Made by a program: the position numbers and the translations under genes | The notes under the pieces: model-generated | Seen by the model: the letters and a program-made list of their open reading frames with translations, nothing else | Database searches by the model: none | What the model was told of the DNA's origin: nothing | Shown: positions 1 through 64,000 of the stretch, one piece after another | Position numbering within the stretch: position 1 is the stretch's first letter | How the letters are laid out: each line of letters begins with the position of its first letter | Origin: Eledone cirrhosa | Lineage: Eukaryota | Assembly: GCA_964016885.1 (NCBI GenBank) | Contig: OZ024745.1 | Location: forward strand, 97,650,001 to 97,714,000 | DNA: 64,000 bases | Direction: 5' to 3'

Positions 1-793
1 TTCTATCATAGAGTGCCACAACTGAATATTCTACATGAAGAGTCAGATCCCCAAATCAGTGATCTTTGTAAGTGTAGTCTACCCGCAGAACCTGGCAGGG
101 TTTTATTAGAATCACTTCTATATATAACTCCTGGTAAGCTCTGGGTCAGTGCTTGTCTGATTGCATGGCAAAGTTAAATATCACTAGGGTAGACCAGACA
201 TCAATTCTCACTTACAATGACACTAATCTGACCATCAAGTCATACATGTATGTATAACTCATACATCACTTGTACATAATTCATTGTACTCAGCATATAG
301 GTTATTTAGCTCTTTTATGTTAATAAATTAATTAATCTTCCATTTATCCAATGATGGCACTCCATACACAGAACAACATTAGCACAACCAATTCAGTGTT
401 TAAAGTTTACATTAATTATATAGTGGTGTAATGTAGTTTAAGTAATTGAAGGCAAATATACCAAAAGTAGATGTACAAGGGGATATCTCTAGGGTAAAAG
501 GTACTAGGAGGGTGTCACTATTTGCGTTAAAGTGGATCAATGAGTGTGGAGATGTGGTGTAAGGTGTGCCCTTGAGGTTTGTTGCTAGAGGTGGTGATAA
601 TTTAAACAGAACTTTGATTCATGTGATTTCTATATAACTGCTCTGTAGAACAACTGATGTTATTACATTGAGCTATTTATCTTACTGGTAATAAGGTAGT
701 AATAAATTACTGTCTTTCACTGTTTAGGGTTTAAAATATATATAACTATAAAAAGTTTTAGTATATACATAACCATAAATAGTATCCTTAATA

Positions 794-892
<99 letters not shown>

Positions 893-976
893 CATATATA
901 CTTATATATATATATATATATTATATATATATATAAGTATATATGTATATATATATATATATGTGTATATATATAC

Positions 977-2107
<1,131 letters not shown>

Positions 2108-2722
2108 TTCGACCCAGCAATCCCAAAATTAGAACTGAACCACCTGGATTTTAACGTACGGAATACATATCATCACACCGCTATTAGCTGTGAATCAGCC
2201 GACCGGTCACTAGATCATAAATCACTTAACATCTCTTTCACCCTCTCTCCCTGAAACCACATCAACCCCATTAAGACAAGACAACCAGCAAAACATTTAC
2301 CACACACACTTGTCAAACCTCCCTTCACCATCCACCCTTAGCCCTTGGGTCTCATACTAGTATCTCCAAATTAATCTCTAATTTATTGCTTTTTCTTCTA
2401 TCTGTCACTACCTCAGACTCTCTACACGTATCTGTGTATGTTTCGAATATGACTTTTCATGTTAGCACTAAATCCATCACAGCATCCTTATACGTACACT
2501 TACTCACCACCACCACTATCATATTCTGTACTTATGTGCTCTCACTTATCCTTATTTCCTTATATTTTTATTATTTTTCCATTTTCTTACTTTTTTACTG
2601 TATCTTTTTTCTTATCTTTTACTTTTTACATCTGTAACTTCTTTACCTATTTATCAAATATTTTATTATTGCTGTTATTGTTTTGATTTCTCTATATATA
2701 TCATGCCATGTATGAATTATTC

Positions 2723-2833
2723 GTATTCTGAGGATTTGGTCAGAGGTAAATAATGTAATGGAGATCGAGTGAGGCAACTTCGAGCGATTAGCAGCCTCTA
2801 GACTCACCTGATCAATGAAACAATTGTTAATAC
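2723..2833 (+). ncRNA. Type-I hammerhead ribozyme, family A, 64-nt loop II, in PLE 3' UTR
   Basis: gtatt-CTGAGGA-t-ttggtcag...ctgatcaa-t-GAAA-caattg-TT-aatac: helix I 5 bp, helix II 8 bp, palindromic helix III ACAATTGT. Confidence 0.75.
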
Positions 2834-3332
2834 CTGAAATAAAGCCCCTTGTTGTACAGCCAACCATATTACTATTCATTCTTTCACTATTATTACTCCA
2901 AGTATAACCTGCATAGGAATTCCCGCGAACTCGCTGCCTAATTATGGAAACATCTTGTTGAGTCAAACAAAGCCGTACGTTAAAACTATCCACGACGCAG
3001 AGTACTCCCAACATCTAACTGGATTACCTATAACGATAACTTGTTATCCCATGGATAACCATCATGTTGCTTGGTGTTTTTCCAACCTTCGGTTTGCTTT
3101 TCCTTCTTGTTGTTTACTTGTCTCACTCGCTTTACGCGTTTCACTTGTCCCAATAGCTTAGTTTAGTTATTGCTCGCACCAACCTGAGGTATCTGATTTT
3201 TAATGCGATGAAATACCAATGATGGTTGGCAAATCACTGATGAGGGACTAATTTTATAATATGTAATCCATGGGCAACCACGCAGTATTCCCCTCGCCTT
3301 GTTTTTCATATATATATATATATATATATATT

Positions 3333-3560
3333 AGTATCAGTGCTTTGAAATAACGATGTATGTATGAATGTATGTATAGTATATTTGATAATATACTGAA
3401 TGTTTATTTAAGAATATTTTGAAGACCATTCGCTATGAGTTTTAAAGTAGTGACTATGTGTTAGTGGTTATCAAGATTGCTTATCCCTCCGCTTCTGCCG
3501 AGACTTATCGAAGCTGGATTCTTATAGAATTCCAGTGATGTTTAAGACTGATTATTATAT
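3333..3560 (-). mobile_element. Degenerate relative of the 310/317-bp hammerhead units (families H/N)
   Basis: Shares ttttgaagacc..cgctat and attcttatagaatt blocks with 12591-13700 and 38770-39557; the ribozyme core is largely lost. Confidence 0.5.
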
Positions 3561-3568
3561 GTATGTAA

Positions 3569-3760
3569 GGGCGGTGAATTGGCAGTATTGGTAGAGGGTT
3601 GGACGCCATGCTTTCTAGCATAGTTACGTCCCTTTACAGTCTGAGTTCAAATCCCGCCGAGGTTAACTTTGCCTTTCATCCTTACGGGGTCGATAAAATA
3701 AAGTACCAGTAATGTATTGGGTAATTGCTGGCCTTGTGCCTAAAGTAGAAACAATTATTA
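3569..3760 (+). mobile_element. tRNA-derived SINE
   Basis: A-box TGGCAGTATTGG, B-box GAGTTCAAATCC, core ctttgcctttcatccttacggggtcgataaaataaagtaccag, tail gtagaaacaattatta; several copies in the window. Confidence 0.85.
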
Positions 3761-3764
3761 TATG

Positions 3765-3803
<39 letters not shown>

Positions 3804-3878
3804 ATATATATTGTTATGCTTTGGGAGGGTCATGTTGCCAATAAGAAACACACGCACCAGTTATATATATCATAGATT

Positions 3879-4318
3879 GAGTTATAAACTCCAAATAATC
3901 TTTTACAATTAAATAGCTCAAAGAAGGGAACCTTTCCGAGTCGTGTAATATAATTGGATATATGATGGGATGAACACAGATATAAGTTTACATGTGTTCC
4001 AATTGCAAATGACCAAGTTAGCTAACTCAGTCTTCTTAGATCCTTTGAAGTGAAAGGTACGAATTTTCCTGGATACCCGCAGATGAGCACAGGAATTCTG
4101 GCTTTCACTTAATAATTCTTGGGAAACATATTTTGGTCAGTCCAGGTATCAAAGGCTATTGCCCGATATATGTTTGTTATTTTTATTGATTTATTACTTT
4201 AAATCGAGTCAGGCAAACCATATTGTTTTAAATTAGTATTTTTTTCAACCTAGCTAACTTGGTAATTTGCAATTGGAACACATGTATAATTATATGTGTT
4301 CATCCCTCTCATATATCC

Positions 4319-4322
<4 letters not shown>
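3879..4322. mobile_element. Hammerhead-bearing unit, family B, with internal inversion
   Basis: About 3952-4024 is the inverted repeat of about 4251-4322; homologous to 18357-19408. Confidence 0.7.
4072..4150 (+). ncRNA. Type-I hammerhead, family B (U4A core CAGATGA), partly decayed
   Basis: gatacccg-CAGATGA-gca...tgg-GAAA-catattttggtcag-TC-caggtatc. Confidence 0.55.
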
Positions 4323-4396
<74 letters not shown>

Positions 4397-4534
4397 ATAA
4401 TAATGGAGCTGCGGCGTTGCAAATGGGTTACATATATATATATAATGGAAAAATTTGAACAGGGACGAAACAGAGAGGCAGTACAACGAATGTTTATTAA
4501 TTTCACGCTCTGGAGAGTGGGGTGTTGGTGGGGG

Positions 4535-4566
4535 ACGACGTTTCGGGCATAAGCCCTTCCTCAGGT
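4535..4566 (-). ncRNA. Minimal type-I hammerhead, family C
   Basis: Reverse complement ac-CTGAGGA-a-gggc-ttat-gccc-GAAA-cg-TC-gt; palindromic ACGT helix III; helix I only 2 bp. Confidence 0.65.
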
Positions 4567-4928
4567 GAGAAGTGTGTGGGAACAGAGTTCAAAGGGTGTG
4601 TAGGGGAGTAGTGGAGCGACATATAGCGAAAGGAAACGGTGCGAATGAAAAAATAAAAAATAAAGATAAAAATAAAAATAAAGCATGATCAAAATACAAG
4701 GAATGAGATAAATTTAAATATAAAGGCATGATCAAAATAAACTGAAATATATATATATATATATACTACCCTAAGTATTGAGTACTTTGGTGCGTTATGG
4801 TCCACCTGGTTCCTTACCACATTTCCTTCGTTATATATATATATATATATATAGGTTTATTCCGGGTTCAATCGGGGGGTAACTACAGTAAGTAAGGTAC
4901 TCAATACAAAGCAGAGTATAAATATTTA

Positions 4929-5014
4929 ATATAGAAAAGCTTCTACAGGACTAGAACTGTTCAATTCGTGATGATTTCTCACGAATGAAACAGTTCTAGT
5001 CCTGTAGAAGGTTT

Positions 5015-5021
<7 letters not shown>
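4929..5021. repeat. About 90-bp near-perfect palindrome containing a hammerhead remnant
   Basis: agaaaagcttctacaggactagaactgtt / aacagttctagtcctgtagaaggttttct; centre gTGATGA-t-ttc-tcac-gaa-t-GAAA. Confidence 0.7.
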
Positions 5022-5069
<48 letters not shown>

Positions 5070-5073
<4 letters not shown>

Positions 5074-5612
5074 TATGTACACGTACATACATATATGTAT
5101 ACAGACGTACAGTAGTATGTATATATATACATACATGCACACATATATATATGCACGTATGGACTCACCGAACAACTACTATAGTGCTCGGTGTGTCTGT
5201 AAACAAACACCCGGCCGATTAGCCCACTCGATATGCAAATTGGGCTACTCAGTCGTTAATATGCATAAGGTAAGTATATACGTTCAACAATCTGGCAGGA
5301 AGGTATACGTTGCTGACGATAGCTAATAAGCTTGAAACTAGTACAGCGTTCCTTTGTCAGTGTTGAACAAACGAGCAACGATGGTTGCTAGACACTACGG
5401 CTTAATACGGGATGTTTGTTTACAGACACACCGAGCATTATAGTAGATATTCGGTGAGTCCATACGTGCATATATATATATGTGTGCATGTATGTATATA
5501 TATATACATACTACTGTACGTCTGTATACATATATGTATGTACGTGTACATACTTATATTTAAGTATCAGCCGTACTAAGAGTGGGAAATGAAATTTCGT
5601 TTCATTTTTTCC

Positions 5613-5617
<5 letters not shown>
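5070..5617 (+). mobile_element. About 430-bp hammerhead unit, family D, with inverted 5' segment (PLE pLTR/retrozyme-like)
   Basis: 5070-5212 is the inverted repeat of about 5408-5556; homologous to 37375-38360; flanked by (TA)n. Confidence 0.75.
5307..5349 (+). ncRNA. Type-I hammerhead, family D
   Basis: acgttg-CTGACGA-t-agct-aata-agct-t-GAAA-ctag-TA-cagcgt. Confidence 0.85.
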
Positions 5618-5655
<38 letters not shown>

Positions 5656-5730
5656 GATCCGCTAAGGTGAAACAATTGTTCTCGGTATGGTGAACTAATT
5701 GTTGTGTTACTACTTCTATATATATATATA

Positions 5731-6312
5731 TGAGAATTGAAACCGCGCGGTAAGGGTAAATATAGTAAGTACAGTAAACTTTTTAAAATTTATTTTAAAA
5801 CTTTTTCTCTATTTGCTAAACCGTGATTATATATGTTCTGGCTCGTTAATTTATTAACCTGCCATAGAACCACATTGGCATACGGTTGAATAATACATGT
5901 GTCCCTATATGCATTTTTTGCACGTAGGAAAACATACTTTATTATTATTAATCTCCCCTAAGGTCGAGATAACATTTTGGTCGTTTTTACTGCTGCTATT
6001 TCTAGTGGCAGGACATTGACCTTTCCGCCCTTGCCTTCTATCTTTACACACGGCACTGGACAAGATTGTTTCCTTATACACTCTCATCCGGGAACAGTTC
6101 TGTATGGCGCCAGTTCGTGATTTGAACTCGGGAATTTTATATTCTCCGAGTGAGAAGAACCCTCTGACGAAATTCTCCTTCTCAATGGTGTTCCGCATGG
6201 ATTATCCATTTATTTTGAGACTTGAAACCGCGCAGTAAGGGTAAATATAGTAGGTACAGTAAACTTTTTAAAATTTATTTTAAAACTTTTTCTCTATTTG
6301 CTAAACCTTGAT

Positions 6313-6313
<1 letters not shown>
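5731..6313 (+). mobile_element. 485-bp partial-tandem hammerhead unit, family E
   Basis: GAAAccgcgc..aaacc.tgatta occurs at 5739 and 6224 (period 485); (TA)n on both sides. Confidence 0.75.
6159..6242 (+). ncRNA. Type-I hammerhead, family E, 39-nt loop II
   Basis: accct-CTGACGA-aattctc...gagactt (gagaatt in the copy at 5732)-GAAA-ccgcgcag (ccgcgcgg)-TA-agggt. Confidence 0.75.
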
Positions 6314-7333
<1,020 letters not shown>

Positions 7334-7336
<3 letters not shown>

Positions 7337-8031
7337 AGACGTAAAATTATAAAATTATAAAAATTAACTTACTTATAATTGTTCTGTATATAATTGTTCT
7401 GCATCCGCTTGCATTGAACCACAAAGTTACTAAGACAAAACCTATATATTTGCTAGCATAGGTATGCATCTGTATATATATATATTGGTAGATATACTAA
7501 TTCTTTATAATTATCTCCAAATTATTTTGTTGAGCAAAAATTTGCCAAAACTGCTACTATAGTTCATAATAATGGTTCGGCTACTGTCTTTTTAACACCC
7601 CATTCCTCACTGATTAACCTCGATGTCACGTGATTGATTCTTTTGAATTTGCCACCGACCAAGTAGGCAGTGATTTTTTCAATTTCTTGGAATTTACTCC
7701 ACGCTTGCTTTTTTCCATCCACTGAATTATTTTTGTATAAGTTCCCTGTGTCCACGCATCGCCTGGGAACTTCGCTGAGAACAGACTTCCTGATGACGAA
7801 AGGTTTCTCCATGCGTTCCATTCGGAAACCATATTTATTCCCTTTCAGAAACTAATTAGTTGGAGTGAAATTTTAGTAAGTAAGTTAATTTTTATAGTTT
7901 TCTTATTTTACGTCTTTCATATAATTGTTCTGCATCGCCTTGCATGGAACCACAAAGTTACTAAGACAAAACCTATATATTTGCTAGCATAGGTATGCAT
8001 CTGTATATATATGTTGGTAGATATACTAATT

Positions 8032-8036
<5 letters not shown>
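7334..8036 (+). mobile_element. About 530-bp partial-tandem hammerhead unit, family F, with short inverted 5' end
   Basis: ataattgttctgcatc..aattcttta occurs at about 7390 and 7922; 7338-7375 is inverted relative to about 7877-7914. Confidence 0.7.
7785..7866 (+). ncRNA. Type-I hammerhead, family F, 37-nt loop II
   Basis: acttc-CTGATGA-c-gaaagg...cctttc-a-GAAA-ctaattag-TT-ggagt. Confidence 0.75.
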
Positions 8037-8122
<86 letters not shown>

Positions 8123-8531
8123 ATAACTAGAAATTGATTAACATATAAATAAACATGAATAATAACAGGAGATAATTTTTACAAGTGTGTAAGCACACAT
8201 AGCTAGGTAGGTAACTAAATAAAGTTGACCAGAACTTCAAAAACAGATACCTTATAATATGATTAATCTTCCCTGTATATATTATATATTCCATTAAAGA
8301 AATATATTTCACCAATTAATCGAATGGTAAACCACGGATGCCGATACTTGGATTTTCAACAAGGAAGAAGTTTCAGCGATCTATGTTTACACTTCAAGTT
8401 CAAATCAGCGACTGGCCAGCAACACGTGCTGTATCTACTAGAAATACATACATCATACCAGCTTCGCCCCAGTGGCGTGAATAGGGTTATCGACAACTAG
8501 AAACAGCAGTCAAGTCCTTTCAACAGAGTTA

Positions 8532-8536
<5 letters not shown>

Positions 8537-8609
<73 letters not shown>

Positions 8610-8642
8610 GTATATATATATGTATATATATATGTATATATA

Positions 8643-8709
<67 letters not shown>

Positions 8710-8744
8710 GTATATATATATATGTATATATATATGTATATATA

Positions 8745-8801
<57 letters not shown>

Positions 8802-8914
8802 GTATATATATATATACACACACATATATATACATATATATATACATATATATATACATATATATATATATGTATATATATGTATATATATATGTATATA
8901 TATGTGTGTGTGTA

Positions 8915-8978
<64 letters not shown>
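8537..8978. repeat. (CT)n/(TA)n compound microsatellite
   Basis: Direct reading. Confidence 0.95.
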
Positions 8979-8980
<2 letters not shown>

Positions 8981-10040
8981 AACGTATGGGAGAAGACCGA
9001 ATGGTTACAGCGTTTGTCCAAATCGATTATAAACGATTTTATATATTTATATCATGATGCGAGTATTTAACTTATATAAACTGTATTAAGGTATTGTTGT
9101 ATTGATTTTATTGATGACATGGGTTCATTAATTACATATATATATTTGTTGAAAATATACAAATGAGTTTAATAATTATTTCTATTGTGAAAATTGGCAT
9201 ATATTTCATTGTTTTATAGATGAAACTGTGATTATTTTTTTCTTTATAACATTACCTAATATTACGCTCGAGTTAATAAATAAATAATTGAATATTAAAT
9301 CACGCGCTACTAATCACAAATACTTCAAAGCCAAATATTCATAAAAATTGATCAGTTTTGATTTACTTTTACGACATAACTAGAGATTAACACCAAAGTA
9401 TGTTTCGAAAGTAAAGTACAGTGTGGAAAACTGTGATCTAGGTTCAGTGGTCTGACCATATTTGCTAAAAGTAAGAGGCAGACGATAGATTCGGTCGTCT
9501 GCTGATTTTCTCCTTTGTGTAATATCAGTTGTTTGAGACAATCGTGTGGAAATCTCAATTTTATTATATCTGTAGAAGATATTCCCCTTTCCTTATTTCG
9601 TTAAGACCCTTAGGAAAGACATGATCAACAAAAAATCAATATATAGTAAAACTGAGTCAACCACTTACGGGTAGCTGCATCCTCCATTTGGTTTCGATTT
9701 CCGATTATTGTCCTTCCACTTCACTTACATCGTCAATGTTCTAGCAAAGACCATAGATATCACAAATTCAATTTCCTTTCTTAAATATAGGATTTTATCA
9801 AAGAATTCAATATTGATCAGACCTTTGGCTACCATAAACATTTCTTCTAATTCGTTTAAGTTCTTCCCTCACCCCTCTCCCACTTTCTCCCTCAGCTTTC
9901 TATATCTAATATTTCTTGTTCTGATAACGATTGAATTAGAAGCTGCCAGTCTTCAAGTTACATATTCAGTTTACAGAGGAGCCTCTATGCGGTTACTTGA
10001 ACTGCTAGATATAGAAGCTACATTTCTCTTAAATATCACT

Positions 10041-10112
<72 letters not shown>

Positions 10113-10176
10113 GTATATATGTAAAAGAAATCAAAGAACGCTTACATACTCAAACAGTTTTTATTTGCTGACAATA

Positions 10177-10344
10177 CAGTGAAATTCCGTTATATCAAAA
10201 TTCACGGGGTATTAAAAAATTCGTTGTAACAAAAAATTCTTTATAACGAAATCGACCTAACACAACGAGCGTGTGGCCGGGGATTGAACAAAATTTCGTT
10301 ATACTGAAAAATTCCTTATAATGGTATTCGTTATAACGGAATTT
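10177..10344. mobile_element. Tc1/mariner (pogo/Tigger-like) MITE remnant
   Basis: TA|CAGTGaaattccgttata ... tataacggaattt inverted ends, with internal ttcgttata(ac) subrepeats. Confidence 0.6.
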
Positions 10345-10354
10345 AAAAAACAAC

Positions 10355-10945
10355 CTGCAAGAGAAGGACCTCGTATACCTCCCTTTCGATAAAGGGAAAT
10401 AATTCTGCGTTATCTCTCGAAACACATACAACAGCTTGGCATACGAACATTTTAGTAACGGTGAACTATATACTTAAGTGACGGACATAGCTGCATCCCA
10501 GATTGAAAACCACATCAACACCACTTGGATGGATGCCTGCAGACGGAGACAACTTCCCAACAAATATAAAAACAACTTCACCACCAGAAACAGCAGACTG
10601 TCAACATTCTACCACCTCGTTAAAACCCACAAAACAGTGTTAATCTCCAGATTAGACCCATTGACTATAGCATAGAAGGATCTGACAATAAAATCTACTG
10701 GATCCCAGATCCTCAAACCTTTCTACCTTTCCTGGGCATGTCAGCAGCTGCGATGAAGTCATACAAAGACTACACCAACTACACCTTAGCCAACTTAAAA
10801 TTAATATAGATATGCCTTCAGCCTCGACGTTGTCTCCCTCTAAAGGATGGTACCCATTCACTTAGCGGTTAACCTTGTGACCAACTGCATCATTTCATAC
10901 AACATATACTGCTTCGGCCTCACCCTACCAGACATACATTCAGCC
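10355..10945 (+). pseudogene. Decayed Penelope-like reverse transcriptase N-terminal fragment
   Basis: DKG..FCVI..Y...H..Y; STFYHLVKTHK..RP; SLDVVSL..VP..A motifs, with stops and frameshifts. Confidence 0.65.
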
Positions 10946-11043
10946 AGAATCTGCCAAGCCTTAGCCGTTCCTTATTCACTCAATGATAGAATAAGATTTG
11001 TACAAACTTATAATGCACACTACACGTTATTATTAGTAATCTA

Positions 11044-11425
11044 GGGCGGTGGATTGGCAGTATTGGTAGAGGGTCGGAGGCCATGTTTTGACGTATAGAG
11101 TTACGGCCCTTGCCATTCCGAGTTCAAATCCCGCCAAGGTTAACTTTGCCTTTCATCCTTACGGGGTCGATAAAATAAAGTACCAGTAATGCTCTGGGTA
11201 ATTGCTGGCCTTGTGCCTAACGTAGAAACAATTATTACGTAATCTAGGGCGGTGGATTGGCAGTATCGGTAGAGGGTCGGACGCCATGCTTTGCAGCATA
11301 GAGTTACGTCCCTTTACAATGTGAGTTCAACTTTGCCTTTCATCCTTACGGGGGTCGATAAAATAAAGTACCAGTAATGCACTGGGATAATTGCTGGCCT
11401 TGTGCTAAAAGTAGAAACAATTATT
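11044..11425 (+). mobile_element. Two tandem tRNA-SINE copies
   Basis: Same consensus as 3569-3760; both copies are preceded by gtaatcta. Confidence 0.85.
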
Positions 11426-11840
11426 ACATCCGTAAACAGTAATATGTGGCTATGATAGTTGTATATTATATAAACCCAGACTATCGATAGTGTCCGATCA
11501 TAACAGTTAAACTGCAACTGTTATTCACAGTAATTATGTAATATCTGCACACATTACACAACTAGATGCTGAAGTACATCTTCAGTGAGTGATTGTCTAA
11601 TCTTTAATGGAAAAGTTTGTTGCTAACGACACATCAAAGGCCAGTCTTTGCCGTCATTAAATCTAACAGTTTCCTTGACCTCCCATAGAGGAGATCGGTC
11701 AAATTGACCGTTGTGAGAAAACGCGGCGGCGGAAAATTCAAAGACGGAAGATTGAATTCTAGCCATAAGCTCTCAGCCAGTCAAATATAGTAAGAAACAA
11801 AGACGGTGTTACAAAACAAAAAATGTATATAAGAATCGAA

Positions 11841-11876
<36 letters not shown>

Positions 11877-12002
11877 TTCGACTCATATATACATTTAAAA
11901 AAAAAAAAATAAATAAATATATATATATAGGGAGTGTAACTTGGAGTTACTGCAGGTTCACCCGGTTGAGCACTCGATGTTTAGGTTCACTTCTGTGTTG
12001 AG

Positions 12003-12058
<56 letters not shown>

Positions 12059-12157
12059 GAGACTGCTGGCATTTCAAATTTGGCGGTCATTCTAGCACGG
12101 AGGGGTACCATCGCTGAACATTAATATCGTTTTTTTTATATCGATATTTGTCGGGCA

Positions 12158-12279
12158 TCCACTGATGATTTATAAGTGCCCACCTACATATATTCCTACG
12201 GACTATGTGTAGGCTTCTACATAACCTGGACATTATTTTCCCAATTTGTAGAAAACTTATAATGAAACGATCGTTTGGA
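12158..12279 (+). ncRNA. Type-I hammerhead, family G, 77-nt branched loop II
   Basis: tcca-CTGATGA-t-ttataagt...acttataa-t-GAAA-cgatcg-TT-tgga; loop holds hairpins cctacata/tgtgtagg and ttctaca/tgtagaa. Confidence 0.75.
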
Positions 12280-12529
12280 AAGAGAGATGTATTTTAATTA
12301 TGTCTCATATAAAATAATACAACTGGCTATCCGCAAAATACGTATAGTTAGCACCCCAAACGTATAATTGGGATTATACTAATGTATATCCTAATGTTTG
12401 TTGAGTGTGACGGAAGCCGGTCGGATTATTGCTTAAAGCTTTCTCTGTTAATGTATTAAATATATATATATATATATATATGTTATGAAATACTGTTAGC
12501 TTATCGCTAAAACAATTTCTACACTTTTC

Positions 12530-12591
<62 letters not shown>

Positions 12592-12748
12592 TGGATTAAA
12601 TGCTCTGAAATAGCGATATATATGTGAAGATAGACATAGAATATTCGAAAATATTCTGTATGTTTATAATAAACATTTTGAAGACCTAATCGCTATAGAA
12701 TAGAATACGTCACGTATTACAATTAGATTCTCGATAAAAGCAAGGGAA

Positions 12749-12791
12749 GTAACCTACGCGTTTCATTCTTATTAGAAATCTTCAGGATTAC
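12749..12791 (-). ncRNA. Type-I hammerhead, family H, copy 1
   Basis: gtaatc-CTGAAGA-t-ttct-aata-agaa-t-GAAA-cgcg-TA-ggttac. Confidence 0.88.
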
Positions 12792-13058
12792 ATATCCAGT
12801 GCTTTTATCGAGAATGACACAGCTAGAGACTTATAGAATACTTAGCTGTGTACAGGAACTGGTTTGAAAGAGCGGTTGCCGGTCCGGCAGAAATTAGAAA
12901 TTGGATTAAATGCTCTGAAATAGCGATATATATGTGAAGATAGACATAGAATATTCGAAAATATTCTGTATGTTTATAATAAACATTTTGAAGACCTAAT
13001 CGCTATAGAATAGAATACGTCACGTATTACAATTAGATTCTCGATAAAAGCAAGGGAA

Positions 13059-13101
13059 GTAACCTACGCGTTTCATTCTTATTAGAAATCTTCAGGATTA
13101 C
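13059..13101 (-). ncRNA. Type-I hammerhead, family H, copy 2
   Basis: Identical to copy 1, 310 bp away. Confidence 0.88.
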
Positions 13102-13529
13102 ATATCCAGTGCTTTTATCGAGAATGACACAGCTAGAGACTTATAGAATACTTAGCTGTGTACAGGAACTGGTTTGAAAGAGCGGTTGCCGGTCCGGCAG
13201 AAATTAGAAATTGGATTAAATGCTCTGAAATAGCGATATATATGTGAAGATAGACATAGAATATTCGAAAATATTCGAAAATATCTAATTGTAATACGTG
13301 ACGTATTCTATTCTATAGCGATTAGGTCTTCAAAATGTTTATTATAAACATACAGAATATTTTCGAATATTCTATGTCTATCTTCACATATATATCGCTA
13401 TTTCAGAGCATTTAATCCAATTTCTAATTTCTGCCGGACCGGCAACCGCTCTTTCAAACCAGTTCCTGTACACAGCTAAGTATTCTATAAGTCTCTAGCT
13501 GTGTCATTCTCGATAAAAGCACTGGATAT

Positions 13530-13572
13530 GTAATCCTGAAGATTTCTAATAAGAATGAAACGCGTAGGTTAC
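13530..13572 (+). ncRNA. Type-I hammerhead, family H, inverted copy
   Basis: Identical motif on the + strand. Confidence 0.88.
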
Positions 13573-13762
13573 TTCCCTTGCTTTTATCGAGAATCTAATT
13601 GTAATACGTGACGTATTCTATTCTATAGCGATTAGGTCTTCAAAATGTTTATTATAAACATACAGAATATTTTCGAATATTCTATGTCTATCTTCACATA
13701 TATATATATATATATATACATATATATATTTATATATATATGTATATATATATATATATATA

Positions 13763-13989
13763 TAGAAGTGGTTACACAACAGTTAGTTCACCATACCGAG
13801 AACAATTGTTTCACCTTAGCGGATCCTCAGCTCGTAATGGACATGGTTATGTTCCCTATAACCATGTCCATTACGAGGTGAGGATCCGCTAAGGTGAAAC
13901 AATTGTTCTCGGTATGGTGAATTAACTGTTGTGTAACCACTTCTACCTAACTCGTCCCATGGACTGAGTGCTCTACCACTACGGATATC

Positions 13990-13991
<2 letters not shown>
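13763..13991. mobile_element. Fold-back element, family I, with divergent hammerheads (13797-13834 minus; 13874-13911 plus, C3G)
   Basis: Palindrome 13763-13945; cgag-CTGAGGA-t-cc-gctaa-gg-t-GAAA-caattg-TT-ctcg. Confidence 0.75.
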
Positions 13992-14475
<484 letters not shown>

Positions 14476-14529
14476 GTATTAATATATAAAAGAACAAAGA
14501 ATCAGTGTTGCATCATATACATATTTATT

Positions 14530-14621
14530 ACATATTACATATGTTTCACTGTCGATCAGCTCGAAGAACGATCTATTAATAATCGAACCTGATTCTGGAA
14601 TCGGAAGTCCCTCAGATGCGT
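14530..14621 (-). ncRNA. Probable degenerate large-loop hammerhead, family J
   Basis: acgcat-CTGAGGG-act...agt-GAAA-catatg-TA-atatgt; A9 is altered and helix I has a mismatch. Confidence 0.45.
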
Positions 14622-15203
14622 TTTAATAAGCAGGCTCGCGTCTGAGAGTGTATGAATATTTTCCGAAATCCTTCTTATAAGTTAGCACGCATTCTATCAT
14701 ATTGGTATACAGCTGTACTTGCTCATTGGTTTATTTTATGTCAGATAACGGCGGGGTCTCTTTATAAATTAGCGGCTATTCTCACGATCCCGGTCAAATC
14801 ACCCTCCGTATCCATGCGCGTCGCCCCGTCTGCCTAGCTTCCGCTGTCACATTGTTTGAAGCCATCGTTAAGGAGATAAGGCAATACGAGAATGCGGTGG
14901 TGGTGAAAAGCAAGGAGTGAGGGAGTTAAGGTATAAACTATAAAATAAATGAATAGCAAAAAAATATATATATAAATAAATAAAACTATAGGGTATGGGC
15001 CTATGCTGACTACGATATAGCCGATAAGATGATGAAATAAAACAAAAAAAGTGGAACAATATATTATAGACAATATAAAAACAAAACCTATATAAATATA
15101 CATATATATATATATATATATGTGCGTGCACACATGTACACACATACATATGTGCACACACGCACACACATATGCATACATATACATACGCATATATATA
15201 TGC

Positions 15204-15255
<52 letters not shown>

Positions 15256-15256
<1 letters not shown>

Positions 15257-17952
15257 TTTAGGTTTGTTGGTTCACCACTGGATAGAACTGGTCATTCCGT
15301 ATGGTCAATCCTAGTGAAGAGTATTGTGAAGAGTACTCAACGCAGTGCAGTTCACCCATCTTCATTGTGTAGTTGGTGGTGCGAATACGGAGTTAATTAT
15401 AAATGAAATAACAGGAGGCTGGACTGGTATAAATCCTTGAAAGGTTTATTATACTATGATCATTTCAATGACCGGGTTCCATATGAATCCGGTGATATCA
15501 TCAGGTATTGGAATATAACAAAGGAATATGTAAAAAGCCATGGGTCCGAAAAATCAGAGACAGAGAGGACGGCTGACCAACTAGCTTCTCAGCCAGCCGC
15601 CCTCAAAGTGTTGGCAACTGAAAACTACCAATGAATATCTGGTGAGGGGGCGAAGGCTTATAATGCGCTACCACCACTCCGTCAAAGAAGAAGGGGAAGA
15701 AAGAAAGGGAGAAAGAAGTGTAGTGTAAGGGTCAAACTACATTCATGTTAGAAAATGCCGCGAAAAAAAATGCTACCCAAAGAATCTATAATGGGCGTCT
15801 GTATGGTCTAATGTGTGAACCGAAGATTGGAACGTTAAACTTATGTTGCGAGTTATAGGATGAAATTAAATTAAATTAAAAATATTTAATTGCAAAATGG
15901 TAAATTGAAAAATAGAGGTAGCGAGATTGATTTATTTAATGAACTTACGGAGAGAGTCTTATATGAAAAAACTTTTTTACTGGATAAGATATTAGGATGG
16001 GATATAGAGTAAAGAATTCAATTGGGAGTTCCCGCCAGCACACCCACCACCACGAGTCAGCCAGTCTCGAGTGGTATTGTCCAGCGAAAGAAATGGAAAT
16101 TAATTTTCCGAGTACTCTAGGAACGTAGCTAACTTTGGCCCCGGGATCCCTAGCGGGAACTCCACAATTTCGGCAGGCCATCGTCTATACCACGAATACT
16201 ATTACATCACACATTAGGGGTTTATTTACGTGTCTGTAGAGGCAGGACACAGCTAATAGTCATGCCCAAACCTGGAGTTTGTAGGTACAAGTATAATGTG
16301 GGACCGGGGCAAAGCAAGCCGCTCCTAGAAATTTATTTTTCCGAGCACTCAAGGAAGGCTGAACTTTCCGAGTGCCCAACGCGCAGCCAGGAAAAGCCAC
16401 CATACAAGTCGAAGGTAACAGCCCAATGAAAAGTGCAACCCAATGAAAAGATCAAAATTATTTTAAAGTCCCAGTTAGTCCGGGTTATAGGTAGTGTGGT
16501 TCTTAGGTGGGTAGGGGGCTATGAAAGGTGCATAATGACCTGAGTAAGGAAAAGTTACAAAAAAATACGAAAAAATACGAAAAAATGAAAAAATAATGAA
16601 AGCAGCATACAAAGATAAAATACCAATATAAAGATAGAATACATTGATAAAAATACATTAATAAAATAATAAAAAAAAAAAAAAATATATACATTAATGA
16701 GATAGTAAAAAAATTAATAAAGGTAAATAAGAATCAATATAGATCAAGTTGTAGTAAGATAATACAAGTTGTACATATAGATATAGATATAGAGGATAGA
16801 GGAGATGGAATGGTAACAGGTTGTACCTAGTGTAAAGTTCAATGCGAGTCACAAAAAGTCCTGAGGTATAGCGTAGAGAATTCAGTCAATACAATACATG
16901 TTTTAGTATAATACGTAGAGTTTTGTCGGAATCAGAATCATCCCGACAAGGAAGTAGTATTAGGTGGCGGTAGATAAGGCGCAGAGCAGCCAAAATCCGA
17001 ATGGTAAGTAGATCAGTTAATCCCATGCTGGTAATAGCTGTACACTGAAGTCAGTGCCGCTGTTCAATATTACATTTTGAAGTGCTCAACATTATAGGAG
17101 CATTATTTCTTTAGGTTTGTTCGTTCATCACTGGATAGAACTGGTCATTCCGTATGGTCAATCCTGGTGTAATATTGTGAAGAGTACTCAACGCAGTACA
17201 GTTCACCCATCTTCGTTTGTGTAGTTGGTGGTGCGAATACAGAGTTAATTATAAATGAAATAACAGGAGGCTGGACTGGTGTAAATCCTTGAAAGGTTTA
17301 TTATACTATGATCATTTCAATGACCGGGTTCCATATGAATCCGGTGATATCATCAGGTATTGGAATATAACAAAGGAATATGTAAAAAGCCATGGGTCCG
17401 AAAAATCAAAGACAGAGAGGACGGCTGACCAACTAGCTTCTCAGCCAGCCGCCCTCAAAGTGTTGGAAACTGAAAACTACCAATGAATATCTGGTGAGGG
17501 GGCGCAACATAAGTTTAACGTTCCAATCTTCGGTTCACACATTAGACCATACAGACACACATTATAGATTCTTTGGGTAGCATTTTTTTTCGCGGCATTT
17601 TCTAACATGAATGTAGTTTGACCCTTACACTACACTTCTTTCTCCCTTTCTTTCTTTCTTCCCCTTCTTCTTTGACGGAGTGGTGGTAGCGCATTATAAG
17701 CCTTCGCCCCATCACAAGATATTCATTGGTAGTTTTCAGTTTCCAACACTTTGAGGGCGGCTGGCTGAGAAGCTAGTTGGTCAGCCGTCCTCTCTGTCTC
17801 TGATTTTTCGGACCCATGGCTTTTTACATATTCCTTTGTTATATTCCAAAACCTGATGATATCACCGGATTCATATGGAACCCGGTCATTGAAATGATCA
17901 TAGTATAATAAACCTTTCAAGGATTTACACCAGTCCAGTCTCCTGTTATTTC

Positions 17953-17957
<5 letters not shown>
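15256..17957 (-). mobile_element. Non-autonomous Penelope-like element: 3' pLTR (15256-15850), decayed body, 5' pLTR (17109-17505) and inverted pLTR (about 17506-17957)
   Basis: Direct repeat with period 1852 plus an inverted copy; each pLTR carries a hammerhead; this is the usual PLE layout. Confidence 0.75.
15451..15508 (-). ncRNA. Type-I hammerhead, family K (further copies at 17303-17360 minus and 17849-17906 plus)
   Basis: atac-CTGATGA-t-atcaccgg-attcatatggaac-ccggtcat-t-GAAA-tgatca-TA-gtat. Confidence 0.75.
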
Positions 17958-17999
<42 letters not shown>

Positions 18000-18004
<5 letters not shown>

Positions 18005-18108
18005 CGATGATTTGATCACAGACACACACTGTATTTAAGGTCGAGAGACGCAATTTCGAGTGATTAGCGGCCTTTAGACTCACCTGATCAATGAAACAAT
18101 TGTTAATA
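18000..18108 (+). ncRNA. Hammerhead family A, second copy (U4C)
   Basis: tatt-CCGATGA-t-ttgatca...tgatcaa-t-GAAA-caattg-TT-aata; homologous to 2723-2833. Confidence 0.6.
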
Positions 18109-18282
18109 CTGTAAATAAAACCCTTTTTGTACAGCCGACCATGTTCTTCACTCTTTCACTATATATATATCCCCCACCACCACCCCCACTCTCAAGCGTG
18201 AAACTAATAATAACATGTACTGCCTCTTCGCTACCACGCTTTTTGTTTTTTTGTTTTTTCGCTTTCTGTTTACCGTCTCAAC

Positions 18283-18360
<78 letters not shown>

Positions 18361-18467
18361 TTATAAACTCAAAATAGTCTTTTACAATTAAATAGCTCAA
18401 AGAAAGGATTATTTCCGAGCCGTGTAATACAAATGAATATATGATAGGGATGAACACCGATACAAGT

Positions 18468-18896
18468 TTAGTAGCATAGTATATAAATGTTATTGAGACA
18501 CGAGTAACATAATAATGATGTCAACAGCAGAAATTAGCACAAATAATTGTTTCTACTTTTTGGCACAAGGCCAGCACTTATCCCAGTAGCACAAATAATG
18601 TTTGTTAACTTGTATGGTTGAAGTTACACATAAAATGAGGTTACAAAAGGGAATGTGCCATTGTTCCAGGCCCAAGGAAGGCCGGCAGGCCAAAGTGCAA
18701 AATCTCACCGTCACATGTTGTACGTGTTGCTGGTTCGAAGTTCCGGGTGCGAGAGAGAGATTCTTCAAATCTTCGCGGGGAATTTCTCCCTCAGGGCGCG
18801 TAGGGATACATACTCTTCTACTGGCATTGATTGGCTGAGCTGAGCCAAATCACACACAGAGAATGTATGTGAGCCCGCGGAATGTAGGTCACTACA
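18468..18896 (-). mobile_element. Probable solo LTR (429 bp) with 5-bp TSD CAAGT
   Basis: caagt at 18463-18467 and 18897-18901; ends TGTAGT...ACTAA (decayed CA); host family-B sequence rejoins across it. Confidence 0.6.
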
Positions 18897-19033
18897 CAAG
18901 TATACATGTGTTCGTATTGCAAATGACCAAGTTAGCTAGGTTGAAAAATACTAAGTAAAATAATATGGTTTGCCTGTCTCGATTTAAAATAATAAATCAA
19001 TAAAAATAACAAACCTATATTGGCAATAGCCGT

Positions 19034-19110
19034 GATACCCGGACAAATTTTAAATTTGTTTCGCAACAATTAAGTGAAAGTTCTTATTCCTGTGCTCTTC
19101 TGCGGGTATC
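19034..19110 (-). ncRNA. Type-I hammerhead, family B (U4A core CAGAAGA)
   Basis: gatacccg-CAGAAGA-gca...tgc-GAAA-caaatttaaaatttg-TC-cgggtatc; helix I 8 bp. Confidence 0.72.
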
Positions 19111-19454
19111 CAGAAATTGGTAAGTTTCACTTCAAAATACTTAAGAAGACTGAGAAAAATGTGTTGTTGAACGCACATGTGTCACAGCGCCTAACTCGTC
19201 CCATACTCGTGCCGCTAAAAATAGCAGCCGGTTTTATGGGACTAAAAATTAGCTCTACGTATGGAGCCGAGAATATTATATATAGAGTTATAAACTCAAA
19301 ATAGTCTTTTAATTAGTATTTTTCAACCTAGCTAACTTGGTCATTTGCAATACGAACACATGTATACTTGTATCAGTCTTCATCCCTATCATATATTCAT
19401 TTGTATTTATATATATATATGTATATATCTTAATGATGCTTATTACCAAAGTCG

Positions 19455-19561
19455 ATAATTGTTTCTACTTTAGGCACAAGGCCAGCAATTACCCAGTGCA
19501 TTACTGGTACTTTATTTTATCGACCCCGTAAGGATGAAAGGCAAAGTCAACCTCGGCGGGA
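19455..19561 (-). mobile_element. tRNA-SINE 3' half
   Basis: Reverse complement of the SINE core and tail. Confidence 0.8.
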
Positions 19562-19785
19562 TTAATGGGTGATTGATACCGATTATTAAAATTTCTATGA
19601 TTTTATGAAACGGTCCGTATGTTCGCTTTAGACGATTTTAGCTTGTTTCTCTATATATGTACATAATAGTAAAAGTTTCTCGACTTGACACATGAACAAA
19701 TATTTTTTATATATCGCTTAAATTTTATAATTGATGCTCTGAGCTTTTTTTTTTTGAGAAACATATTTCATTAAGCCTAATTATA

Positions 19786-19894
<109 letters not shown>

Positions 19895-20041
19895 TAGATA
19901 GATAGATAGATATATCAGTGGCGAAGGGTAACCTGGAAAGCAGGGCATGGGGTTCAATCGCCATGGCGGAAAGTGGGGTTGTGCAGCCTTACCCCCGCCC
20001 CAATTCCCTCTAAATGACCCTACCGATCAAAGCCGCATGTA

Positions 20042-20118
20042 GTGTGTTATCTTTTTATGTATCTACGATTTAGTAAGCAGTCAAAATTCTGCTTGCCCCA
20101 AAGCTGTCGTGGGTTTGT

Positions 20119-20197
<79 letters not shown>

Positions 20198-20622
20198 TGT
20201 GTGTGTGTGTTATCATTTTATGTATCTACGATTTAGTAAGCAGTCAAAATTCTGCTTGTCCCAAAGCTGTCGTGTGTTTCTGTGTATATGTGTGTGTGTT
20301 ATCTTTTTATGTTTCTACAATTTAGTAAACAGTCAAAATTCTGCTTTCCACAAAGCTGTCGTGTGTTTGTGTGTATGTGTGTGTGTATGTGTTATCTTTT
20401 TATGTGTCTATGATTTAGTAAGCAGTCAAAATTCTGCTTGCCCCAAAACTGTCGTGTGTTTGTGTGTATGTGTGTGTGTATGTGTTATCTTTTTATGTTT
20501 CTACAATTTAGTAAGCAGTCAAAATTCTGCTTGCCCCAAAGCTGTCGTGTGTTTGTGTGTATGTGTGTGTTATCTTTTTTTGTGTCTATACGTTTTAGTA
20601 AGCAGCCAAAATTCTGCTTGCT
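20042..20622. repeat. Minisatellite, about 90-bp unit with variable (GT)n, 6 copies
   Basis: tttagtaagcagtcaaaattctgcttg repeated six times. Confidence 0.9.
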
Positions 20623-20710
20623 TCAACCGACGCAATTGATCAACTCAAGATTCTATAACGCATGCACGGACCCTTCGCCCCTGATATATATACGTATATA
20701 AATATATATA

Positions 20711-21009
20711 ATAGTAGAACACTGGTAGGTTATATCCGTAGTAGTAAGGCACTCAATCCATGGGACGAGTTTGGTAGAAGTAGTTCTACAACAGTTAGTT
20801 TACCATTACCGAGAACAATTGTTTCACCTTATTCGGATCATCAGCTTGGTTTAAATGAGGTTGTACGGAAAAGGAAAAACAACTGTACCGTTATTTTTCC
20901 TTCTCCGTACAACCTCATTTAAACCTCATTTAAACGAAACTGATGATCCGAAAAAGGTGAAACAATTGTTCTCCGTAATGGTGAACTAACTGTTGCGGAA
21001 TTACTTCTA
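20711..21009. mobile_element. Fold-back element, family I, with divergent hammerheads (20809-20849 minus; 20935-20975 plus)
   Basis: Palindrome about 20775-21009; CTGATGA-t-cc..gg-t-GAAA-caattg-TT on both strands. Confidence 0.7.
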
Positions 21010-21076
21010 TGTATGTATGTATGTATGTATGTATGTATGTATGTATGTATGTATGTATGTATGTATGTATGTATGT

Positions 21077-22177
21077 ACCGCTTCACGGCACAGGCATTGC
21101 TTTATATCTGGAGATCTCTCTGCACTTGTCCTCACATGGTACCATGGGCCCAGCACTATGTGTCAATAATTGTCACAAGTGTAGTGTTTGTACCAGAGTT
21201 TTCAAGTCGCTGGCTGGACTAAAAAGTCACACTCGTTCAGCGCTTCGGTAGGGGTTCTCCTACATGGATATAAAGTAGTGGTCGTACTCGAAAACGAGTT
21301 GGCAGCCACCATGTATGTATGTATGTATGTATGTATGTATGTATGTATGTATGTATGTATGTATGTATGTATGTATGTATGTATGGAGAGATGTATGTAT
21401 GTATGTATGGAGAGATGACCCCTTAGCCTTTGTCAAGGCAGAATTCTAGGAGAAGGAAAACTCTGATATAACACCTGCAGCCCTGATGGTATCCAATGAT
21501 GTTGACTCGTTCTTCTTTTTGGTAAATATCATCTTGGTTAAGAGAGTGGGACTGGCTTTGTGCATTGCCTTTGCTCACTATAAAAGCTTCACGCCACAGG
21601 CATTGCTTTATATCTGGAAATCTCTCTGCACTTGTCGTCACATGGTACCATGGGCCCTGCACTGTGTCAATAATTGTCATAAGTGTAGTGTTTGTACCAG
21701 AGTTTTCAAGTCGCTGGCTGGACTTAAAAGTCCCACTCGTTCAGCGCATCGGTAGGGGTTCTCCTACATGGATATAAAGTAGTGGCCGTACTCGAAAACG
21801 AGTTGGCAGCCACCACCATGTATGTATGTATGTATGTATGTATGTATGTATGTATGTATGTATGTATGTATGTATGTATGTTCTTCTGGTTTTATAATTT
21901 CACAAATTTTTACCAATAGAGGGAGAGTCGGTTTCTAACATAGACACAAGACTCTCTCATTGGAATTTACACAACATCAACTAGGTAGATTATGTATGTG
22001 TGGATGTGTATGTTTTGAGTTGTATGTGTGCATGTATATATGCTTTGTATCTATACATGCGTATATGCAGTTATTAGATGCAAAATTTTACATATTTTTA
22101 CTGTTCCATTAATGGATTGTACTAGTAATTTCCTAACTAGTTGTGTTCTTTCTGTTCCTGTGAAGCATAGCTTCTCA

Positions 22178-22208
<31 letters not shown>

Positions 22209-23319
22209 TGTATGTATGTATGTATGTATGTATGTATGTATGTATGTATATATGTATGTATCCCAGTACAACCTGTCTGATGGTCGGGTCGTTGGCGACT
22301 AAACTGGCAACCCCACCAAGGTTTCTTGGTGAGGAGGGTGACTTTGGACATCCTGCAGGACTAAAAACAAAACCTGTCAAAGGGCAAAGGAGCTCTTAAG
22401 AGTCAATGGCCATCCAAAATCACTGGTAGAGATGACCCCTTAGCCTTTGTCAAGGCAGAATTCTAGGAGAAGGAAAACTCTGATATAACACCTGCAACCC
22501 TGATGGTATCCAATGATGTTGACTTGTTCTTCTTTTTGGTAAATATCATCTTGGTTAAGAGAGTGGGACTGGCTTTGTGCAGTGCCTTTGCTCACTATAA
22601 AAGCTTCACGGCACAGGCATTGCTTTATATCTGGAGATCTCTCTGCACTTGTCGTCACATGGTACCATGGGCCCAGCACTATGTGTCAATGATTGTCACA
22701 AGTGTAGTGTTTGTACCAGAGTTTTCAAGTCGCTGGCTGGACTAAAAAGTCACACTCGTTCAGCGCATCGGTAGGGGTTCTCCTACATGGATATAAAGTA
22801 GTGGCCGTACTCGAAGACGAGTTGGCAGCCACCATGTATATATATATGTATGTATATATGTATGTATGTATATATATATATATGTATGTATGTATGTATA
22901 TGTATGTATATGTATCACCGGGAGAGATGACCCCTTAGGCTTTGTCAAGGCAGAATTCTAGGAGAAGGAAAACTCTGATATAACACCTGCAACCCTGACG
23001 GTATCCAATGATGTGACTTGTTCTTCTTTTTGGTAAATATCATCTTGGTTAAGAGAGTGGGACTGGCTTTGTGCAGTGCCTTTGCTCACTATAAAAGCTT
23101 CACGGCACGGGCATTGCTTTATATCTGGAGATCTCTCTGCACTTGTCGTCACATGGTACCATGGGCCCAGCACTGTGTGTCAATCATTGTCACAGGTGTA
23201 CTAGAGTGTTCAAGTCGCTGGCTGGACTGAAAAGTCACACTCGTTCAGCGCATCGGTAGGGGTTCTCCTACATGGATATAAAATAGTGGCCGTACGCGAA
23301 AACGAGTTGGCAGCCACCA
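21077..23319 (+). mobile_element. Four head-to-tail RTE-derived non-autonomous elements (about 21077-21311, 21409-21817, 22258-22833, 22920-23319) with (ATGT)n tails
   Basis: Shared 3' end cgtactcgaaaacgagttggcagccacc(ATGT)n; C2H2 remnant [18 protein letters not shown]. Confidence 0.8.
21880..22180 (-). mobile_element. 3' fragment of an R4/Dong-like RLE non-LTR element in (TATG)n
   Basis: Reverse complement matches 41480-41830 (EKL.FTGTERTQL.RKL..Q.INGTVKICK). Confidence 0.75.
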
Positions 23320-23338
23320 TGTATGTATATATATATAT

Positions 23339-23550
23339 AGAAGTGGTTACACAACAGTTAGTTCACCATACCGAGAACAATTGTTTCACCTTCGCGGATC
23401 TTCAGCTCGGGGCATCCCGAGCTGAAGATCCGCGAAAGTGAAACAATTGTTCTCGGTATGGTGAACTAACTGTTGTGTAACCACTTCCACCTAACTCGTC
23501 CCTTGAACTGAGTGCTTTACCACTACGGATATTACCTTCCAGTGTTCCAC

Positions 23551-23554
<4 letters not shown>
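23339..23554. mobile_element. Fold-back element, family I, with back-to-back hammerheads (23371-23410 minus; 23417-23456 plus)
   Basis: ccgag-CTGAAGA-tccgcgaa(g/a)gt-GAAA-caattg-TT-ctcgg on each arm, 6 nt apart. Confidence 0.78.
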
Positions 23555-23645
<91 letters not shown>

Positions 23646-24045
23646 TGTGTCTGTGCCTGTGTGTCTGTGTCTGTGTGTGTGTGCGTGAGTATAATTTATA
23701 TTCTGATTTCTTTTTCATCTTGCCCTATGTATAACAAGGTGAAATTAATGTTGTTTCTCTAGTATTGTAGCATAAGGGAGCCCTACTATAGAGTTTTTTC
23801 ACATCTTATTTCCATTGAACTTTTTACAGAACAATGAAACCTAGAGTTTGATTTATTTGTGCTTGTTTATATAAGTATGTGTGTATGAATAGAGTTCGAT
23901 TCCTGGACAGGCGATGTGTTATGTCCTTGAGCTAGACACTTTATTTCCCGTTGCTCCTTCTACCTGGAGTTGCGACCGATAGATAGCAATTGAAAAGACC
24001 AATGGAAACATTGTTTCCTCGGTCCGAGTTGACGAACGTCGATCG

Positions 24046-24077
<32 letters not shown>

Positions 24078-24084
<7 letters not shown>

Positions 24085-24687
24085 TAAAGTTAGTTCTTCA
24101 TCACTGATCTTCCAGCCATCATTGGTATTTCATCGCTTTAAAGACCATATACCTCTGGTTGGTGCGAGCAACGGCTAAAAAAAGTCGTTGGGACACGTAA
24201 ATAAAGGGGACACGAGAGTGTAAACAAACAAAGATGGTGAAGCAACGAAAAGTGAGGAAGAAGGAGTCAAGTCCCAAATTTCCATGAATATAAGTTCGGT
24301 GAAATCGTGAACGAGAGAGAATAAAGACCATCAAACCTGGTTGGAATGTGAGCAAGGAAGGAATTCCGTACAGGTCTAACGGGGGGAAGAAGGAATCTAG
24401 TCTGTGAATTTGGTAAACGTAAGTTGTGAAATCGTAGACGAGAGAGAAAAAAAAAGCGAGCGTGCCTGACCAAGGGTGCGAAAGAAAAGAATTACGCACT
24501 GGTCAAACGGGAAGAAGGAGGAGGAGGAGAGGTAGTAACAGAGAGTGAATGAGTGAAGGGTGAGCAAGAGGCTAACAGAGAGAGTGACTGTTAGAGAGGG
24601 TGAAATACCAATGATGGTTGGAAGATCACTGATGAAGGACTAACTTTATTCATATGTAACCTATTAGCAACCACGCAGCACGTTTAT

Positions 24688-24692
<5 letters not shown>
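24078..24692. mobile_element. (TA)n-flanked element with about 55-bp inverted ends, related to 3169-3290
   Basis: atgaataaagttagttcttcatcactgatcttccagccatcattggtatttca versus tgaaataccaatgatggttggaagatcactgatgaaggactaactttattcat. Confidence 0.6.
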
Positions 24693-24739
<47 letters not shown>

Positions 24740-24763
24740 CCAAAGTTTATATGGTTCGTTGAT

Positions 24764-26220
24764 GGTGTCAGGACACTCTTGAGTGCTACTGGTAACATGT
24801 AAACCAGTACAACCTGTCACATGGTCGTCGGCGACTATACTGGCAACCCCACCAAGTTTACTTGGTGAGGAGGGTGATTTGGGACACCCTGCAGAAAAAA
24901 AAACAAAATCGACAAAGGGCGGAAGAACTCTTAAAAGTCAACGGCCACCGAAAAATGTATAAATATGTATATACACATGTACATATGTATGCGTGTGTAT
25001 ATACGTGTGTATATTATACCTGGAGTGTTATCGAGGGACATGTACCTCGGGGGGGGGGGGGGGCTAGCCATGCCCTCTTCAGGACAGTTCGTCCTGCATT
25101 GGGTCCCACCTCACACTCAGCTCTCACCTGTGGCCCTAAGAAGTTGTAGCATGTGACAGCGGCCACACCCTGGTAAACCGATTGGCTGGCGGGCCGAACC
25201 AAGTTGAGGGTAGCCGGACTGGTCTGACCCCCCCCCCCCTCGGTGAGTCAGATAGGAGTTGCCTGCCTCTGCATGCGATGACTGGACCCGGCGGAGTGAG
25301 TGGAGGAGGACAACATCGTCCCAACGGTCACCAAGGCGGCGACAGCAAGCGGTGTGGAGCGCTAGGGCACAGCAAGGGTCTACAGACGTCGTGGCCATCC
25401 ACTGCAGCCAAGGAAGTCCCTGGTCGTGACGGGCCTCCGTACCACCTGATTCTGGCTTCTGCGGCTGAGTGAGCGGGACGTTACTGTGCACTGGCCCTCC
25501 CACTATAAACCTTGCTCGCACAGGTTTCTTCTTTAGCGTGCACTCCCAAAGCCCTGCGGCGATGGGCGAGAGGTGGGGAGTAACCTGTGGGAGTTGCCAG
25601 TCTCAAACCCACACGTGGGCGGCCTGGCTGCGCAAGTCGTTCTCCTCCTGACCCTGGGATGACAGAGGAGATCCGGCGTTCCACCGGGCGACTGAACAAG
25701 CAGTGAAAACCAACGTAATAGAAAGAAGAACTTGATTATTGGCTGAGATAACCAGTGTCGAAGCTATGATACTGAAGAGCCGACTTCGATCGGTGGGACA
25801 TGTCATCCGGATGGACGATCACAGGCTTCCGAAGCAACTGATGTATGGCGAACTCTGTTCGGGGAAACGAAAGCGGGGAAAGCCTCTCAAGAGGTTCAAA
25901 GACTGCGTGAAGTCCAGCATCAACAACACTGGAATCGCCCCAAAACAACTCGAGTCCCATGCTCAGAAAAAGATTGAGTGGCGAACCCTTACCAGACGCG
26001 TCAAAGACTCTTTTGAAAAGAAGAGACGGGCAGAGGTCACTGAGGCCCGTGAAAGGAGGAGAAAGGCATCAACAGCTGCCCCAAGCGACTCCGGTCACTT
26101 CCCTTGCTTCCACTGTCCCCGGACCTGCAAGTCAAGGATCGGCCTCCACAGCCACCTTCGTGCCCATGGCAGACGGGAACTAAAATAAAGATGTCATCAT
26201 CGTTTACGATGGACAACCAA
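24764..26220 (+). mobile_element. Composite RTE insertion: head of the RTE-derived short element plus an internally deleted RTE, with 16-bp TSD
   Basis: tatatggttcgttgat at 24748-24763 and 26221-26236. Confidence 0.75.
25739..26188 (+). pseudogene. RTE-clade LINE ORF C-terminus with C2H2 finger
   Basis: RLRSVGHVIRMDDHRLPKQLMYGEL..GKRKRGKP.KRFKD ... CFHCPRTCKSRIGLHSHLRAH. Confidence 0.88.
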
Positions 26221-26800
26221 TATATGGTTCGTTGATTATTCAACGAATTCAGTTTTACAATAGATTAGAAACACTCGTCAGTATTTATCTGGAGTATCTA
26301 TATTATTCCTGCCACTACAGGAATTGATGATTCAAGTACCTTAGCGGTATGCCGCATATCCAATCTCTTATATATTTTATCTGATGAAAACGTACTGAAA
26401 CGCCATTGTACCTTTGAAATATGTATAATAAAATATATACTTTGGTTATGATATTTCTCATTTATTAATATTTTGAATAATATTATATATATATATATAT
26501 CATGAATCAAAACATATCAACATATCATATGATGAGAATTTTGTATTTCTCAATAAGCAAGCTCAATGCACTTTATCCAGAGCCATAATAACCAAATGAA
26601 AAAGATATATGTATATTCACCAATCTTATTTCTAGCGGAGTTATCGCCCACCTTGTTGATAACTATTTGCCTTGGGTTTAACGGGATTTCACCATGTGCT
26701 TCTAAGCATCACGGTCACTATGAACTTAGCTGTGGATAGTGGCAGGTATATTGATTTATTTACCATCTTCATCCTATATTTCCTTTAGAATGGTGAGACT

Positions 26801-26925
26801 AAACCTCCGATGAGTACCTGAGTCTTATATGGTTTCATCATAATCGATAGTTTGTCATCAATGATCGATTATATAGATTGATTTTGAGCCACACTGTCTA
26901 TGTATAAAATAGCGCTATAAGGTTT
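26801..26925 (+). ncRNA. Decayed large-loop hammerhead, family L (84-nt branched loop II; U4C, G12A)
   Basis: aaacct-CCGATGA-gtac...gtat-AAAA-tagcgcta-TA-aggttt; loop holds hairpins ataatcgat/atcgattat and atagat/gtctat. Confidence 0.55.
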
Positions 26926-27055
26926 CACTTATGATTCCACCTGTGTACATATTCTTCTATAGAATATATATTTGGTATATATACAATATACCGTGTTTCT
27001 TGTACGATATACGGCTGTTTCTCTCTCTATATATACATATATCTTTTTCATTTGG

Positions 27056-27103
<48 letters not shown>

Positions 27104-27251
27104 ATACTTTGGGAGGGTCATGTTGCCAATAAGAAACACACGCACCAGTTGCTTTCACTTCAATTTATTATAATAAATTTATAATAAATTTATAAATTTA
27201 TAAATTTCTGGTTGGTTGGTTGGTTCCACAACCAGATAGTTGTTTATATAT

Positions 27252-27296
27252 AGTCATAGTTCTTTCGTCACACACTCTGTGACCTCTTCAGTGACT
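27252..27296 (-). ncRNA. Type-I hammerhead, family M, 200 nt downstream of the PLE endonuclease stop
   Basis: agtca-CTGAAGA-g-gtcac-agagtgt-gtgac-GAAA-gaac-TA-tgact. Confidence 0.85.
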
Positions 27297-27496
27297 GGGG
27301 ATTCCTTTCTTTGTTTCTGTGCCTCTCCTTTGTTCTGTCCTACGCCATTTTGTTTCTGTGTGTGTGTTGTGTGTTCAGTCTGCGCATGCGCCACATCCGG
27401 GTGTCTGTGTGTGTTTATGTTCATTTATTTATTTGTTTATTTACATGTTACTGGTTGGTTGTTTGTTCTATGTGTGTGTGTGTTTTCATTTTGTCC

Positions 27497-28079
27497 TTAA
27501 TTGTAAGTTGTGATGTTGCTGTTCCACTCATATTTTCTATTTAATTTTGGTTGTAATTCTTTTATGTTTATTGCCTCTGTAATTTGTCTAAACATTGCGT
27601 CTTTTCTGTGTGTAGATTCTATTTTTATTTCTATGTTCTCTAATTTACTCTTGTGTTCTATTTTAGCATGTTGGTAGAGTACAGATGATTCTTTATTATC
27701 TTGAAGGTCTCGCCAGTGTTCATTTATCCGTTCCCCTACACTACGAGCTGTCTCACCTATGTACACTATATTTTTATCTCTACATTGTCCTTCAGTACAT
27801 CTTATGCTATACACTACATTTCTAGTTTTACAGTTAATATGGGGGCTTATTTTACAGGTTATACATTTCTTATCTATACATGAGGGTCTTTGAAAAGGGT
27901 ATGCCTTGCTAATAAGTGTTTTTACGGAGGTACCTTGTCTTTCTACTATCTTAATATTGAGTTTATGTTTATTTAGGGCGCTTCTAAATTTGTAAGCTAA
28001 TTCACCTCTAGGGGTTGTATCGATGAACATTACACTCTGGTATTTATTGCTATCATACCATGAGTTTATTCTATTAGCC
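27497..28079 (-). pseudogene. Penelope-like GIY-YIG endonuclease domain (Nematis-like), uninterrupted but 5'-truncated
   Basis: TP.GEL..IKIVER.G..PF..C..C..C..C..NVVY..C..C..YIGETARS..ER..EH..H..H..RQI.EA..I..LNRK.EWN. Confidence 0.88.
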
Positions 28080-28247
28080 GTATGCAGTTCTCTGGCTACA
28101 ATCAGAGAGATAAAATCAGAGTGTATAGAGGAGCCAGAACCAAATGGGGAAAAATGGTAAATAATGACATAAATGGGACCTGCCCCTTGTATAGGAGCAA
28201 ATTTTGGAATAGAATAGAAAGAACTAGGAACAAGGCTAATAGAATAA
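28080..28247 (+). pseudogene. Inverted upstream segment of the same PLE ORF
   Basis: MQFSGY..G.CPLYRS..W..KANRI joins in frame to ANRINSWY of the minus-strand ORF; 14-nt overlap ggctaatagaataa. Confidence 0.75.
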
Positions 28248-28252
28248 TGGAT

Positions 28253-28670
28253 CCCTTTTCCCCCTCGACAGATGCAGAGATCGTAATGTGATCTACCAGT
28301 GCAACCTGAGGACGGACACCTCCAACAAAGCTTATATAGATTAACCGCTTGTGACCTCAAGACCCGGCTCTACCAACACAGACATACTTTCCGAAACCCG
28401 GCCCGGCGTCACGCCACTACACTTTCGGGCCACATCTGGGACCTCAAAGATAATAATATAACCTACAATCTCACTTGGAGCTTACTGTCCAGAGCCAACT
28501 CTAACACGGGAGGACGCCGTCCGTGTAACTTATGCTCGGAGGAAACATTACAAATGTTGTTTTCGACGGACCAACTCCTAAACAAGAAAGACGAACTGGT
28601 AACTGCATGCAAACACAGATTGCGTAGGACTTACCTCGCCCTCAAACCCCATAATGACCCGGGGGAGTAG
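28253..28670 (+). pseudogene. Second Naiad-like PLE GIY-YIG fragment, frameshift near 28338
   Basis: CRDRNVIYQC..AYI / LT..LKTR..H..F..TTLSGHIWDLK..W..CNLCSEE..LLNKKDELV..CKH. Confidence 0.8.
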
Positions 28671-29313
28671 ACAAGGGCTGAAACACCCCACTTGCCGACT
28701 TTGTAAGGGGTAACCCCTGCTTACAATGGTAGAGATGTAACTTTTTTATATATTCTTTTTTATATATCTTTTATCGTTTCCTCTATATTTTCTTCTCCCC
28801 CCCCATCCCTTCCTAGTCCTTCCACTCCAGATCTCCTTCTTTGTCGTCATTCTTTTCACCTTCTCGCCCACCCCGATGCAGCTCTTCGGTCCTCTGTAGT
28901 CTCAGTACACCCCCCTTATTTTATGATAGAATTGGCCGATTCCGCTTTTTCTAGCAGATGTGCTAGACCCCAGATACTTGCTTTCTTCTCTGGTTGCTGC
29001 CCCATTTCCGTGGTTTCTAGATTTCTTAGTGGTATTTCTGCTTTAGTTTCTTGTATATTAGTATTTATTATTTTTTTTAGGGGGGGGGGGGATTCTGAAT
29101 TAATATTTCGTATTAGTTTTTCATATATATTGTACGAGTACTTATGTAGATTGTATTAGAATTTATGTATTGTAGCAGTATTTATATATATTGTCGAAAC
29201 GACTTGAGCTCAGCCGTCGGGGTCCTACTTGTTCCTATTACCCACTCTACTGCCCTAAGTATTGAGTACTTTGGGGCGTTATGGTCCATCTGGTTCCTTA
29301 CCACATTTCCTTC

Positions 29314-29475
<162 letters not shown>

Positions 29476-29884
29476 CATTATAATGCACTGGGTAATTGCT
29501 GGCCTTGTGCCTAAAGTAGAAACAATTATATATATATATAATTATATGTCCATCATATATTTTGATCAATTGGAGCTAACATGAAGCTTAACAACGACAA
29601 CGATTATGACAACAATAACTAATGAACATATATTTCTGTTATTTTGTCTATTATTTACTTAGAAAAAGAAAACTTTCAGATATAAGATTATGTGATGTCC
29701 CTCATTTTTCGAATATAATTCGCAACAGAAGTAAAGGTGAATTTTAGTTAGTAATCAATATGATCATTTAATAACCAGACATAGTATATATTTACCGGCG
29801 AATTAATAACATTTGCTATCAATCGGCACAGACTTTAACTTAAAATAAGACATAGATAAAATATAGTGTACACACTCCTCGCGC

Positions 29885-29916
<32 letters not shown>

Positions 29917-29963
29917 CACCATCACCGTCTCACATATCATACTCCACACATTTATAGTTATCG

Positions 29964-30001
<38 letters not shown>

Positions 30002-30028
30002 GTATGTGTGCGTGTGTGTGTGTGCATA

Positions 30029-30071
<43 letters not shown>

Positions 30072-30539
30072 GTACAAACATACATACATGCACTTCCGGG
30101 ATGACTCATCATAGTTTCACTCACACTCCAAATCTTTCACTTTCACTCACCCACTCTTCTACTTACATTACATCTCTTTCAATTTTTCTTTTTACCCTTC
30201 TCTCCTTGTTTTAACTATTCCTTCTCCTCCTCTCTTCCTCCTCCTACTACTACTCTGTCTATACCTCCTTCATTTCCTCCCCTTCCCACTTCATTTATGT
30301 TTTTGTCTCTTCCTTTCGTTTATTTCTTTGTTTCTTTTGTAATATATTTTTATGTCTGACTTCTTGTCTCTTTGTCGTCTGTCATTTTTTCCCCTTTCTA
30401 TTTATTCTTTCCTCGTTCATACTTCATCTTCCCCTTTCCATTCTTTTCTTCCTTCTCTCTATCTTAAATATTTTCGTTTTTCCTCCTCATTTTTCTCTCT
30501 TTTCTTGTAAAATATTTTTTTTCAGTCTTCTCGCATTCT

Positions 30540-30946
30540 TTCCTTTCTTAAACGAGATGTTCATGTCTTTCGTTCTTTCTTTCCTTCCTCCCTCCCTTCC
30601 TCCTTCCTTCCTTCCTTCCTTCCTTCCTTCCTTCCTTCCTTCCTTCCTTCCTTCTTTCCTTCTTTTCTGCCTTCTTTCTTTCTCTCTTTCTTTCTTTCTT
30701 GCTTTTATTCTTTCTTTCTTTCCCTTTTCTGTCTTTCTTTTTTCTTTCTTTTTTCTTTCTTTCATTCTTTTTTTTCGCTCATTCATTCTTTCTTTCACTC
30801 TTTCTTTCATTCTTTCTTTTTTCTTTCATCCATTCATTCTATCTTGCTTTCTTTCTTTCATTCCATCTTTCCTTTCTTTCTTTCTTTCTTTCTTTCTTCC
30901 TTTCTTTTTCTTTCTTTCTTTCCTTCTTTCTCTTTCCTTGTTTCAT

Positions 30947-30985
<39 letters not shown>

Positions 30986-31030
30986 ACCTCATTTATCTCA
31001 TTCAGCTGCTTTTTTCTTTCATTTCAGCCT
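30540..31030. repeat. (CCTT)/(CTTT) pyrimidine tract
   Basis: Direct reading. Confidence 0.9.
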
Positions 31031-31106
31031 CTTTCGTTTTAGTTAACTTATTTTATTCATTGCAGTCAGAAAAGTTTATTAAAACATCATTTTACTGGTA
31101 CTGAGA

Positions 31107-32883
31107 TCATCACCACCACCAACACCACCACCACCACCAGCATCACCACTATCAACACTATCACCACCACCACCACTACCATCACCACCGTCACCACCAC
31201 CACCACCATCACCACTATCACCAGCACCACCATCACCACAATCAAAACTATCACCACCACCATCACCACCACCACCATCACCACCACCATCACCACCACC
31301 ACCAGCAACACCATCACCACTATCACCACCACCACCATCACCACTATCACCCCCACCCCCACCCCATCACCACTATCAACAATATCACCACCACCACCAT
31401 CACCACTATCACCTCCCCCACCACCATCACCACCACCACCACCACCATCATCACTATCACAACTACAACCACCACCACCATCACCACCATCACCACCACC
31501 ACCACCATCACCATCACCAGCACCACCATCAACACTATCACCACCACCATCAACACCATCAACACCCTCACCAGCACCATCACCACGATCAACACTATCA
31601 CCACCACCAACACCAACACCAACACCACCACCATCACCACTATCACCAGCACCACCACCATCATCACCACTATCAACACTATCACCACCACCACCATCAT
31701 CACCACCATCACCACCACCACCACCACCATCACCACTATCACCACCATCAACACTATCACCACCACCAACTCCATCACCACCAACACCACCATCACCACC
31801 ACCATCACCACCACCACCATCACCACCATCACCACCAACACCACCATCACCACCATAACCACCATCAACACTATCACCACCATCAACACCCTCAATACCA
31901 GCACCACCATCACCACCATCACCACCATCAACACCGTCAACATCACCACCACCACCACCGCCATCACCACCACCACCACCATCACCACCACCACCACCAC
32001 CATCTACACTATCACCACCGCCACCACCATCACCACCATCACCACCACCACCACCATCAACACTATCACCACCACCAACTCCATCACCACCACCACCACC
32101 ACCATCACCACCATCACCACCACCACCACCACCATCACCACCATCACCATCACCACCACCACCATCACCATCACCACCATCACCACCAACACCACCATCA
32201 CCACCATAACCACCATCAACACTATCACCACCATCAACACCCTCAACACCACCACCACCATCACCTCCACCATCACCACCATCACCACCATCACCACCAT
32301 CACCACCATCACCACCATTACCACCATCACCATCACCGCCACCAGCAACAATATCACCACCATCTACACTATCACCACCGCCACCACCATCACCACCATC
32401 ACCACCACCACCACCATCACCACTATCACCACCATCAACACTATCACCACCACCAACTCCATCACCACCAACACCACCATCACCACCATCACCACCATCA
32501 CCACCATCAACACCATCACCATCACCACCACCATCACCATCACCACCACCATTAACACCTATCACCACCATCACCGCCACCACCCTCACCACCACCATCA
32601 CCGCCACCACCCTCACCACCACCATCACCACCACCACCAACATCAAAACCATCACCACCATCAATACCATTACCACCATCACCATCACCGCCACCACCCT
32701 CACCACCACCATCACCACCACCACCACCACCATCAACACCATCACCACCATCAACACCATCACCACCATCACCATCACCGCCGCCACCCTCACCACCACC
32801 ATCACCACCACCACCACCACCACCATCAACACCATCACCACCATCAACACCATTACCACCATCACCATCACCACCACCATCAT
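31107..32883. repeat. Degenerate (CAC/CAT)n trinucleotide array
   Basis: Direct reading; explains the Gly/Val-rich ORFs. Confidence 0.95.
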
Positions 32884-32938
32884 ATACCAGACATATATCA
32901 CGGTTTCAAAATATGCTGAAGTCAATGTTTGTTTTTCA

Positions 32939-33808
32939 TGCTTCCAAAATCGATAAAATAAGGACCAGTTGTGATTTGAAATCAGAAAATAAAAAACATT
33001 CTGTGCTCTGTTCCACTGAATCTGTCATCTACCGCTTCCAAAATCGATAAAATTAGGACCAGTTGTGATTTGAAATCAGAAAATAAAAGAAACATTCTGT
33101 GGTCTGTTCCACCGAGTCTGTTATCTACCGCTTCCAAAATCGATAAAATAAGGGCCAGTTGTGATTTGAAATCAGAAAATAAAAGAAACATTCTGTGGTC
33201 TGTTCCACCGAGTCTGTTATCTACCGCTTCCAAAATCGATAAAATAAGGGCCAGTTGTGATTTGAAATCAGAAAATAAAAGAAACATTCTGTGGTCTGTT
33301 CCACCGAGTCTGTTATCTACCGCTTCCAAAATCGATAAAATAAGGACCAGTTGTGATTTGAAATCAGAAAATAAAAGAAACATTCTGTGGTCTGTTCCAC
33401 TGAGTCTGTCATCTACCGCTTCCGAAATCGATAAAATAAGGACCAGTTGTGATTTGAAATCAGAAAATAAAAGAAACATTCTGTGGTCTGTTCCACCGAG
33501 TCTGTTATCTACCGCTTCCAAAATCGATAAAATAAGGACCAGTTGTGATTTGAAATCAGAAAATAAAAGAAACATTCTGTGGTCTGTTCCACTGAGTCTG
33601 TCATCTACCGCTTCCAAAATCGATAAAATATGGACCAGTTGTGATTTGAAATCAGAAAATAAAAGGAAACATTTTGTCGTCTGTTCCACCGAGTCTGTTA
33701 TCTACCGCTTCCAAAATCGATAAAATAAGGACCAGTTGTGATTTGAAATCAGAAAATAAAAGGAAACATTTTGTCGTCTGTTCCACCGAATCTGTCACCT
33801 ACCGCTTT
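32939..33808. repeat. 96-bp minisatellite, about 9 copies
   Basis: cttccaaaatcgataaaa at 33035, 33131, 33227 and onward. Confidence 0.95.
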
Positions 33809-34198
33809 CTTATAATACTTCAAACACGAGAAAATTACCAGAGAAATCACAAAACTGAGGAGCCTCAGGGCGAGACAAAATCCCAATCGTATAAAACCTA
33901 CATTTATAAACACAGAGCTTAAAGGAATCCCTGTAACCACCAACACTTACAACTACTCCACCAAATATTGCCCAATCTCCAGAATCTAAAATTTAGGTAA
34001 ATCATCAGAGTCATGAAACCCATCAACAACTCGAATGAAATAGCATTATACAGACATTACCTAAGGTAACTATCACATCTCTAAAACTAAAAAAATACAT
34101 ATATAAATATTAAGTGTAGTATTTCAATTGCACACAATCAACCATTAAAAATTAAAAAAATATATATATATATACAATCATTATTATCATTTATTCTG

Positions 34199-34556
34199 AG
34201 GGCGGTGGATTGGCAGTATCGGTAGAGGGTCGGACGCCGTGCTTTGCAACATAGAGTTACGACCCTTTATGATCTGAGTTCATATTCCGCACTCAACAAA
34301 CCGACACACTCAACAAACAGACACAACAAACATTGGAACTTTAACAAACGGAGAAAAGATATATATTGTTAATAACTGTTTCTACTTTAGGCACAAGGCC
34401 AGCAATTACCCAGTGCATTACTGGTACTTTATATATTGTTAATAACTTTGCCTTATCGGGGTCGATAAAATAAAGTACCAGTCACGCACTGTGGTCGATT
34501 TATTCAACTTTCCCGTCTGCCGGAATTGCTGGCCTTGTGCCTATATAAGAAACCAT
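34199..34556 (+). mobile_element. Rearranged tRNA-SINE with nested inserts
   Basis: SINE head 34199-34289; foreign segment; inverted SINE tail 34378-34429 with 18-bp TSD; SINE core and tail resume at about 34445. Confidence 0.7.
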
Positions 34557-37039
34557 TATGCAAAATCTCCCCCATTTTGCCTCGTTTCTCCACGTTTTGG
34601 GCCACTTTTGTTCATGGTACTCCCTGTTTGGGTTTTTAGAGGTTGGCATGTGTGTAAAATCGAAGCGAACCTCTTCAGCGTTTAGCGATGCAGCGTCCAC
34701 ACCCGTATATCACACTCAACAATATAAACATACTTCACTCAAAGAATTCCTGGAGTTGCATACAACATCTTCTTGTCATTCAAATCAGTGATAGCAAAGA
34801 AAGCAAAACGAAGCCTAAATATACCAGAGGTACTCACCTATACGACATTTGGTCAAGAGAGGGAGGTACAGCAGTTATTTGAACAACGGTGCAGGTTGAT
34901 CATGAAAGTAATGTGTAAGTGTCTGAGCATACCACAGACACGTGTACCTTTAACATTATTCAGTGTGACATAGTGTGTATTAAGGCTGGTTCTTTGATAT
35001 TACTGGTATCATAACAATGCGAAATAACGTGTCTTGTATTGAACTCTTGACCTTAGGGTCATGAGTGAAACACCCCTAATAATTAAGGGCTGAGAGTCGA
35101 TTTAATCGATTACATCCCCAGCCACCCAACAGAGCCCACACCAACTCCCATCCCCACCACAATCAGAAGAAAAAAAAGATTATTGTGTTTTTTTTTACTA
35201 ACTTAGAAATTGATAGAATTTGCAAATCGTCATAACGGTATTTGTTTCGGCTCTCTACGCTATGAGATAAACTTTACTAGCCAATTATCTCGATTACACT
35301 CCACCACAAAACTATAGCCTTGTGTTGCTTGTGTTAGAAACAATTATTATCATTTGCTTTTGCTGTTATTTTGTGTTTCGATTGGCTCTCGGTGTTTTTT
35401 GGATTTTACCTCAATTTAGAATATGAAAAAAAGTTTATTTTTGGATTATTTGCAAACAAGGAACTTCCGTAATTTTTCCATGTCTTTTTCATCACCTCAG
35501 GTTTTTTTTTTCAAGACATTCATTTAATTAAAAGAAAAAAAAATGAATTATTGTTATGGGACAACAGAGTGAAGTAATAGCTTCAAACACGATAGCATCA
35601 GTCATACTCCTTAGGGAAAAAAACAAAACCTAGTGAAAATATTTAAAGTTAAAATGGATTAAATAAAAATTTAAAAAATCGACCACACTCAACAAACAGA
35701 CACAGCAAACATTAAAACTTTAACAAACGGAGAAAAAATATATATTGTTGATAACGTTAGTAACAATAACAGCAGTTTTGACAGCATTGCTAGACAAAGG
35801 GAGATCGACTCTCAGCAAAGAAAAATGTGGAAGACGTATGTTACGAAAAACAATATTTCCTTGCCTTTGGAATACATTAAGGAATTGGCAAGGAGGAGAG
35901 TGACATGTCTGTGTCTTGCCATAAACGGAGAGATTTTTCTAGTGTTCGGGAAATAGAAATTGCAGTCAGTTCAGGATGATGTGTGGAGCAATATGTCTAC
36001 CATCAAACGGGGCAGAACATAAGAAACTGTATAGATACTATTCAAAACTAAGGAGGAAGTAAACAAGAGGGTTGGTCCGGAGACTTGTGTAAAAATATAG
36101 CACAAACGATACCAGCGACGACGTCAAACATTGGCTTCTCTTGATGTTTGTAAGAGAAGTACAGGTAAGTGATAAGCTCGAAAGAAACCAGGAACGATAT
36201 GTGGTCGGGTGGAGTGTGCATGGATATACAAGTCATAACGACTCCTCGAAGACTATAGAGAAATTCCAGAACTGTTTCTCGTCGTGTTTGCAGAAAGAAA
36301 AAAAAGCTACGAGACAAGCAGTGCATGGCAGAAAGCCCATGTGATTCATACATAGCAGTAAAAGCCATTTTATGGCTATATGTCAGACGAAAATGGAAAG
36401 ACTGAAAAGAGAGCAGCAGATACTGCAACAGCAACTAGAGGTCATATAATCTGCTGTCCTTGGAACACCGTTAGTTTGAGACCCCGGAAACAACAAAAGA
36501 AATCATCTCGGTTCAGTCACCAAATCTGAGGAATTTGAAGCTGACATTTATGATGACCAGGAAACTGCCCAGAAAGCCAAGGAACAAATAGGTGAGGACT
36601 AAAATAAACAAACCCCTCCTTTCTAGAAGTATCCAAGGCTCTCAACTTTATGGTAGACCAAAAGAGCAGCGATTAACTAGTTAATTTAATGAACCAGTTA
36701 ATGTGTTGATTGGCACCTCTAAAAGAGAGACATGTAGTAAGGCTGACGTTGAGAGGAGAGTCTATGAAGGTTTAAAGGATTCTGTTCCAGATTTAGAGCC
36801 ATTCATAACTCGGTTGATCAAACAATTTCTCACGAAGCATCGTTGGGTCTACCAGTTTCCAGTGCAAGGAGCGAAAGAAACCGAGGGGTGTTCTGATTCA
36901 ATCTAGGTAAAGGCTTCCCAATGGAACGTCCGAGACCCACAGCAGACAACTGAAGAGGGGATCTGTCCTTTGTTTGTGTTTTCCTTTGATTTCTAAACAC
37001 TCGTTTTTTAGTAACCCCACAGCACCTTGCCCCTTCAAA

Positions 37040-37103
<64 letters not shown>

Positions 37104-37149
37104 ATAATGAGAGGGTGATAGCATTTTTTAATTATTCAGCTATATATAT

Positions 37150-37296
37150 ATATTCATTTTATTAAGGTTAAATAGTGAGTCTTGTTACTCAAGGGTTTTG
37201 GCTGTTTATCACAGGGTCATCAAGAACAATTCTGTGATAAACAGGCGAAACTCCAGACTAACAAGACTCACCATTTAGCCTTAATAAAATGAATAT
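37150..37296. repeat. Imperfect palindrome with hammerhead remnant
   Basis: atattcattttattaagg..gtgagtcttgtta / taacaagactcac..ccttaataaaatgaatat; TTGATGA-c-cctg..cagg-c-GAAA split across the two arms. Confidence 0.6.
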
Positions 37297-37576
37297 CAAA
37301 ACTTTACTTCAGTACTGAGTACTCTTTTCTCTCAGCCGTCAACAACATACAGATATACATATATATTTATATATAAGTAAGCACACGTACATATATATAT
37401 GCATACAGACGTACAGTAGTATATATATACATACATGCACACACATATATATGTACGTATGGATTTACCGAGTATTTACTATAATGCTCGGTTTGTTTGT
37501 AAACAAACATCCCGAATTAAGCCGTACAGTGTTTAGCAACCAACGTTGCCCTTTTTTGTTTAACACTGACAAAGGA

Positions 37577-37619
37577 ACGATGTACTAGTTTCAAGCTTAT
37601 TAGCTATCGTCAGCATCGT
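37577..37619 (-). ncRNA. Type-I hammerhead, family D
   Basis: acgatg-CTGACGA-t-agct-aata-agct-t-GAAA-ctag-TA-catcgt. Confidence 0.87.
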
Positions 37620-38065
37620 ATACCTTCCTGCCAGATGATTGAACGTCTGAAAGTATATACTTTCCTTATGCATATTAACAGCTAAGCAGCCTAATTTGCA
37701 TATCGAGTGAGTTAATCGGCCGGGCGCACCGAAGACGATAAATGGAAAAAAATGAAACGAAATTTCATTTCTCACTCTTAGTACGGCTGTTACTTAAATA
37801 TAAGTATGCACACGTACATACATATATGTATACAGACGTACAGTAGTATGTATATATATACATACATGCACACATATATATATGTACGTATGGATTTACC
37901 GTACTAAGAGTGAGAAATGAAATTTCGTTTCATTTTTTTCCATTTATCGTTTTCGGTGCGCCCGGCCGATTAACTCACTCGATATGCAAATTAGGCTGCT
38001 CAGCCGTTAATATGCATAAGGAAAGTATATACTTTCAGACGTTCAATCATCTGGCAGGAAGGTAT

Positions 38066-38108
38066 ACGATGCTGACGATAGCTAATAAGCTTGAAACTAG
38101 TACATCGT
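38066..38108 (+). ncRNA. Type-I hammerhead, family D
   Basis: Same motif on the + strand. Confidence 0.87.
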
Positions 38109-38370
38109 TCCTTTGTCAGTGTTGGACAAAAGGGCAACGATGGTTGCTAAACACTGTACGGCTTAATTCGGGATGTTTGTTTACAAACAAACGGAGCATT
38201 ATAGTAAATGCTCCATAAATCCATACGTACATATATATATGTGTGCATGTATGTATATATATACATACTACTGTACGTCTGTATACATATATGTATGTAC
38301 GTGTGCATACTTATATACTAAGAGGGAGAAATGAAATTTCGTTTCATTTTTTTCCATTTATATATATATA

Positions 38371-38463
<93 letters not shown>

Positions 38464-38654
38464 ATATACATATGTATGTATATTTGTATATATATGTATA
38501 TATATATATATGTATATATATACATACATATGTATGTATATTTGTATATATATGTATATATACATATATATATAAATATATGTATATATATATATGTATA
38601 TATACATATCTATATATATATATGTATATATACATATAGATATATACATATACA

Positions 38655-38758
<104 letters not shown>

Positions 38759-38769
38759 TAATATATATA

Positions 38770-39551
38770 TATATATGGATGTATATATAATGTATTTTGC
38801 AATACACTTTATGCTTAATTAAAAGCATTTTGAAGACCGTATGCTATTGTTTTAGAGTAGTGACAAATTCACTTACTTTAATCTCAGCAAACAGGGGAGA
38901 TAAGCCGACAAGGCCTTGTTTCGCTTTTGTTGAAGCTTATCAACAATCACTCTGTATAATCAGTTCCTGATTATTTACTAGAATTCTATAAGAATATAAC
39001 ATTAGTAATCTCAGTAGACAGGAGGGGTAGTTAGCCTTGATAAGCTTCAACAAAAGCGAAACAAGGCCTTGTCGGCTTATCTCCCATGTTTGCTGAGATT
39101 AAAGTAAGTGAATTTGTCACTACTCTAAAACAATAGCATACGGTCTTCAAAATGCTTTTAATTAAGCATAAAGTGTATTGCAAAATACATTATATATACA
39201 TCCATATATATATTGCTATTTCAGAGCTCCAATTCTAATTTTTAATTTTTGCCTGACCAACAATCGCTCTGTATAATCAGTTTCTGATTATTTACTAGAA
39301 TTCTATAAGAATATAACATCAGTAATCTCAGTAGACAGGAGGGGTTGTTAACCTTGATAAGCTTCAACAAAAGCGAAACAAGACCTTGTCGGCTTATCTC
39401 CCCTGTTTGCTGAGATTAAAGTAAGTGAATTTGTCACTACTTTAAAACAATAGCATACGGTCTTCAAAATGCTTTTAATTAAGCATAAAGTGTATTGCAA
39501 AATACATTATATATACATCCATATATATATTGCTCTTTCAGAGCGCTCCAA

Positions 39552-39557
<6 letters not shown>
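38770..39557 (+). mobile_element. 317-bp tandem hammerhead unit, family N (about 2 copies) with inverted 5' segment
   Basis: TTGATAA at 39037 and 39354; 38770-38943 is inverted; homologous to family H. Confidence 0.82.
39033..39077 (+). ncRNA. Type-I hammerhead with U3-A8 core (further copies at 39350-39394 plus and 38903-38943 minus, truncated)
   Basis: agcc-TTGATAA-gctt-caacaa-aagc-GAAA-caaggccttg-TC-ggct. Confidence 0.8.
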
Positions 39558-39642
<85 letters not shown>

Positions 39643-39661
39643 GTATATATATATAATATAT

Positions 39662-39747
<86 letters not shown>

Positions 39748-39976
39748 CATATATAATATATATATATATATATGTGTGTGTGGTACAAAACAGTGGTACA
39801 AAATGTCTTATTAGTTTCATGCTATATATTGGAAAGAAGCAAGTTTGACGTGTCGGGCTTAAGCCCCTTTTCAGGACTACAAAATAGAGACAGGATCACA
39901 ATGGAGAAACAAAAAAAATGTCCAGTAAAGACAAAGAAAAAAATACGATAATGACGAGGGAAAATAAGAAAGCCGT

Positions 39977-40056
<80 letters not shown>

Positions 40057-40067
40057 CATATATATAC

Positions 40068-40143
40068 TGGGTCGTCAAGTATGAAATTTGTAGAATTTGG
40101 GGTTTTTTCTACAAATTTCTACAAATTTCATACTTGATGACCC
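40068..40143. mobile_element. Tiny TA-flanked mariner-like MITE (second copy at 40910-40980)
   Basis: gggtcgtcaagtatgaaattt / aaatttcatacttga(tg/ca)accc inverted ends. Confidence 0.6.
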
Positions 40144-40154
40144 TATATACATAT

Positions 40155-40334
<180 letters not shown>

Positions 40335-41242
40335 CGAGAGAGAGCGAGAGAAAGAGAGAGGGGGGGGGGGGGGGCGAGATGGTATGACAAGTATTGATTA
40401 CCGGGATTGGTTAAAAAAGATACAAACTTTATTCTCTCCATTGTTGACGTGAGCCCTACATCAGTTGTTTAATGTTGGAAACAATCCAGTAATATTGGTC
40501 CAGATGATATTATCTTCCGCTTTAAAAATCCACCCAAGGCTTGGTCTCTCTGGCATCGGCCTCTTTCAAAAATCGAGCTCGCCTCACTTAATAAATAACA
40601 CAATCCTTTCGGGCCCTGATATATTCAATATCATATTGAAATGTTTCAAGGAAGTAAAAGATTCTATAATGGTCAGATGGTTCCGTGATAAATTCCTCCA
40701 CCAAATTCCATATAATCCACCTACAGCCTGATATGTTTCCGCCAACATCTCTTTGGTTAAGTGCGTTATAGTATCCAAAGTATAACTGAAATATGAAGTA
40801 GGCTTGAAAAATCTTTGCCAGGTGGTGCAATTAAGTAAGACATGACCTGGGCCAATACTGGCCGAAATCTATCAAAGTTCAAACATTTAATGTACGTACA
40901 TACATACATATTGGGTCGTCAAGTATGAAATTTCTTTTTTCTCTACAAATTTCTACAAATTTCATACTTGACAACCCAATACATACATCATGATGATGGC
41001 TGCAACTCGGTTTCGAGTGATGTCTGCGCTTGAATTGTTTTAATGGAAGAAAGGACTTGCACCGGACGATTCTCACTCTCTGAACAACAGTGAAAAGTGT
41101 CCAGAAAGAACAAATCAACATCATTGGCTGCCAACGACTCGTAGGTTTTATATGAGAGTTTTCCTTCTCCTAGAATGATGTCATAAAAGAACTAGGTGTC
41201 TCTCACTTCCGGTGGGTTACATACATACATACATACATACAT

Positions 41243-41830
41243 ATGCAGGCATAACAGACCATATATTATGATATGGCACAGGGAAAAGAAAGCATGCACA
41301 GTAGAGGAAGTTAGCTGCCCAGCAGATGCCAATATAATATCAAAGATTAGCGAAAAGGAGAATATTTATGCAGAACTGATGAGAAATCTGCAGATACTCC
41401 ACCCTGATTACACCTTCAGATTTATGCGTGTGATTATTGGGGTACTGGAGTATGTTAGTAACTGCCTCAATACAAATTTTGAGAAGCTAGGCTTCACAGG
41501 AACAGAAAGAACACAACTACTTAGGAAATTACAAGAACAACCCATTAATGGAACAGTAAAAATATGTAAAACATTCCAAAAATTTTGCATCTAATAACTG
41601 CATATACACATGTACAGATACAAAGCATATGCACATGCACACATACAACTCAAAGCATACACATTCACACATACAATAACATCCATATCTACACATGCTT
41701 GCATGCAGACATGCATACATAATCTACCTAGTTGATGTTGTGTAAATTCCAATGAGAGAGTCTTGTGTCTATGTTTGAAACCGACTCCCTCTATTGGTAA
41801 AAATTTGTGAAATTATAAAACCAGAAGAAC
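41243..41830 (+). pseudogene. R4/Dong-like non-LTR element 3' end (restriction-like endonuclease + 3' UTR) in (CATA)n
   Basis: HNRP(Y)I...EVSCP.D.NI..K..EK...Y..L...VIIG.L is the RLE signature; (CATA)n on both flanks. Confidence 0.78.
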
Positions 41831-41879
41831 ATACATACATACATACATACATACATACATACATACATACATACATACA

Positions 41880-42190
41880 TGTTGGCTGCCCCCCCGTTAT
41901 CGAGTTTGGCCATTCACGATATAACATTATTAATAATTATCAATTAATGCTATCGTGCAATGCCTGCGCGTGAAGAATATTTTTAAAGTGAGGAAAGACT
42001 GTGCACTGAGCCAATCCCACTCTCTGAGCGGCAGTAGCTATAACCCGAAAAGAAGAAAAGATCAACATCATCGGTAACTACTGAGCTGCAGGTTTTATGT
42101 CGGAGTTATCCCAGTTTCCCGAGTTGCCTTCTCCTAGAAGAATGCCCTGACAAAGGCTAGGGGTCCTTCCCTCCCAGTGGTTTAACCGCG
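41880..42190 (-). mobile_element. Diverged RTE-derived short element
   Basis: Similar to the 21077-23319 family; ends ggcagccaac(ATGT)n. Confidence 0.6.
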
Positions 42191-42423
42191 CGATCGGGAA
42201 TCCACGCATATATATACATGTATATACATGCATATACACATATGATGGCTGCCCCCTCGTTATCAAGTATGGCCATTGCACGAGAAAAAAAGATCCATAA
42301 TAATAACAATAATAATAATAATAACAACAATAATAATAACGACAACAACAACAATATACATATATATATATATATACACACGCACACACATAAATATATC
42401 TACACACATACACATGATAGCAA

Positions 42424-43550
42424 TTAACAGCGCTGCGATCGAATGTGGCTTTTTAGCCTAGTCAATGATCTAAAATGTCTTGCACAGAGTTGGCAACCAA
42501 AATATTCACTGGGAATAGCCGGCTGTGGTTGGAGTTCATGTACTTTTGCATGTCGTTTGAGCTCTCCTGCTGATTTACATTCTCTACCACATGCTTGGCA
42601 AGCATGATGAGTAGCATCTCCAACAGCAGCTTGGTAGTCAACCACTGGTCTCACTTTATGACTGCGAAGATAACTTTCGAGTCCAGGTTTGCTTAGGCAG
42701 AGTCTCGCACAGACGCTGCATATCAGCGCCATAGGAGGACCTTCGCCGTCTGGAAATGCAACAGCAATGCTCTTCCTCACATCCCGCTTTACTTTCTCGT
42801 ATGCGATTCGAGATGCCTCAAAGGCAACTTTCCTCTCATATACAGTCTTTCTCCATTTATTAGATGTTAGCGTCTTTCAAAGAGGCTTTCAAGGAATCTT
42901 TGGTTTATGTGGAGGTCGTTTTCCTTTAACTAACTCTCCATAAAAGAGTTGTTTTGGTATTCTAGAATCCTTCATCCTGGCAAGGTGACCACTCCAACGG
43001 AGTCGTTGCTTAAGTACAAGAGCTTCTATACTGCCACACAGAGAGCTTTCCAAAATCTCGTCATCACTGATGTAGTCCCTCCAGTGAACGCCACCATGGA
43101 TCCGTCTGAGACACATCTGATGGAAACGCTCCAATTGTTTAAGGTGGTGTCCGATATGTGACCCAGGTCTCGCAGGCATAAAGAACAGAAGAGAGCACAC
43201 ATGCCTTGTACACCTTTACCTTTGTCTTCTTGCATATGTCTCGTCGACCCCGGAGTCGCCTTTCTAGCTTTCCGAAAGCATCACTTGCTTTCTTAATCCT
43301 GAGTGGGATTTCATTATCAAGGTTGCTGTATCGATTGACAGTGCTTCCCAGGTAGTCAAACTGATCAACCACTCCAAGTCGTTTACCATACACATAGATA
43401 TTTGGTTCACTGTACTGCTTACCAGAGGCAGGTCGGTACATGACGACGGTTTTCTTGAGACTGACAGTCAAAACTAGGGCAGTGCAAGCATCAGAAAACG
43501 CATTCAAAATGTGCTGCATATCACTCTCTGTGTGCGCTACAAGATCGCAA
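42424..43550 (-). pseudogene. 5'-truncated RTE LINE (RT C-terminal half + three C2H2 fingers), frameshifted
   Basis: SLKKT..YLGS..RI.KAS.AFG.L..VY.A.VLS..LYACETW; RLRWSGHLARM..RIPKQLFYGEL; three CxxC..H motifs. Confidence 0.87.
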
Positions 43551-43609
43551 TATACACATATCCTCATACATACATGTGTATATACATATTTACACATACA
43601 TATATACAT

Positions 43610-44218
43610 GGTGGCTGCCAACTCGTTTTCGAGTACGGCCACTACTTTATATCCATGTAGGAGAACCCCTACCGATGCGCTGAACGAGTGTGACTTTTTA
43701 GTCCAGCCAGCGACTTGAAAACTCTGGTACAAACACTACACTTGTGACAATTATTGACACATAGTGCTGGGCCCATGGTACCATGTGACGGCAAGTGCAG
43801 AGAGATCTCCAGATATAAAGCAATGCCTGTGCCGTGAAGCTTTTATAGTGAGCAAAGGCACTGCACAAAGCCAGTCCCACTCTCTTAACCAAGATGATAT
43901 TTACCAAAAAGAAGAACAAGTCAACATCATTGGATACCATCAGGGTTGCAGGTGTTATATCAGAGTTTTCCTTCTCCTAGAATTCTGCCTTGACAAAGGC
44001 TAAGGGGTCATCTCTCCCAGTGATTTTGGATGGCCATTGACTCTTAAGAGCTCCTTTGCCCTTTGACAGGTTTTGTTTTTAGTCCTGCAGGATGTCCAAA
44101 GTCACCCTCCTCACCAAGAAACCTTGGTGGGGTTGCCAGTTTAGTCGCCAACGACCCGACCATGAAACAGGTTGTACTGGGATACATGTTACCAGTAGCA
44201 CCAAGTGGTGACCTGACA
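43610..44218 (-). mobile_element. Full-length-looking RTE-derived non-autonomous element (about 610 bp)
   Basis: Reverse complement of 22258-22833 with extra 5' head; (ATGT)-like flanks. Confidence 0.8.
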
Positions 44219-44473
44219 TAAACATATATACATACATATATACATACATACATACAAAAGTGAAATTGGATAACAATTCTGTATAACGATTACTGTTTGC
44301 CATTTTATAACGACTACTGGGGTTTCTGTGACATGATGACAGCTTAAAATACCCATAGCGAGACTTATGTAAATCTACTATACATAAACATTCCTCTCTT
44401 TTATGCTTTTGAAAAAAAGGATAAGAACTGTGAAACCGGTAAAGGAAATAAATAAATATTCTTAAAAAGACAT

Positions 44474-45272
44474 CATCATCATTATCATCATCATCATCAT
44501 TATCATCATCATCATCATCATAACCACCACCACCACACCACCACACCACCACCACCACACCGCCACCACCGCAACCACACCACCATACCACCACCACCAC
44601 CACACCACCACCACACCACCATACCACCACACCGCCACAACACCAGCACCACCACACCACCACCACCACACCGCCACCACCACCACCACCACACCACCAC
44701 CATACCACCACACCGCCACAACACCACCACCACCACACCACCACCACCACCACACCACCACACCACCACCACAACACAGTACCACCAACACACTACCACC
44801 ACCACCACCTCCACCACACCACCACCACAACACCACCACCACACCACCACCACCACACCACCACCACCACCACACCACCACCACACCACCACCACACCAC
44901 CACCACAACACACTACCACCAACACACTACCACCACCACCACCACCACCACCTCCACCACACCACCACCACACCACCACAACACCACCACCACCACCACA
45001 CCACCACCACCACACCACCATCACCACACCGCCACCACCACCACCACCACGCCACCACACCACCACCACCACACCACCACAACCACACTACCACCACCAC
45101 CACAACTGCCATCACTACCACACCACCACACCACCACAACCACACTACCACCACCACCACAACCGCCACCACCACACCACCACCACCACACCACCACAAC
45201 ACCACCACCACCACACCACCACACCACCACCACCACCACCACCACACCACCACCACACCACCATCCTCATCA
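44474..45272. repeat. (CAT)n plus degenerate (CAC/CACCA)n
   Basis: Direct reading. Confidence 0.95.
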
Positions 45273-45767
45273 TCGGTAATGTGCCATCTCACTTATTCTC
45301 ATTATAAGTCGTCGTTCTCTCATTTTGTCTGTCACGTTGATTGTCTCTCTGCCTTCTAACTAGTTAATAGTCTGACACTTCCGGTCTGCTGCTACTGATG
45401 GTAATTATGCTAATTATGCTAATGATGTTGAGCACCAAGTTAACTCTGATCAAACACATATATTTAATGGCGATCTAATCGTGACCATCCCGTCTTTTAA
45501 AGCCTATTTACGAATACACATGCAATATGTCCTTTGTTTATTTCAGACGGTGCGCTGTAATTAGAGGGATATTTGGTTGCTATATCTAACAGATTGAGCG
45601 GCCCGCTAGTGACATCCACGTCTTTTTCTTTTACACTGTGTTACTCATTTACTCATTGTGTCTTTTCACTTTAAAATATCAGGGTGTGGTTTGAGGGATA
45701 TTTGGCTGCTATATCTAGCAAGTCGATCTGCTACATAGTAACTCCCTCGTTGGTTCATTATTTCAAG

Positions 45768-45932
45768 AGGGTCGGACGCCATGCTTTTCAGCATAGAGTT
45801 ACGGCCCGTTACGTTCTGAGTTCAAATGCCGCCGAGGTTAACTTCGCCTTTTATCATTACGGGGTCGATAAAATAAAGCACCAGTAATGCATTGGGGGTA
45901 ATTGCTGGCCTTGTGCCAAAAGTAGAAACAAT
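45768..45932 (+). mobile_element. tRNA-SINE, 5'-clipped
   Basis: Matches the SINE consensus. Confidence 0.8.
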
Positions 45933-46595
45933 TCTTTCAAGATTGGTCCTGAATGAGTAAACATAAGATGAAATTTTTTCCAGTCGTAACCATCCTGTCT
46001 TTTTCCAATATGTCAAGCCTTTTGCTAACAAACCGCTTGTTTTAAAGACCTTTGCTAACAAGGCTGCTTATTTTAAAGTGATTCTATCTATTTAAAAACA
46101 TTCCATCATAATTTTATACCAGAACTTATTTTAAGCTGTTCCAAACGTCAGTTTATAATGAGAAAGTTCGATATCTCTGTATAAATTTCGGCGCCTTCCG
46201 TCCGTCCGTCCGTCACACAATGTGTATGTGCTTGTGTTTGTGTGAATGTATATGTATTTGTGTCAATGTATATGTATTTGTGTGAATGAATGTACGTGAG
46301 TATGTATTTTTGTAAGTGTGTCTGTGTTTGCACGTTTATATTTATATATTCATACATATAAGTGTATGTATATGCACATACATACACGCACACACATATA
46401 CACATACGCGACAGTGTGTTGAAAAAATCCTAGTATTTCTAAAATCCTCCAAATTCTTTGTTTTTTTCAAAATTATTTGAAAACCATAGGCGATGTCTTT
46501 CATTCGAAATATGGTAAGGAAAAGCAATGGTGTATGATTTTAGCAGGTCGGGTGAGCGCTAGAGACTCCTTCATTGGAAAGTGGAGTCCATGTTT

Positions 46596-47650
46596 TAGTT
46601 GCTGCTGTGCTGCTGTTGTATTATTAGTGTTGTCCTTATTATTGCTGTTGTGTTGTTAGTTTGCTGCTGTTGTTGCTGCTGTTGTGTTGTTTGTTTTGCT
46701 GCTGTTGTTGCTGCTGCTGTTATGGCTGATGTATTGTTAGTGTTGTTATTATTATTGCTGTTGTGTTGTTAGTTTGCTGCTGTTGTTGCTGCTGTTGTGT
46801 TGTTTCTTTTGCTGCTGTTGTTGCTGCTGCTGTTATGGCTGATGTATTGTAGTGTTGTTATTATTATTGCTGTTGTGTTGTTAGTTTGCTGCTGCTGTTG
46901 CTGCTGTTGTTTTATTGTTAGTGTTGTTCTTATTGTTGCTGTTGTGTTGTTAGTTTACTGCTGCTGTTGCAGCTGTTGTTGTATTGTTAGTGTTGTTATT
47001 GTTGCTGTTGTGTTGTTAGTTTACTGCTGCTGTTGCAGCTGTTGTTGTATTGTTAGTGTTGTTATTGTTGCTGTTGTGTTGTTAGTTTACTGCTGCTGTT
47101 GCAGCTGTTGTTGTATTGTTAGTGTTGTTATTGTTGCTGTTGTGTTGTTAGTTTACTGCTGCTGTTGCAGCTGTTGTTGTATTGTTAGTGTTGTTAGTTA
47201 GCTGCTGTTGTTGTGTTGTTGTTGTGTTGTTATTGTTCTTATTGTTGCTGTTGTGTTGTCAGTTTGCTGCTGCTCTTGCTACTGTTGTTGTGTTGTTAGT
47301 GTTCTTATTGTTGCTGTTGTGTTGTTAGTTTACTGCTGATGTTGCTGCTGTTGTTATTGTTGCTGTTATGTTGTTAGTTTGCTGCTGCTGTTGCTACTGT
47401 TGTTGTATTGTTAGTGTTGTTATTGTTGCTGTTGTGTTGTTAGTTTGCTGCTGCTGTTGCTACTGTTGTTGTGTTGTTAGTGTTGTTATTGTTGTTGTTG
47501 TGTTGTTAGTGTTGTTATTGTTGTTGTTGTGTTGTTAGTTTGTTGCTGTTCCTGATGTTGTTGCTATTGCTGCTATTGCTGCTATTGCTGCAGTTATGGC
47601 TGACGTTGTTGTATTGTTGGTACTGTTGGTACTGTTGTGTTGTTAGTTTA
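46596..47650. repeat. Degenerate (GTT/GCT)n array with 69-bp higher-order unit
   Basis: gttagtttactgctgctgttgcagctgttgtt repeated. Confidence 0.9.
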
Positions 47651-47900
47651 CAGCATCAAACTAACTGTTGCTAGTTTGATGCTGGGTGGGGTGGAGGTAA
47701 ATAATGGAAAATGGAAAAGAGAATGGTGGGGTGGGAACTTTAGACTCTTAGAGACGGAGACACCAATCAGAGAATTAGATGACACAAGACGAAGGAAGGA
47801 CAAAAAGTATGTTAAGAAATAGAAAAGGAAAATAGTGAGAGAAAGAGAGAATGGTAAGGAGAGAAAATGAGTAGAAGACTTCACAGATAGAGGCAGGGGT

Positions 47901-47947
<47 letters not shown>

Positions 47948-47955
47948 TAGAAGGA

Positions 47956-47990
<35 letters not shown>

Positions 47991-48049
47991 GAGTAAAGCC
48001 AAGTGAGGAGAAAGAAAAGATAAACCAAGGGGCAATGAGTAGAAAGAAG

Positions 48050-48905
48050 AGGTGTGTGTATGTGAATGTCTGTGTGTGAATGTGTGAATGTGAGTGTGTG
48101 AGTGTGTGAGTGTGTGTGTGTGTGGGTGTGTGTGAGTGTGTGAATGTGTGTGTGTGAGTGTGTGGGTGTGGGTGTGTGTGAGTGTGAGTGTGTGTGTGAG
48201 TGTGTGAGTGTGTGTGTGAGTGTGTGAATGTGTGAATGTCTGTGTGTGTGTGTGTGAATGTGTGTGTGTGTGTGAATGTGTGTGAGTGTGTAAATGTGTG
48301 AATGTCTGTGTGTGAGTGTGTGAATGTGTGTGAGTGTGTGTGTATGTGAATGTGTGTGTGTCTGTGTGTGAGTGTGTAAATGTGTGAATGTATGTGTGTG
48401 AGTGTGTGAATGTGTGTGCGTGTGTGAGTGTGTGTGTGTATGTGAATGTGTATGTGAGTGTGTGAATGTGTGAATGTCTGTGTGTGTATGTGTGTGTGAG
48501 TGTGTCAATGTGTGTGTGTGAATGTGCATGTGTGTGTGAATGTGTGTGTGAATGTGTGAATGTCTGTGTGTGAGTGTGTGAATGTGTAAATATCTGTGTG
48601 AATGTGTGTGAATGTGTGTGTGTGAATATGTGTGTCTGAGTGTGTGATTGTGTGAATGTCTGTGTGTGAGTGTGTGAATGTGTGTGTGTGTGAATGTCTG
48701 TGTGTGTGTGAATGTGTGTGAGTGCGTGAGTGTGTGTGTGTATGTGAATGTGTGTGAGTGTGTGAATGTGTGAATGTCTGTGTGTGAGTGTGTGAATGTG
48801 TGAATGTTTGTGTGTGAGTGTGTGAATGTGTGTGTGTGTGTGTGTGTGAATGTGTGTGTGTGTGTGTGTGAATGTGTGTGACTGTGTGAGTGTGTGTGTG
48901 TGTGT
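48050..48905. repeat. (GT)n/(GTGAAT) degenerate array
   Basis: Direct reading. Confidence 0.95.
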
Positions 48906-49285
48906 GAGAGAGAGGGAGAGTGCTGGAAGAGAGCGAGAGAGAGAGGGAGAGTGCTGGAAGAGAGCGAGAGAGAGAGAGAGTGATGGAAGAGAGCGAGAGA
49001 GAAAGAGAGGTAGCAGAAAGAAAGTGAGAGAGACAGATTATCATCATCTTCATCATCATCATCATCATCATCACCACCAGTATCATCATCATCATCACCA
49101 GTATCACCATCGTCATCATCACAATGATTCATCACCACCACCGCTACCGCCACCCGCCTCCTTCTTCTCCTCCTTATCATCATCATCATCATCATCATGT
49201 ACTGGGTGCATTTTATTGTGGCATCAGCATTATCACTTTACAACATGGACTGGCTGTATTTTATTGTAGTACTAGTACTGCAACC

Positions 49286-50722
49286 ATTACAGAGTGGACT
49301 GGGTGCATTTTATCATGGATCAGCCCTATAAACATTACAGAGTAGACTGGGTGCATTTTTTCATGGATCAGCCCTTTAAACTTTACAGAGTGAACTGGGT
49401 GCATTTTATCGTAGATCAGAATTACAGTATTACAGAGTCAACTGGGTGCATTTTATCGTAGATCAGAACGACAGTATTACAGAGTAGACTGGGTGTATTT
49501 TATCGTAGATCAGCACTACAGTATTACAGAGTGGACTGGGTGCATTTTATCGTAGATCAGAATTACAGTATTACAGAGTGGACTGGGTGCATTTTATCGT
49601 AGATCAGAATTACAGTATTACAGAGTGGACTGGGTGCATTTTATCGTAGATCAGCACTACAGTATTACAGAGTGGACTGGGTGCATTTTATCGTAGATCA
49701 GCACTACAGTATTACAGAGTGGACTGGGTGCATTTTATCGTAGATCAGAATTACAGTATTACAGAGTAGACTGGGTGTATTTTATCGTAGATCAGCACTA
49801 CAGTATTACAGAGTGGACTGGGTGTATTTTATCGTAGATCAGCACTACAGTATTACAGAGTGGACTGGCTGCATTTTATCGTAGATCAGCTCTACAGTAT
49901 TACAGAGTGAACTGGGTGCATTTTATCGTAGATCAGAATTACAGTATTACAGAGTGAACTGGGTGCATTTTATCGTAGATCAGCTCTACAGTATTACAGA
50001 GTGAACTGGGTGCATTTTATCGTAGATCAGCACTACAGTATTACAGAGTGGACTGGGTGCATTTTATCGTAGATCAGAATTACAGTATTACAGAGTGGAC
50101 TGGGTGCATTTTATCGTAGATCAGACTACAGTATTACAGAGTGGACTGGGTGCATTTTATCGTAGATCAGCTCTACAGTATTACAGAGTGGACTGGGTGC
50201 ATTTTATCGTAGATCAGAATTACAGTATTACAGAGTGGACTGGGTGCATTTTATCGTAGATCAGCACTACAGTATTACAGAGTGGACTGGGTGCATTTTA
50301 TCGTAGATCAGCACTACAGCATTACAGAGTGGACTGGGTGCATTTTATCGTAGATCAGCACTACAGTATTACAGAGTGGACTGGGTGCATTTTATCGTAG
50401 ATCAGAATTACAGTATTACAGAGTGGACTGGGTGCATTTTATCGTAGATCAGCACTACAGTATTACAGAGTGGACTGGGTGCATTTCATCGTAGATCAGC
50501 TCTACAGTATTACAGAGTGAACTGGGTGCATTTTATCGTAGATCAGAATTACAGTATTACAGAGTGGACTGGGAGTATTTTATCGTAGATCAGCACTACA
50601 GTATTACAGAGTGGACTGGGTGCATTTTATCGTAGATCAGCACTACAGCATTACCGAGTAGACTGGGTGCATTTTTTCATGGATCAGCACTACAGTATTA
50701 CAGAGTGGACTGGGTGCATTTT
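49286..50722. repeat. 47-bp minisatellite, about 30 copies
   Basis: attacagagtggactgggtgcattttatcgtagatcagNNNtacagt; period 47 (49501 to 49548). Confidence 0.95.
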
Positions 50723-51030
50723 AAAGAAATGTAAGGAGATATACAAGCAGAAAGAAGGTATGAGAAGTGAACTAATGTGAAACGTTGTGAAGTGAAGTGT
50801 GACGGTTTGAAAATGGGAAGAGAGGGAGAGAGAGAGAGAGAGCAAGGGAGAGAGAGGGGGGAAGAGATGGAGAGAGAGAGGGGGGAGAAAAAAGATATGG
50901 AAGATAAAGAGTAAGAACGGAAGAGATAAAGAGAAAGAAAGAGAGAGAAAGCGAAAGCGAAAGAGAGATGGGGAGAGAGAGAAAGAAAGAGAGAGAAAGC
51001 GAAAGCGAAAGAGAGATGGGGAGAGAGAGA

Positions 51031-51104
<74 letters not shown>

Positions 51105-51232
51105 TAGAGAGAGAGAGAGAGAATGAGGAAGGAGAGAAAGTAAAAATGGAAGATAAAAAGTAAGAACGGAAGAGATAGAGAGAAAGAAAGAAAGAAAGAA
51201 ATAAAGAAAGCGAGGGAGGGAGAGGGAGAAAG

Positions 51233-51279
<47 letters not shown>

Positions 51280-51748
51280 CTGTGAGAAGAGGAATTAGGG
51301 TGGGGGGGGAGCACAAAAAAATGATAGAGAGAGAGTGAGGTAAACAAAAAGAGAGTGTAGGGAGGAAAGAAAAGGGATGGAGGAGGAGGAGGAGGAGGAC
51401 AAGGGTGAAGAAAACAAAAGAAAATGTTGCGGAGAGAGAGAGGAGTAGGTAGAGAGAGGAAATACAAAGGGAGTGTAGGGAGGAGAGAAAGAGTGAGGAG
51501 GAAAGTGAAATAAGAAGTGAAATAAGAAGGAAAAATAGGGGAGGGAGAGAGAGGAAGGGGAGAGAGGAGGAAAGGAGGGGAGGAGGAGAGTGAGGAAATA
51601 AGAAGGAAAAGTAGGGGAGGGAGAAAGGGGAAGAGGAGGAGAGTGAGGAAACAAAAGAAATGTTAAGAAAGGAAAGCTGGGGAGGGGGTGGAAGAGAAGA
51701 TAAAAGTGAGATGTGTGAATACAGGGGGGGGGAGAGTGGAAGTGGGAG

Positions 51749-52045
51749 GTATGGGTATGTATGTTTGTATGTATATGTGTATGTATGTTTGTATGTGTAT
51801 GGGTATGTATGTTTGTATGTGTATGGGTATGTATGTTTGTATGTGTATGTGTATGTATGTTTGTATGTGTATGTGTATGTATGTTTGTATGTGTATGTGT
51901 ATGTATGTTTGTATGTGTATGGGTATGTATGTTTGTATGTGTATGTTTATGTATGTTTGTATGTGTATGGGTATGTATGTTTGTATGTGTATGTGTATGT
52001 ATGTTTGTATGTGTATGGGTATGTATGTTTGTATGTGTATGTATG
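51749..52045. repeat. 24-bp GT-rich minisatellite
   Basis: gtatgtatgtttgtatgtgtatg(g/t) units. Confidence 0.85.
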
Positions 52046-52631
52046 TATATGTATGTGTATATGTGTAAATGTGTTTGTATGTATGTATATGTGTATGTGT
52101 GTTTTTATGTATGTATATGTGTATGTATGTATATGTCTAAGTATATAAGTATGAATCTGTATGTGTATGTATGTGTGTGTGTGTATGTATGAATGTATGT
52201 GTTTGTATGCGCGTGTAAGTGTGTGTGAATGTGTGTGTGTGAGTGCCGGAGTATATATGTGTGTAAGGGAATATGTATATATGTAAGTGAGTGAGTGAAT
52301 GAGTGTGTGTGTGAGTGTGAGAGTGCGAGAGTGTGAGTGTGTGAGAGAATGAGTGTGAGTGTGTGTTTGTATGTGCCTGGGTGTGCGTGTGTATGTGTGT
52401 AAGTGTGAGTGTGTGTGTGTTTTGTGTCAAGGAAATAATAGATGTGCAAGGAAGGAAAGGTTAGACCGAGAGGGGAGGGGAGTGGGGAGATGAGAGGAGT
52501 AGTGGGAGAGAGGAGATGAGAGGAGAGAGGGGGAGAGAAGTGAAGAGGATGAGAGAGGAGGGAAGAGGATATGTGAAACAAGAGGAATGTAAACATAAAC
52601 AAGCAAAGAGGGACAAACGTGGGATGAGTGG

Positions 52632-52802
52632 TGGGATGAGTGGGTGGATCAAGGGAAGGGGGGTGGATGGTTGGTTGAGTGGGTGGATCAAGGGAAGGGG
52701 GGTGGATGGTGGGATGAGTGGGTGGATCAAGGGAAGGGGGGTGGATGGTGGGATGAGTGGGTGGATCAAGGGAAGGGCGGTGGATGGTGGTATGAGTGGG
52801 TG
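52632..52802. repeat. 39-bp G-rich minisatellite, about 4 copies
   Basis: gggatgagtgggtggatcaagggaagggggtggatggt-like units. Confidence 0.85.
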
Positions 52803-53139
52803 GTATGAGGGTGGTGGATGGTGGATATGTGGGTGGATGGTGGGGTGGAAGGATGGATGGATAGATACATAGTTCGATAGACATAAAGATAGATAGATAT
52901 ACAGATAAATTTCTATTTATTTGCCACGAGGGCACAAAAGAAGGGGACATTTACACAGTGGGGGAGTTTACATAAATCGAGTAAAGAAAAAAGGAATAAC
53001 AATAATAATATAACAATAAAAAGTCCTCAAAAGGGAGGGGGCGTGTTGGGGATTGCACATACCCCCGAAAAGTGTGCAACTCTTTTCGCGGGGGAAGCCC
53101 AGAGAGGAGGCGCTCCCCCTTTCCTCTTCACTTCTTCAC

Positions 53140-56100
53140 CTACAGAACAATGTAGAGAGAAGGCCCATTTACACGGGCCATTCTCGCTTCTTTCACCCAC
53201 CTTTCATAAAACTGTCTGGGACCAAGCACTTCTCTCTCCATCCTGATTCTTCTTCCGAAGTGGTATCGGAAGAAGTAAACCAGGTGATGGCCGGAGAGAA
53301 AGTCACCCGACCTCAGACCTTTCAGGCGCGTCCACCACACAACCTCTTTCATCATGGCTATTACGCACAGAAAGACCGCCTCTGCTTCATTTCTGAAGGG
53401 AGGAGGCGGCTTGATGTTCACCACAGACTCGGCGGTTAATCGAATCGGCGCCACACGCGACAGCAGTCGTTCGACGTAGCCCCACAGATCGGCAACGCCC
53501 GGGCAGTGTACCAGTGCATGCGCAACGGTTTCCTCGTCGCGCACGCATCTGGGACAGATCTTTTTCGCGGGATCCCTGCCCGGGCGCCCGTGTCTGTAGA
53601 GCTTTTCTCGAACGGGCAGAGCCCCCCGGTAACACTGCCAGGCTAGGGACCTCTGGAAGTTGTCCATGGGTCCCGGGCCGAAAGTTCTACCGAACAGGCT
53701 GGCCAGTTCGTCCTCCTCCATGCCTAGCGACTCTCCAAGGGTGTCGTCGCCCCTGCTAGCCACCAACCCTCTATAGAATGTCGAGGTGGATTCTCCACTG
53801 ACAGTCGGGTCCGCTTGCCAGATAGCCGTGAGCGCCTGGGCACACTCAGTGTGCCAGTTGCCCAGTTTTCTCGGTCTTTGCTTCACCCAGGATTGCAGTT
53901 CGGTGAGCGAGACGAGCTGTGGGAAGGCTCGCCTCACAAACGGGGCCCACACCGGCTGACCGTTGAGGAATACCTGTAGATGCCGTAGCCTCAATGCGTG
54001 CCTACGCATCAACAGCCACGGCATACCCAGCCCTCCTTTCGAAGGGTGCTGGCAGCAGATGGATCTCCTCACCATGGGAGGCCGCTTCTTCCAGAGGAAC
54101 TGGAAGAGCATGCGTTCCATGATGGTGAGCTTTTCCTTGGGGCAAGGCACGACGGTCAGGCGGCAGTAGATGACGGACGCTATGTAAGCGTTCGTCACCT
54201 CCGCCCGACCTTTCAGTGATAGTTTGCACTTGGCCCACTTCTGGGTCAGCGCAAACACCCTGCTCGTCACCTCGCCCCAATTCTTCTCCACCTGGAGGTC
54301 CGGTCCGAACCAGACCCCGAGCAGCTTCACCGGGCCCTCCGTCCACCGCCCGACGACACCGTCTAACGGCATCGGTTTGCCCCTCCACGTTCCGAGTTGC
54401 AAACCGACTGACTTGTCCTGGTTCAGCTTAGCCCCCGTCAGCCTTTCGTATTCCTCCAGTAGGGTGGCGATCGCCCCGATTTCCGAGGCGTCCGCCACCA
54501 TTACTGTTACGTCGTCGGCATAGGCCGAGACCGCTTTGTGCAATCCCGGTTCCAGGGGTATGCCCCGCAGCAACTCCAACTTCCGCAGCAGTGGCTCGAG
54601 AGTCAATACGTACAGAAGGGAGGAGAGGGGGCACCCCTGTCTGATGGATCGGGTGATTTGAAACGGCTCCGAGAGGTAGCCGTTTACTTTAATCCTAGAG
54701 TAGATGTTGCCACTGTGCATGGCAGAAATCCAGCCCCTGAAAACGGGTCCGAAGCCCGCCGCCGCTAGCACTGCATCCAGGTAACCATGGTCGACCCTAT
54801 CGAACGCCTTAGATTGATCCAAGTTGATCAGGGCCCCACCAAAGCCGGGTTCGTAGCCAACCCTCTCTATGATGTATCGCATGAGGTGGAGGTTGTCGTG
54901 AATGGACCTGGACGGGATAGCGCATGTCTGCGCGTCTCCCACCAAACCACCCACCACAAGCGCCAACCTCTTCGCCAACACCTTGGCCAAAATCTGTAAC
55001 TCTGCATTCAGCAGAGTTATGGGCCTAAAGTTACTTAAGTCGTCCCCCTTGCTCTCGTCCTTCCTCACTAGCGTGACCACGCCCTTGGTCACAGAACAGG
55101 GAATTCTCCCGTTCTGTTGCCAGTTGCAATAGACAGCCTCGAGGAGTTCGGAGAACAAGACCGGCATAGCTAAATAAAGTTCGTATGGTAGACCATCGAG
55201 ACCCGGGGATTTGCGTCTGCTGCATTGGCTGAGCGCTTCCCCGATTTCAGTGGCTGTGATTGGCCCTTCGCAGCACTCCGCTTCGCCGCTCGAAAGACGC
55301 GGTAGACCGTCGAGGTATGGACCGAAGTCCACATCCCCGTCCGGCCCCCCGCCACCTCCGAACAGTCGAGCAAAGTGCCTTTGAAAGGTCTCGCACATTC
55401 GCTCAGGTTCAAGGATCACCCGTCCATCCTGGTCTCGCAAAGACCGAATGGTGGATTTAATCCCACTCTTGGCTTCTGTCACGCGGGCCCAGCTAACAGC
55501 TTTGGTCCCCTCGTTTCCTAAAGCACGTATTTTACTTCGGACAACGCAGCCTTCGTGCTTCGCGTCAAAGAACTGGCTCAATGCCGTTCTCGTCGCTAAC
55601 ACTCTGGCTACGTCTCCGCTCCTAATCGCCTCTTCTAGTTTATCTGTTAACTCCCTTTCCCTCCTATTTCTATTCGCCGCTAGTTCCTTACTGTAACCTA
55701 TCGAACTTACTCTAATCTCTCTCTTTAGAGATATCCACCACCTACTGTTGACGATCGCTCCCGTCAACCGCATCTTAACTAAGCTACTAATCCGGTTTCT
55801 GTAATCTTTCTTTGTCGGTAAGGACAAGTTCATCTTCCAGTAACCGGGACCCTGTCTATGCGTTCTATCAAGGTTGACCACGCAGGTCACTAATTTGTGA
55901 TCTGAATAGCCAACCATGATCAGTTCTGGACAACTAAATACGTCCCTATCCTTACTCCTAACTAAAAACCTATCTAGGTACGATCTAGATTGTCCACTGC
56001 GGTTTGCCCAGGTCCAGGTTGGCGCAGTTGGACAATCTAGTCGAAATCTATCGACCAGGTCGAATCGATCGAGTAACCCCTTGAGGCTGCTACACCCCCC

Positions 56101-56572
56101 TCTATCGGGACATGCCCCTGCATAGTCCCAACGCGCATCTAGGATTCCATTCCAGTCCCCCACTAAAAGCAGGGAACGCGACGTTCCTAGAAAAGTCTCC
56201 AGACGTTGGAAGAAGTCGGCTCTCTCCGCCCCGAAGGGAGCATAAAGACCGACCAGTCTGAAAGCCCCGCCTTCACCACCTCCGACGTCCAGCACCAGTA
56301 ATCGACCCCCCGGGTCCGAGTGAACAATCTGTACGTCGAGAGTCAGACGTTTATCCAGCAGTACGGCAACTCCCCCCCCCCCCGCCTCCGGGTTGACAGA
56401 GAGATGCGTGCATCTCAAAGTCATCGAAGGCGGGCGCCAGCTGTCTCACGCTGCTGATCCGACTCTCGCAAACAACCATCACATCTATACTTTGTGACCT
56501 GAGGTCACTTAGAAGCTTTGCTTGCTTCCAAGCTGAGCTCAGGCCACGCGCGTTCAAACAGCCAACTCTCAA
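53140..56572 (-). pseudogene. Tx1 ORF2 (APE endonuclease, RT, Zn finger); one frameshift in a G/C homopolymer at about 56372-56383
   Basis: CLNARGL..CES / GDWN, YLDRF, SDH; KSPGLDGLP, FRPITLLN, LDQSKAFDRV, RQGCPLS, YADD; CPRC..ET..H...C. Confidence 0.92.
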
Positions 56573-56577
56573 TTGAT

Positions 56578-58444
56578 CTATTTTGGTGTTGAAAGTGAAG
56601 AAAGAAAAGCACTTACCTCTCCGGGTTGCGTAATTTCCATGGCATCAGGTGTGTTGGGTGGAGGGATGTTTTGTGGTGGTGTGGGGGTACACGTGTGTGG
56701 TGGGGTTGGGGTATTTGGAGTTGTGTCAGGGAGAGGGGCGGTTATGGGGAAATCTTTCAAGAGGACGCGATTCAACGGTTTTAAACAGGGGGGGGGGCTC
56801 ACGTCCCGTCTAAATTGTTCTTTTAAGGAACGATAAAGGTCCAGAGGGACTTTTATCATTTTTAAATGGGTGAAGTTCTCTGTTGAGATAAAGTTTGGCC
56901 CTTCGGTCTGCACCATAGGGTTATTGTTTATTAATTTAACCAGTTTTTTGTTTTCTTTATTTATATATGTGTATTGCAACGTCTTTTTTTGTGATGCTGT
57001 CAATGTTTCGGAGAGGGGAGGCGCAGATTTATTTTTGTTTGTTGAGGGTGGGGTGTTTTTGATTGGAGTTGGTGTTTGTGTGTGGGTTATTTGTGGTGTG
57101 CTGGGTGTGTGTTTTCTTTTTTTTTCTTTTAACTTGTCTGAAGGCTTCTCCTCCTTCTTCTTCAGAAGTTGGGGGAAACTCTTCAGCGCTAGGTGGGAGG
57201 GACGTGTTGTGTGGTTGTTTTTTTTTTGCGGGAGGGGTAGATTTGTTACTGTTTTTTTTATTATTTGTTTGGAATGGGTTTTGTGGTGGTGGTGGTGGTA
57301 ATGTTTGTGTCGTGCTTGTGGTTGGTGATGGTGGTGGTGATGTTTGTGTTGTGGTTGGTGGTGGTGATTTTTGTGTCGTGCTTGTGTTTGGTGCTGGTGG
57401 TGGTGATGTTTGTGTTGTGTTTGTGGTTGGTGGTGTCTGTATTTTGTTTGCTGTGTGTGGTATTAGTGTATTTTTGGAGGTGGGTGGTGCTGGTGTACTG
57501 TTTGTGGTGGGTGTGGGCAATAGTCCTTTTTGGGGGATACGTTTCGGGCAGTTAGCTTTAACGTGTCCCCTTTCCATGCATAAATAGCATGCTGGTCTTC
57601 TCCCCTCTACAATTATGTCTATTGGGGTAAGGTCATCCAGCCAGATGCGATCCGGGATTTGTGCTATTATTTCGGGCCTCATTTGGACTATTATGTCGAG
57701 GCTCATTCCCAGGAACGCATCTCCAGTTGCCTTCCCCATTGACAGCATAGTGTCTTCGCCCATATCAATGAAGCCAGCAATAGCCCACCAGAAGTCCATT
57801 GTGGGCAGCATTGTTTTTACTTTTACTCTCTGTGTTCTTCTACCCATGTAGGAGGGATAGAAGCTATATGTTGTCGACGAGAGTGGGCTTAGGGAAAGCT
57901 TCTCCGCCGTTTCTTTGTCTCTTGTTAGGACCGAAATGCTGCCATAGAGTCGGTCCTTTCGTATGAAGAGAATATTCTTCATATAGTCTTTTAGGACTAA
58001 CTCTATTTCCATTTGGCTGGGCTGTGCTGGCTTTCTTGTCTGGTTCAGTATAGTTCTGTATATAACTGTGTTTTCTGCTCTGGCTTTCTTGAATTCTGGG
58101 GGGGAGTTAATGGAAAACATTCCGTTCTCCCCCAAAACAATATGTTTCTTTGCTTCGGCCAGTTTTTCTCTGGCGGCAGTTAGGTCAATTGGTGTGTATG
58201 TAATGGATTGCTTTGTTTTCTGGGCGAAAGTTGCCCTGTCGTTATTTGTATTATTTTCTGTTTGTTTGTTTTCTGTTTGCTCATTTTCCTTAACATTTGT
58301 TTTTTCATTTTGTTTGTTTGTTTCAATGTCTAATTTTGTTGTAATTATTTTTTGTTCTTCAGACTTGGGGGGCGTGGCAGAGCTAATGGCAGACATGTCT
58401 GCCATCTTTTCCGCCATGCTGCCAAGAAAGAAATTTTTCGGCAA
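56578..58444 (-). pseudogene. Tx1 ORF1 (gag-like, CCHC knuckle), broken near 57029
   Basis: CYLCMERGHVKANC; P/T-rich linker; the C-terminal part at 56578-57003 is homologous to element B ORF1. Confidence 0.85.
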
Positions 58445-58880
58445 AAATAGATATTTATTTTACCCCCTAAAAAGGGGGTAAATGCAAAAATGTTTCCCTA
58501 AATAACAGGGGTTAGTGTTCCAAATGTGTTGCACTAAAAAATTTATCCGGTACTTACAATAGTAAGGGTAAATCCCGATGGAATAGCGGAGCCGATGCGA
58601 AGCGTGTCTTACTCTATCAAGATAGATAGATAGATAGATAGAGAGATTTCTTTATTAGCCACAAGGGCGCAACAAGAAAGGGGACAATACAAAGACATGC
58701 CGGGGATTTTACATACAGTCGTGTAAAAAATATAAAAACAAACAATTTCAACAATCGAAATCCCCAATAGGGGGGATGCGCCACAAATGGGTTGTTTAAT
58801 ACCCCGTCGATAGAACAACCCTCAACTCAAGGAGCGTGTTGTGCAAGTGCTCCTTTCTTCCTTTTGCTCTCTTCCTCAAC

Positions 58881-61800
58881 CTACAGGCTTATAAACAGAG
58901 AAGGCCCAATCACTCGGGCCATTTTCGCTTCATTCACCCACCTTTCAGTAAATTTACTGGGGTGCAGTGCCTCTCTCTCCACCCTGATTCTCCTTCTAAA
59001 GTGATACTTAAAGAAGGGAATCAATTGTTGTCCGGAGAGAAAGGCATCTGTCCTCAGTCCTCTCAACCTCGTCCACCATATAACTTCTTTCACCATAGCC
59101 ACCGTACAGAGGAAAACCGCCTCTCTTTCGTTTTTGAAAGAGTCTGGCGGTTTGATCCTTACTATGGACTCGGCAGTCAACTGTATTTGTCCCATACGCG
59201 ACAGCAGTTGTTCTGCATAGTTCCACAGGTCGCTTACGCCCGGGCAGTGTACAATTACGTGCAGAACTGTTTCAATGTCCTGCGCACATCTTGGACACGT
59301 CTTCTTGGAAGGATCCCTGCTGGGGCGTCCGTGCCTGTAGATCTTGCCACGAACCGGTAGAGCTCCTCGGTAGCACTGCCAGGCCAGGGACCTCTGGAAG
59401 TTGTCCATAGGTCCCGGGCGGAAAGTCCTACCAAACATACTGGTGAGCTCATCGTCTTCGACGCCCAGAGTCTCTCCGAGCACGTCGTCGCCCTTGTAAC
59501 GTACAATCCCTCTATAGAATGTCGAAGTGGAGTCTCCACTGATTGCTGCGCCCGCTTGCCAGAGGACTGTGAGCGCCTGAGCGCATTCAATGTGCCAGGC
59601 GCCCATCGTTTTCGGTCTTTTCTTCACCCAGGACTGCAGCTCCGTTAGCGAGACGAGCTGTGGGAAAGCCTGTCTCACAAACGGTGCCCACACCGGTTGG
59701 GGGTCGGTGAGGAATACCTGGAGATGCCGCAGCCTCAGCGCATGTTTGCGCATCATCAGCCACGGCATTCCCAGCCCTCCGTTGGAAGGGTGCTGACAGC
59801 AGACGGATCTCCTCACCAGCGGAGCCTGCTTCTTCCACAGAAACTGGAAGAGCATGCGTTCCATCTTGGCGAGGTGTTCACGGGGACAAGGCACGACAGT
59901 CAAGCGGTAGTAGATGACGGACGCTATGAAAGTGTTCGCCACCTCCGCTCGACCTTTCAAGGACAGTTTGCACTCTGCCCACTTCTGAGTGAGTGCAAAC
60001 ACTTTGGCCGTGACCTCGTTCCAGTTTTTCTCCGCCTGGAGGTCTGGACCGAACCAGACCCCGAGCAATTTCACCGGTCCGTCCGTCCAGCGTCCAACGA
60101 CGCTGTCGGATGTCATCGGTTTGCCTCTCCACGTACCGAGTTGCAAACCGACAGACTTGTCTGGGTTTAGTTTTGCTCCCGTCAGCGTTTCGTATTCTTT
60201 CAGTATGTTGCCGATCACCCCGATTTCCGAGGTGCTCGACACCATTACTGTCACGTCGTCGGCATAAGCCGACGCCGCTTTGCGCAGTCCCGGTTCTAGG
60301 GGGATGCCCTGCAACAGCTCCAATTTCCGCAGTAGTGGCTCTAGAGTCAATACATACAGAATGGAGGAGAGAGGGCATCCCTGTCGAATGGAACGCGTGA
60401 TTGCGAACGGCTCCGATAGGTAGCCGTTCACCTTGACCCTCGAGCAGATGCTGGTGTGCATCGCCTCGATCCATCCTCTGAACACGGGACCGAAACCGGC
60501 CGCCTTGAGAACCGCTTCCAAGTATCGATGGTCGACCCTATCGAATGCCTTAGACTGATCCAAGTTGATCAGAGCCCCACCGAAGCCGGGTTTACTACCC
60601 ACCCTCTCTATGATGTATCGCATGAGGTGGAGGTTGTCGTGTATGGACCTGGTCGGGATTGCATACGTTTGCGCTTTCCCTACCAGGTTCTCGACGACAA
60701 GCGCCAACCTCGTCGCTAGCACCTTGGCCAAAATCTTTAACTCTGTGTTGAGCAGAGTTATGGGCCTGAAGTTGTTAATTTCGTCCCCCTTGTTCTCGTC
60801 TTTCCAGATCAGCGTTACTACGCCCTTGCCTGCAGAACTGGGAATTCTCCCGTTCTGCTGCCAATTGCAGTAGACGGCTTCGAGGACGCCAGAGAACAAG
60901 TCCGGCATGCCTATGTAAAATTCGTAGGGTAGACCATCTAGACCGGGTGACTTGCGTTTCCCGCAGCGGCCCAGAGCGTCCCGTATCTCAGTGTCCGTGA
61001 TCGGTCTTTCGCAGAACTCGGCGTCCGTGTTCGAGAGACGCGGCAGGCCGTCGAGGTATGAACTAAAGTCCATTGCCCCGTTCGGCTCACCGTCGTTCTG
61101 CTCAAACAGTCGCGCAAAGTGCCGCTGAAAGGCCGCGCACATTTGCTTGGGGTCAAGTAGCACGCGTCCGTTTTGGTCTTTCAAAGACCGAATCGTGGAC
61201 TTGTTGCCACTTTTTGCCTCCGCCACTCGGGCCCAGCTGACAGCTTTCGCTCCTTCGTTTCCTAGAGCACGTGTTTTGCTTCTGACCACGCAGCCTTCGT
61301 GTTTCGCATCGAAGAACTGGTCCAGTGCCGTTCTCGACGCTAACACTCTAGCCGCGTTGCCACTTCTAAGTGCCTCCTCTACCTTGGCTACTAGTTCTCT
61401 TTCTATTCTGTTTTTCTCTAAGGCTAACTCTCTGCTATACCCTATCGATTCTATTCTAATTGCTTTCTTGAGAGAGTACCACCATCTATTGTTGACGATG
61501 GCTCCCGTTAACTGTTGCTTGACTAGTTTACTTATCCGTTCACTGTAAGCTTTACGTGCCGGCAACGACACGTTCAGCTTCCAGTATCCGGGACCCTGTC
61601 TATGTATTCTATCACGGTTGACTAAGCAGACGACTAACTTCTGATCTGAATAGGCAACCATGTGCATTCGTGGACAGCTTAACATATCCTTGTCCCTTTC
61701 TCTAATGAAGAACCTATCTAAATACGATCTAGATGTCCCACTGCGGTTTACCCACGTCCACTGTGGTGCAGTCGGGAAATCCAGTCGATACCTATCGGCC

Positions 61801-62327
61801 AGTTGGAATTGGCCGATTAAAGTTTTGAGGCTGTTGCACCCCGCTCTACTGGGACATGCTCCCACATAGTCCCATCGTGCATCTAGGATACCATTCCAGT
61901 CCCCCACTAAAAGTAAGGAGCGAGACGTTCCCAGAAAAGACTCTAGACGCTTAAAGAAGTCTGGCCGTGATTGCGATTGCCCGGTCGGGGCATAAACGGC
62001 CACCAGTCTGAAGGCTCCACCTCCGATACTGTTCACGTCTAGGACTACCAGTCTACCCTCCGGGTCCAAGTGTACTTGCTGTACTCCGACGTCCAGGTTC
62101 TTCCGAAACATAACAGCCACTCCACCTCCACCTCCTGGCTGACAGAGAGATGCGTAGATCTCAAAGTCGTCGAAGATGGGGGTTAGTTGCTGCCTGTTGT
62201 GGATTCTGGACTCGGTGATGGCTATCACATCCATACTGTGTGACCTAAGGTCGTTTAAAAGTTGGCCCTGTTTCCAGGGCATCCCTAGGCCACGCACATT
62301 CACGGTTCCAACTCGTAAACCAGCCAT
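58881..62327 (-). CDS. Tx1 ORF2, uninterrupted 1148 aa from MAGLRVG (APE, RT, Zn finger); SDH changed to SDQ
   Basis: TVNVRGL, ITES, GDWN, YLDRF, YSDQ, YADD, CPRC..H..HC. Confidence 0.92.
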   Translation of the reverse strand: MAGLRVGTVNVRGLGMPWKQGQLLNDLRSHSMDVIAITESRIHNRQQLTPIFDDFEIYASLCQPGGGGGVAVMFRKNLDVGVQQVHLDPEGRLVVLDVNSIGGGAFRLVAVYAPTGQSQSRPDFFKRLESFLGTSRSLLLVGDWNGILDARWDYVGACPSRAGCNSLKTLIGQFQLADRYRLDFPTAPQWTWVNRSGTSRSYLDRFFIRERDKDMLSCPRMHMVAYSDQKLVVCLVNRDRIHRQGPGYWKLNVSLPARKAYSERISKLVKQQLTGAIVNNRWWYSLKKAIRIESIGYSRELALEKNRIERELVAKVEEALRSGNAARVLASRTALDQFFDAKHEGCVVRSKTRALGNEGAKAVSWARVAEAKSGNKSTIRSLKDQNGRVLLDPKQMCAAFQRHFARLFEQNDGEPNGAMDFSSYLDGLPRLSNTDAEFCERPITDTEIRDALGRCGKRKSPGLDGLPYEFYIGMPDLFSGVLEAVYCNWQQNGRIPSSAGKGVVTLIWKDENKGDEINNFRPITLLNTELKILAKVLATRLALVVENLVGKAQTYAIPTRSIHDNLHLMRYIIERVGSKPGFGGALINLDQSKAFDRVDHRYLEAVLKAAGFGPVFRGWIEAMHTSICSRVKVNGYLSEPFAITRSIRQGCPLSSILYVLTLEPLLRKLELLQGIPLEPGLRKAASAYADDVTVMVSSTSEIGVIGNILKEYETLTGAKLNPDKSVGLQLGTWRGKPMTSDSVVGRWTDGPVKLLGVWFGPDLQAEKNWNEVTAKVFALTQKWAECKLSLKGRAEVANTFIASVIYYRLTVVPCPREHLAKMERMLFQFLWKKQAPLVRRSVCCQHPSNGGLGMPWLMMRKHALRLRHLQVFLTDPQPVWAPFVRQAFPQLVSLTELQSWVKKRPKTMGAWHIECAQALTVLWQAGAAISGDSTSTFYRGIVRYKGDDVLGETLGVEDDELTSMFGRTFRPGPMDNFQRSLAWQCYRGALPVRGKIYRHGRPSRDPSKKTCPRCAQDIETVLHVIVHCPGVSDLWNYAEQLLSRMGQIQLTAESIVRIKPPDSFKNEREAVFLCTVAMVKEVIWWTRLRGLRTDAFLSGQQLIPFFKYHFRRRIRVEREALHPSKFTERWVNEAKMARVIGPSLFISL

Positions 62328-63906
62328 GTTGGTGAAGAAAAGTTGGAGAAAAAGGACGAAAGGTGCTTTTCGTTTCCTGGAGATCGAGTTGTTCAATCTC
62401 CATTTGGGTGCTGGATGGGGTGTTGGGTGGGGTGGGGAAACCTTTCAACAGGACGCGGTTGATGGGTTTGTGGCAGGGGTTGCCCACGTCCTGTGAAAAT
62501 TTAATTTTCAGGTCTTTATAGGTTTCCATAGAAACCCTTATAAGTTTAAGGTGTGGAGACGATTCTGCCTTGACGAAAGTTTTGCCCTCCGTCTCCACCT
62601 TGGGGTTTTGGGAGATGACCTCCATCAAACTCTTGTTGTTTGTGTTGATGTATGCGTATTGTTGTTTGTGTTTTTGTTGTATTGTTTTAGTTTGTTGTTC
62701 ATCTGGGAGTTTTCTTTTTATGGTGGGTGCTTGTGTTTGGGGTGGTGTTGGTGCTGGTTTTGCTGATAGGGGGGTGTTTGACTGTGGTGTTGTTTGTGTT
62801 GTTGTTTGTGTCTGTGGTTTGGTGTTGGTGATTGGAGTTTTGGGGGTTTTGTGGTGTCTCTTTTTTTGTTTTTTGGATTTCCGCGGTTCTCCCTCTTCTT
62901 CACTTAAAGAAGGAGAAGCAGCTTCATCCGTCGATGAATAATCATCGTCAGGTGTGTGGGGTAAGGGTATGTGGTGTGGTGGTGGTGGTGTTTCGGTATG
63001 TGTGTTTGTGGTAGTGTTTGATGGAGTGGGATGGAGTGGGGATGTGTTCTTCAGGGGTGTTGTCTCTGTTTTTTCTGTTGTTGTTGGTTGAGTGTCTGTT
63101 TGTTTTGGTGTGGTTGTTCGTTTCGTCTGTCGTTGTACTTGTGGTGGTGGTGGTGGTTGTTTTGGTGTTGGTGTTGGCAATAGCGTTTTTTTTATGATGT
63201 TGCTGTTGTGTGTTTGTGGACAAGAGGCTTTTAGGTGAGATGTGCTACCACAGCGAAAGCAGTGAAATTTTCTTCCTTCTACCGAAATGTTTATTTTGTT
63301 GTTATTATCAATAACGACTCTTTCGGGTATTTTGGAGATTCTCTCCGGTTTCATTTGCAACAGAATCTCCAAATCGGTGCCCGCCCACCTTTGTCGAATG
63401 GATTTTCGTATCGAAAGTATTATGTCTGTTTCTGGCTCTACGAAGCCAGCCAAGATCCACCAAATGTTAATGCTTGGAGGTATGTTTTTTATTTTTATTT
63501 TTTGTGTCCTTTTCCCCATGTATGTAGGGAAAAAGGTGTATGCTTTTGACACTATTGGTGTCACAGAGTTTTTTTGGGCCAGTGTCTCGCTTTTAAACAG
63601 TACGGAAACACTTCCGTACTGTTTTCCTCGCTGGAGAAAATCGACATTTCCTAGAATCTCCTTGAAAGAATCTTCTATATCTGACTGATTAACAAATGTC
63701 GGTTTTCTTGACGAATTTGACACAGTCCTAAAAGTGACTGATCGGCGGTTTGTGTCTTCCTTTATTTCAAGGGGTGAGTTAATTCCAAACCCACCTCTTT
63801 CTTCGAAAGTTACAAATTTTCTCCCTTGCTGGAGCATATCTCTTGCGTTGGAGATATCAAGATTTATAAAATCTTGTTTCTTGTTGACTGTGTCAGCAAA
63901 AGACAT
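62245..63906 (-). CDS. Tx1 ORF1 (CCHC knuckle); overlaps ORF2 by 83 nt; true start may be further upstream
   Basis: CFRCGSTSHLKASC; colinear with element A ORF1. Confidence 0.87.
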   Translation of the reverse strand: MSFADTVNKKQDFINLDISNARDMLQQGRKFVTFEERGGFGINSPLEIKEDTNRRSVTFRTVSNSSRKPTFVNQSDIEDSFKEILGNVDFLQRGKQYGSVSVLFKSETLAQKNSVTPIVSKAYTFFPTYMGKRTQKIKIKNIPPSINIWWILAGFVEPETDIILSIRKSIRQRWAGTDLEILLQMKPERISKIPERVVIDNNNKINISVEGRKFHCFRCGSTSHLKASCPQTHNSNIIKKTLLPTPTPKQPPPPPQVQRQTKRTTTPKQTDTQPTTTEKTETTPLKNTSPLHPTPSNTTTNTHTETPPPPHHIPLPHTPDDDYSSTDEAASPSLSEEEGEPRKSKKQKKRHHKTPKTPITNTKPQTQTTTQTTPQSNTPLSAKPAPTPPQTQAPTIKRKLPDEQQTKTIQQKHKQQYAYINTNNKSLMEVISQNPKVETEGKTFVKAESSPHLKLIRVSMETYKDLKIKFSQDVGNPCHKPINRVLLKGFPTPPNTPSSTQMEIEQLDLQETKSTFRPFSPTFLHQHGWFTSWNRECAWPRDALETGPTFKRP

Positions 63907-64000
63907 TTTCTTTTTTTGTGTGATGTTGTTGTTAATAATGATGTTATCGTTGTTGGAAATTTTATGTGTAGATGTATCTGTAGAGTTGTTGATGTCTTTT

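Follow-up and report, generated by a model that had tools for sequence, protein, structure and literature searches.

Organization of the locus

The window is the whole stretch of DNA analyzed, 64,000 nucleotides of the forward strand of Eledone cirrhosa contig OZ024745.1 (positions 97,650,001 to 97,714,000), and all positions below are those of the window. It contains a PLE fragment followed by a ribozyme motif on the same strand. The features of this locus and of a short second copy are as follows.

1080..1760 (+): PLE ORF, Hydra-clade, 5'-truncated; end of the RT thumb (WFNP) and linker up to CNC; matches positions 451-556 of the Hydra-type profile (E 4e-22)
1691..2107 (+): C-terminal GIY-YIG endonuclease, Hydra type, in a different frame; E 1.5e-30
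2108..2722 (+): 3' UTR or upstream part of the pseudo-LTR; multi-copy, with depth in all bins
2723..2833 (+): type I hammerhead motif; helix III palindromic, dimer predicted to be necessary
2723-2727/2829-2833 (+): helix I, 5 bp
2728-2734 (+): hammerhead core CTGAGGA, from descriptor scans
2735/2816 (+): U·U pair at the base of helix II
2736-2743/2808-2815 (+): helix II, 8 bp, including one G·U
2744-2807 (+): loop II, 64 nt, with a predicted internal hairpin
2817-2820 (+): GAAA
2820-2827 (+): helix III, palindromic
2828 (+): N17 (U2828), which ends the GUU triplet; predicted cleavage site after U2828
2834..2890 (+): tail; 2890 is the first of the common family ends, and (TA)n comes after it in copy 2 as well as in other copies
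2891..3052 (+): stretch up to the second of these ends, 3052, which also borders on (TA)n elsewhere in the family; putative 5' UTR of a tandem unit, with the decayed start of its ORF
18000..18162 (+): short second copy (copy 2), flanked by (TA)n runs; comprises the tail and the hammerhead, in whose core U4 is changed to C

The hammerhead motif and its second copy

Sequence inspection and descriptor scans identified a complete type I hammerhead at 2723-2833 (+). The CUGANGA, GAAA and NUH parts of the core and helices I-III are all present in this copy (copy 1). A preliminary description, made from the letters of the DNA, had proposed a large-loop hammerhead here about 620 nt downstream of a GIY-YIG stop codon on the same strand. 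Both points are borne out, with the stop at 2105-2107 and a spacing of 616 nt. A large-loop descriptor gave four matches in the window, compared with 0.02 expected per 128 kb in 200 Markov simulations, and the 3' half of the motif (26 nt) gave two matches, compared with zero in 100 shuffles. The folding energy was unremarkable (z -0.81 and -0.02). Rfam reported no hammerhead in 2600-3100, and none was present among the 150 listed of its 190 window matches. The helix II arm at 2808-2815 holds a self-complementary hexamer, from which intermolecular pairing could follow.

Copy 2 aligns with copy 1 at 80.8% identity (2724-2890 with 18000-18162, E 1e-38), and its hammerhead (18000-18109) does so without gaps over 110 nt. 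It starts exactly at helix I, directly after (TA)n, and ends at the equivalent of 2890. An uninterrupted run of 35 identical nt covers the 3' arm of helix II, GAAA, helix III and helix I. The preliminary description had stated that this copy keeps helix II, with a G·U changed to A-U, and the palindromic helix III, while the 5' part of the loop diverges. The G·U to A-U change, the intact palindrome and the more diverged 5' half of the loop (11 of 32 positions, compared with 4 of 32 in the 3' half) were all found, but helix II is not fully kept, as its eighth pair is lost. The helix covariation data consist of two copies with a single helix II change, which is one-sided and not compensatory. Changed sites made up 4 of 46 hammerhead positions and 15 of 64 loop positions, a difference that is not significant (Fisher p 0.07). 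The core of copy 2 reads CCGATGA, that is, U4 is changed to C, and such a change in a hammerhead core is harmful.

Clade of the upstream element

Craig et al. 2021 (PMC8557442) define Hydra elements by a C-terminal endonuclease, a CxCX5C linker, the absence of CCHH, (TA)n targets and universal hammerheads. For Naiad elements the defining features in that paper are an N-terminal endonuclease that contains CCHH and the absence of a canonical hammerhead. Further marks lie in the RT: RWK and DKT for Hydra, DKA and an IFD for Naiad.

The ORF at 1080..1760 begins at a (CA)n/(TA)n run and lacks the RT core. An RT thumb with WFNP is read from 1296, followed by CNC, a frameshift, and the endonuclease up to the stop. 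The linker cysteines are CNC at 1686-1694 and C at 1706, with the frameshift between them. Other copies (in 5 and 9 contigs, and in 17 of 50 and 10 of 35 reads) carry 4 extra bases at 1705, which places five codons between the linker cysteines (CxCX5C). In the endonuclease CCHH is absent, and only one Cys lies between the VY and YIG strands. Of the CxxC and CxH that flank the conserved E and N in Hydra elements, the former is present as CRLC and the latter has decayed to SMH in copy 1. The Hydra-type profile (alignment A2) contains 53 relatives out of a list of 120 that are of full-length type. None of the 150 best relatives of the endonuclease shows the CCHH pattern. Seven of them keep an RT motif, which lies before the CxC linker in six, after it in none and is not callable in one. 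The best match, P0121 (41% over the endonuclease), has matches to RW[KR] and DK[TS]. In addition, the thumb and endonuclease motifs agree by eye with the Hydra rows of the published alignment (PMC8557442). Both copies start at microsatellites and the family ends enter (TA)n, in line with the (TA)n preference of Hydra elements.

Judged by these sequence features, the element is a Hydra-clade PLE and not a Naiad, and the RT core is absent from this copy. The Naiad-like assignment of the preliminary description fails: the thumb precedes a C-terminal endonuclease, the stop follows the endonuclease, the linker is of the CxC..C type and there is no CCHH. A hammerhead in a Naiad would have been more surprising. 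The main surprise is gone because Hydra elements have already been reported with hammerheads, and a link between motif and element is therefore expected.

Pfam returned nothing for the three Hydra-type fragments of the window, a protein search with the thumb region gave no match, and viral contigs held neither a protein relative nor a motif match. Two 20-mer matches in prokaryote genomes were rejected as chance, and neither extends.

Family structure and linkage of the motif to the element

Two contig sets from one sample (X1 and X2) and two sets of RAD reads (X5 and X6) were mapped onto 1085-3100, and all 30 bins were covered. Summed contig depth in X1 was about 1,100-9,400 over the ORF and UTR, 18,900 at 2717-2784, 60,000-106,000 at 2785-3056 and 3,100 beyond; summed contig depth is not equal to copy number, but the pattern points to many short 3' copies. 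At 2785-3056 the depth is at least roughly tenfold that over the body, so most copies of the motif appear to be without an ORF. Ends at 3052 followed by (TA)n were found in 63 and 66 contigs and in 294 and 391 reads, and ends at 2890 followed by (TA)n in 209 and 156 reads. This is a multi-copy family with (TA)n-flanked ends.

Contigs from other loci carry joints from 2688 to 2805 and from 2688 to 2882. Inverted joints link 2435, 2450 and 2625 with 2842, 2903 and 2945, as expected of the inverted, 5'-truncated copies of PLEs. No other hammerhead core was found between the stop and the motif (2107-2722), and no contig spanning the two was present among the records listed, which are the smaller part of the total. 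The 3' hammerhead of a Hydra element is found at 2723-2833, with its linkage given by joints in other copies and not by one spanning record; the linkage of motif and ORF is well supported, though not closed. The preliminary description had tied the motif to an autonomous PLE clade. Its tie to the upstream PLE ORF stands, by position, strand, the lack of another core in 2107-2722 and the joints in other copies, but the copy itself is not autonomous, being 5'-truncated and frameshifted. The spacing of 616 nt lies beyond the range of 44-511 nt seen in 33 related cases.

It is unlikely that the motif belongs to an element of its own (about 2720-3052), non-autonomous and retrozyme- or SINE-like, that targets (TA)n and was inserted into the 3' UTR of this Hydra element. 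Such an insertion would agree with the much higher depth over the 3' module, but a 3'-biased depth is predicted by 5' truncation alone. The exact start of copy 2 at helix I after (TA)n and a short TA run at 2692-2701 are also in its favor, as is the finding that few of the RAD reads ending at 2825 appear to reach into 2649-2716 (depth 15, compared with about 200-300). However, a non-microsatellite version of 2691-2710 is present on another contig, joined to both 2688 and 2805, and the UTR and the module are linked by several inverted joints. Furthermore, the region between the stop and 2722, where Hydra elements carry their hammerhead, holds no other core.

A decayed ORF start is seen at 3003 (YS), 175 nt past the cut site; for 20 of the 24 related cases this distance is 168-207 nt. 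Its position fits, but an ATG is absent and the sequence support is weak. Pile-ups of read ends at 2822/2825 in the RAD libraries were rejected as evidence of ribozyme cleavage, as they are DNA restriction cuts at the AATT of helix III; the same is seen at 2918/2921.

Size of loop II

The related loci used for comparison were the best 80 of 413 confirmed relatives, on metagenome contigs, and are nearest to the first sequence of the profile and not to the window family. The descriptor used on them allowed up to 250 nt inside helix II and took the best match per core under a small length penalty. A sense-strand hammerhead of the same style was found in 46 of these 80 loci, with 54 motifs in total. 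Loop II measures 3-11 nt in the 54 motifs, compared with 64 nt in copy 1, and the U·U at the base of helix II is present in 23 of them; this pair is also known from PMC3088659 and PMC7229834. In File S2 of PMC8557442 loop II is 3-10 nt in the 26 Hydra rows, and the largest loops, about 35 and 29 nt, belong to the spike-moss elements PLE-X1_sMoe and PLE-X1_sTam. These resemble the window motif as PLE hammerheads with an enlarged loop II, but the elements are EN-minus and their loops are about half as long. The 64-nt loop II is therefore the new feature, well outside both the related loci and the published Hydra table. A literature search found no paper on large-loop hammerheads in Hydra-clade PLEs, though Lünse et al. 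2017 or the figure supplements of PMC4209133 may show similar variants. No mention of hammerheads was found in passages of PMC13282606.

Two unrelated large-loop hammerheads are present in the window, at 12158-12279 (77-nt loop) and 7785-7866 (37 nt), with the same build and no ORF attached. The tails of the 2723 and 12158 families were no more similar than shuffles (86 of 500). The helix III motifs of the three window families had no match in the Craig supplement (PMC8557442), where line breaks could mask one, and those octopus Naiad 3' ends that were compared by eye showed no resemblance to the window motifs.

The most likely reading of the large loop is that of an expansion which the ribozyme tolerates: it is not part of the core, and it seems to change more rapidly than the core and helices do. 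It is improbable that several PLE families of the host independently gained loop II inserts of 37-77 nt, missed by standard descriptors, that act as a control module, a short intron or a competing fold that would hold the ribozyme inactive as long as helix II is not restored by splicing or by the binding of a protein.

A related explanation, that loop II is itself a short spliceosomal intron (2746-2801, 56 nt) whose removal leaves the 8-nt loop of an ordinary Hydra hammerhead and switches the ribozyme on, is very doubtful. The stretch has an AG|GTAAAT donor and a YAG acceptor, and its removal keeps helix II whole with the 8-nt loop; 0.5% of loop shuffles permit such a removal with a donor of this kind. 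A comparable removal is possible in the unrelated 12158 motif, and PLEs retain introns in the pseudo-LTR, with that of Drosophila virilis ending at helix I (PMC4209133). However, the test was post hoc and some GT...YAG removal is possible in 20% of shuffles. The GT...AG stretch is present in copy 1 and not in copy 2, and no such removal is possible in copy 2 or in the 7785 motif. The pyrimidine tract of the acceptor is poor, the 12158 donor is weak, and among the 15 joints listed (27 further; all from DNA data) such a skip is absent.

Proposed function

The motif is likely the pseudo-LTR ribozyme of its family: a type I hammerhead whose loop II measures 64 nt, placed 616 nt past the C-terminal endonuclease in a truncated PLE of the Hydra clade. 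Pairing of two copies via the palindromic helix III is predicted to lead to cleavage of tandem transcripts after U2828. By analogy with known PLE biology, transcripts would run through tandem units, two copies would pair through the helix III palindrome so that the ribozyme works as a dimer, and the protein of the element would probably be required by the ribozyme. The tandem transcript would then be cut after 2828, as for other PLE hammerheads. Target-primed reverse transcription at (TA)n may begin downstream of the motif, from 2890 or 3052, and would usually halt early, which would account for numerous short copies that carry the hammerhead, 18000-18162 among them. Published work describes low, dimer-dependent cleavage for other PLE hammerheads (PMC4209133; review PMC6765202). 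Also described are cleavage aided by protein, reverse transcription that initiates internally at a point downstream of the ribozyme, and in vitro insertion of an anole PLE with no need of hammerhead cleavage (PMC11167929).

In one read variant the triplet is GUC and not GUU. Copy 1 is predicted to misfold: its helix II would lose to a competing helix that is 1.5 kcal/mol better, with a modeled pair probability of about 0.3 for the domain alone and 0.01 for the whole motif, while that of copy 2 reaches up to 0.99. It is nevertheless very improbable that the motif is a decayed relic without cleavage activity, inactivated by the loop insertion in a family that spread without it; the predicted misfolding of copy 1, the core change in copy 2, the non-significant contrast in conservation between hammerhead and loop, and the dispensability of cleavage in vitro for another PLE (PMC11167929) would agree with this, but the 35-nt identical run is kept between copies about 19% diverged, the read variant preserves NUH, and complete cores are kept around large loops in three unrelated families.

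Comparison with known systems

The closest system is the Hydra clade, including Hydra-1_Obim (PMC8557442), which shares the C-terminal GIY-YIG, CxCX5C, the lack of CCHH, the WFNP thumb and the (TA)n flanks. Its hammerheads are likewise 3' and type I; their helix III is palindromic, and many have U·U at the base of helix II. The window element differs in its 64-nt loop II (compared with 3-10 nt), its longer 3' UTR and its longer linker, and the Hydra-1_Obim hammerhead, compared by eye, has another sequence and an 8-nt loop. The minimal PLE hammerheads of Cervera and de la Peña 2014 (PMC4209133) also have a helix I of 4-5 bp, a helix II of 7-8 bp, an extra base past the core, a palindromic helix III and a predicted dimer, whereas the window motif has U·U instead of G10.1-C11.1 and a large loop II predicted to be structured. 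Non-LTR retrozymes (PMC7229834; bioRxiv 10.64898/2026.07.22.740005) are similar in being short, non-coding and repeated and in carrying a type I hammerhead, and are thought to be derived from the PLE pseudo-LTR. The two window copies differ in being single and not in tandem arrays. The Naiad clade (PMC8557442) shares the PLE type, GIY-YIG and the (TA)n preference, and differs in its N-terminal endonuclease with CCHH, its CX2-5CxxC linker and its lack of a canonical hammerhead.

Published fallback searches for hammerhead cores limited the spacer to 7-17 nt and noted half cores at 35-50 nt (PMC8557442). PLE families scored as hammerhead-less may hide large-loop forms because of this limit, and three unrelated large-loop hammerheads lie within one 64-kb window. 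Compact and expanded ribozymes in one clade also form a natural pair with which to test regulation of cleavage by loop II.

Other hammerheads and elements in the window

The hammerhead at 12158-12279 (+) is type I, with its 77-nt loop predicted as two hairpins, a U·U base, a palindromic helix III and GUU. It sits in a unit of roughly 400 nt between (TA)n runs, and its helix II probability is up to 1.0. Its helix II arm at 12255-12262 likewise holds a self-complementary hexamer, so that pairing between molecules is possible. The motif at 7785-7866 (+) represents a third type I family, in a unit with direct repeats about 530 nt apart and an inverted arm (7340-8043). A hammerhead-like motif at 26369-26439 (+) has a 12-bp helix I, a weak 3-bp helix II and a 22-nt loop.

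Compact hammerheads are also present. Near-identical 310-nt tandem units with a long inverted copy at 12585-13700, a young retrozyme-like or pseudo-LTR array, carry them at 12749-12791 (-), 13059-13101 (-) and 13530-13572 (+). A further compact family occurs in short repeats at 5307-5349 (+), 37577-37619 (-) and 38066-38108 (+), with an inverted pair at 37.4-38.3 kb.

A second Hydra-type endonuclease fragment lies at 28287-28670 (+) (E 1.6e-26), and the 650 nt after it hold no hammerhead core within one mismatch. Back to back with it is a canonical-clade PLE fragment at 27497-28369 (-), which has two cysteines inside GIY-YIG and a weak Pfam match; a compact hammerhead near 27250-27296 (-) lies about 200 nt past its stop. 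Lastly, long LINE-like ORFs (an endonuclease-RT ORF2 and an ORF1), which we take to be L1/Tx1-like, are located at 53140-56445 (+), 57029-58459 (-), 58881-62444 (-) and 62245-63999 (-).

Follow-up and report, generated by a model that had tools for sequence, protein, structure and literature searches.

A hammerhead motif with an enlarged, branched helix II and a predicted leader pseudoknot in a retrozyme-like repeat of Eledone cirrhosa

The hammerheads of Penelope-like elements (PLE) are described as minimal, slow and devoid of tertiary contacts (PMC7761336, PMC6155905), and their role has been called a mystery (PMC7761336). The descriptor of Cervera and De la Pena (2014) allowed a stem II of 3–7 bp and a loop II of 3–10 nt (PMC4209133). 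The enlarged hammerheads of Eledone cirrhosa described below share with the minimal hammerheads of the PLE pseudo-LTRs (PMC4209133) the type I topology, a helix I of 4–5 bp and a helix II of 7–8 bp, as well as a palindromic helix III; both kinds also lie at the 3′ ends of PLE-type insertions and are dispersed in thousands of copies. They differ in what helix II encloses: in the motifs of Fig. S3 of that work (56 by its legend) it is a hairpin of about 25 nt or less, in line with the earlier statement on this DNA that PLE hammerheads are usually minimal with a short helix II, whereas here the region measures 49–121 nt and includes an internal loop or a junction. Additionally, the G10.1–C11.1 pair of the minimal motifs is mostly replaced here by U.U or A–U, and a leader pseudoknot is predicted, unlike in the PLE motifs without tertiary contacts.

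A second group of close relatives are the non-LTR retrozymes (PMC7229834; bioRxiv 10.64898/2026.07.22.740005), which are likewise non-coding tandem units of low GC content with one type I hammerhead each, occur as monomers to short arrays and have been proposed to be non-autonomous derivatives of PLEs. The 720-nt unit described here falls within the 51–972 bp range of the retrozymes reported by Li, Clavereau and Pollet in 2026 (10.64898/2026.07.22.740005). On the other hand, the hammerheads of non-LTR retrozymes are canonical or minimal with a short helix II, and circular RNA has been shown for them, whereas the present analysis concerns DNA alone. Pseudoknotted hammerheads of bacteria, phages and the human C10orf118 gene resemble the present ones in the Watson–Crick helix predicted between the regions of stems I and II (PMC3088659), a crystal structure being available for a type II hammerhead (PMC11300833). 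Here, unlike in PMC3088659, the partner strand belongs to a long helix II, within which it occupies an internal loop or a multi-helix junction, and the hammerheads are those of retroelements of the dimer type; the pseudoknot statistics of Perreault et al. (2011) left out repetitive type I motifs (PMC3088659).

Neptune-type EN+ PLEs (PMC8557442) also insert at (TA)n targets and form tandem and inverted structures. The cysteine motif described before the GIY-YIG domain for Neptune and Nematis (PMC8557442) is present before the C-terminal GIY-YIG domain of one element found here (F2, see below), whereas the 720-nt unit, unlike Neptune-type elements, encodes no protein. With relaxed descriptors, Craig et al. 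(2021) described half cores 35–50 nt apart in some Naiads (PMC8557442); as a candidate hidden member of the enlarged class, the Naiad_Ovul motif (one of eight, inspected by eye) was rejected, since its GAAA precedes CTGATGA. No PLE or retrozyme hammerhead with a helix II of 50–120 nt was found in the literature consulted, although the study of PLE hammerhead dimers by Lunse, Weinberg and Breaker (2017), the alignments of Perreault et al. (2011) and bioRxiv supplements could include cases. Both the ribozyme and the kind of element that carries it are known; the present motifs stand apart by their enlarged helix II and the predicted leader pairing.

Table 1. Features of the hammerhead at 12158–12279, of the repeat that carries it and of the other enlarged families in the window
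Feature	Position	Strand	Remarks
5′-truncated copy of the ~720-nt non-coding tandem unit	12055–12461	+	407 nt; between (TA)n runs
Leader strand GGGCA	12153–12157	+	complementary to 12177–12181; predicted pseudoknot
Helix I, TCCA/TGGA	12158–12161/12276–12279	+	4 bp; descriptor scan
Catalytic core CUGAUGA (CTGATGA)	12162–12168	+	read from sequence
U.U at 10.1–11.1, base of helix II	12169/12263	+	letter-by-letter check
Helix II (helix IIa), TTATAAGT/ACTTATAA	12170–12177/12255–12262	+	8 bp above U.U
Helix IIa strands including U.U	12169–12177 and 12255–12263	+	two-sided changes in 4/9 pairs
Enclosed insert	12178–12254	+	77 nt; two hairpins inside helix II
Junction strand GCCCA	12178–12182	+	partner of leader
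Hairpin 1	12183–12213	+	two-sided changes in 5/10 pairs; pair probability 0.99
Hairpin 2, clan-specific	12215–12253	+	small distal stem 12228–12230/12239–12241
GAAA	12264–12267	+	
Helix III, self-complementary	12266–12275	+	10-nt palindrome; duplex -10.0 kcal/mol
Predicted cleavage site	after U12275	+	GUU ends at 12275; sequence motif
Broken C-terminal PLE protein piece upstream of F2	1691–2104	+	cysteine motif, then GIY-YIG-like motif
Family F2 hammerhead	2723–2833	+	82-nt helix II region; 3′ end of autonomous-type PLE
Family F4 hammerhead	7785–7866	+	51-nt helix II region (helix, internal loop, hairpin)
Family F3, core-mutated copy	26794–26925	+	leader TGAGACT (26794–26800) complementary to strand above helix II

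The motif at 12158–12279 (Table 1) lies on the forward strand of the window, by which we mean the whole 64-kb stretch of DNA analysed, and comprises an intact type I hammerhead core with helices I, II and III in order and helix I as its open end. The first-pass annotation had proposed a canonical core whose 8-bp helix II encloses two hairpins, and this was verified letter by letter. The helix II domain (about 95 nt; 97 nt as folded) reaches -28.0 kcal/mol with a z-score of -5.7, and none of 200 shuffled sequences folded as well; a descriptor with a palindromic helix III matched the window nine times, and 20 block-shuffled windows yielded no match. It is a genuine intact type I hammerhead motif, for which self-cleavage is predicted. 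The R10.1–Y11.1 pair is absent from the window copy, where U.U takes its place, and the standard pair occurs in 17 of 33 subfamily representatives; a natural U.U at the base of helix II has precedents in PMC3088659 and, in an active axolotl hammerhead, in PMC7229834. The idea that hairpin 2 arose by duplication of hairpin 1 found no support, as 953 of 2000 symmetric shuffles score equally well.

Rfam reported no hammerhead at the gathering score in the window, nor at E-values up to 10 in 12100–12350, a miss that is expected at this motif because of the 77-nt insert, and the scan of the window by E-value gave only microsatellite-driven noise from miRNA models among the matches listed (150 of 255). 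The expectation that searches with a capped loop length overlook such motifs thus holds for Rfam as for the 2014 descriptor. Six ordinary short type I hammerheads are also present in the window (5313–5343, 13536–13566, 13065–13095, 12755–12785, 38072–38102 and 37583–37613), with a 14-nt helix II region, U.U at its base and 4-nt palindromes; they belong to two other families and some form inverted pairs. A hammerhead-like motif with a 10-bp helix I and a weak helix II region of 28 nt lies at 26381–26427, and motifs like it recur within inverted repeats at three genomic loci (L021, L099, L260). Elsewhere, the window holds two LINE-type long open frames in tandem on the reverse strand (53143–56445 and 58884–62444; endonuclease/phosphatase, RVT_1, zf-RVT), each preceded by another ORF, and a 47-nt tandem minisatellite of about 35 copies (49233–50847).

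The 5′ limit of the repeat that carries the motif (12055) is the start of its homology to genomic copies, and its 3′ limit is the common 3′ end of the family. A search of the TA-rich 3.0-Gb host genome with this element gave 3307 candidates, the best 40 at 95–97% identity. Upstream, the genomic copies continue as a longer unit that begins directly where the preceding one ends, successive cores at one such locus (L262) being 720 nt apart, and six-frame translation of the 720-nt unit revealed no long open frame. Arrays consist of 2–3 units with a period of about 700–760 nt, or of about 990 nt in another subfamily. Adjacent units of an array are in some cases from different subfamilies (L260:5016–6431, L003:858–1610), which suggests insertion beside older copies or template switching. 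The common 3′ end, which lies 186 nt beyond the predicted cut and is followed by TA, was found in 56 of the 56 copies examined; counted from the cut, their 5′ ends are scattered between -138 and -904, and 14 of the copies reach further than one unit. A fixed 3′ end, 5′ truncation, partial tandems and a (TA)n target are the insertion signature of Penelope-like elements.

An autonomous element carrying the hammerhead of this group of relatives (hereafter the clan) was not found among 117 loci that contain the clan, where the nearby ORF pieces are parts of other insertions. Endonuclease-coding DNA lies at most 1.4 kb upstream in only 3 of 75 clan copies, at dissimilar distances, and no ORF combining reverse transcriptase (RT) and GIY-YIG between pseudo-LTRs was found for the clan. 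Contigs of four sequencing runs (two organisms) contain the family with variant letters, with no informative ends or joints. The window copy is a solitary truncated monomer, probably inert in place.

Exact patterns for an intact clan core gave 283 and 1643 matches in the genome (with slight overlap) and none for the reversed controls, and further subfamilies of the clan were recognised at 18 of 30 loci examined among the 3324 matches of another pattern; intact-core relatives number thousands in this genome. For the alignment, 107 distinct sequences were clustered and one natural representative was taken from each of 33 clusters; the letters of core and junction were built into the search patterns, and the conservation of both is therefore partly forced in these sets. 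Across the 33 representatives 88.9% of the cells are paired, compared with 31–45% for slid control structures, and two-sided changes occur in 13 of 43 named pairs: 4/9 in helix IIa, 5/10 in hairpin 1, 1/7 and 1/5 in hairpin 2, 1/4 in helix I and 1/3 in helix III. None of 500 shuffles reached the observed paired cells, cells with two-sided change (84) or covariation score, and two count measures among the five covariation measures lie within the shuffle range (39/500 and 342/500). In hairpin 2, CG replaces UA in the base stem of 20 copies, and UA replaces AU in the distal stem of 35 copies. RNAalifold recovered both hairpins only and missed helices I, IIa and III; in rows whose helix III is longer, the columns of helices I and III are out of alignment, and helix I was anchored separately. 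Helix II and the inner hairpins, on whose conservation the first reading had been made to depend, are both kept across subfamilies with compensatory changes.

Outside the insert, helix I reads TCCA/TGGA in 79 of 120 copies and CCCA/TGGG in 29, and helix III is a GATC-type palindrome in 74 copies of the 120, a GGCC-type palindrome in five and longer and non-palindromic in about 30. The latter form, with three pairs and a loop, characterises a large subfamily (e.g., L201:1487–1626), which may be able to cut as a monomer. Among variants common to at least 3 of the 120 copies, 19 of 37 keep the pair, compared with 18 of 77 rare ones (Fisher p 0.005), which suggests that the RNA fold was under selection during amplification.

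An enlarged helix II is not confined to this clan. In hand-picked genome stretches totalling 800 kb, of which 100 kb flank the window, the descriptor gave 28 matches, and none in five shuffles: 16 with helix II regions of 13–20 nt, 11 with regions of 49–82 nt and one artefact across a TA run. A pattern with a 40–65 nt spacer matched 3748 times in the genome, compared with 234 for its control, and the 135 distinct enlarged motifs among the loci examined fell into 13 groups. Enlarged families share a plan of basal helix, internal loop and distal helix, and the positional equivalent of this single distal helix in the clan would be hairpin 1. With the basal helix enforced, two hairpins were found in 72 of 75 clan members and in only one of 60 members of the other groups, the remaining 59 having one hairpin. 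An expanded hammerhead class, as the first-pass annotation had inferred, does exist in this genome, in PLE-type elements, and is conserved with compensatory changes; the two-hairpin four-way junction that was to define it, on the other hand, is a feature of the clan.

The 64-nt loop reported earlier at 2723–2833 is present, but its fold is a single rod, in 22 of 22 copies of this family (F2). The endonuclease-coding end of the element lies 615–651 nt upstream of the hammerhead in 9 of these 22 copies, and at one locus (L252) two F2 hammerheads stand 3349 nt apart around RT and endonuclease pieces, the layout of an RT plus GIY-YIG ORF between pseudo-LTRs. Pfam detected nothing in eight PLE protein pieces, including the one at 1691–2104; the nearest atlas clusters of the F2 protein (best three) carry PF26215 in 27–56% of their members, and one of them also GIY-YIG. 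The clade of the F2 element is probably Neptune, judged from the cysteine motif before its GIY-YIG-like motif rather than from a tree. In most of 12 F2-clan copies (L421–L443) the family sequence starts no more than ~10 bases before the core, and the start often coincides with an inverted helix II region; this start point may be a transcript start, a splice site or a hot spot of reverse-transcriptase switching.

At 26801–26925 the first-pass annotation had seen the same two-hairpin layout as in the clan, which did not hold: the window copy of this family (F3) has two core changes (CCGATGA, AAAA), and its intact relatives are differently built, a 7-bp helix being followed by an internal loop and another helix, past which the fold is unstable. 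Among 18 parsed F3 copies (of 24) the distal fold is one hairpin in nine, two in six and three in three. Other enlarged families are also found in tandem (L269–L295, L047/L049, L044, L419), with periods near 483, 421, 532 and 990 nt. In a metagenome scan (10 of 64 parts, 42–72 nt spacer) none of the 119 matches listed had helices I and II, and they are regarded as chance matches.

A more general feature than the junction is a complementarity between the leader and the strand above helix IIa. In the window copy GGGCA, just before helix I, is complementary to TGCCC (12177–12181), which leaves helix IIa, and the relation recurs in other families in different letters: GAGAA/TTCTC, GGAAAAT/ATTTTCC, TGAGACT/AGTCTCA and AAAGA/TCTTT, and in further families TGAGAAG/CTTCTCA, GAGCG/CGCTC beside GAGTT/AACTC, and GGAAA/TTTCC. 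With leader windows of fixed position, at least five Watson–Crick pairs were found in 8 of 17 cluster members, compared with 23 of 272 cross pairings (92/20000 when the 11 merged groups were permuted). With windows widened after inspection of the data, the same threshold was reached in 8 of 13 group medoids and in 19 of 156 cross-family pairings (permutation 7/50000); both permutation values overstate independence because the groups are related. The control strands gave 2/13 (opposite loop strand) and 0/13 (3′ tail). At least four leader pairs persist in 24 of 29 and in 14 of 18 copies found by patterns that do not require pairing. No such pairing was seen among the 14 short-helix families listed, nor in four singleton groups. 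Within the clan the leader helix has a two-sided change in none of its five pairs and is broken by 8 of 11 shared variants, only three leader pairs are left in a repeated subfamily (L444), and in F2 the pairing is inconsistent between subfamilies. The leader thus covaries between families and not within the clan, and a pseudoknot is the likely structure predicted from these letters; leader pairing is the more general and more testable feature, and the four-way junction is that of the clan.

Several families with helix II regions of ~50 nt (L277, L270, L293, L116, L126) have a purine-rich leader and pyrimidine-rich strands on both sides of the internal loop, the 3′ loop strand being U-rich and parallel to the leader. 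This geometry fits a possible U.A–U triple helix, and may resemble that of ENE elements.

On balance, we hold that the hammerhead likely cuts multimeric transcripts of the repeat into units for copying by a PLE, with the leader docked above helix IIa. This mechanism starts from the anatomy, the covariation, the tandem units, the fixed 3′ end and the variable 5′ ends described above; cleavage, dimerisation, pseudoknot, circles and partner enzyme are steps that we infer. In read-through transcripts of tandem units, two cores would pair via their palindromic helices III, as in the dimer mechanism of newt, axolotl and PLE hammerheads (PMC4209133, PMC7229834). The leader before helix I would pair with the strand above helix IIa, and the resulting pseudoknot would align stems I and II and substitute for a loop–loop contact; a helix joining the regions of stems I and II raises cleavage in bacterial hammerheads (PMC3088659; see also PMC10085705). 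The hairpins would act as a scaffold that closes, orients and presents the docking strand, which most families build from one distal helix and a single strand, and the clan from two hairpins, where hairpin 2 would sit in the place of the single U-rich strand of other families. A cut after U12275 would yield unit-length RNAs, and multimeric or circular RNA would be reverse-transcribed into (TA)n by a PLE enzyme starting 186 nt downstream, with mobilisation in trans by a Neptune-type PLE. Reverse transcription of PLEs is described as starting inside the RNA downstream of the hammerhead (PMC11167929). A point against this mechanism is that, in an anole PLE, hammerhead cleavage was dispensable for insertion in vitro (PMC11167929).

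The leader helix could also be a competing fold that forms first during transcription and keeps the ribozyme off until a protein or partner unit refolds it, the enlarged helix II then being a component of a timing switch. In nested folding it rivals helix IIa (pair probabilities 0.47 and 0.48), together with both hairpins it reaches -30.4 kcal/mol, no less stable than the monomeric hammerhead (-28.0 kcal/mol), and it appears in the centroid structure of the 141-nt region; moreover, the anole PLE hammerhead is reported to cut only with protein (PMC11167929). However, the leader helix and helix IIa can coexist since their strands overlap by one base only, and the near-constant register in eight groups (4–8 nt before C3 and 6–9 nt after A9) is expected of a tertiary contact rather than of a decoy, although the clan at 12158 has the poorest register of the set (4 vs 8 nt). 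We regard such a switch as unlikely, while giving it more weight than the readings that follow.

The distal part of helix II could, alternatively, be tolerated bulk, a self-folding sequence kept since unstructured inserts misfold the ribozyme or the circular RNA. The free change of length, such as the internal duplication of 30 nt seen in several F3 copies, the deletions within hairpin 2 in single copies and the singleton groups lacking leader pairing would agree with this. On the other hand, the helix II region is held at 95 nt in 65 of 75 clan copies while subfamilies average about 75% identity, and the leader complementarity recurs with different letters; passive bulk appears improbable. 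Least probable of all, if only slightly less so, is a branched domain to which the PLE reverse transcriptase or some other protein would bind, in keeping with the RT-recognition or regulatory module suggested by the first-pass annotation: non-autonomous units must recruit an enzyme somehow and the base stem of hairpin 2 is the most sequence-conserved part of the insert (mean column conservation 0.96 in 120 copies, partly forced by selection on its letters), but across families inserts of 49–121 nt vary in sequence and branching and coexist in the genome with short versions of 13–20 nt, a free variation that fits a scaffold better than a recognised module, reverse transcription would start 186 nt downstream, and the anole PLE, the one studied in vitro, needs as its protein-binding region RNA of the first 172 nt of its ORF, which lies downstream (PMC11167929).

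With the leader docked on a scaffold as the preferred reading, we tentatively propose, at somewhat less than even confidence, that these hammerheads form a distinct structural class, in which the 5′ leader forms a pseudoknot with the internal loop or multi-helix junction that a long helix II carries (perhaps a triple helix where leaders are purine-rich and opposite strands U-rich), and which is present in many thousands of copies in one animal genome, in autonomous PLEs as well as in retrozyme-like units, and missed by descriptors. Helix II is the usual site for engineered inserts, and the natural series of 14, 50, 82, 95 and 121 nt, with one or two hairpins, would indicate what the hammerhead fold tolerates there. 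The predicted leader pairing allows a mutate-and-rescue test that would distinguish selection for faster from selection for timed cleavage. In about two fifths of the hammerheads (11 of 27 plausible matches in the 800 kb) helix II is too large for the published descriptor and Rfam. If the class is real, hammerhead counts in animal genomes are too low because its members are invisible to current descriptors, and some elements called ribozyme-free or contact-free would not be so.

Follow-up and report, generated by a model that had tools for sequence, protein, structure and literature searches.

A likely U3-A8 type I hammerhead in a 317-nt repeat that Penelope-like enzymes may copy

Can a hammerhead whose core reads TTGATAA in place of CTGATGA be a working ribozyme, and what kind of element would carry it? 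The question is raised by a repeat, here called family N, in a stretch of 64,000 nt from Eledone cirrhosa ("the window" denotes this whole 64-kb stretch). Our best reading, to which we give a probability of roughly 0.7, is a type I hammerhead with a covariant U3-A8 pair, predicted to cleave itself after C39073 and housed in a 317-nt repeat likely copied by Penelope-like enzymes. A motif search of the window located TTGATAA at 39037-39043 and 39354-39360 on the plus strand and at 38937-38943 on the minus strand, which bears out the initial annotation in its statement that this core replaces CTGATGA in all three family N copies. The 7-mer on its own is not enriched in the window (14 matches, 20 expected), so it is the structured motif, rather than the 7-mer, that carries weight (Table 1).

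In copy 1 of the hammerhead, three helices of 4 bp each surround the core: an open-ended helix I (39033-36 with 39074-77), a helix II (39044-57) that starts with G10.1-C11.1 and is capped by a 6-nt loop, and a helix III (39061-72) with a 4-nt loop, whose sequence is a perfect 12-nt palindrome. The stretch G12 A13 A14 A15.1 (GAAA) lies at 39058-61 and the triplet G16.2 U16.1 C17 reads GUC, with C17 at 39073; the helices of the best copy are intact, as had been described. Copies 1 and 2 both contain the invariant core (U4, G5, A6 and A9, G12, A13 and A14, A15.1-U16.1, and H17), and in both the Watson-Crick pair at positions 3 and 8 is U3-A8 in place of C3-G8. In copy 2, a G-to-A change breaks one helix I pair and another change lies in loop 3. 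The C3-G8 pair has been seen in crystal structures and confirmed biochemically (PMC3884650), and because bases 3 and 8 are Watson-Crick partners in the active fold, the double change from C3-G8 to U3-A8 is compensatory, just as the initial annotation had argued. At a score of at least 8, a hammerhead descriptor returned 12 motifs from the window: 10 with C3-G8, one of which (at 26381) looks like chance, one with U3-A8 (copy 1) and one with G3-G8. Across 20 dinucleotide-shuffled windows, a score of at least 11 was reached by no U3-A8 motif, one C3-G8 motif and one other.

Table 1. Features of family N and its relatives in the window
Feature	Position	Strand	Basis
Diverged relative N4, 26-nt tail, helices II-III deleted	3330-3600	-	55/95 identical in 5' part, 99/131 in 3' part
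Family H, 310-nt unit, tandem + inverted + tail layout like N	12588-13707		Tandem repeat, descriptor, alignment
(TA)n-rich microsatellite, left flank	38359-38789		Tandem-repeat search
Inverted, 5'-truncated unit copy, without 3' tail	38767-38943	-	177 nt, 99% to unit 1
Family N unit 1, 317 nt, non-coding	38941-39257	+	TRF period 317, 1.9 copies, 96%
Long outer hairpin, ribozyme at tip, arms about 39006-39029 and 39078-39101	39006-39101	+	MFE z-score, read variants
Type I hammerhead copy 1	39033-39077	+	Rfam match, descriptor, structure reading
Family N core U3-U4-G5-A6-U7-A8-A9, U3-A8 covariant	39037-39043	+	Motif search, structure reading; no variant among best 40 of 102 rows
C17, predicted cleavage 3' of base, GUC triplet	39073	+	Numbering by structure; cleavage inferred
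Unit 2, partial tandem, ends in tail	39258-39558	+	96% to unit 1
Hammerhead copy 2, same core, one-mismatch helix I, loop-3 palindrome broken	39350-39394	+	Difference list; Rfam HH9 22.1 bits
28-nt tail, Penelope-type, tandem end only	39531-39558	+	End comparison
(TA)n microsatellite, right flank	39557-39773		Tandem-repeat search

The best Rfam match of the N hammerheads is HH9 (RF02275), at 24.8, 22.1 and 20.3 bits, short of the gathering score of 52 (E-values of 0.001 for 24.8 bits and 0.008 for 22.1 bits, computed on an 801-base stretch), and they are not members of that family. Loop 2 and a GUUA stretch align with the model, but helix I is 4 bp long in N and 6 bp in the model, which makes the tertiary loop-loop contact, between the helix I bulge and loop 2, uncertain. 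At the gathering threshold, Rfam has no match anywhere in the 64-kb window, canonical-core families included, and a scan of positions 1-45000 at a wide E-value gave, among the matches listed (150 of 200), only microRNA and snoRNA look-alikes of microsatellites or hairpins.

How much does the agreement among three copies tell us? The window's N copies are 96–99% alike, with 3 differences across the 174 positions that they share, and form one insertion, so they count as one observation rather than three events, and their agreement is weak evidence for U3-A8. The inverted copy begins exactly at U3 and hence is without the 5' strand of helix I, while the opening three letters of its core (38941-38943) belong just as much to the plus-strand unit, an overlap of 3 nt that represents a junction microhomology. 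Two different strand-switch joints in public reads map to U3 at 39037: one, 39037/38944, is the window's own junction and is seen in run X1 and in 4 reads of run X19, and the other, 39037/39098, is found in one X1 contig. On this thin support, U3 at 39037 is possibly a recurrent break point. A single event is also what one would expect of an inactive relic, a ribozyme whose role was lost, whose two transitions arose in a single master copy by chance, and whose family expanded all the same. Such a history would be helped by the behavior of one Penelope element, which inserted in vitro even when its ribozyme had been inactivated by mutation (PMC11167929), so that mobility need not select for catalysis.

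The relatives of family N within the window allow a comparison over a greater distance. As the initial annotation had noted, the homologous family H has CTGAAGA, a C3-G8 core, which we find at three places (12785 and 13095 on the minus strand, 13536 on the plus strand). Its hammerhead has U10.1-U11.1, a variant also noted in PMC3088659 and PMC7229834, a GUA triplet and a 6-nt palindromic helix III; a constrained H fold was left out, as it imposed a monomeric helix III that cannot form. The copies of H are 99–100% identical to one another, which suggests recent insertion. BLAST places N and H at 73% identity over about 126–155 nt, and 185 of 306 aligned positions are common to both. The two cores differ at positions 3, 7 and 8 in the alignment and, when read by structure, at 17 as well. 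The 8 invariant core positions covered by the alignment are nonetheless all identical, against a background of 60% (0.6^8, about 0.02), which argues against a relic, as does the fact that both changes are exactly pair-preserving. The diverged relative N4 keeps TTGATAA (U3, A8) at the homologous position (3468-3474, minus strand), with an identity to N of 58% upstream and 76% downstream, and its letters just before the core are H-like, which ties the N4 and H cores together. Its loss of helices II and III would fit a relic. Since the other families in the window have C3-G8, U3-A8 is likely the derived state among the window's families, and C3-G8 may have been swapped for U3-A8 once in this lineage, before N and N4 split.

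Would the RNA reach its active fold? In a ViennaRNA computation of secondary structure, which leaves tertiary contacts aside, the active 2D fold is 6.3 kcal/mol less stable than the ensemble, where the core is engaged in alternative helices. The MFE fold of copy 1 has U3 paired to the 5' strand of helix III, and that of copy 2 has A8 paired to the 3' strand of helix I. An active fold disfavored in computation speaks for a relic, and the Watson-Crick pairing of both bases in alternative helices could point to selection of U3 and A8 for that alternative fold and not for catalysis. A control with the canonical pair, however, is trapped equally, its active fold lying 6.1 kcal/mol above the ensemble, which means that the off state gains nothing from the swap; we reject selection for the off state on this energy control and regard it as highly improbable. 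The 12-nt palindrome offers another route to activity, as the 12-mer does not fold alone in computation and forms a duplex at -19.5 kcal/mol when copy 1 pairs with itself and at -12.3 kcal/mol when copy 1 pairs with copy 2. Because it pairs between copies without folding alone, a double hammerhead, a form known from metazoan type I motifs (PMC4209133), is in this model the likeliest active form of the N ribozyme. Most metazoan retrozyme circles have been reported with the ribozyme left free (PMC7229834). The long outer hairpin has an MFE z-score of -5.3, with none of 200 shuffles as stable, and read variants within it mostly preserve its pairs.

Variation among genomic copies was assessed in public reads, where all or part of the N stretch is present in 14 of the 21 runs listed; none of those listed as containing it is an RNA run, which has no bearing on whether it is expressed. 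Four runs were aligned on 38944-39200, using reads at least 80% alike: X4 leaves the core uncovered, the species label is the same for X1 and X19, and X5 bears another label and gives thin cover. These are RAD reads, which sample the copies unevenly. In the raw run X19, where the core is covered about 580-fold, no variant occurs at 39037, 39042 or any other core place among the best 40 of 102 rows, ranked as best supported, the smallest of which represents 41 reads or a 7% share, so that rare single changes are possible below this level. U3 and A8 are the prevailing state in the reads. A majority state would have been included in the best 40 of 102 rows, and hence the situation that the initial annotation had set against its own reading, in which most copies carry one of the two changes alone, is not found among copies at least 80% alike.

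Among the same best 40 of 102 rows, the 8 places that vary within 39033-39077 all lie outside the 14 core places (post hoc P of about 0.04). A total of 23 rows fall within 39003-39100, 8 at unpaired and 15 at paired places; 9 of the latter keep or restore the pair, 4 are accompanied by a change in the partner base, and the remaining 2 disrupt a pair without such compensation. Compared by their frequency across reads, and not by linkage on one molecule, partner changes match in helix II (206/586 with 195/580 reads, 35% and 34%) and in helix I (102/554 with 91/569, 18% and 16%), and a further set lies in the outer hairpin (234/425 with 174/500, 55% and 35%). Changes in loop 3 that break the palindrome are present in 14–18% of reads. 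Two-sided helix changes at matching frequency speak against a relic, but the partner changes are subfamily alleles, each of which counts as a single event, and thus represent about three events, which weakens the case against a relic. The initial annotation had taken the compensatory double change as an argument for selection on catalysis; the three copies that it cited are one insertion, and purifying selection on the hammerhead fold is supported indirectly by the reads and by the comparison of N with H. Weighing both sides, we judge a relic to be unlikely, and retain a predicted U3-A8 ribozyme, the pair of which may have been kept because it preserves the geometry of the active site.

Which element carries this ribozyme? 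Penelope-type insertions are marked by tandem arrangement, an inverted truncated copy and a one-ended tail (PMC8557442, PMC11167929), and in both N and H a partial tandem is preceded on its 5' side by an inverted copy that is 5'-truncated. The one-ended tails of 28 nt (N), 28 nt (H) and 26 nt (N4) are slightly below the published 30–40 bp, and (TA)n, a target of Penelope-type insertion, is present as the flanks of N. Non-LTR retrozymes have a tandem unit of 150–450 bp (PMC7229834), occur as linear and circular RNA monomers, and are derived from Penelope pseudo-LTRs according to Li, Clavereau and Pollet (bioRxiv 10.64898/2026.07.22.740005). With a 317-nt unit in 1.9 copies, a type I hammerhead in each unit (slightly damaged in copy 2) and no protein, the host element looks like a non-LTR retrozyme-type repeat by its size, content and layout. 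No ORF of at least 120 aa lies between 38819 and 41195, and the N element is without the ORF for reverse transcriptase and GIY-YIG that an autonomous Penelope would hold between its repeats.

Alternatively, the copies may be solo pseudo-LTRs, end pieces that an autonomous Penelope-like element left behind when its insertions were truncated. They would then have no RNA-circle life cycle of their own, and the ribozyme would be functional in the parent; this account and our preferred one overlap on the ribozyme itself. A tandem of only 1.9 units and a layout that fits truncated Penelope insertions would both be explained in this way, and there are precedents, as Schistosoma motifs are mostly single and tied to truncated elements (PMC4209133), and retrozymes and pseudo-LTRs are related (bioRxiv 10.64898/2026.07.22.740005). 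However, unit 1 directly joins unit 2 with no coding sequence between them, reads with loose ends ahead of 38950 run on into the 3' end of the unit, which fits a head-to-tail arrangement in other copies, and family H is head-to-tail as well. We therefore find the pseudo-LTR account doubtful, if less so than a relic. An autonomous partner for family N was not found in the 64-kb window. A Penelope-like remnant lies at 27285-28369 on the minus strand, with a 290-aa frame (27497-28369) whose match to GIY-YIG (PF01541, E 2e-4) is weak and falls slightly short of the cut-off. About 200 nt downstream of this frame lies a hammerhead of minimal type whose helix II is long; it differs from that of N, and the flank of the remnant has no BLAST match to N. 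A metagenome scan with the family pattern gave two matches, both by chance, in bacterial-looking coding DNA.

If family N is indeed a retrozyme-type repeat with an active U3-A8 hammerhead, cleavage after C17 would release 317-nt monomers from its tandem transcripts, most likely through a double hammerhead whose shared helix III is the 12-nt palindrome. Once circularised, the monomers could be taken up as templates by Penelope enzymes and re-inserted into (TA)n runs, a cycle that has been put forward for non-LTR retrozymes. Extending this further, one may tentatively picture a high-copy retrozyme family that is fixed for U3-A8 on a near-canonical scaffold, has a 12-nt palindromic helix III and is expressed as 317-nt circles, with its sister H and the intermediate N4 in the same genome. 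We consider this extended version rather unlikely as a whole; if true, it would offer a natural series for a catalytic base pair crossing a two-step fitness valley, and would imply that retrozyme censuses based on CUGANGA miss whole families.

The window as a whole is rich in microsatellites, and contains LINE-type ORFs and several hammerhead-bearing repeats. CTGANGA is enriched in it (41 matches versus 23 expected, reached in 0 of 100 shuffles), partly owing to the hammerhead families. Another C3-G8 hammerhead repeat family is located at 5066-5559, 37370-37786 (minus strand) and 37880-38330 (plus strand), with CTGACGA cores at 5313 (+), 37613 (-) and 38072 (+), a 6-nt palindromic helix III and an inverted arrangement beside (TA)n. 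A hairpin-shaped short repeat (13770-13938 and 23345-23482) bears a hammerhead per arm with an 8-nt palindromic helix III; its arm at 13878 has G at both positions 3 and 8, a broken pair. Two LINE ORF2s lie in tandem on the minus strand (53140-56445, 1100 aa; 58881-62444, 1187 aa), with endonuclease, reverse transcriptase and zinc-finger matches, and a 150-aa frame at 42424-42876 on the same strand has weak C2H2 zinc-finger matches and is possibly an exon. Homogeneous satellites are found at 49201-50723 (a 47-nt unit in 32 copies, 91%) and at 32940-33807 (a 96-nt unit in 9 copies, 96%).

How does family N relate to the hammerheads already described? Perreault et al. 2011 gave the first report of C3/G8 covarying to U3/A8, in several natural hammerheads (PMC3088659), and ribozymes covarying at 3-8 are active in vitro according to Przybilski and Hammann 2007 (RNA 13:1625), as cited there. 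As U3-A8 has been published in natural hammerheads, N is a new example and not a discovery. The same work by Perreault et al. describes both U3-A8 as in N and U10.1-U11.1 as in family H; the passages of the article that we cite do not name the hosts of its U3-A8 examples, and four 7-letter core spellings and "C3U" do not occur in its text supplements. Cervera and de la Pena 2014 came upon U3-A8 through a Schistosoma Penelope element and used a dedicated descriptor, with about 1,300 hits (PMC4209133). The claim in the initial annotation that such cores are invisible to CUGANGA searches thus applies to plain searches, but not to specialists, who already use a U3-A8 descriptor. None of the papers listed in searches of the openly accessible literature is a description of family N.

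The closest parallel is provided by the U3-A8 hammerheads of the Cercyon-related Penelope elements of Schistosoma mansoni (PMC4209133), which share with N the core covariation, the type I topology and the Penelope setting, as well as a short helix I (4–5 bp) and opposite-strand pairs 100–700 bp apart. The S. mansoni motifs are minimal, with a helix II of 7–8 bp, an extra base before it and no real helix III, whereas N combines a canonical 4-bp helix II, capped by a 6-nt loop and not preceded by an additional base, with a palindromic helix III of 12 nt. Hammerhead_HH9 aligns well with N in helix II and loop 2, but N has a shorter helix I and a swapped 3-8 pair, and falls far below the model's gathering score. 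Metazoan non-LTR retrozymes, which have been proposed to be non-autonomous Penelope derivatives, resemble N in their non-coding tandem unit of 150–450 bp with a type I hammerhead (PMC7229834; bioRxiv 10.64898/2026.07.22.740005); N differs in its U3-A8 core, in a helix III longer than the usual 1–2 bp, and in a core that is predicted to be sequestered. Ribozyme censuses should allow U3-A8, as N reminds us. The general picture is unchanged, as the U3-A8 pair, its natural covariation and the link to Penelope are all published, and what N adds to it is one natural U3-A8 family whose scaffold is more complete than that of the minimal motifs in Schistosoma and which has a C3-G8 sister in the same genome, and hence a handy test case for how well a swapped 3-8 pair is tolerated.
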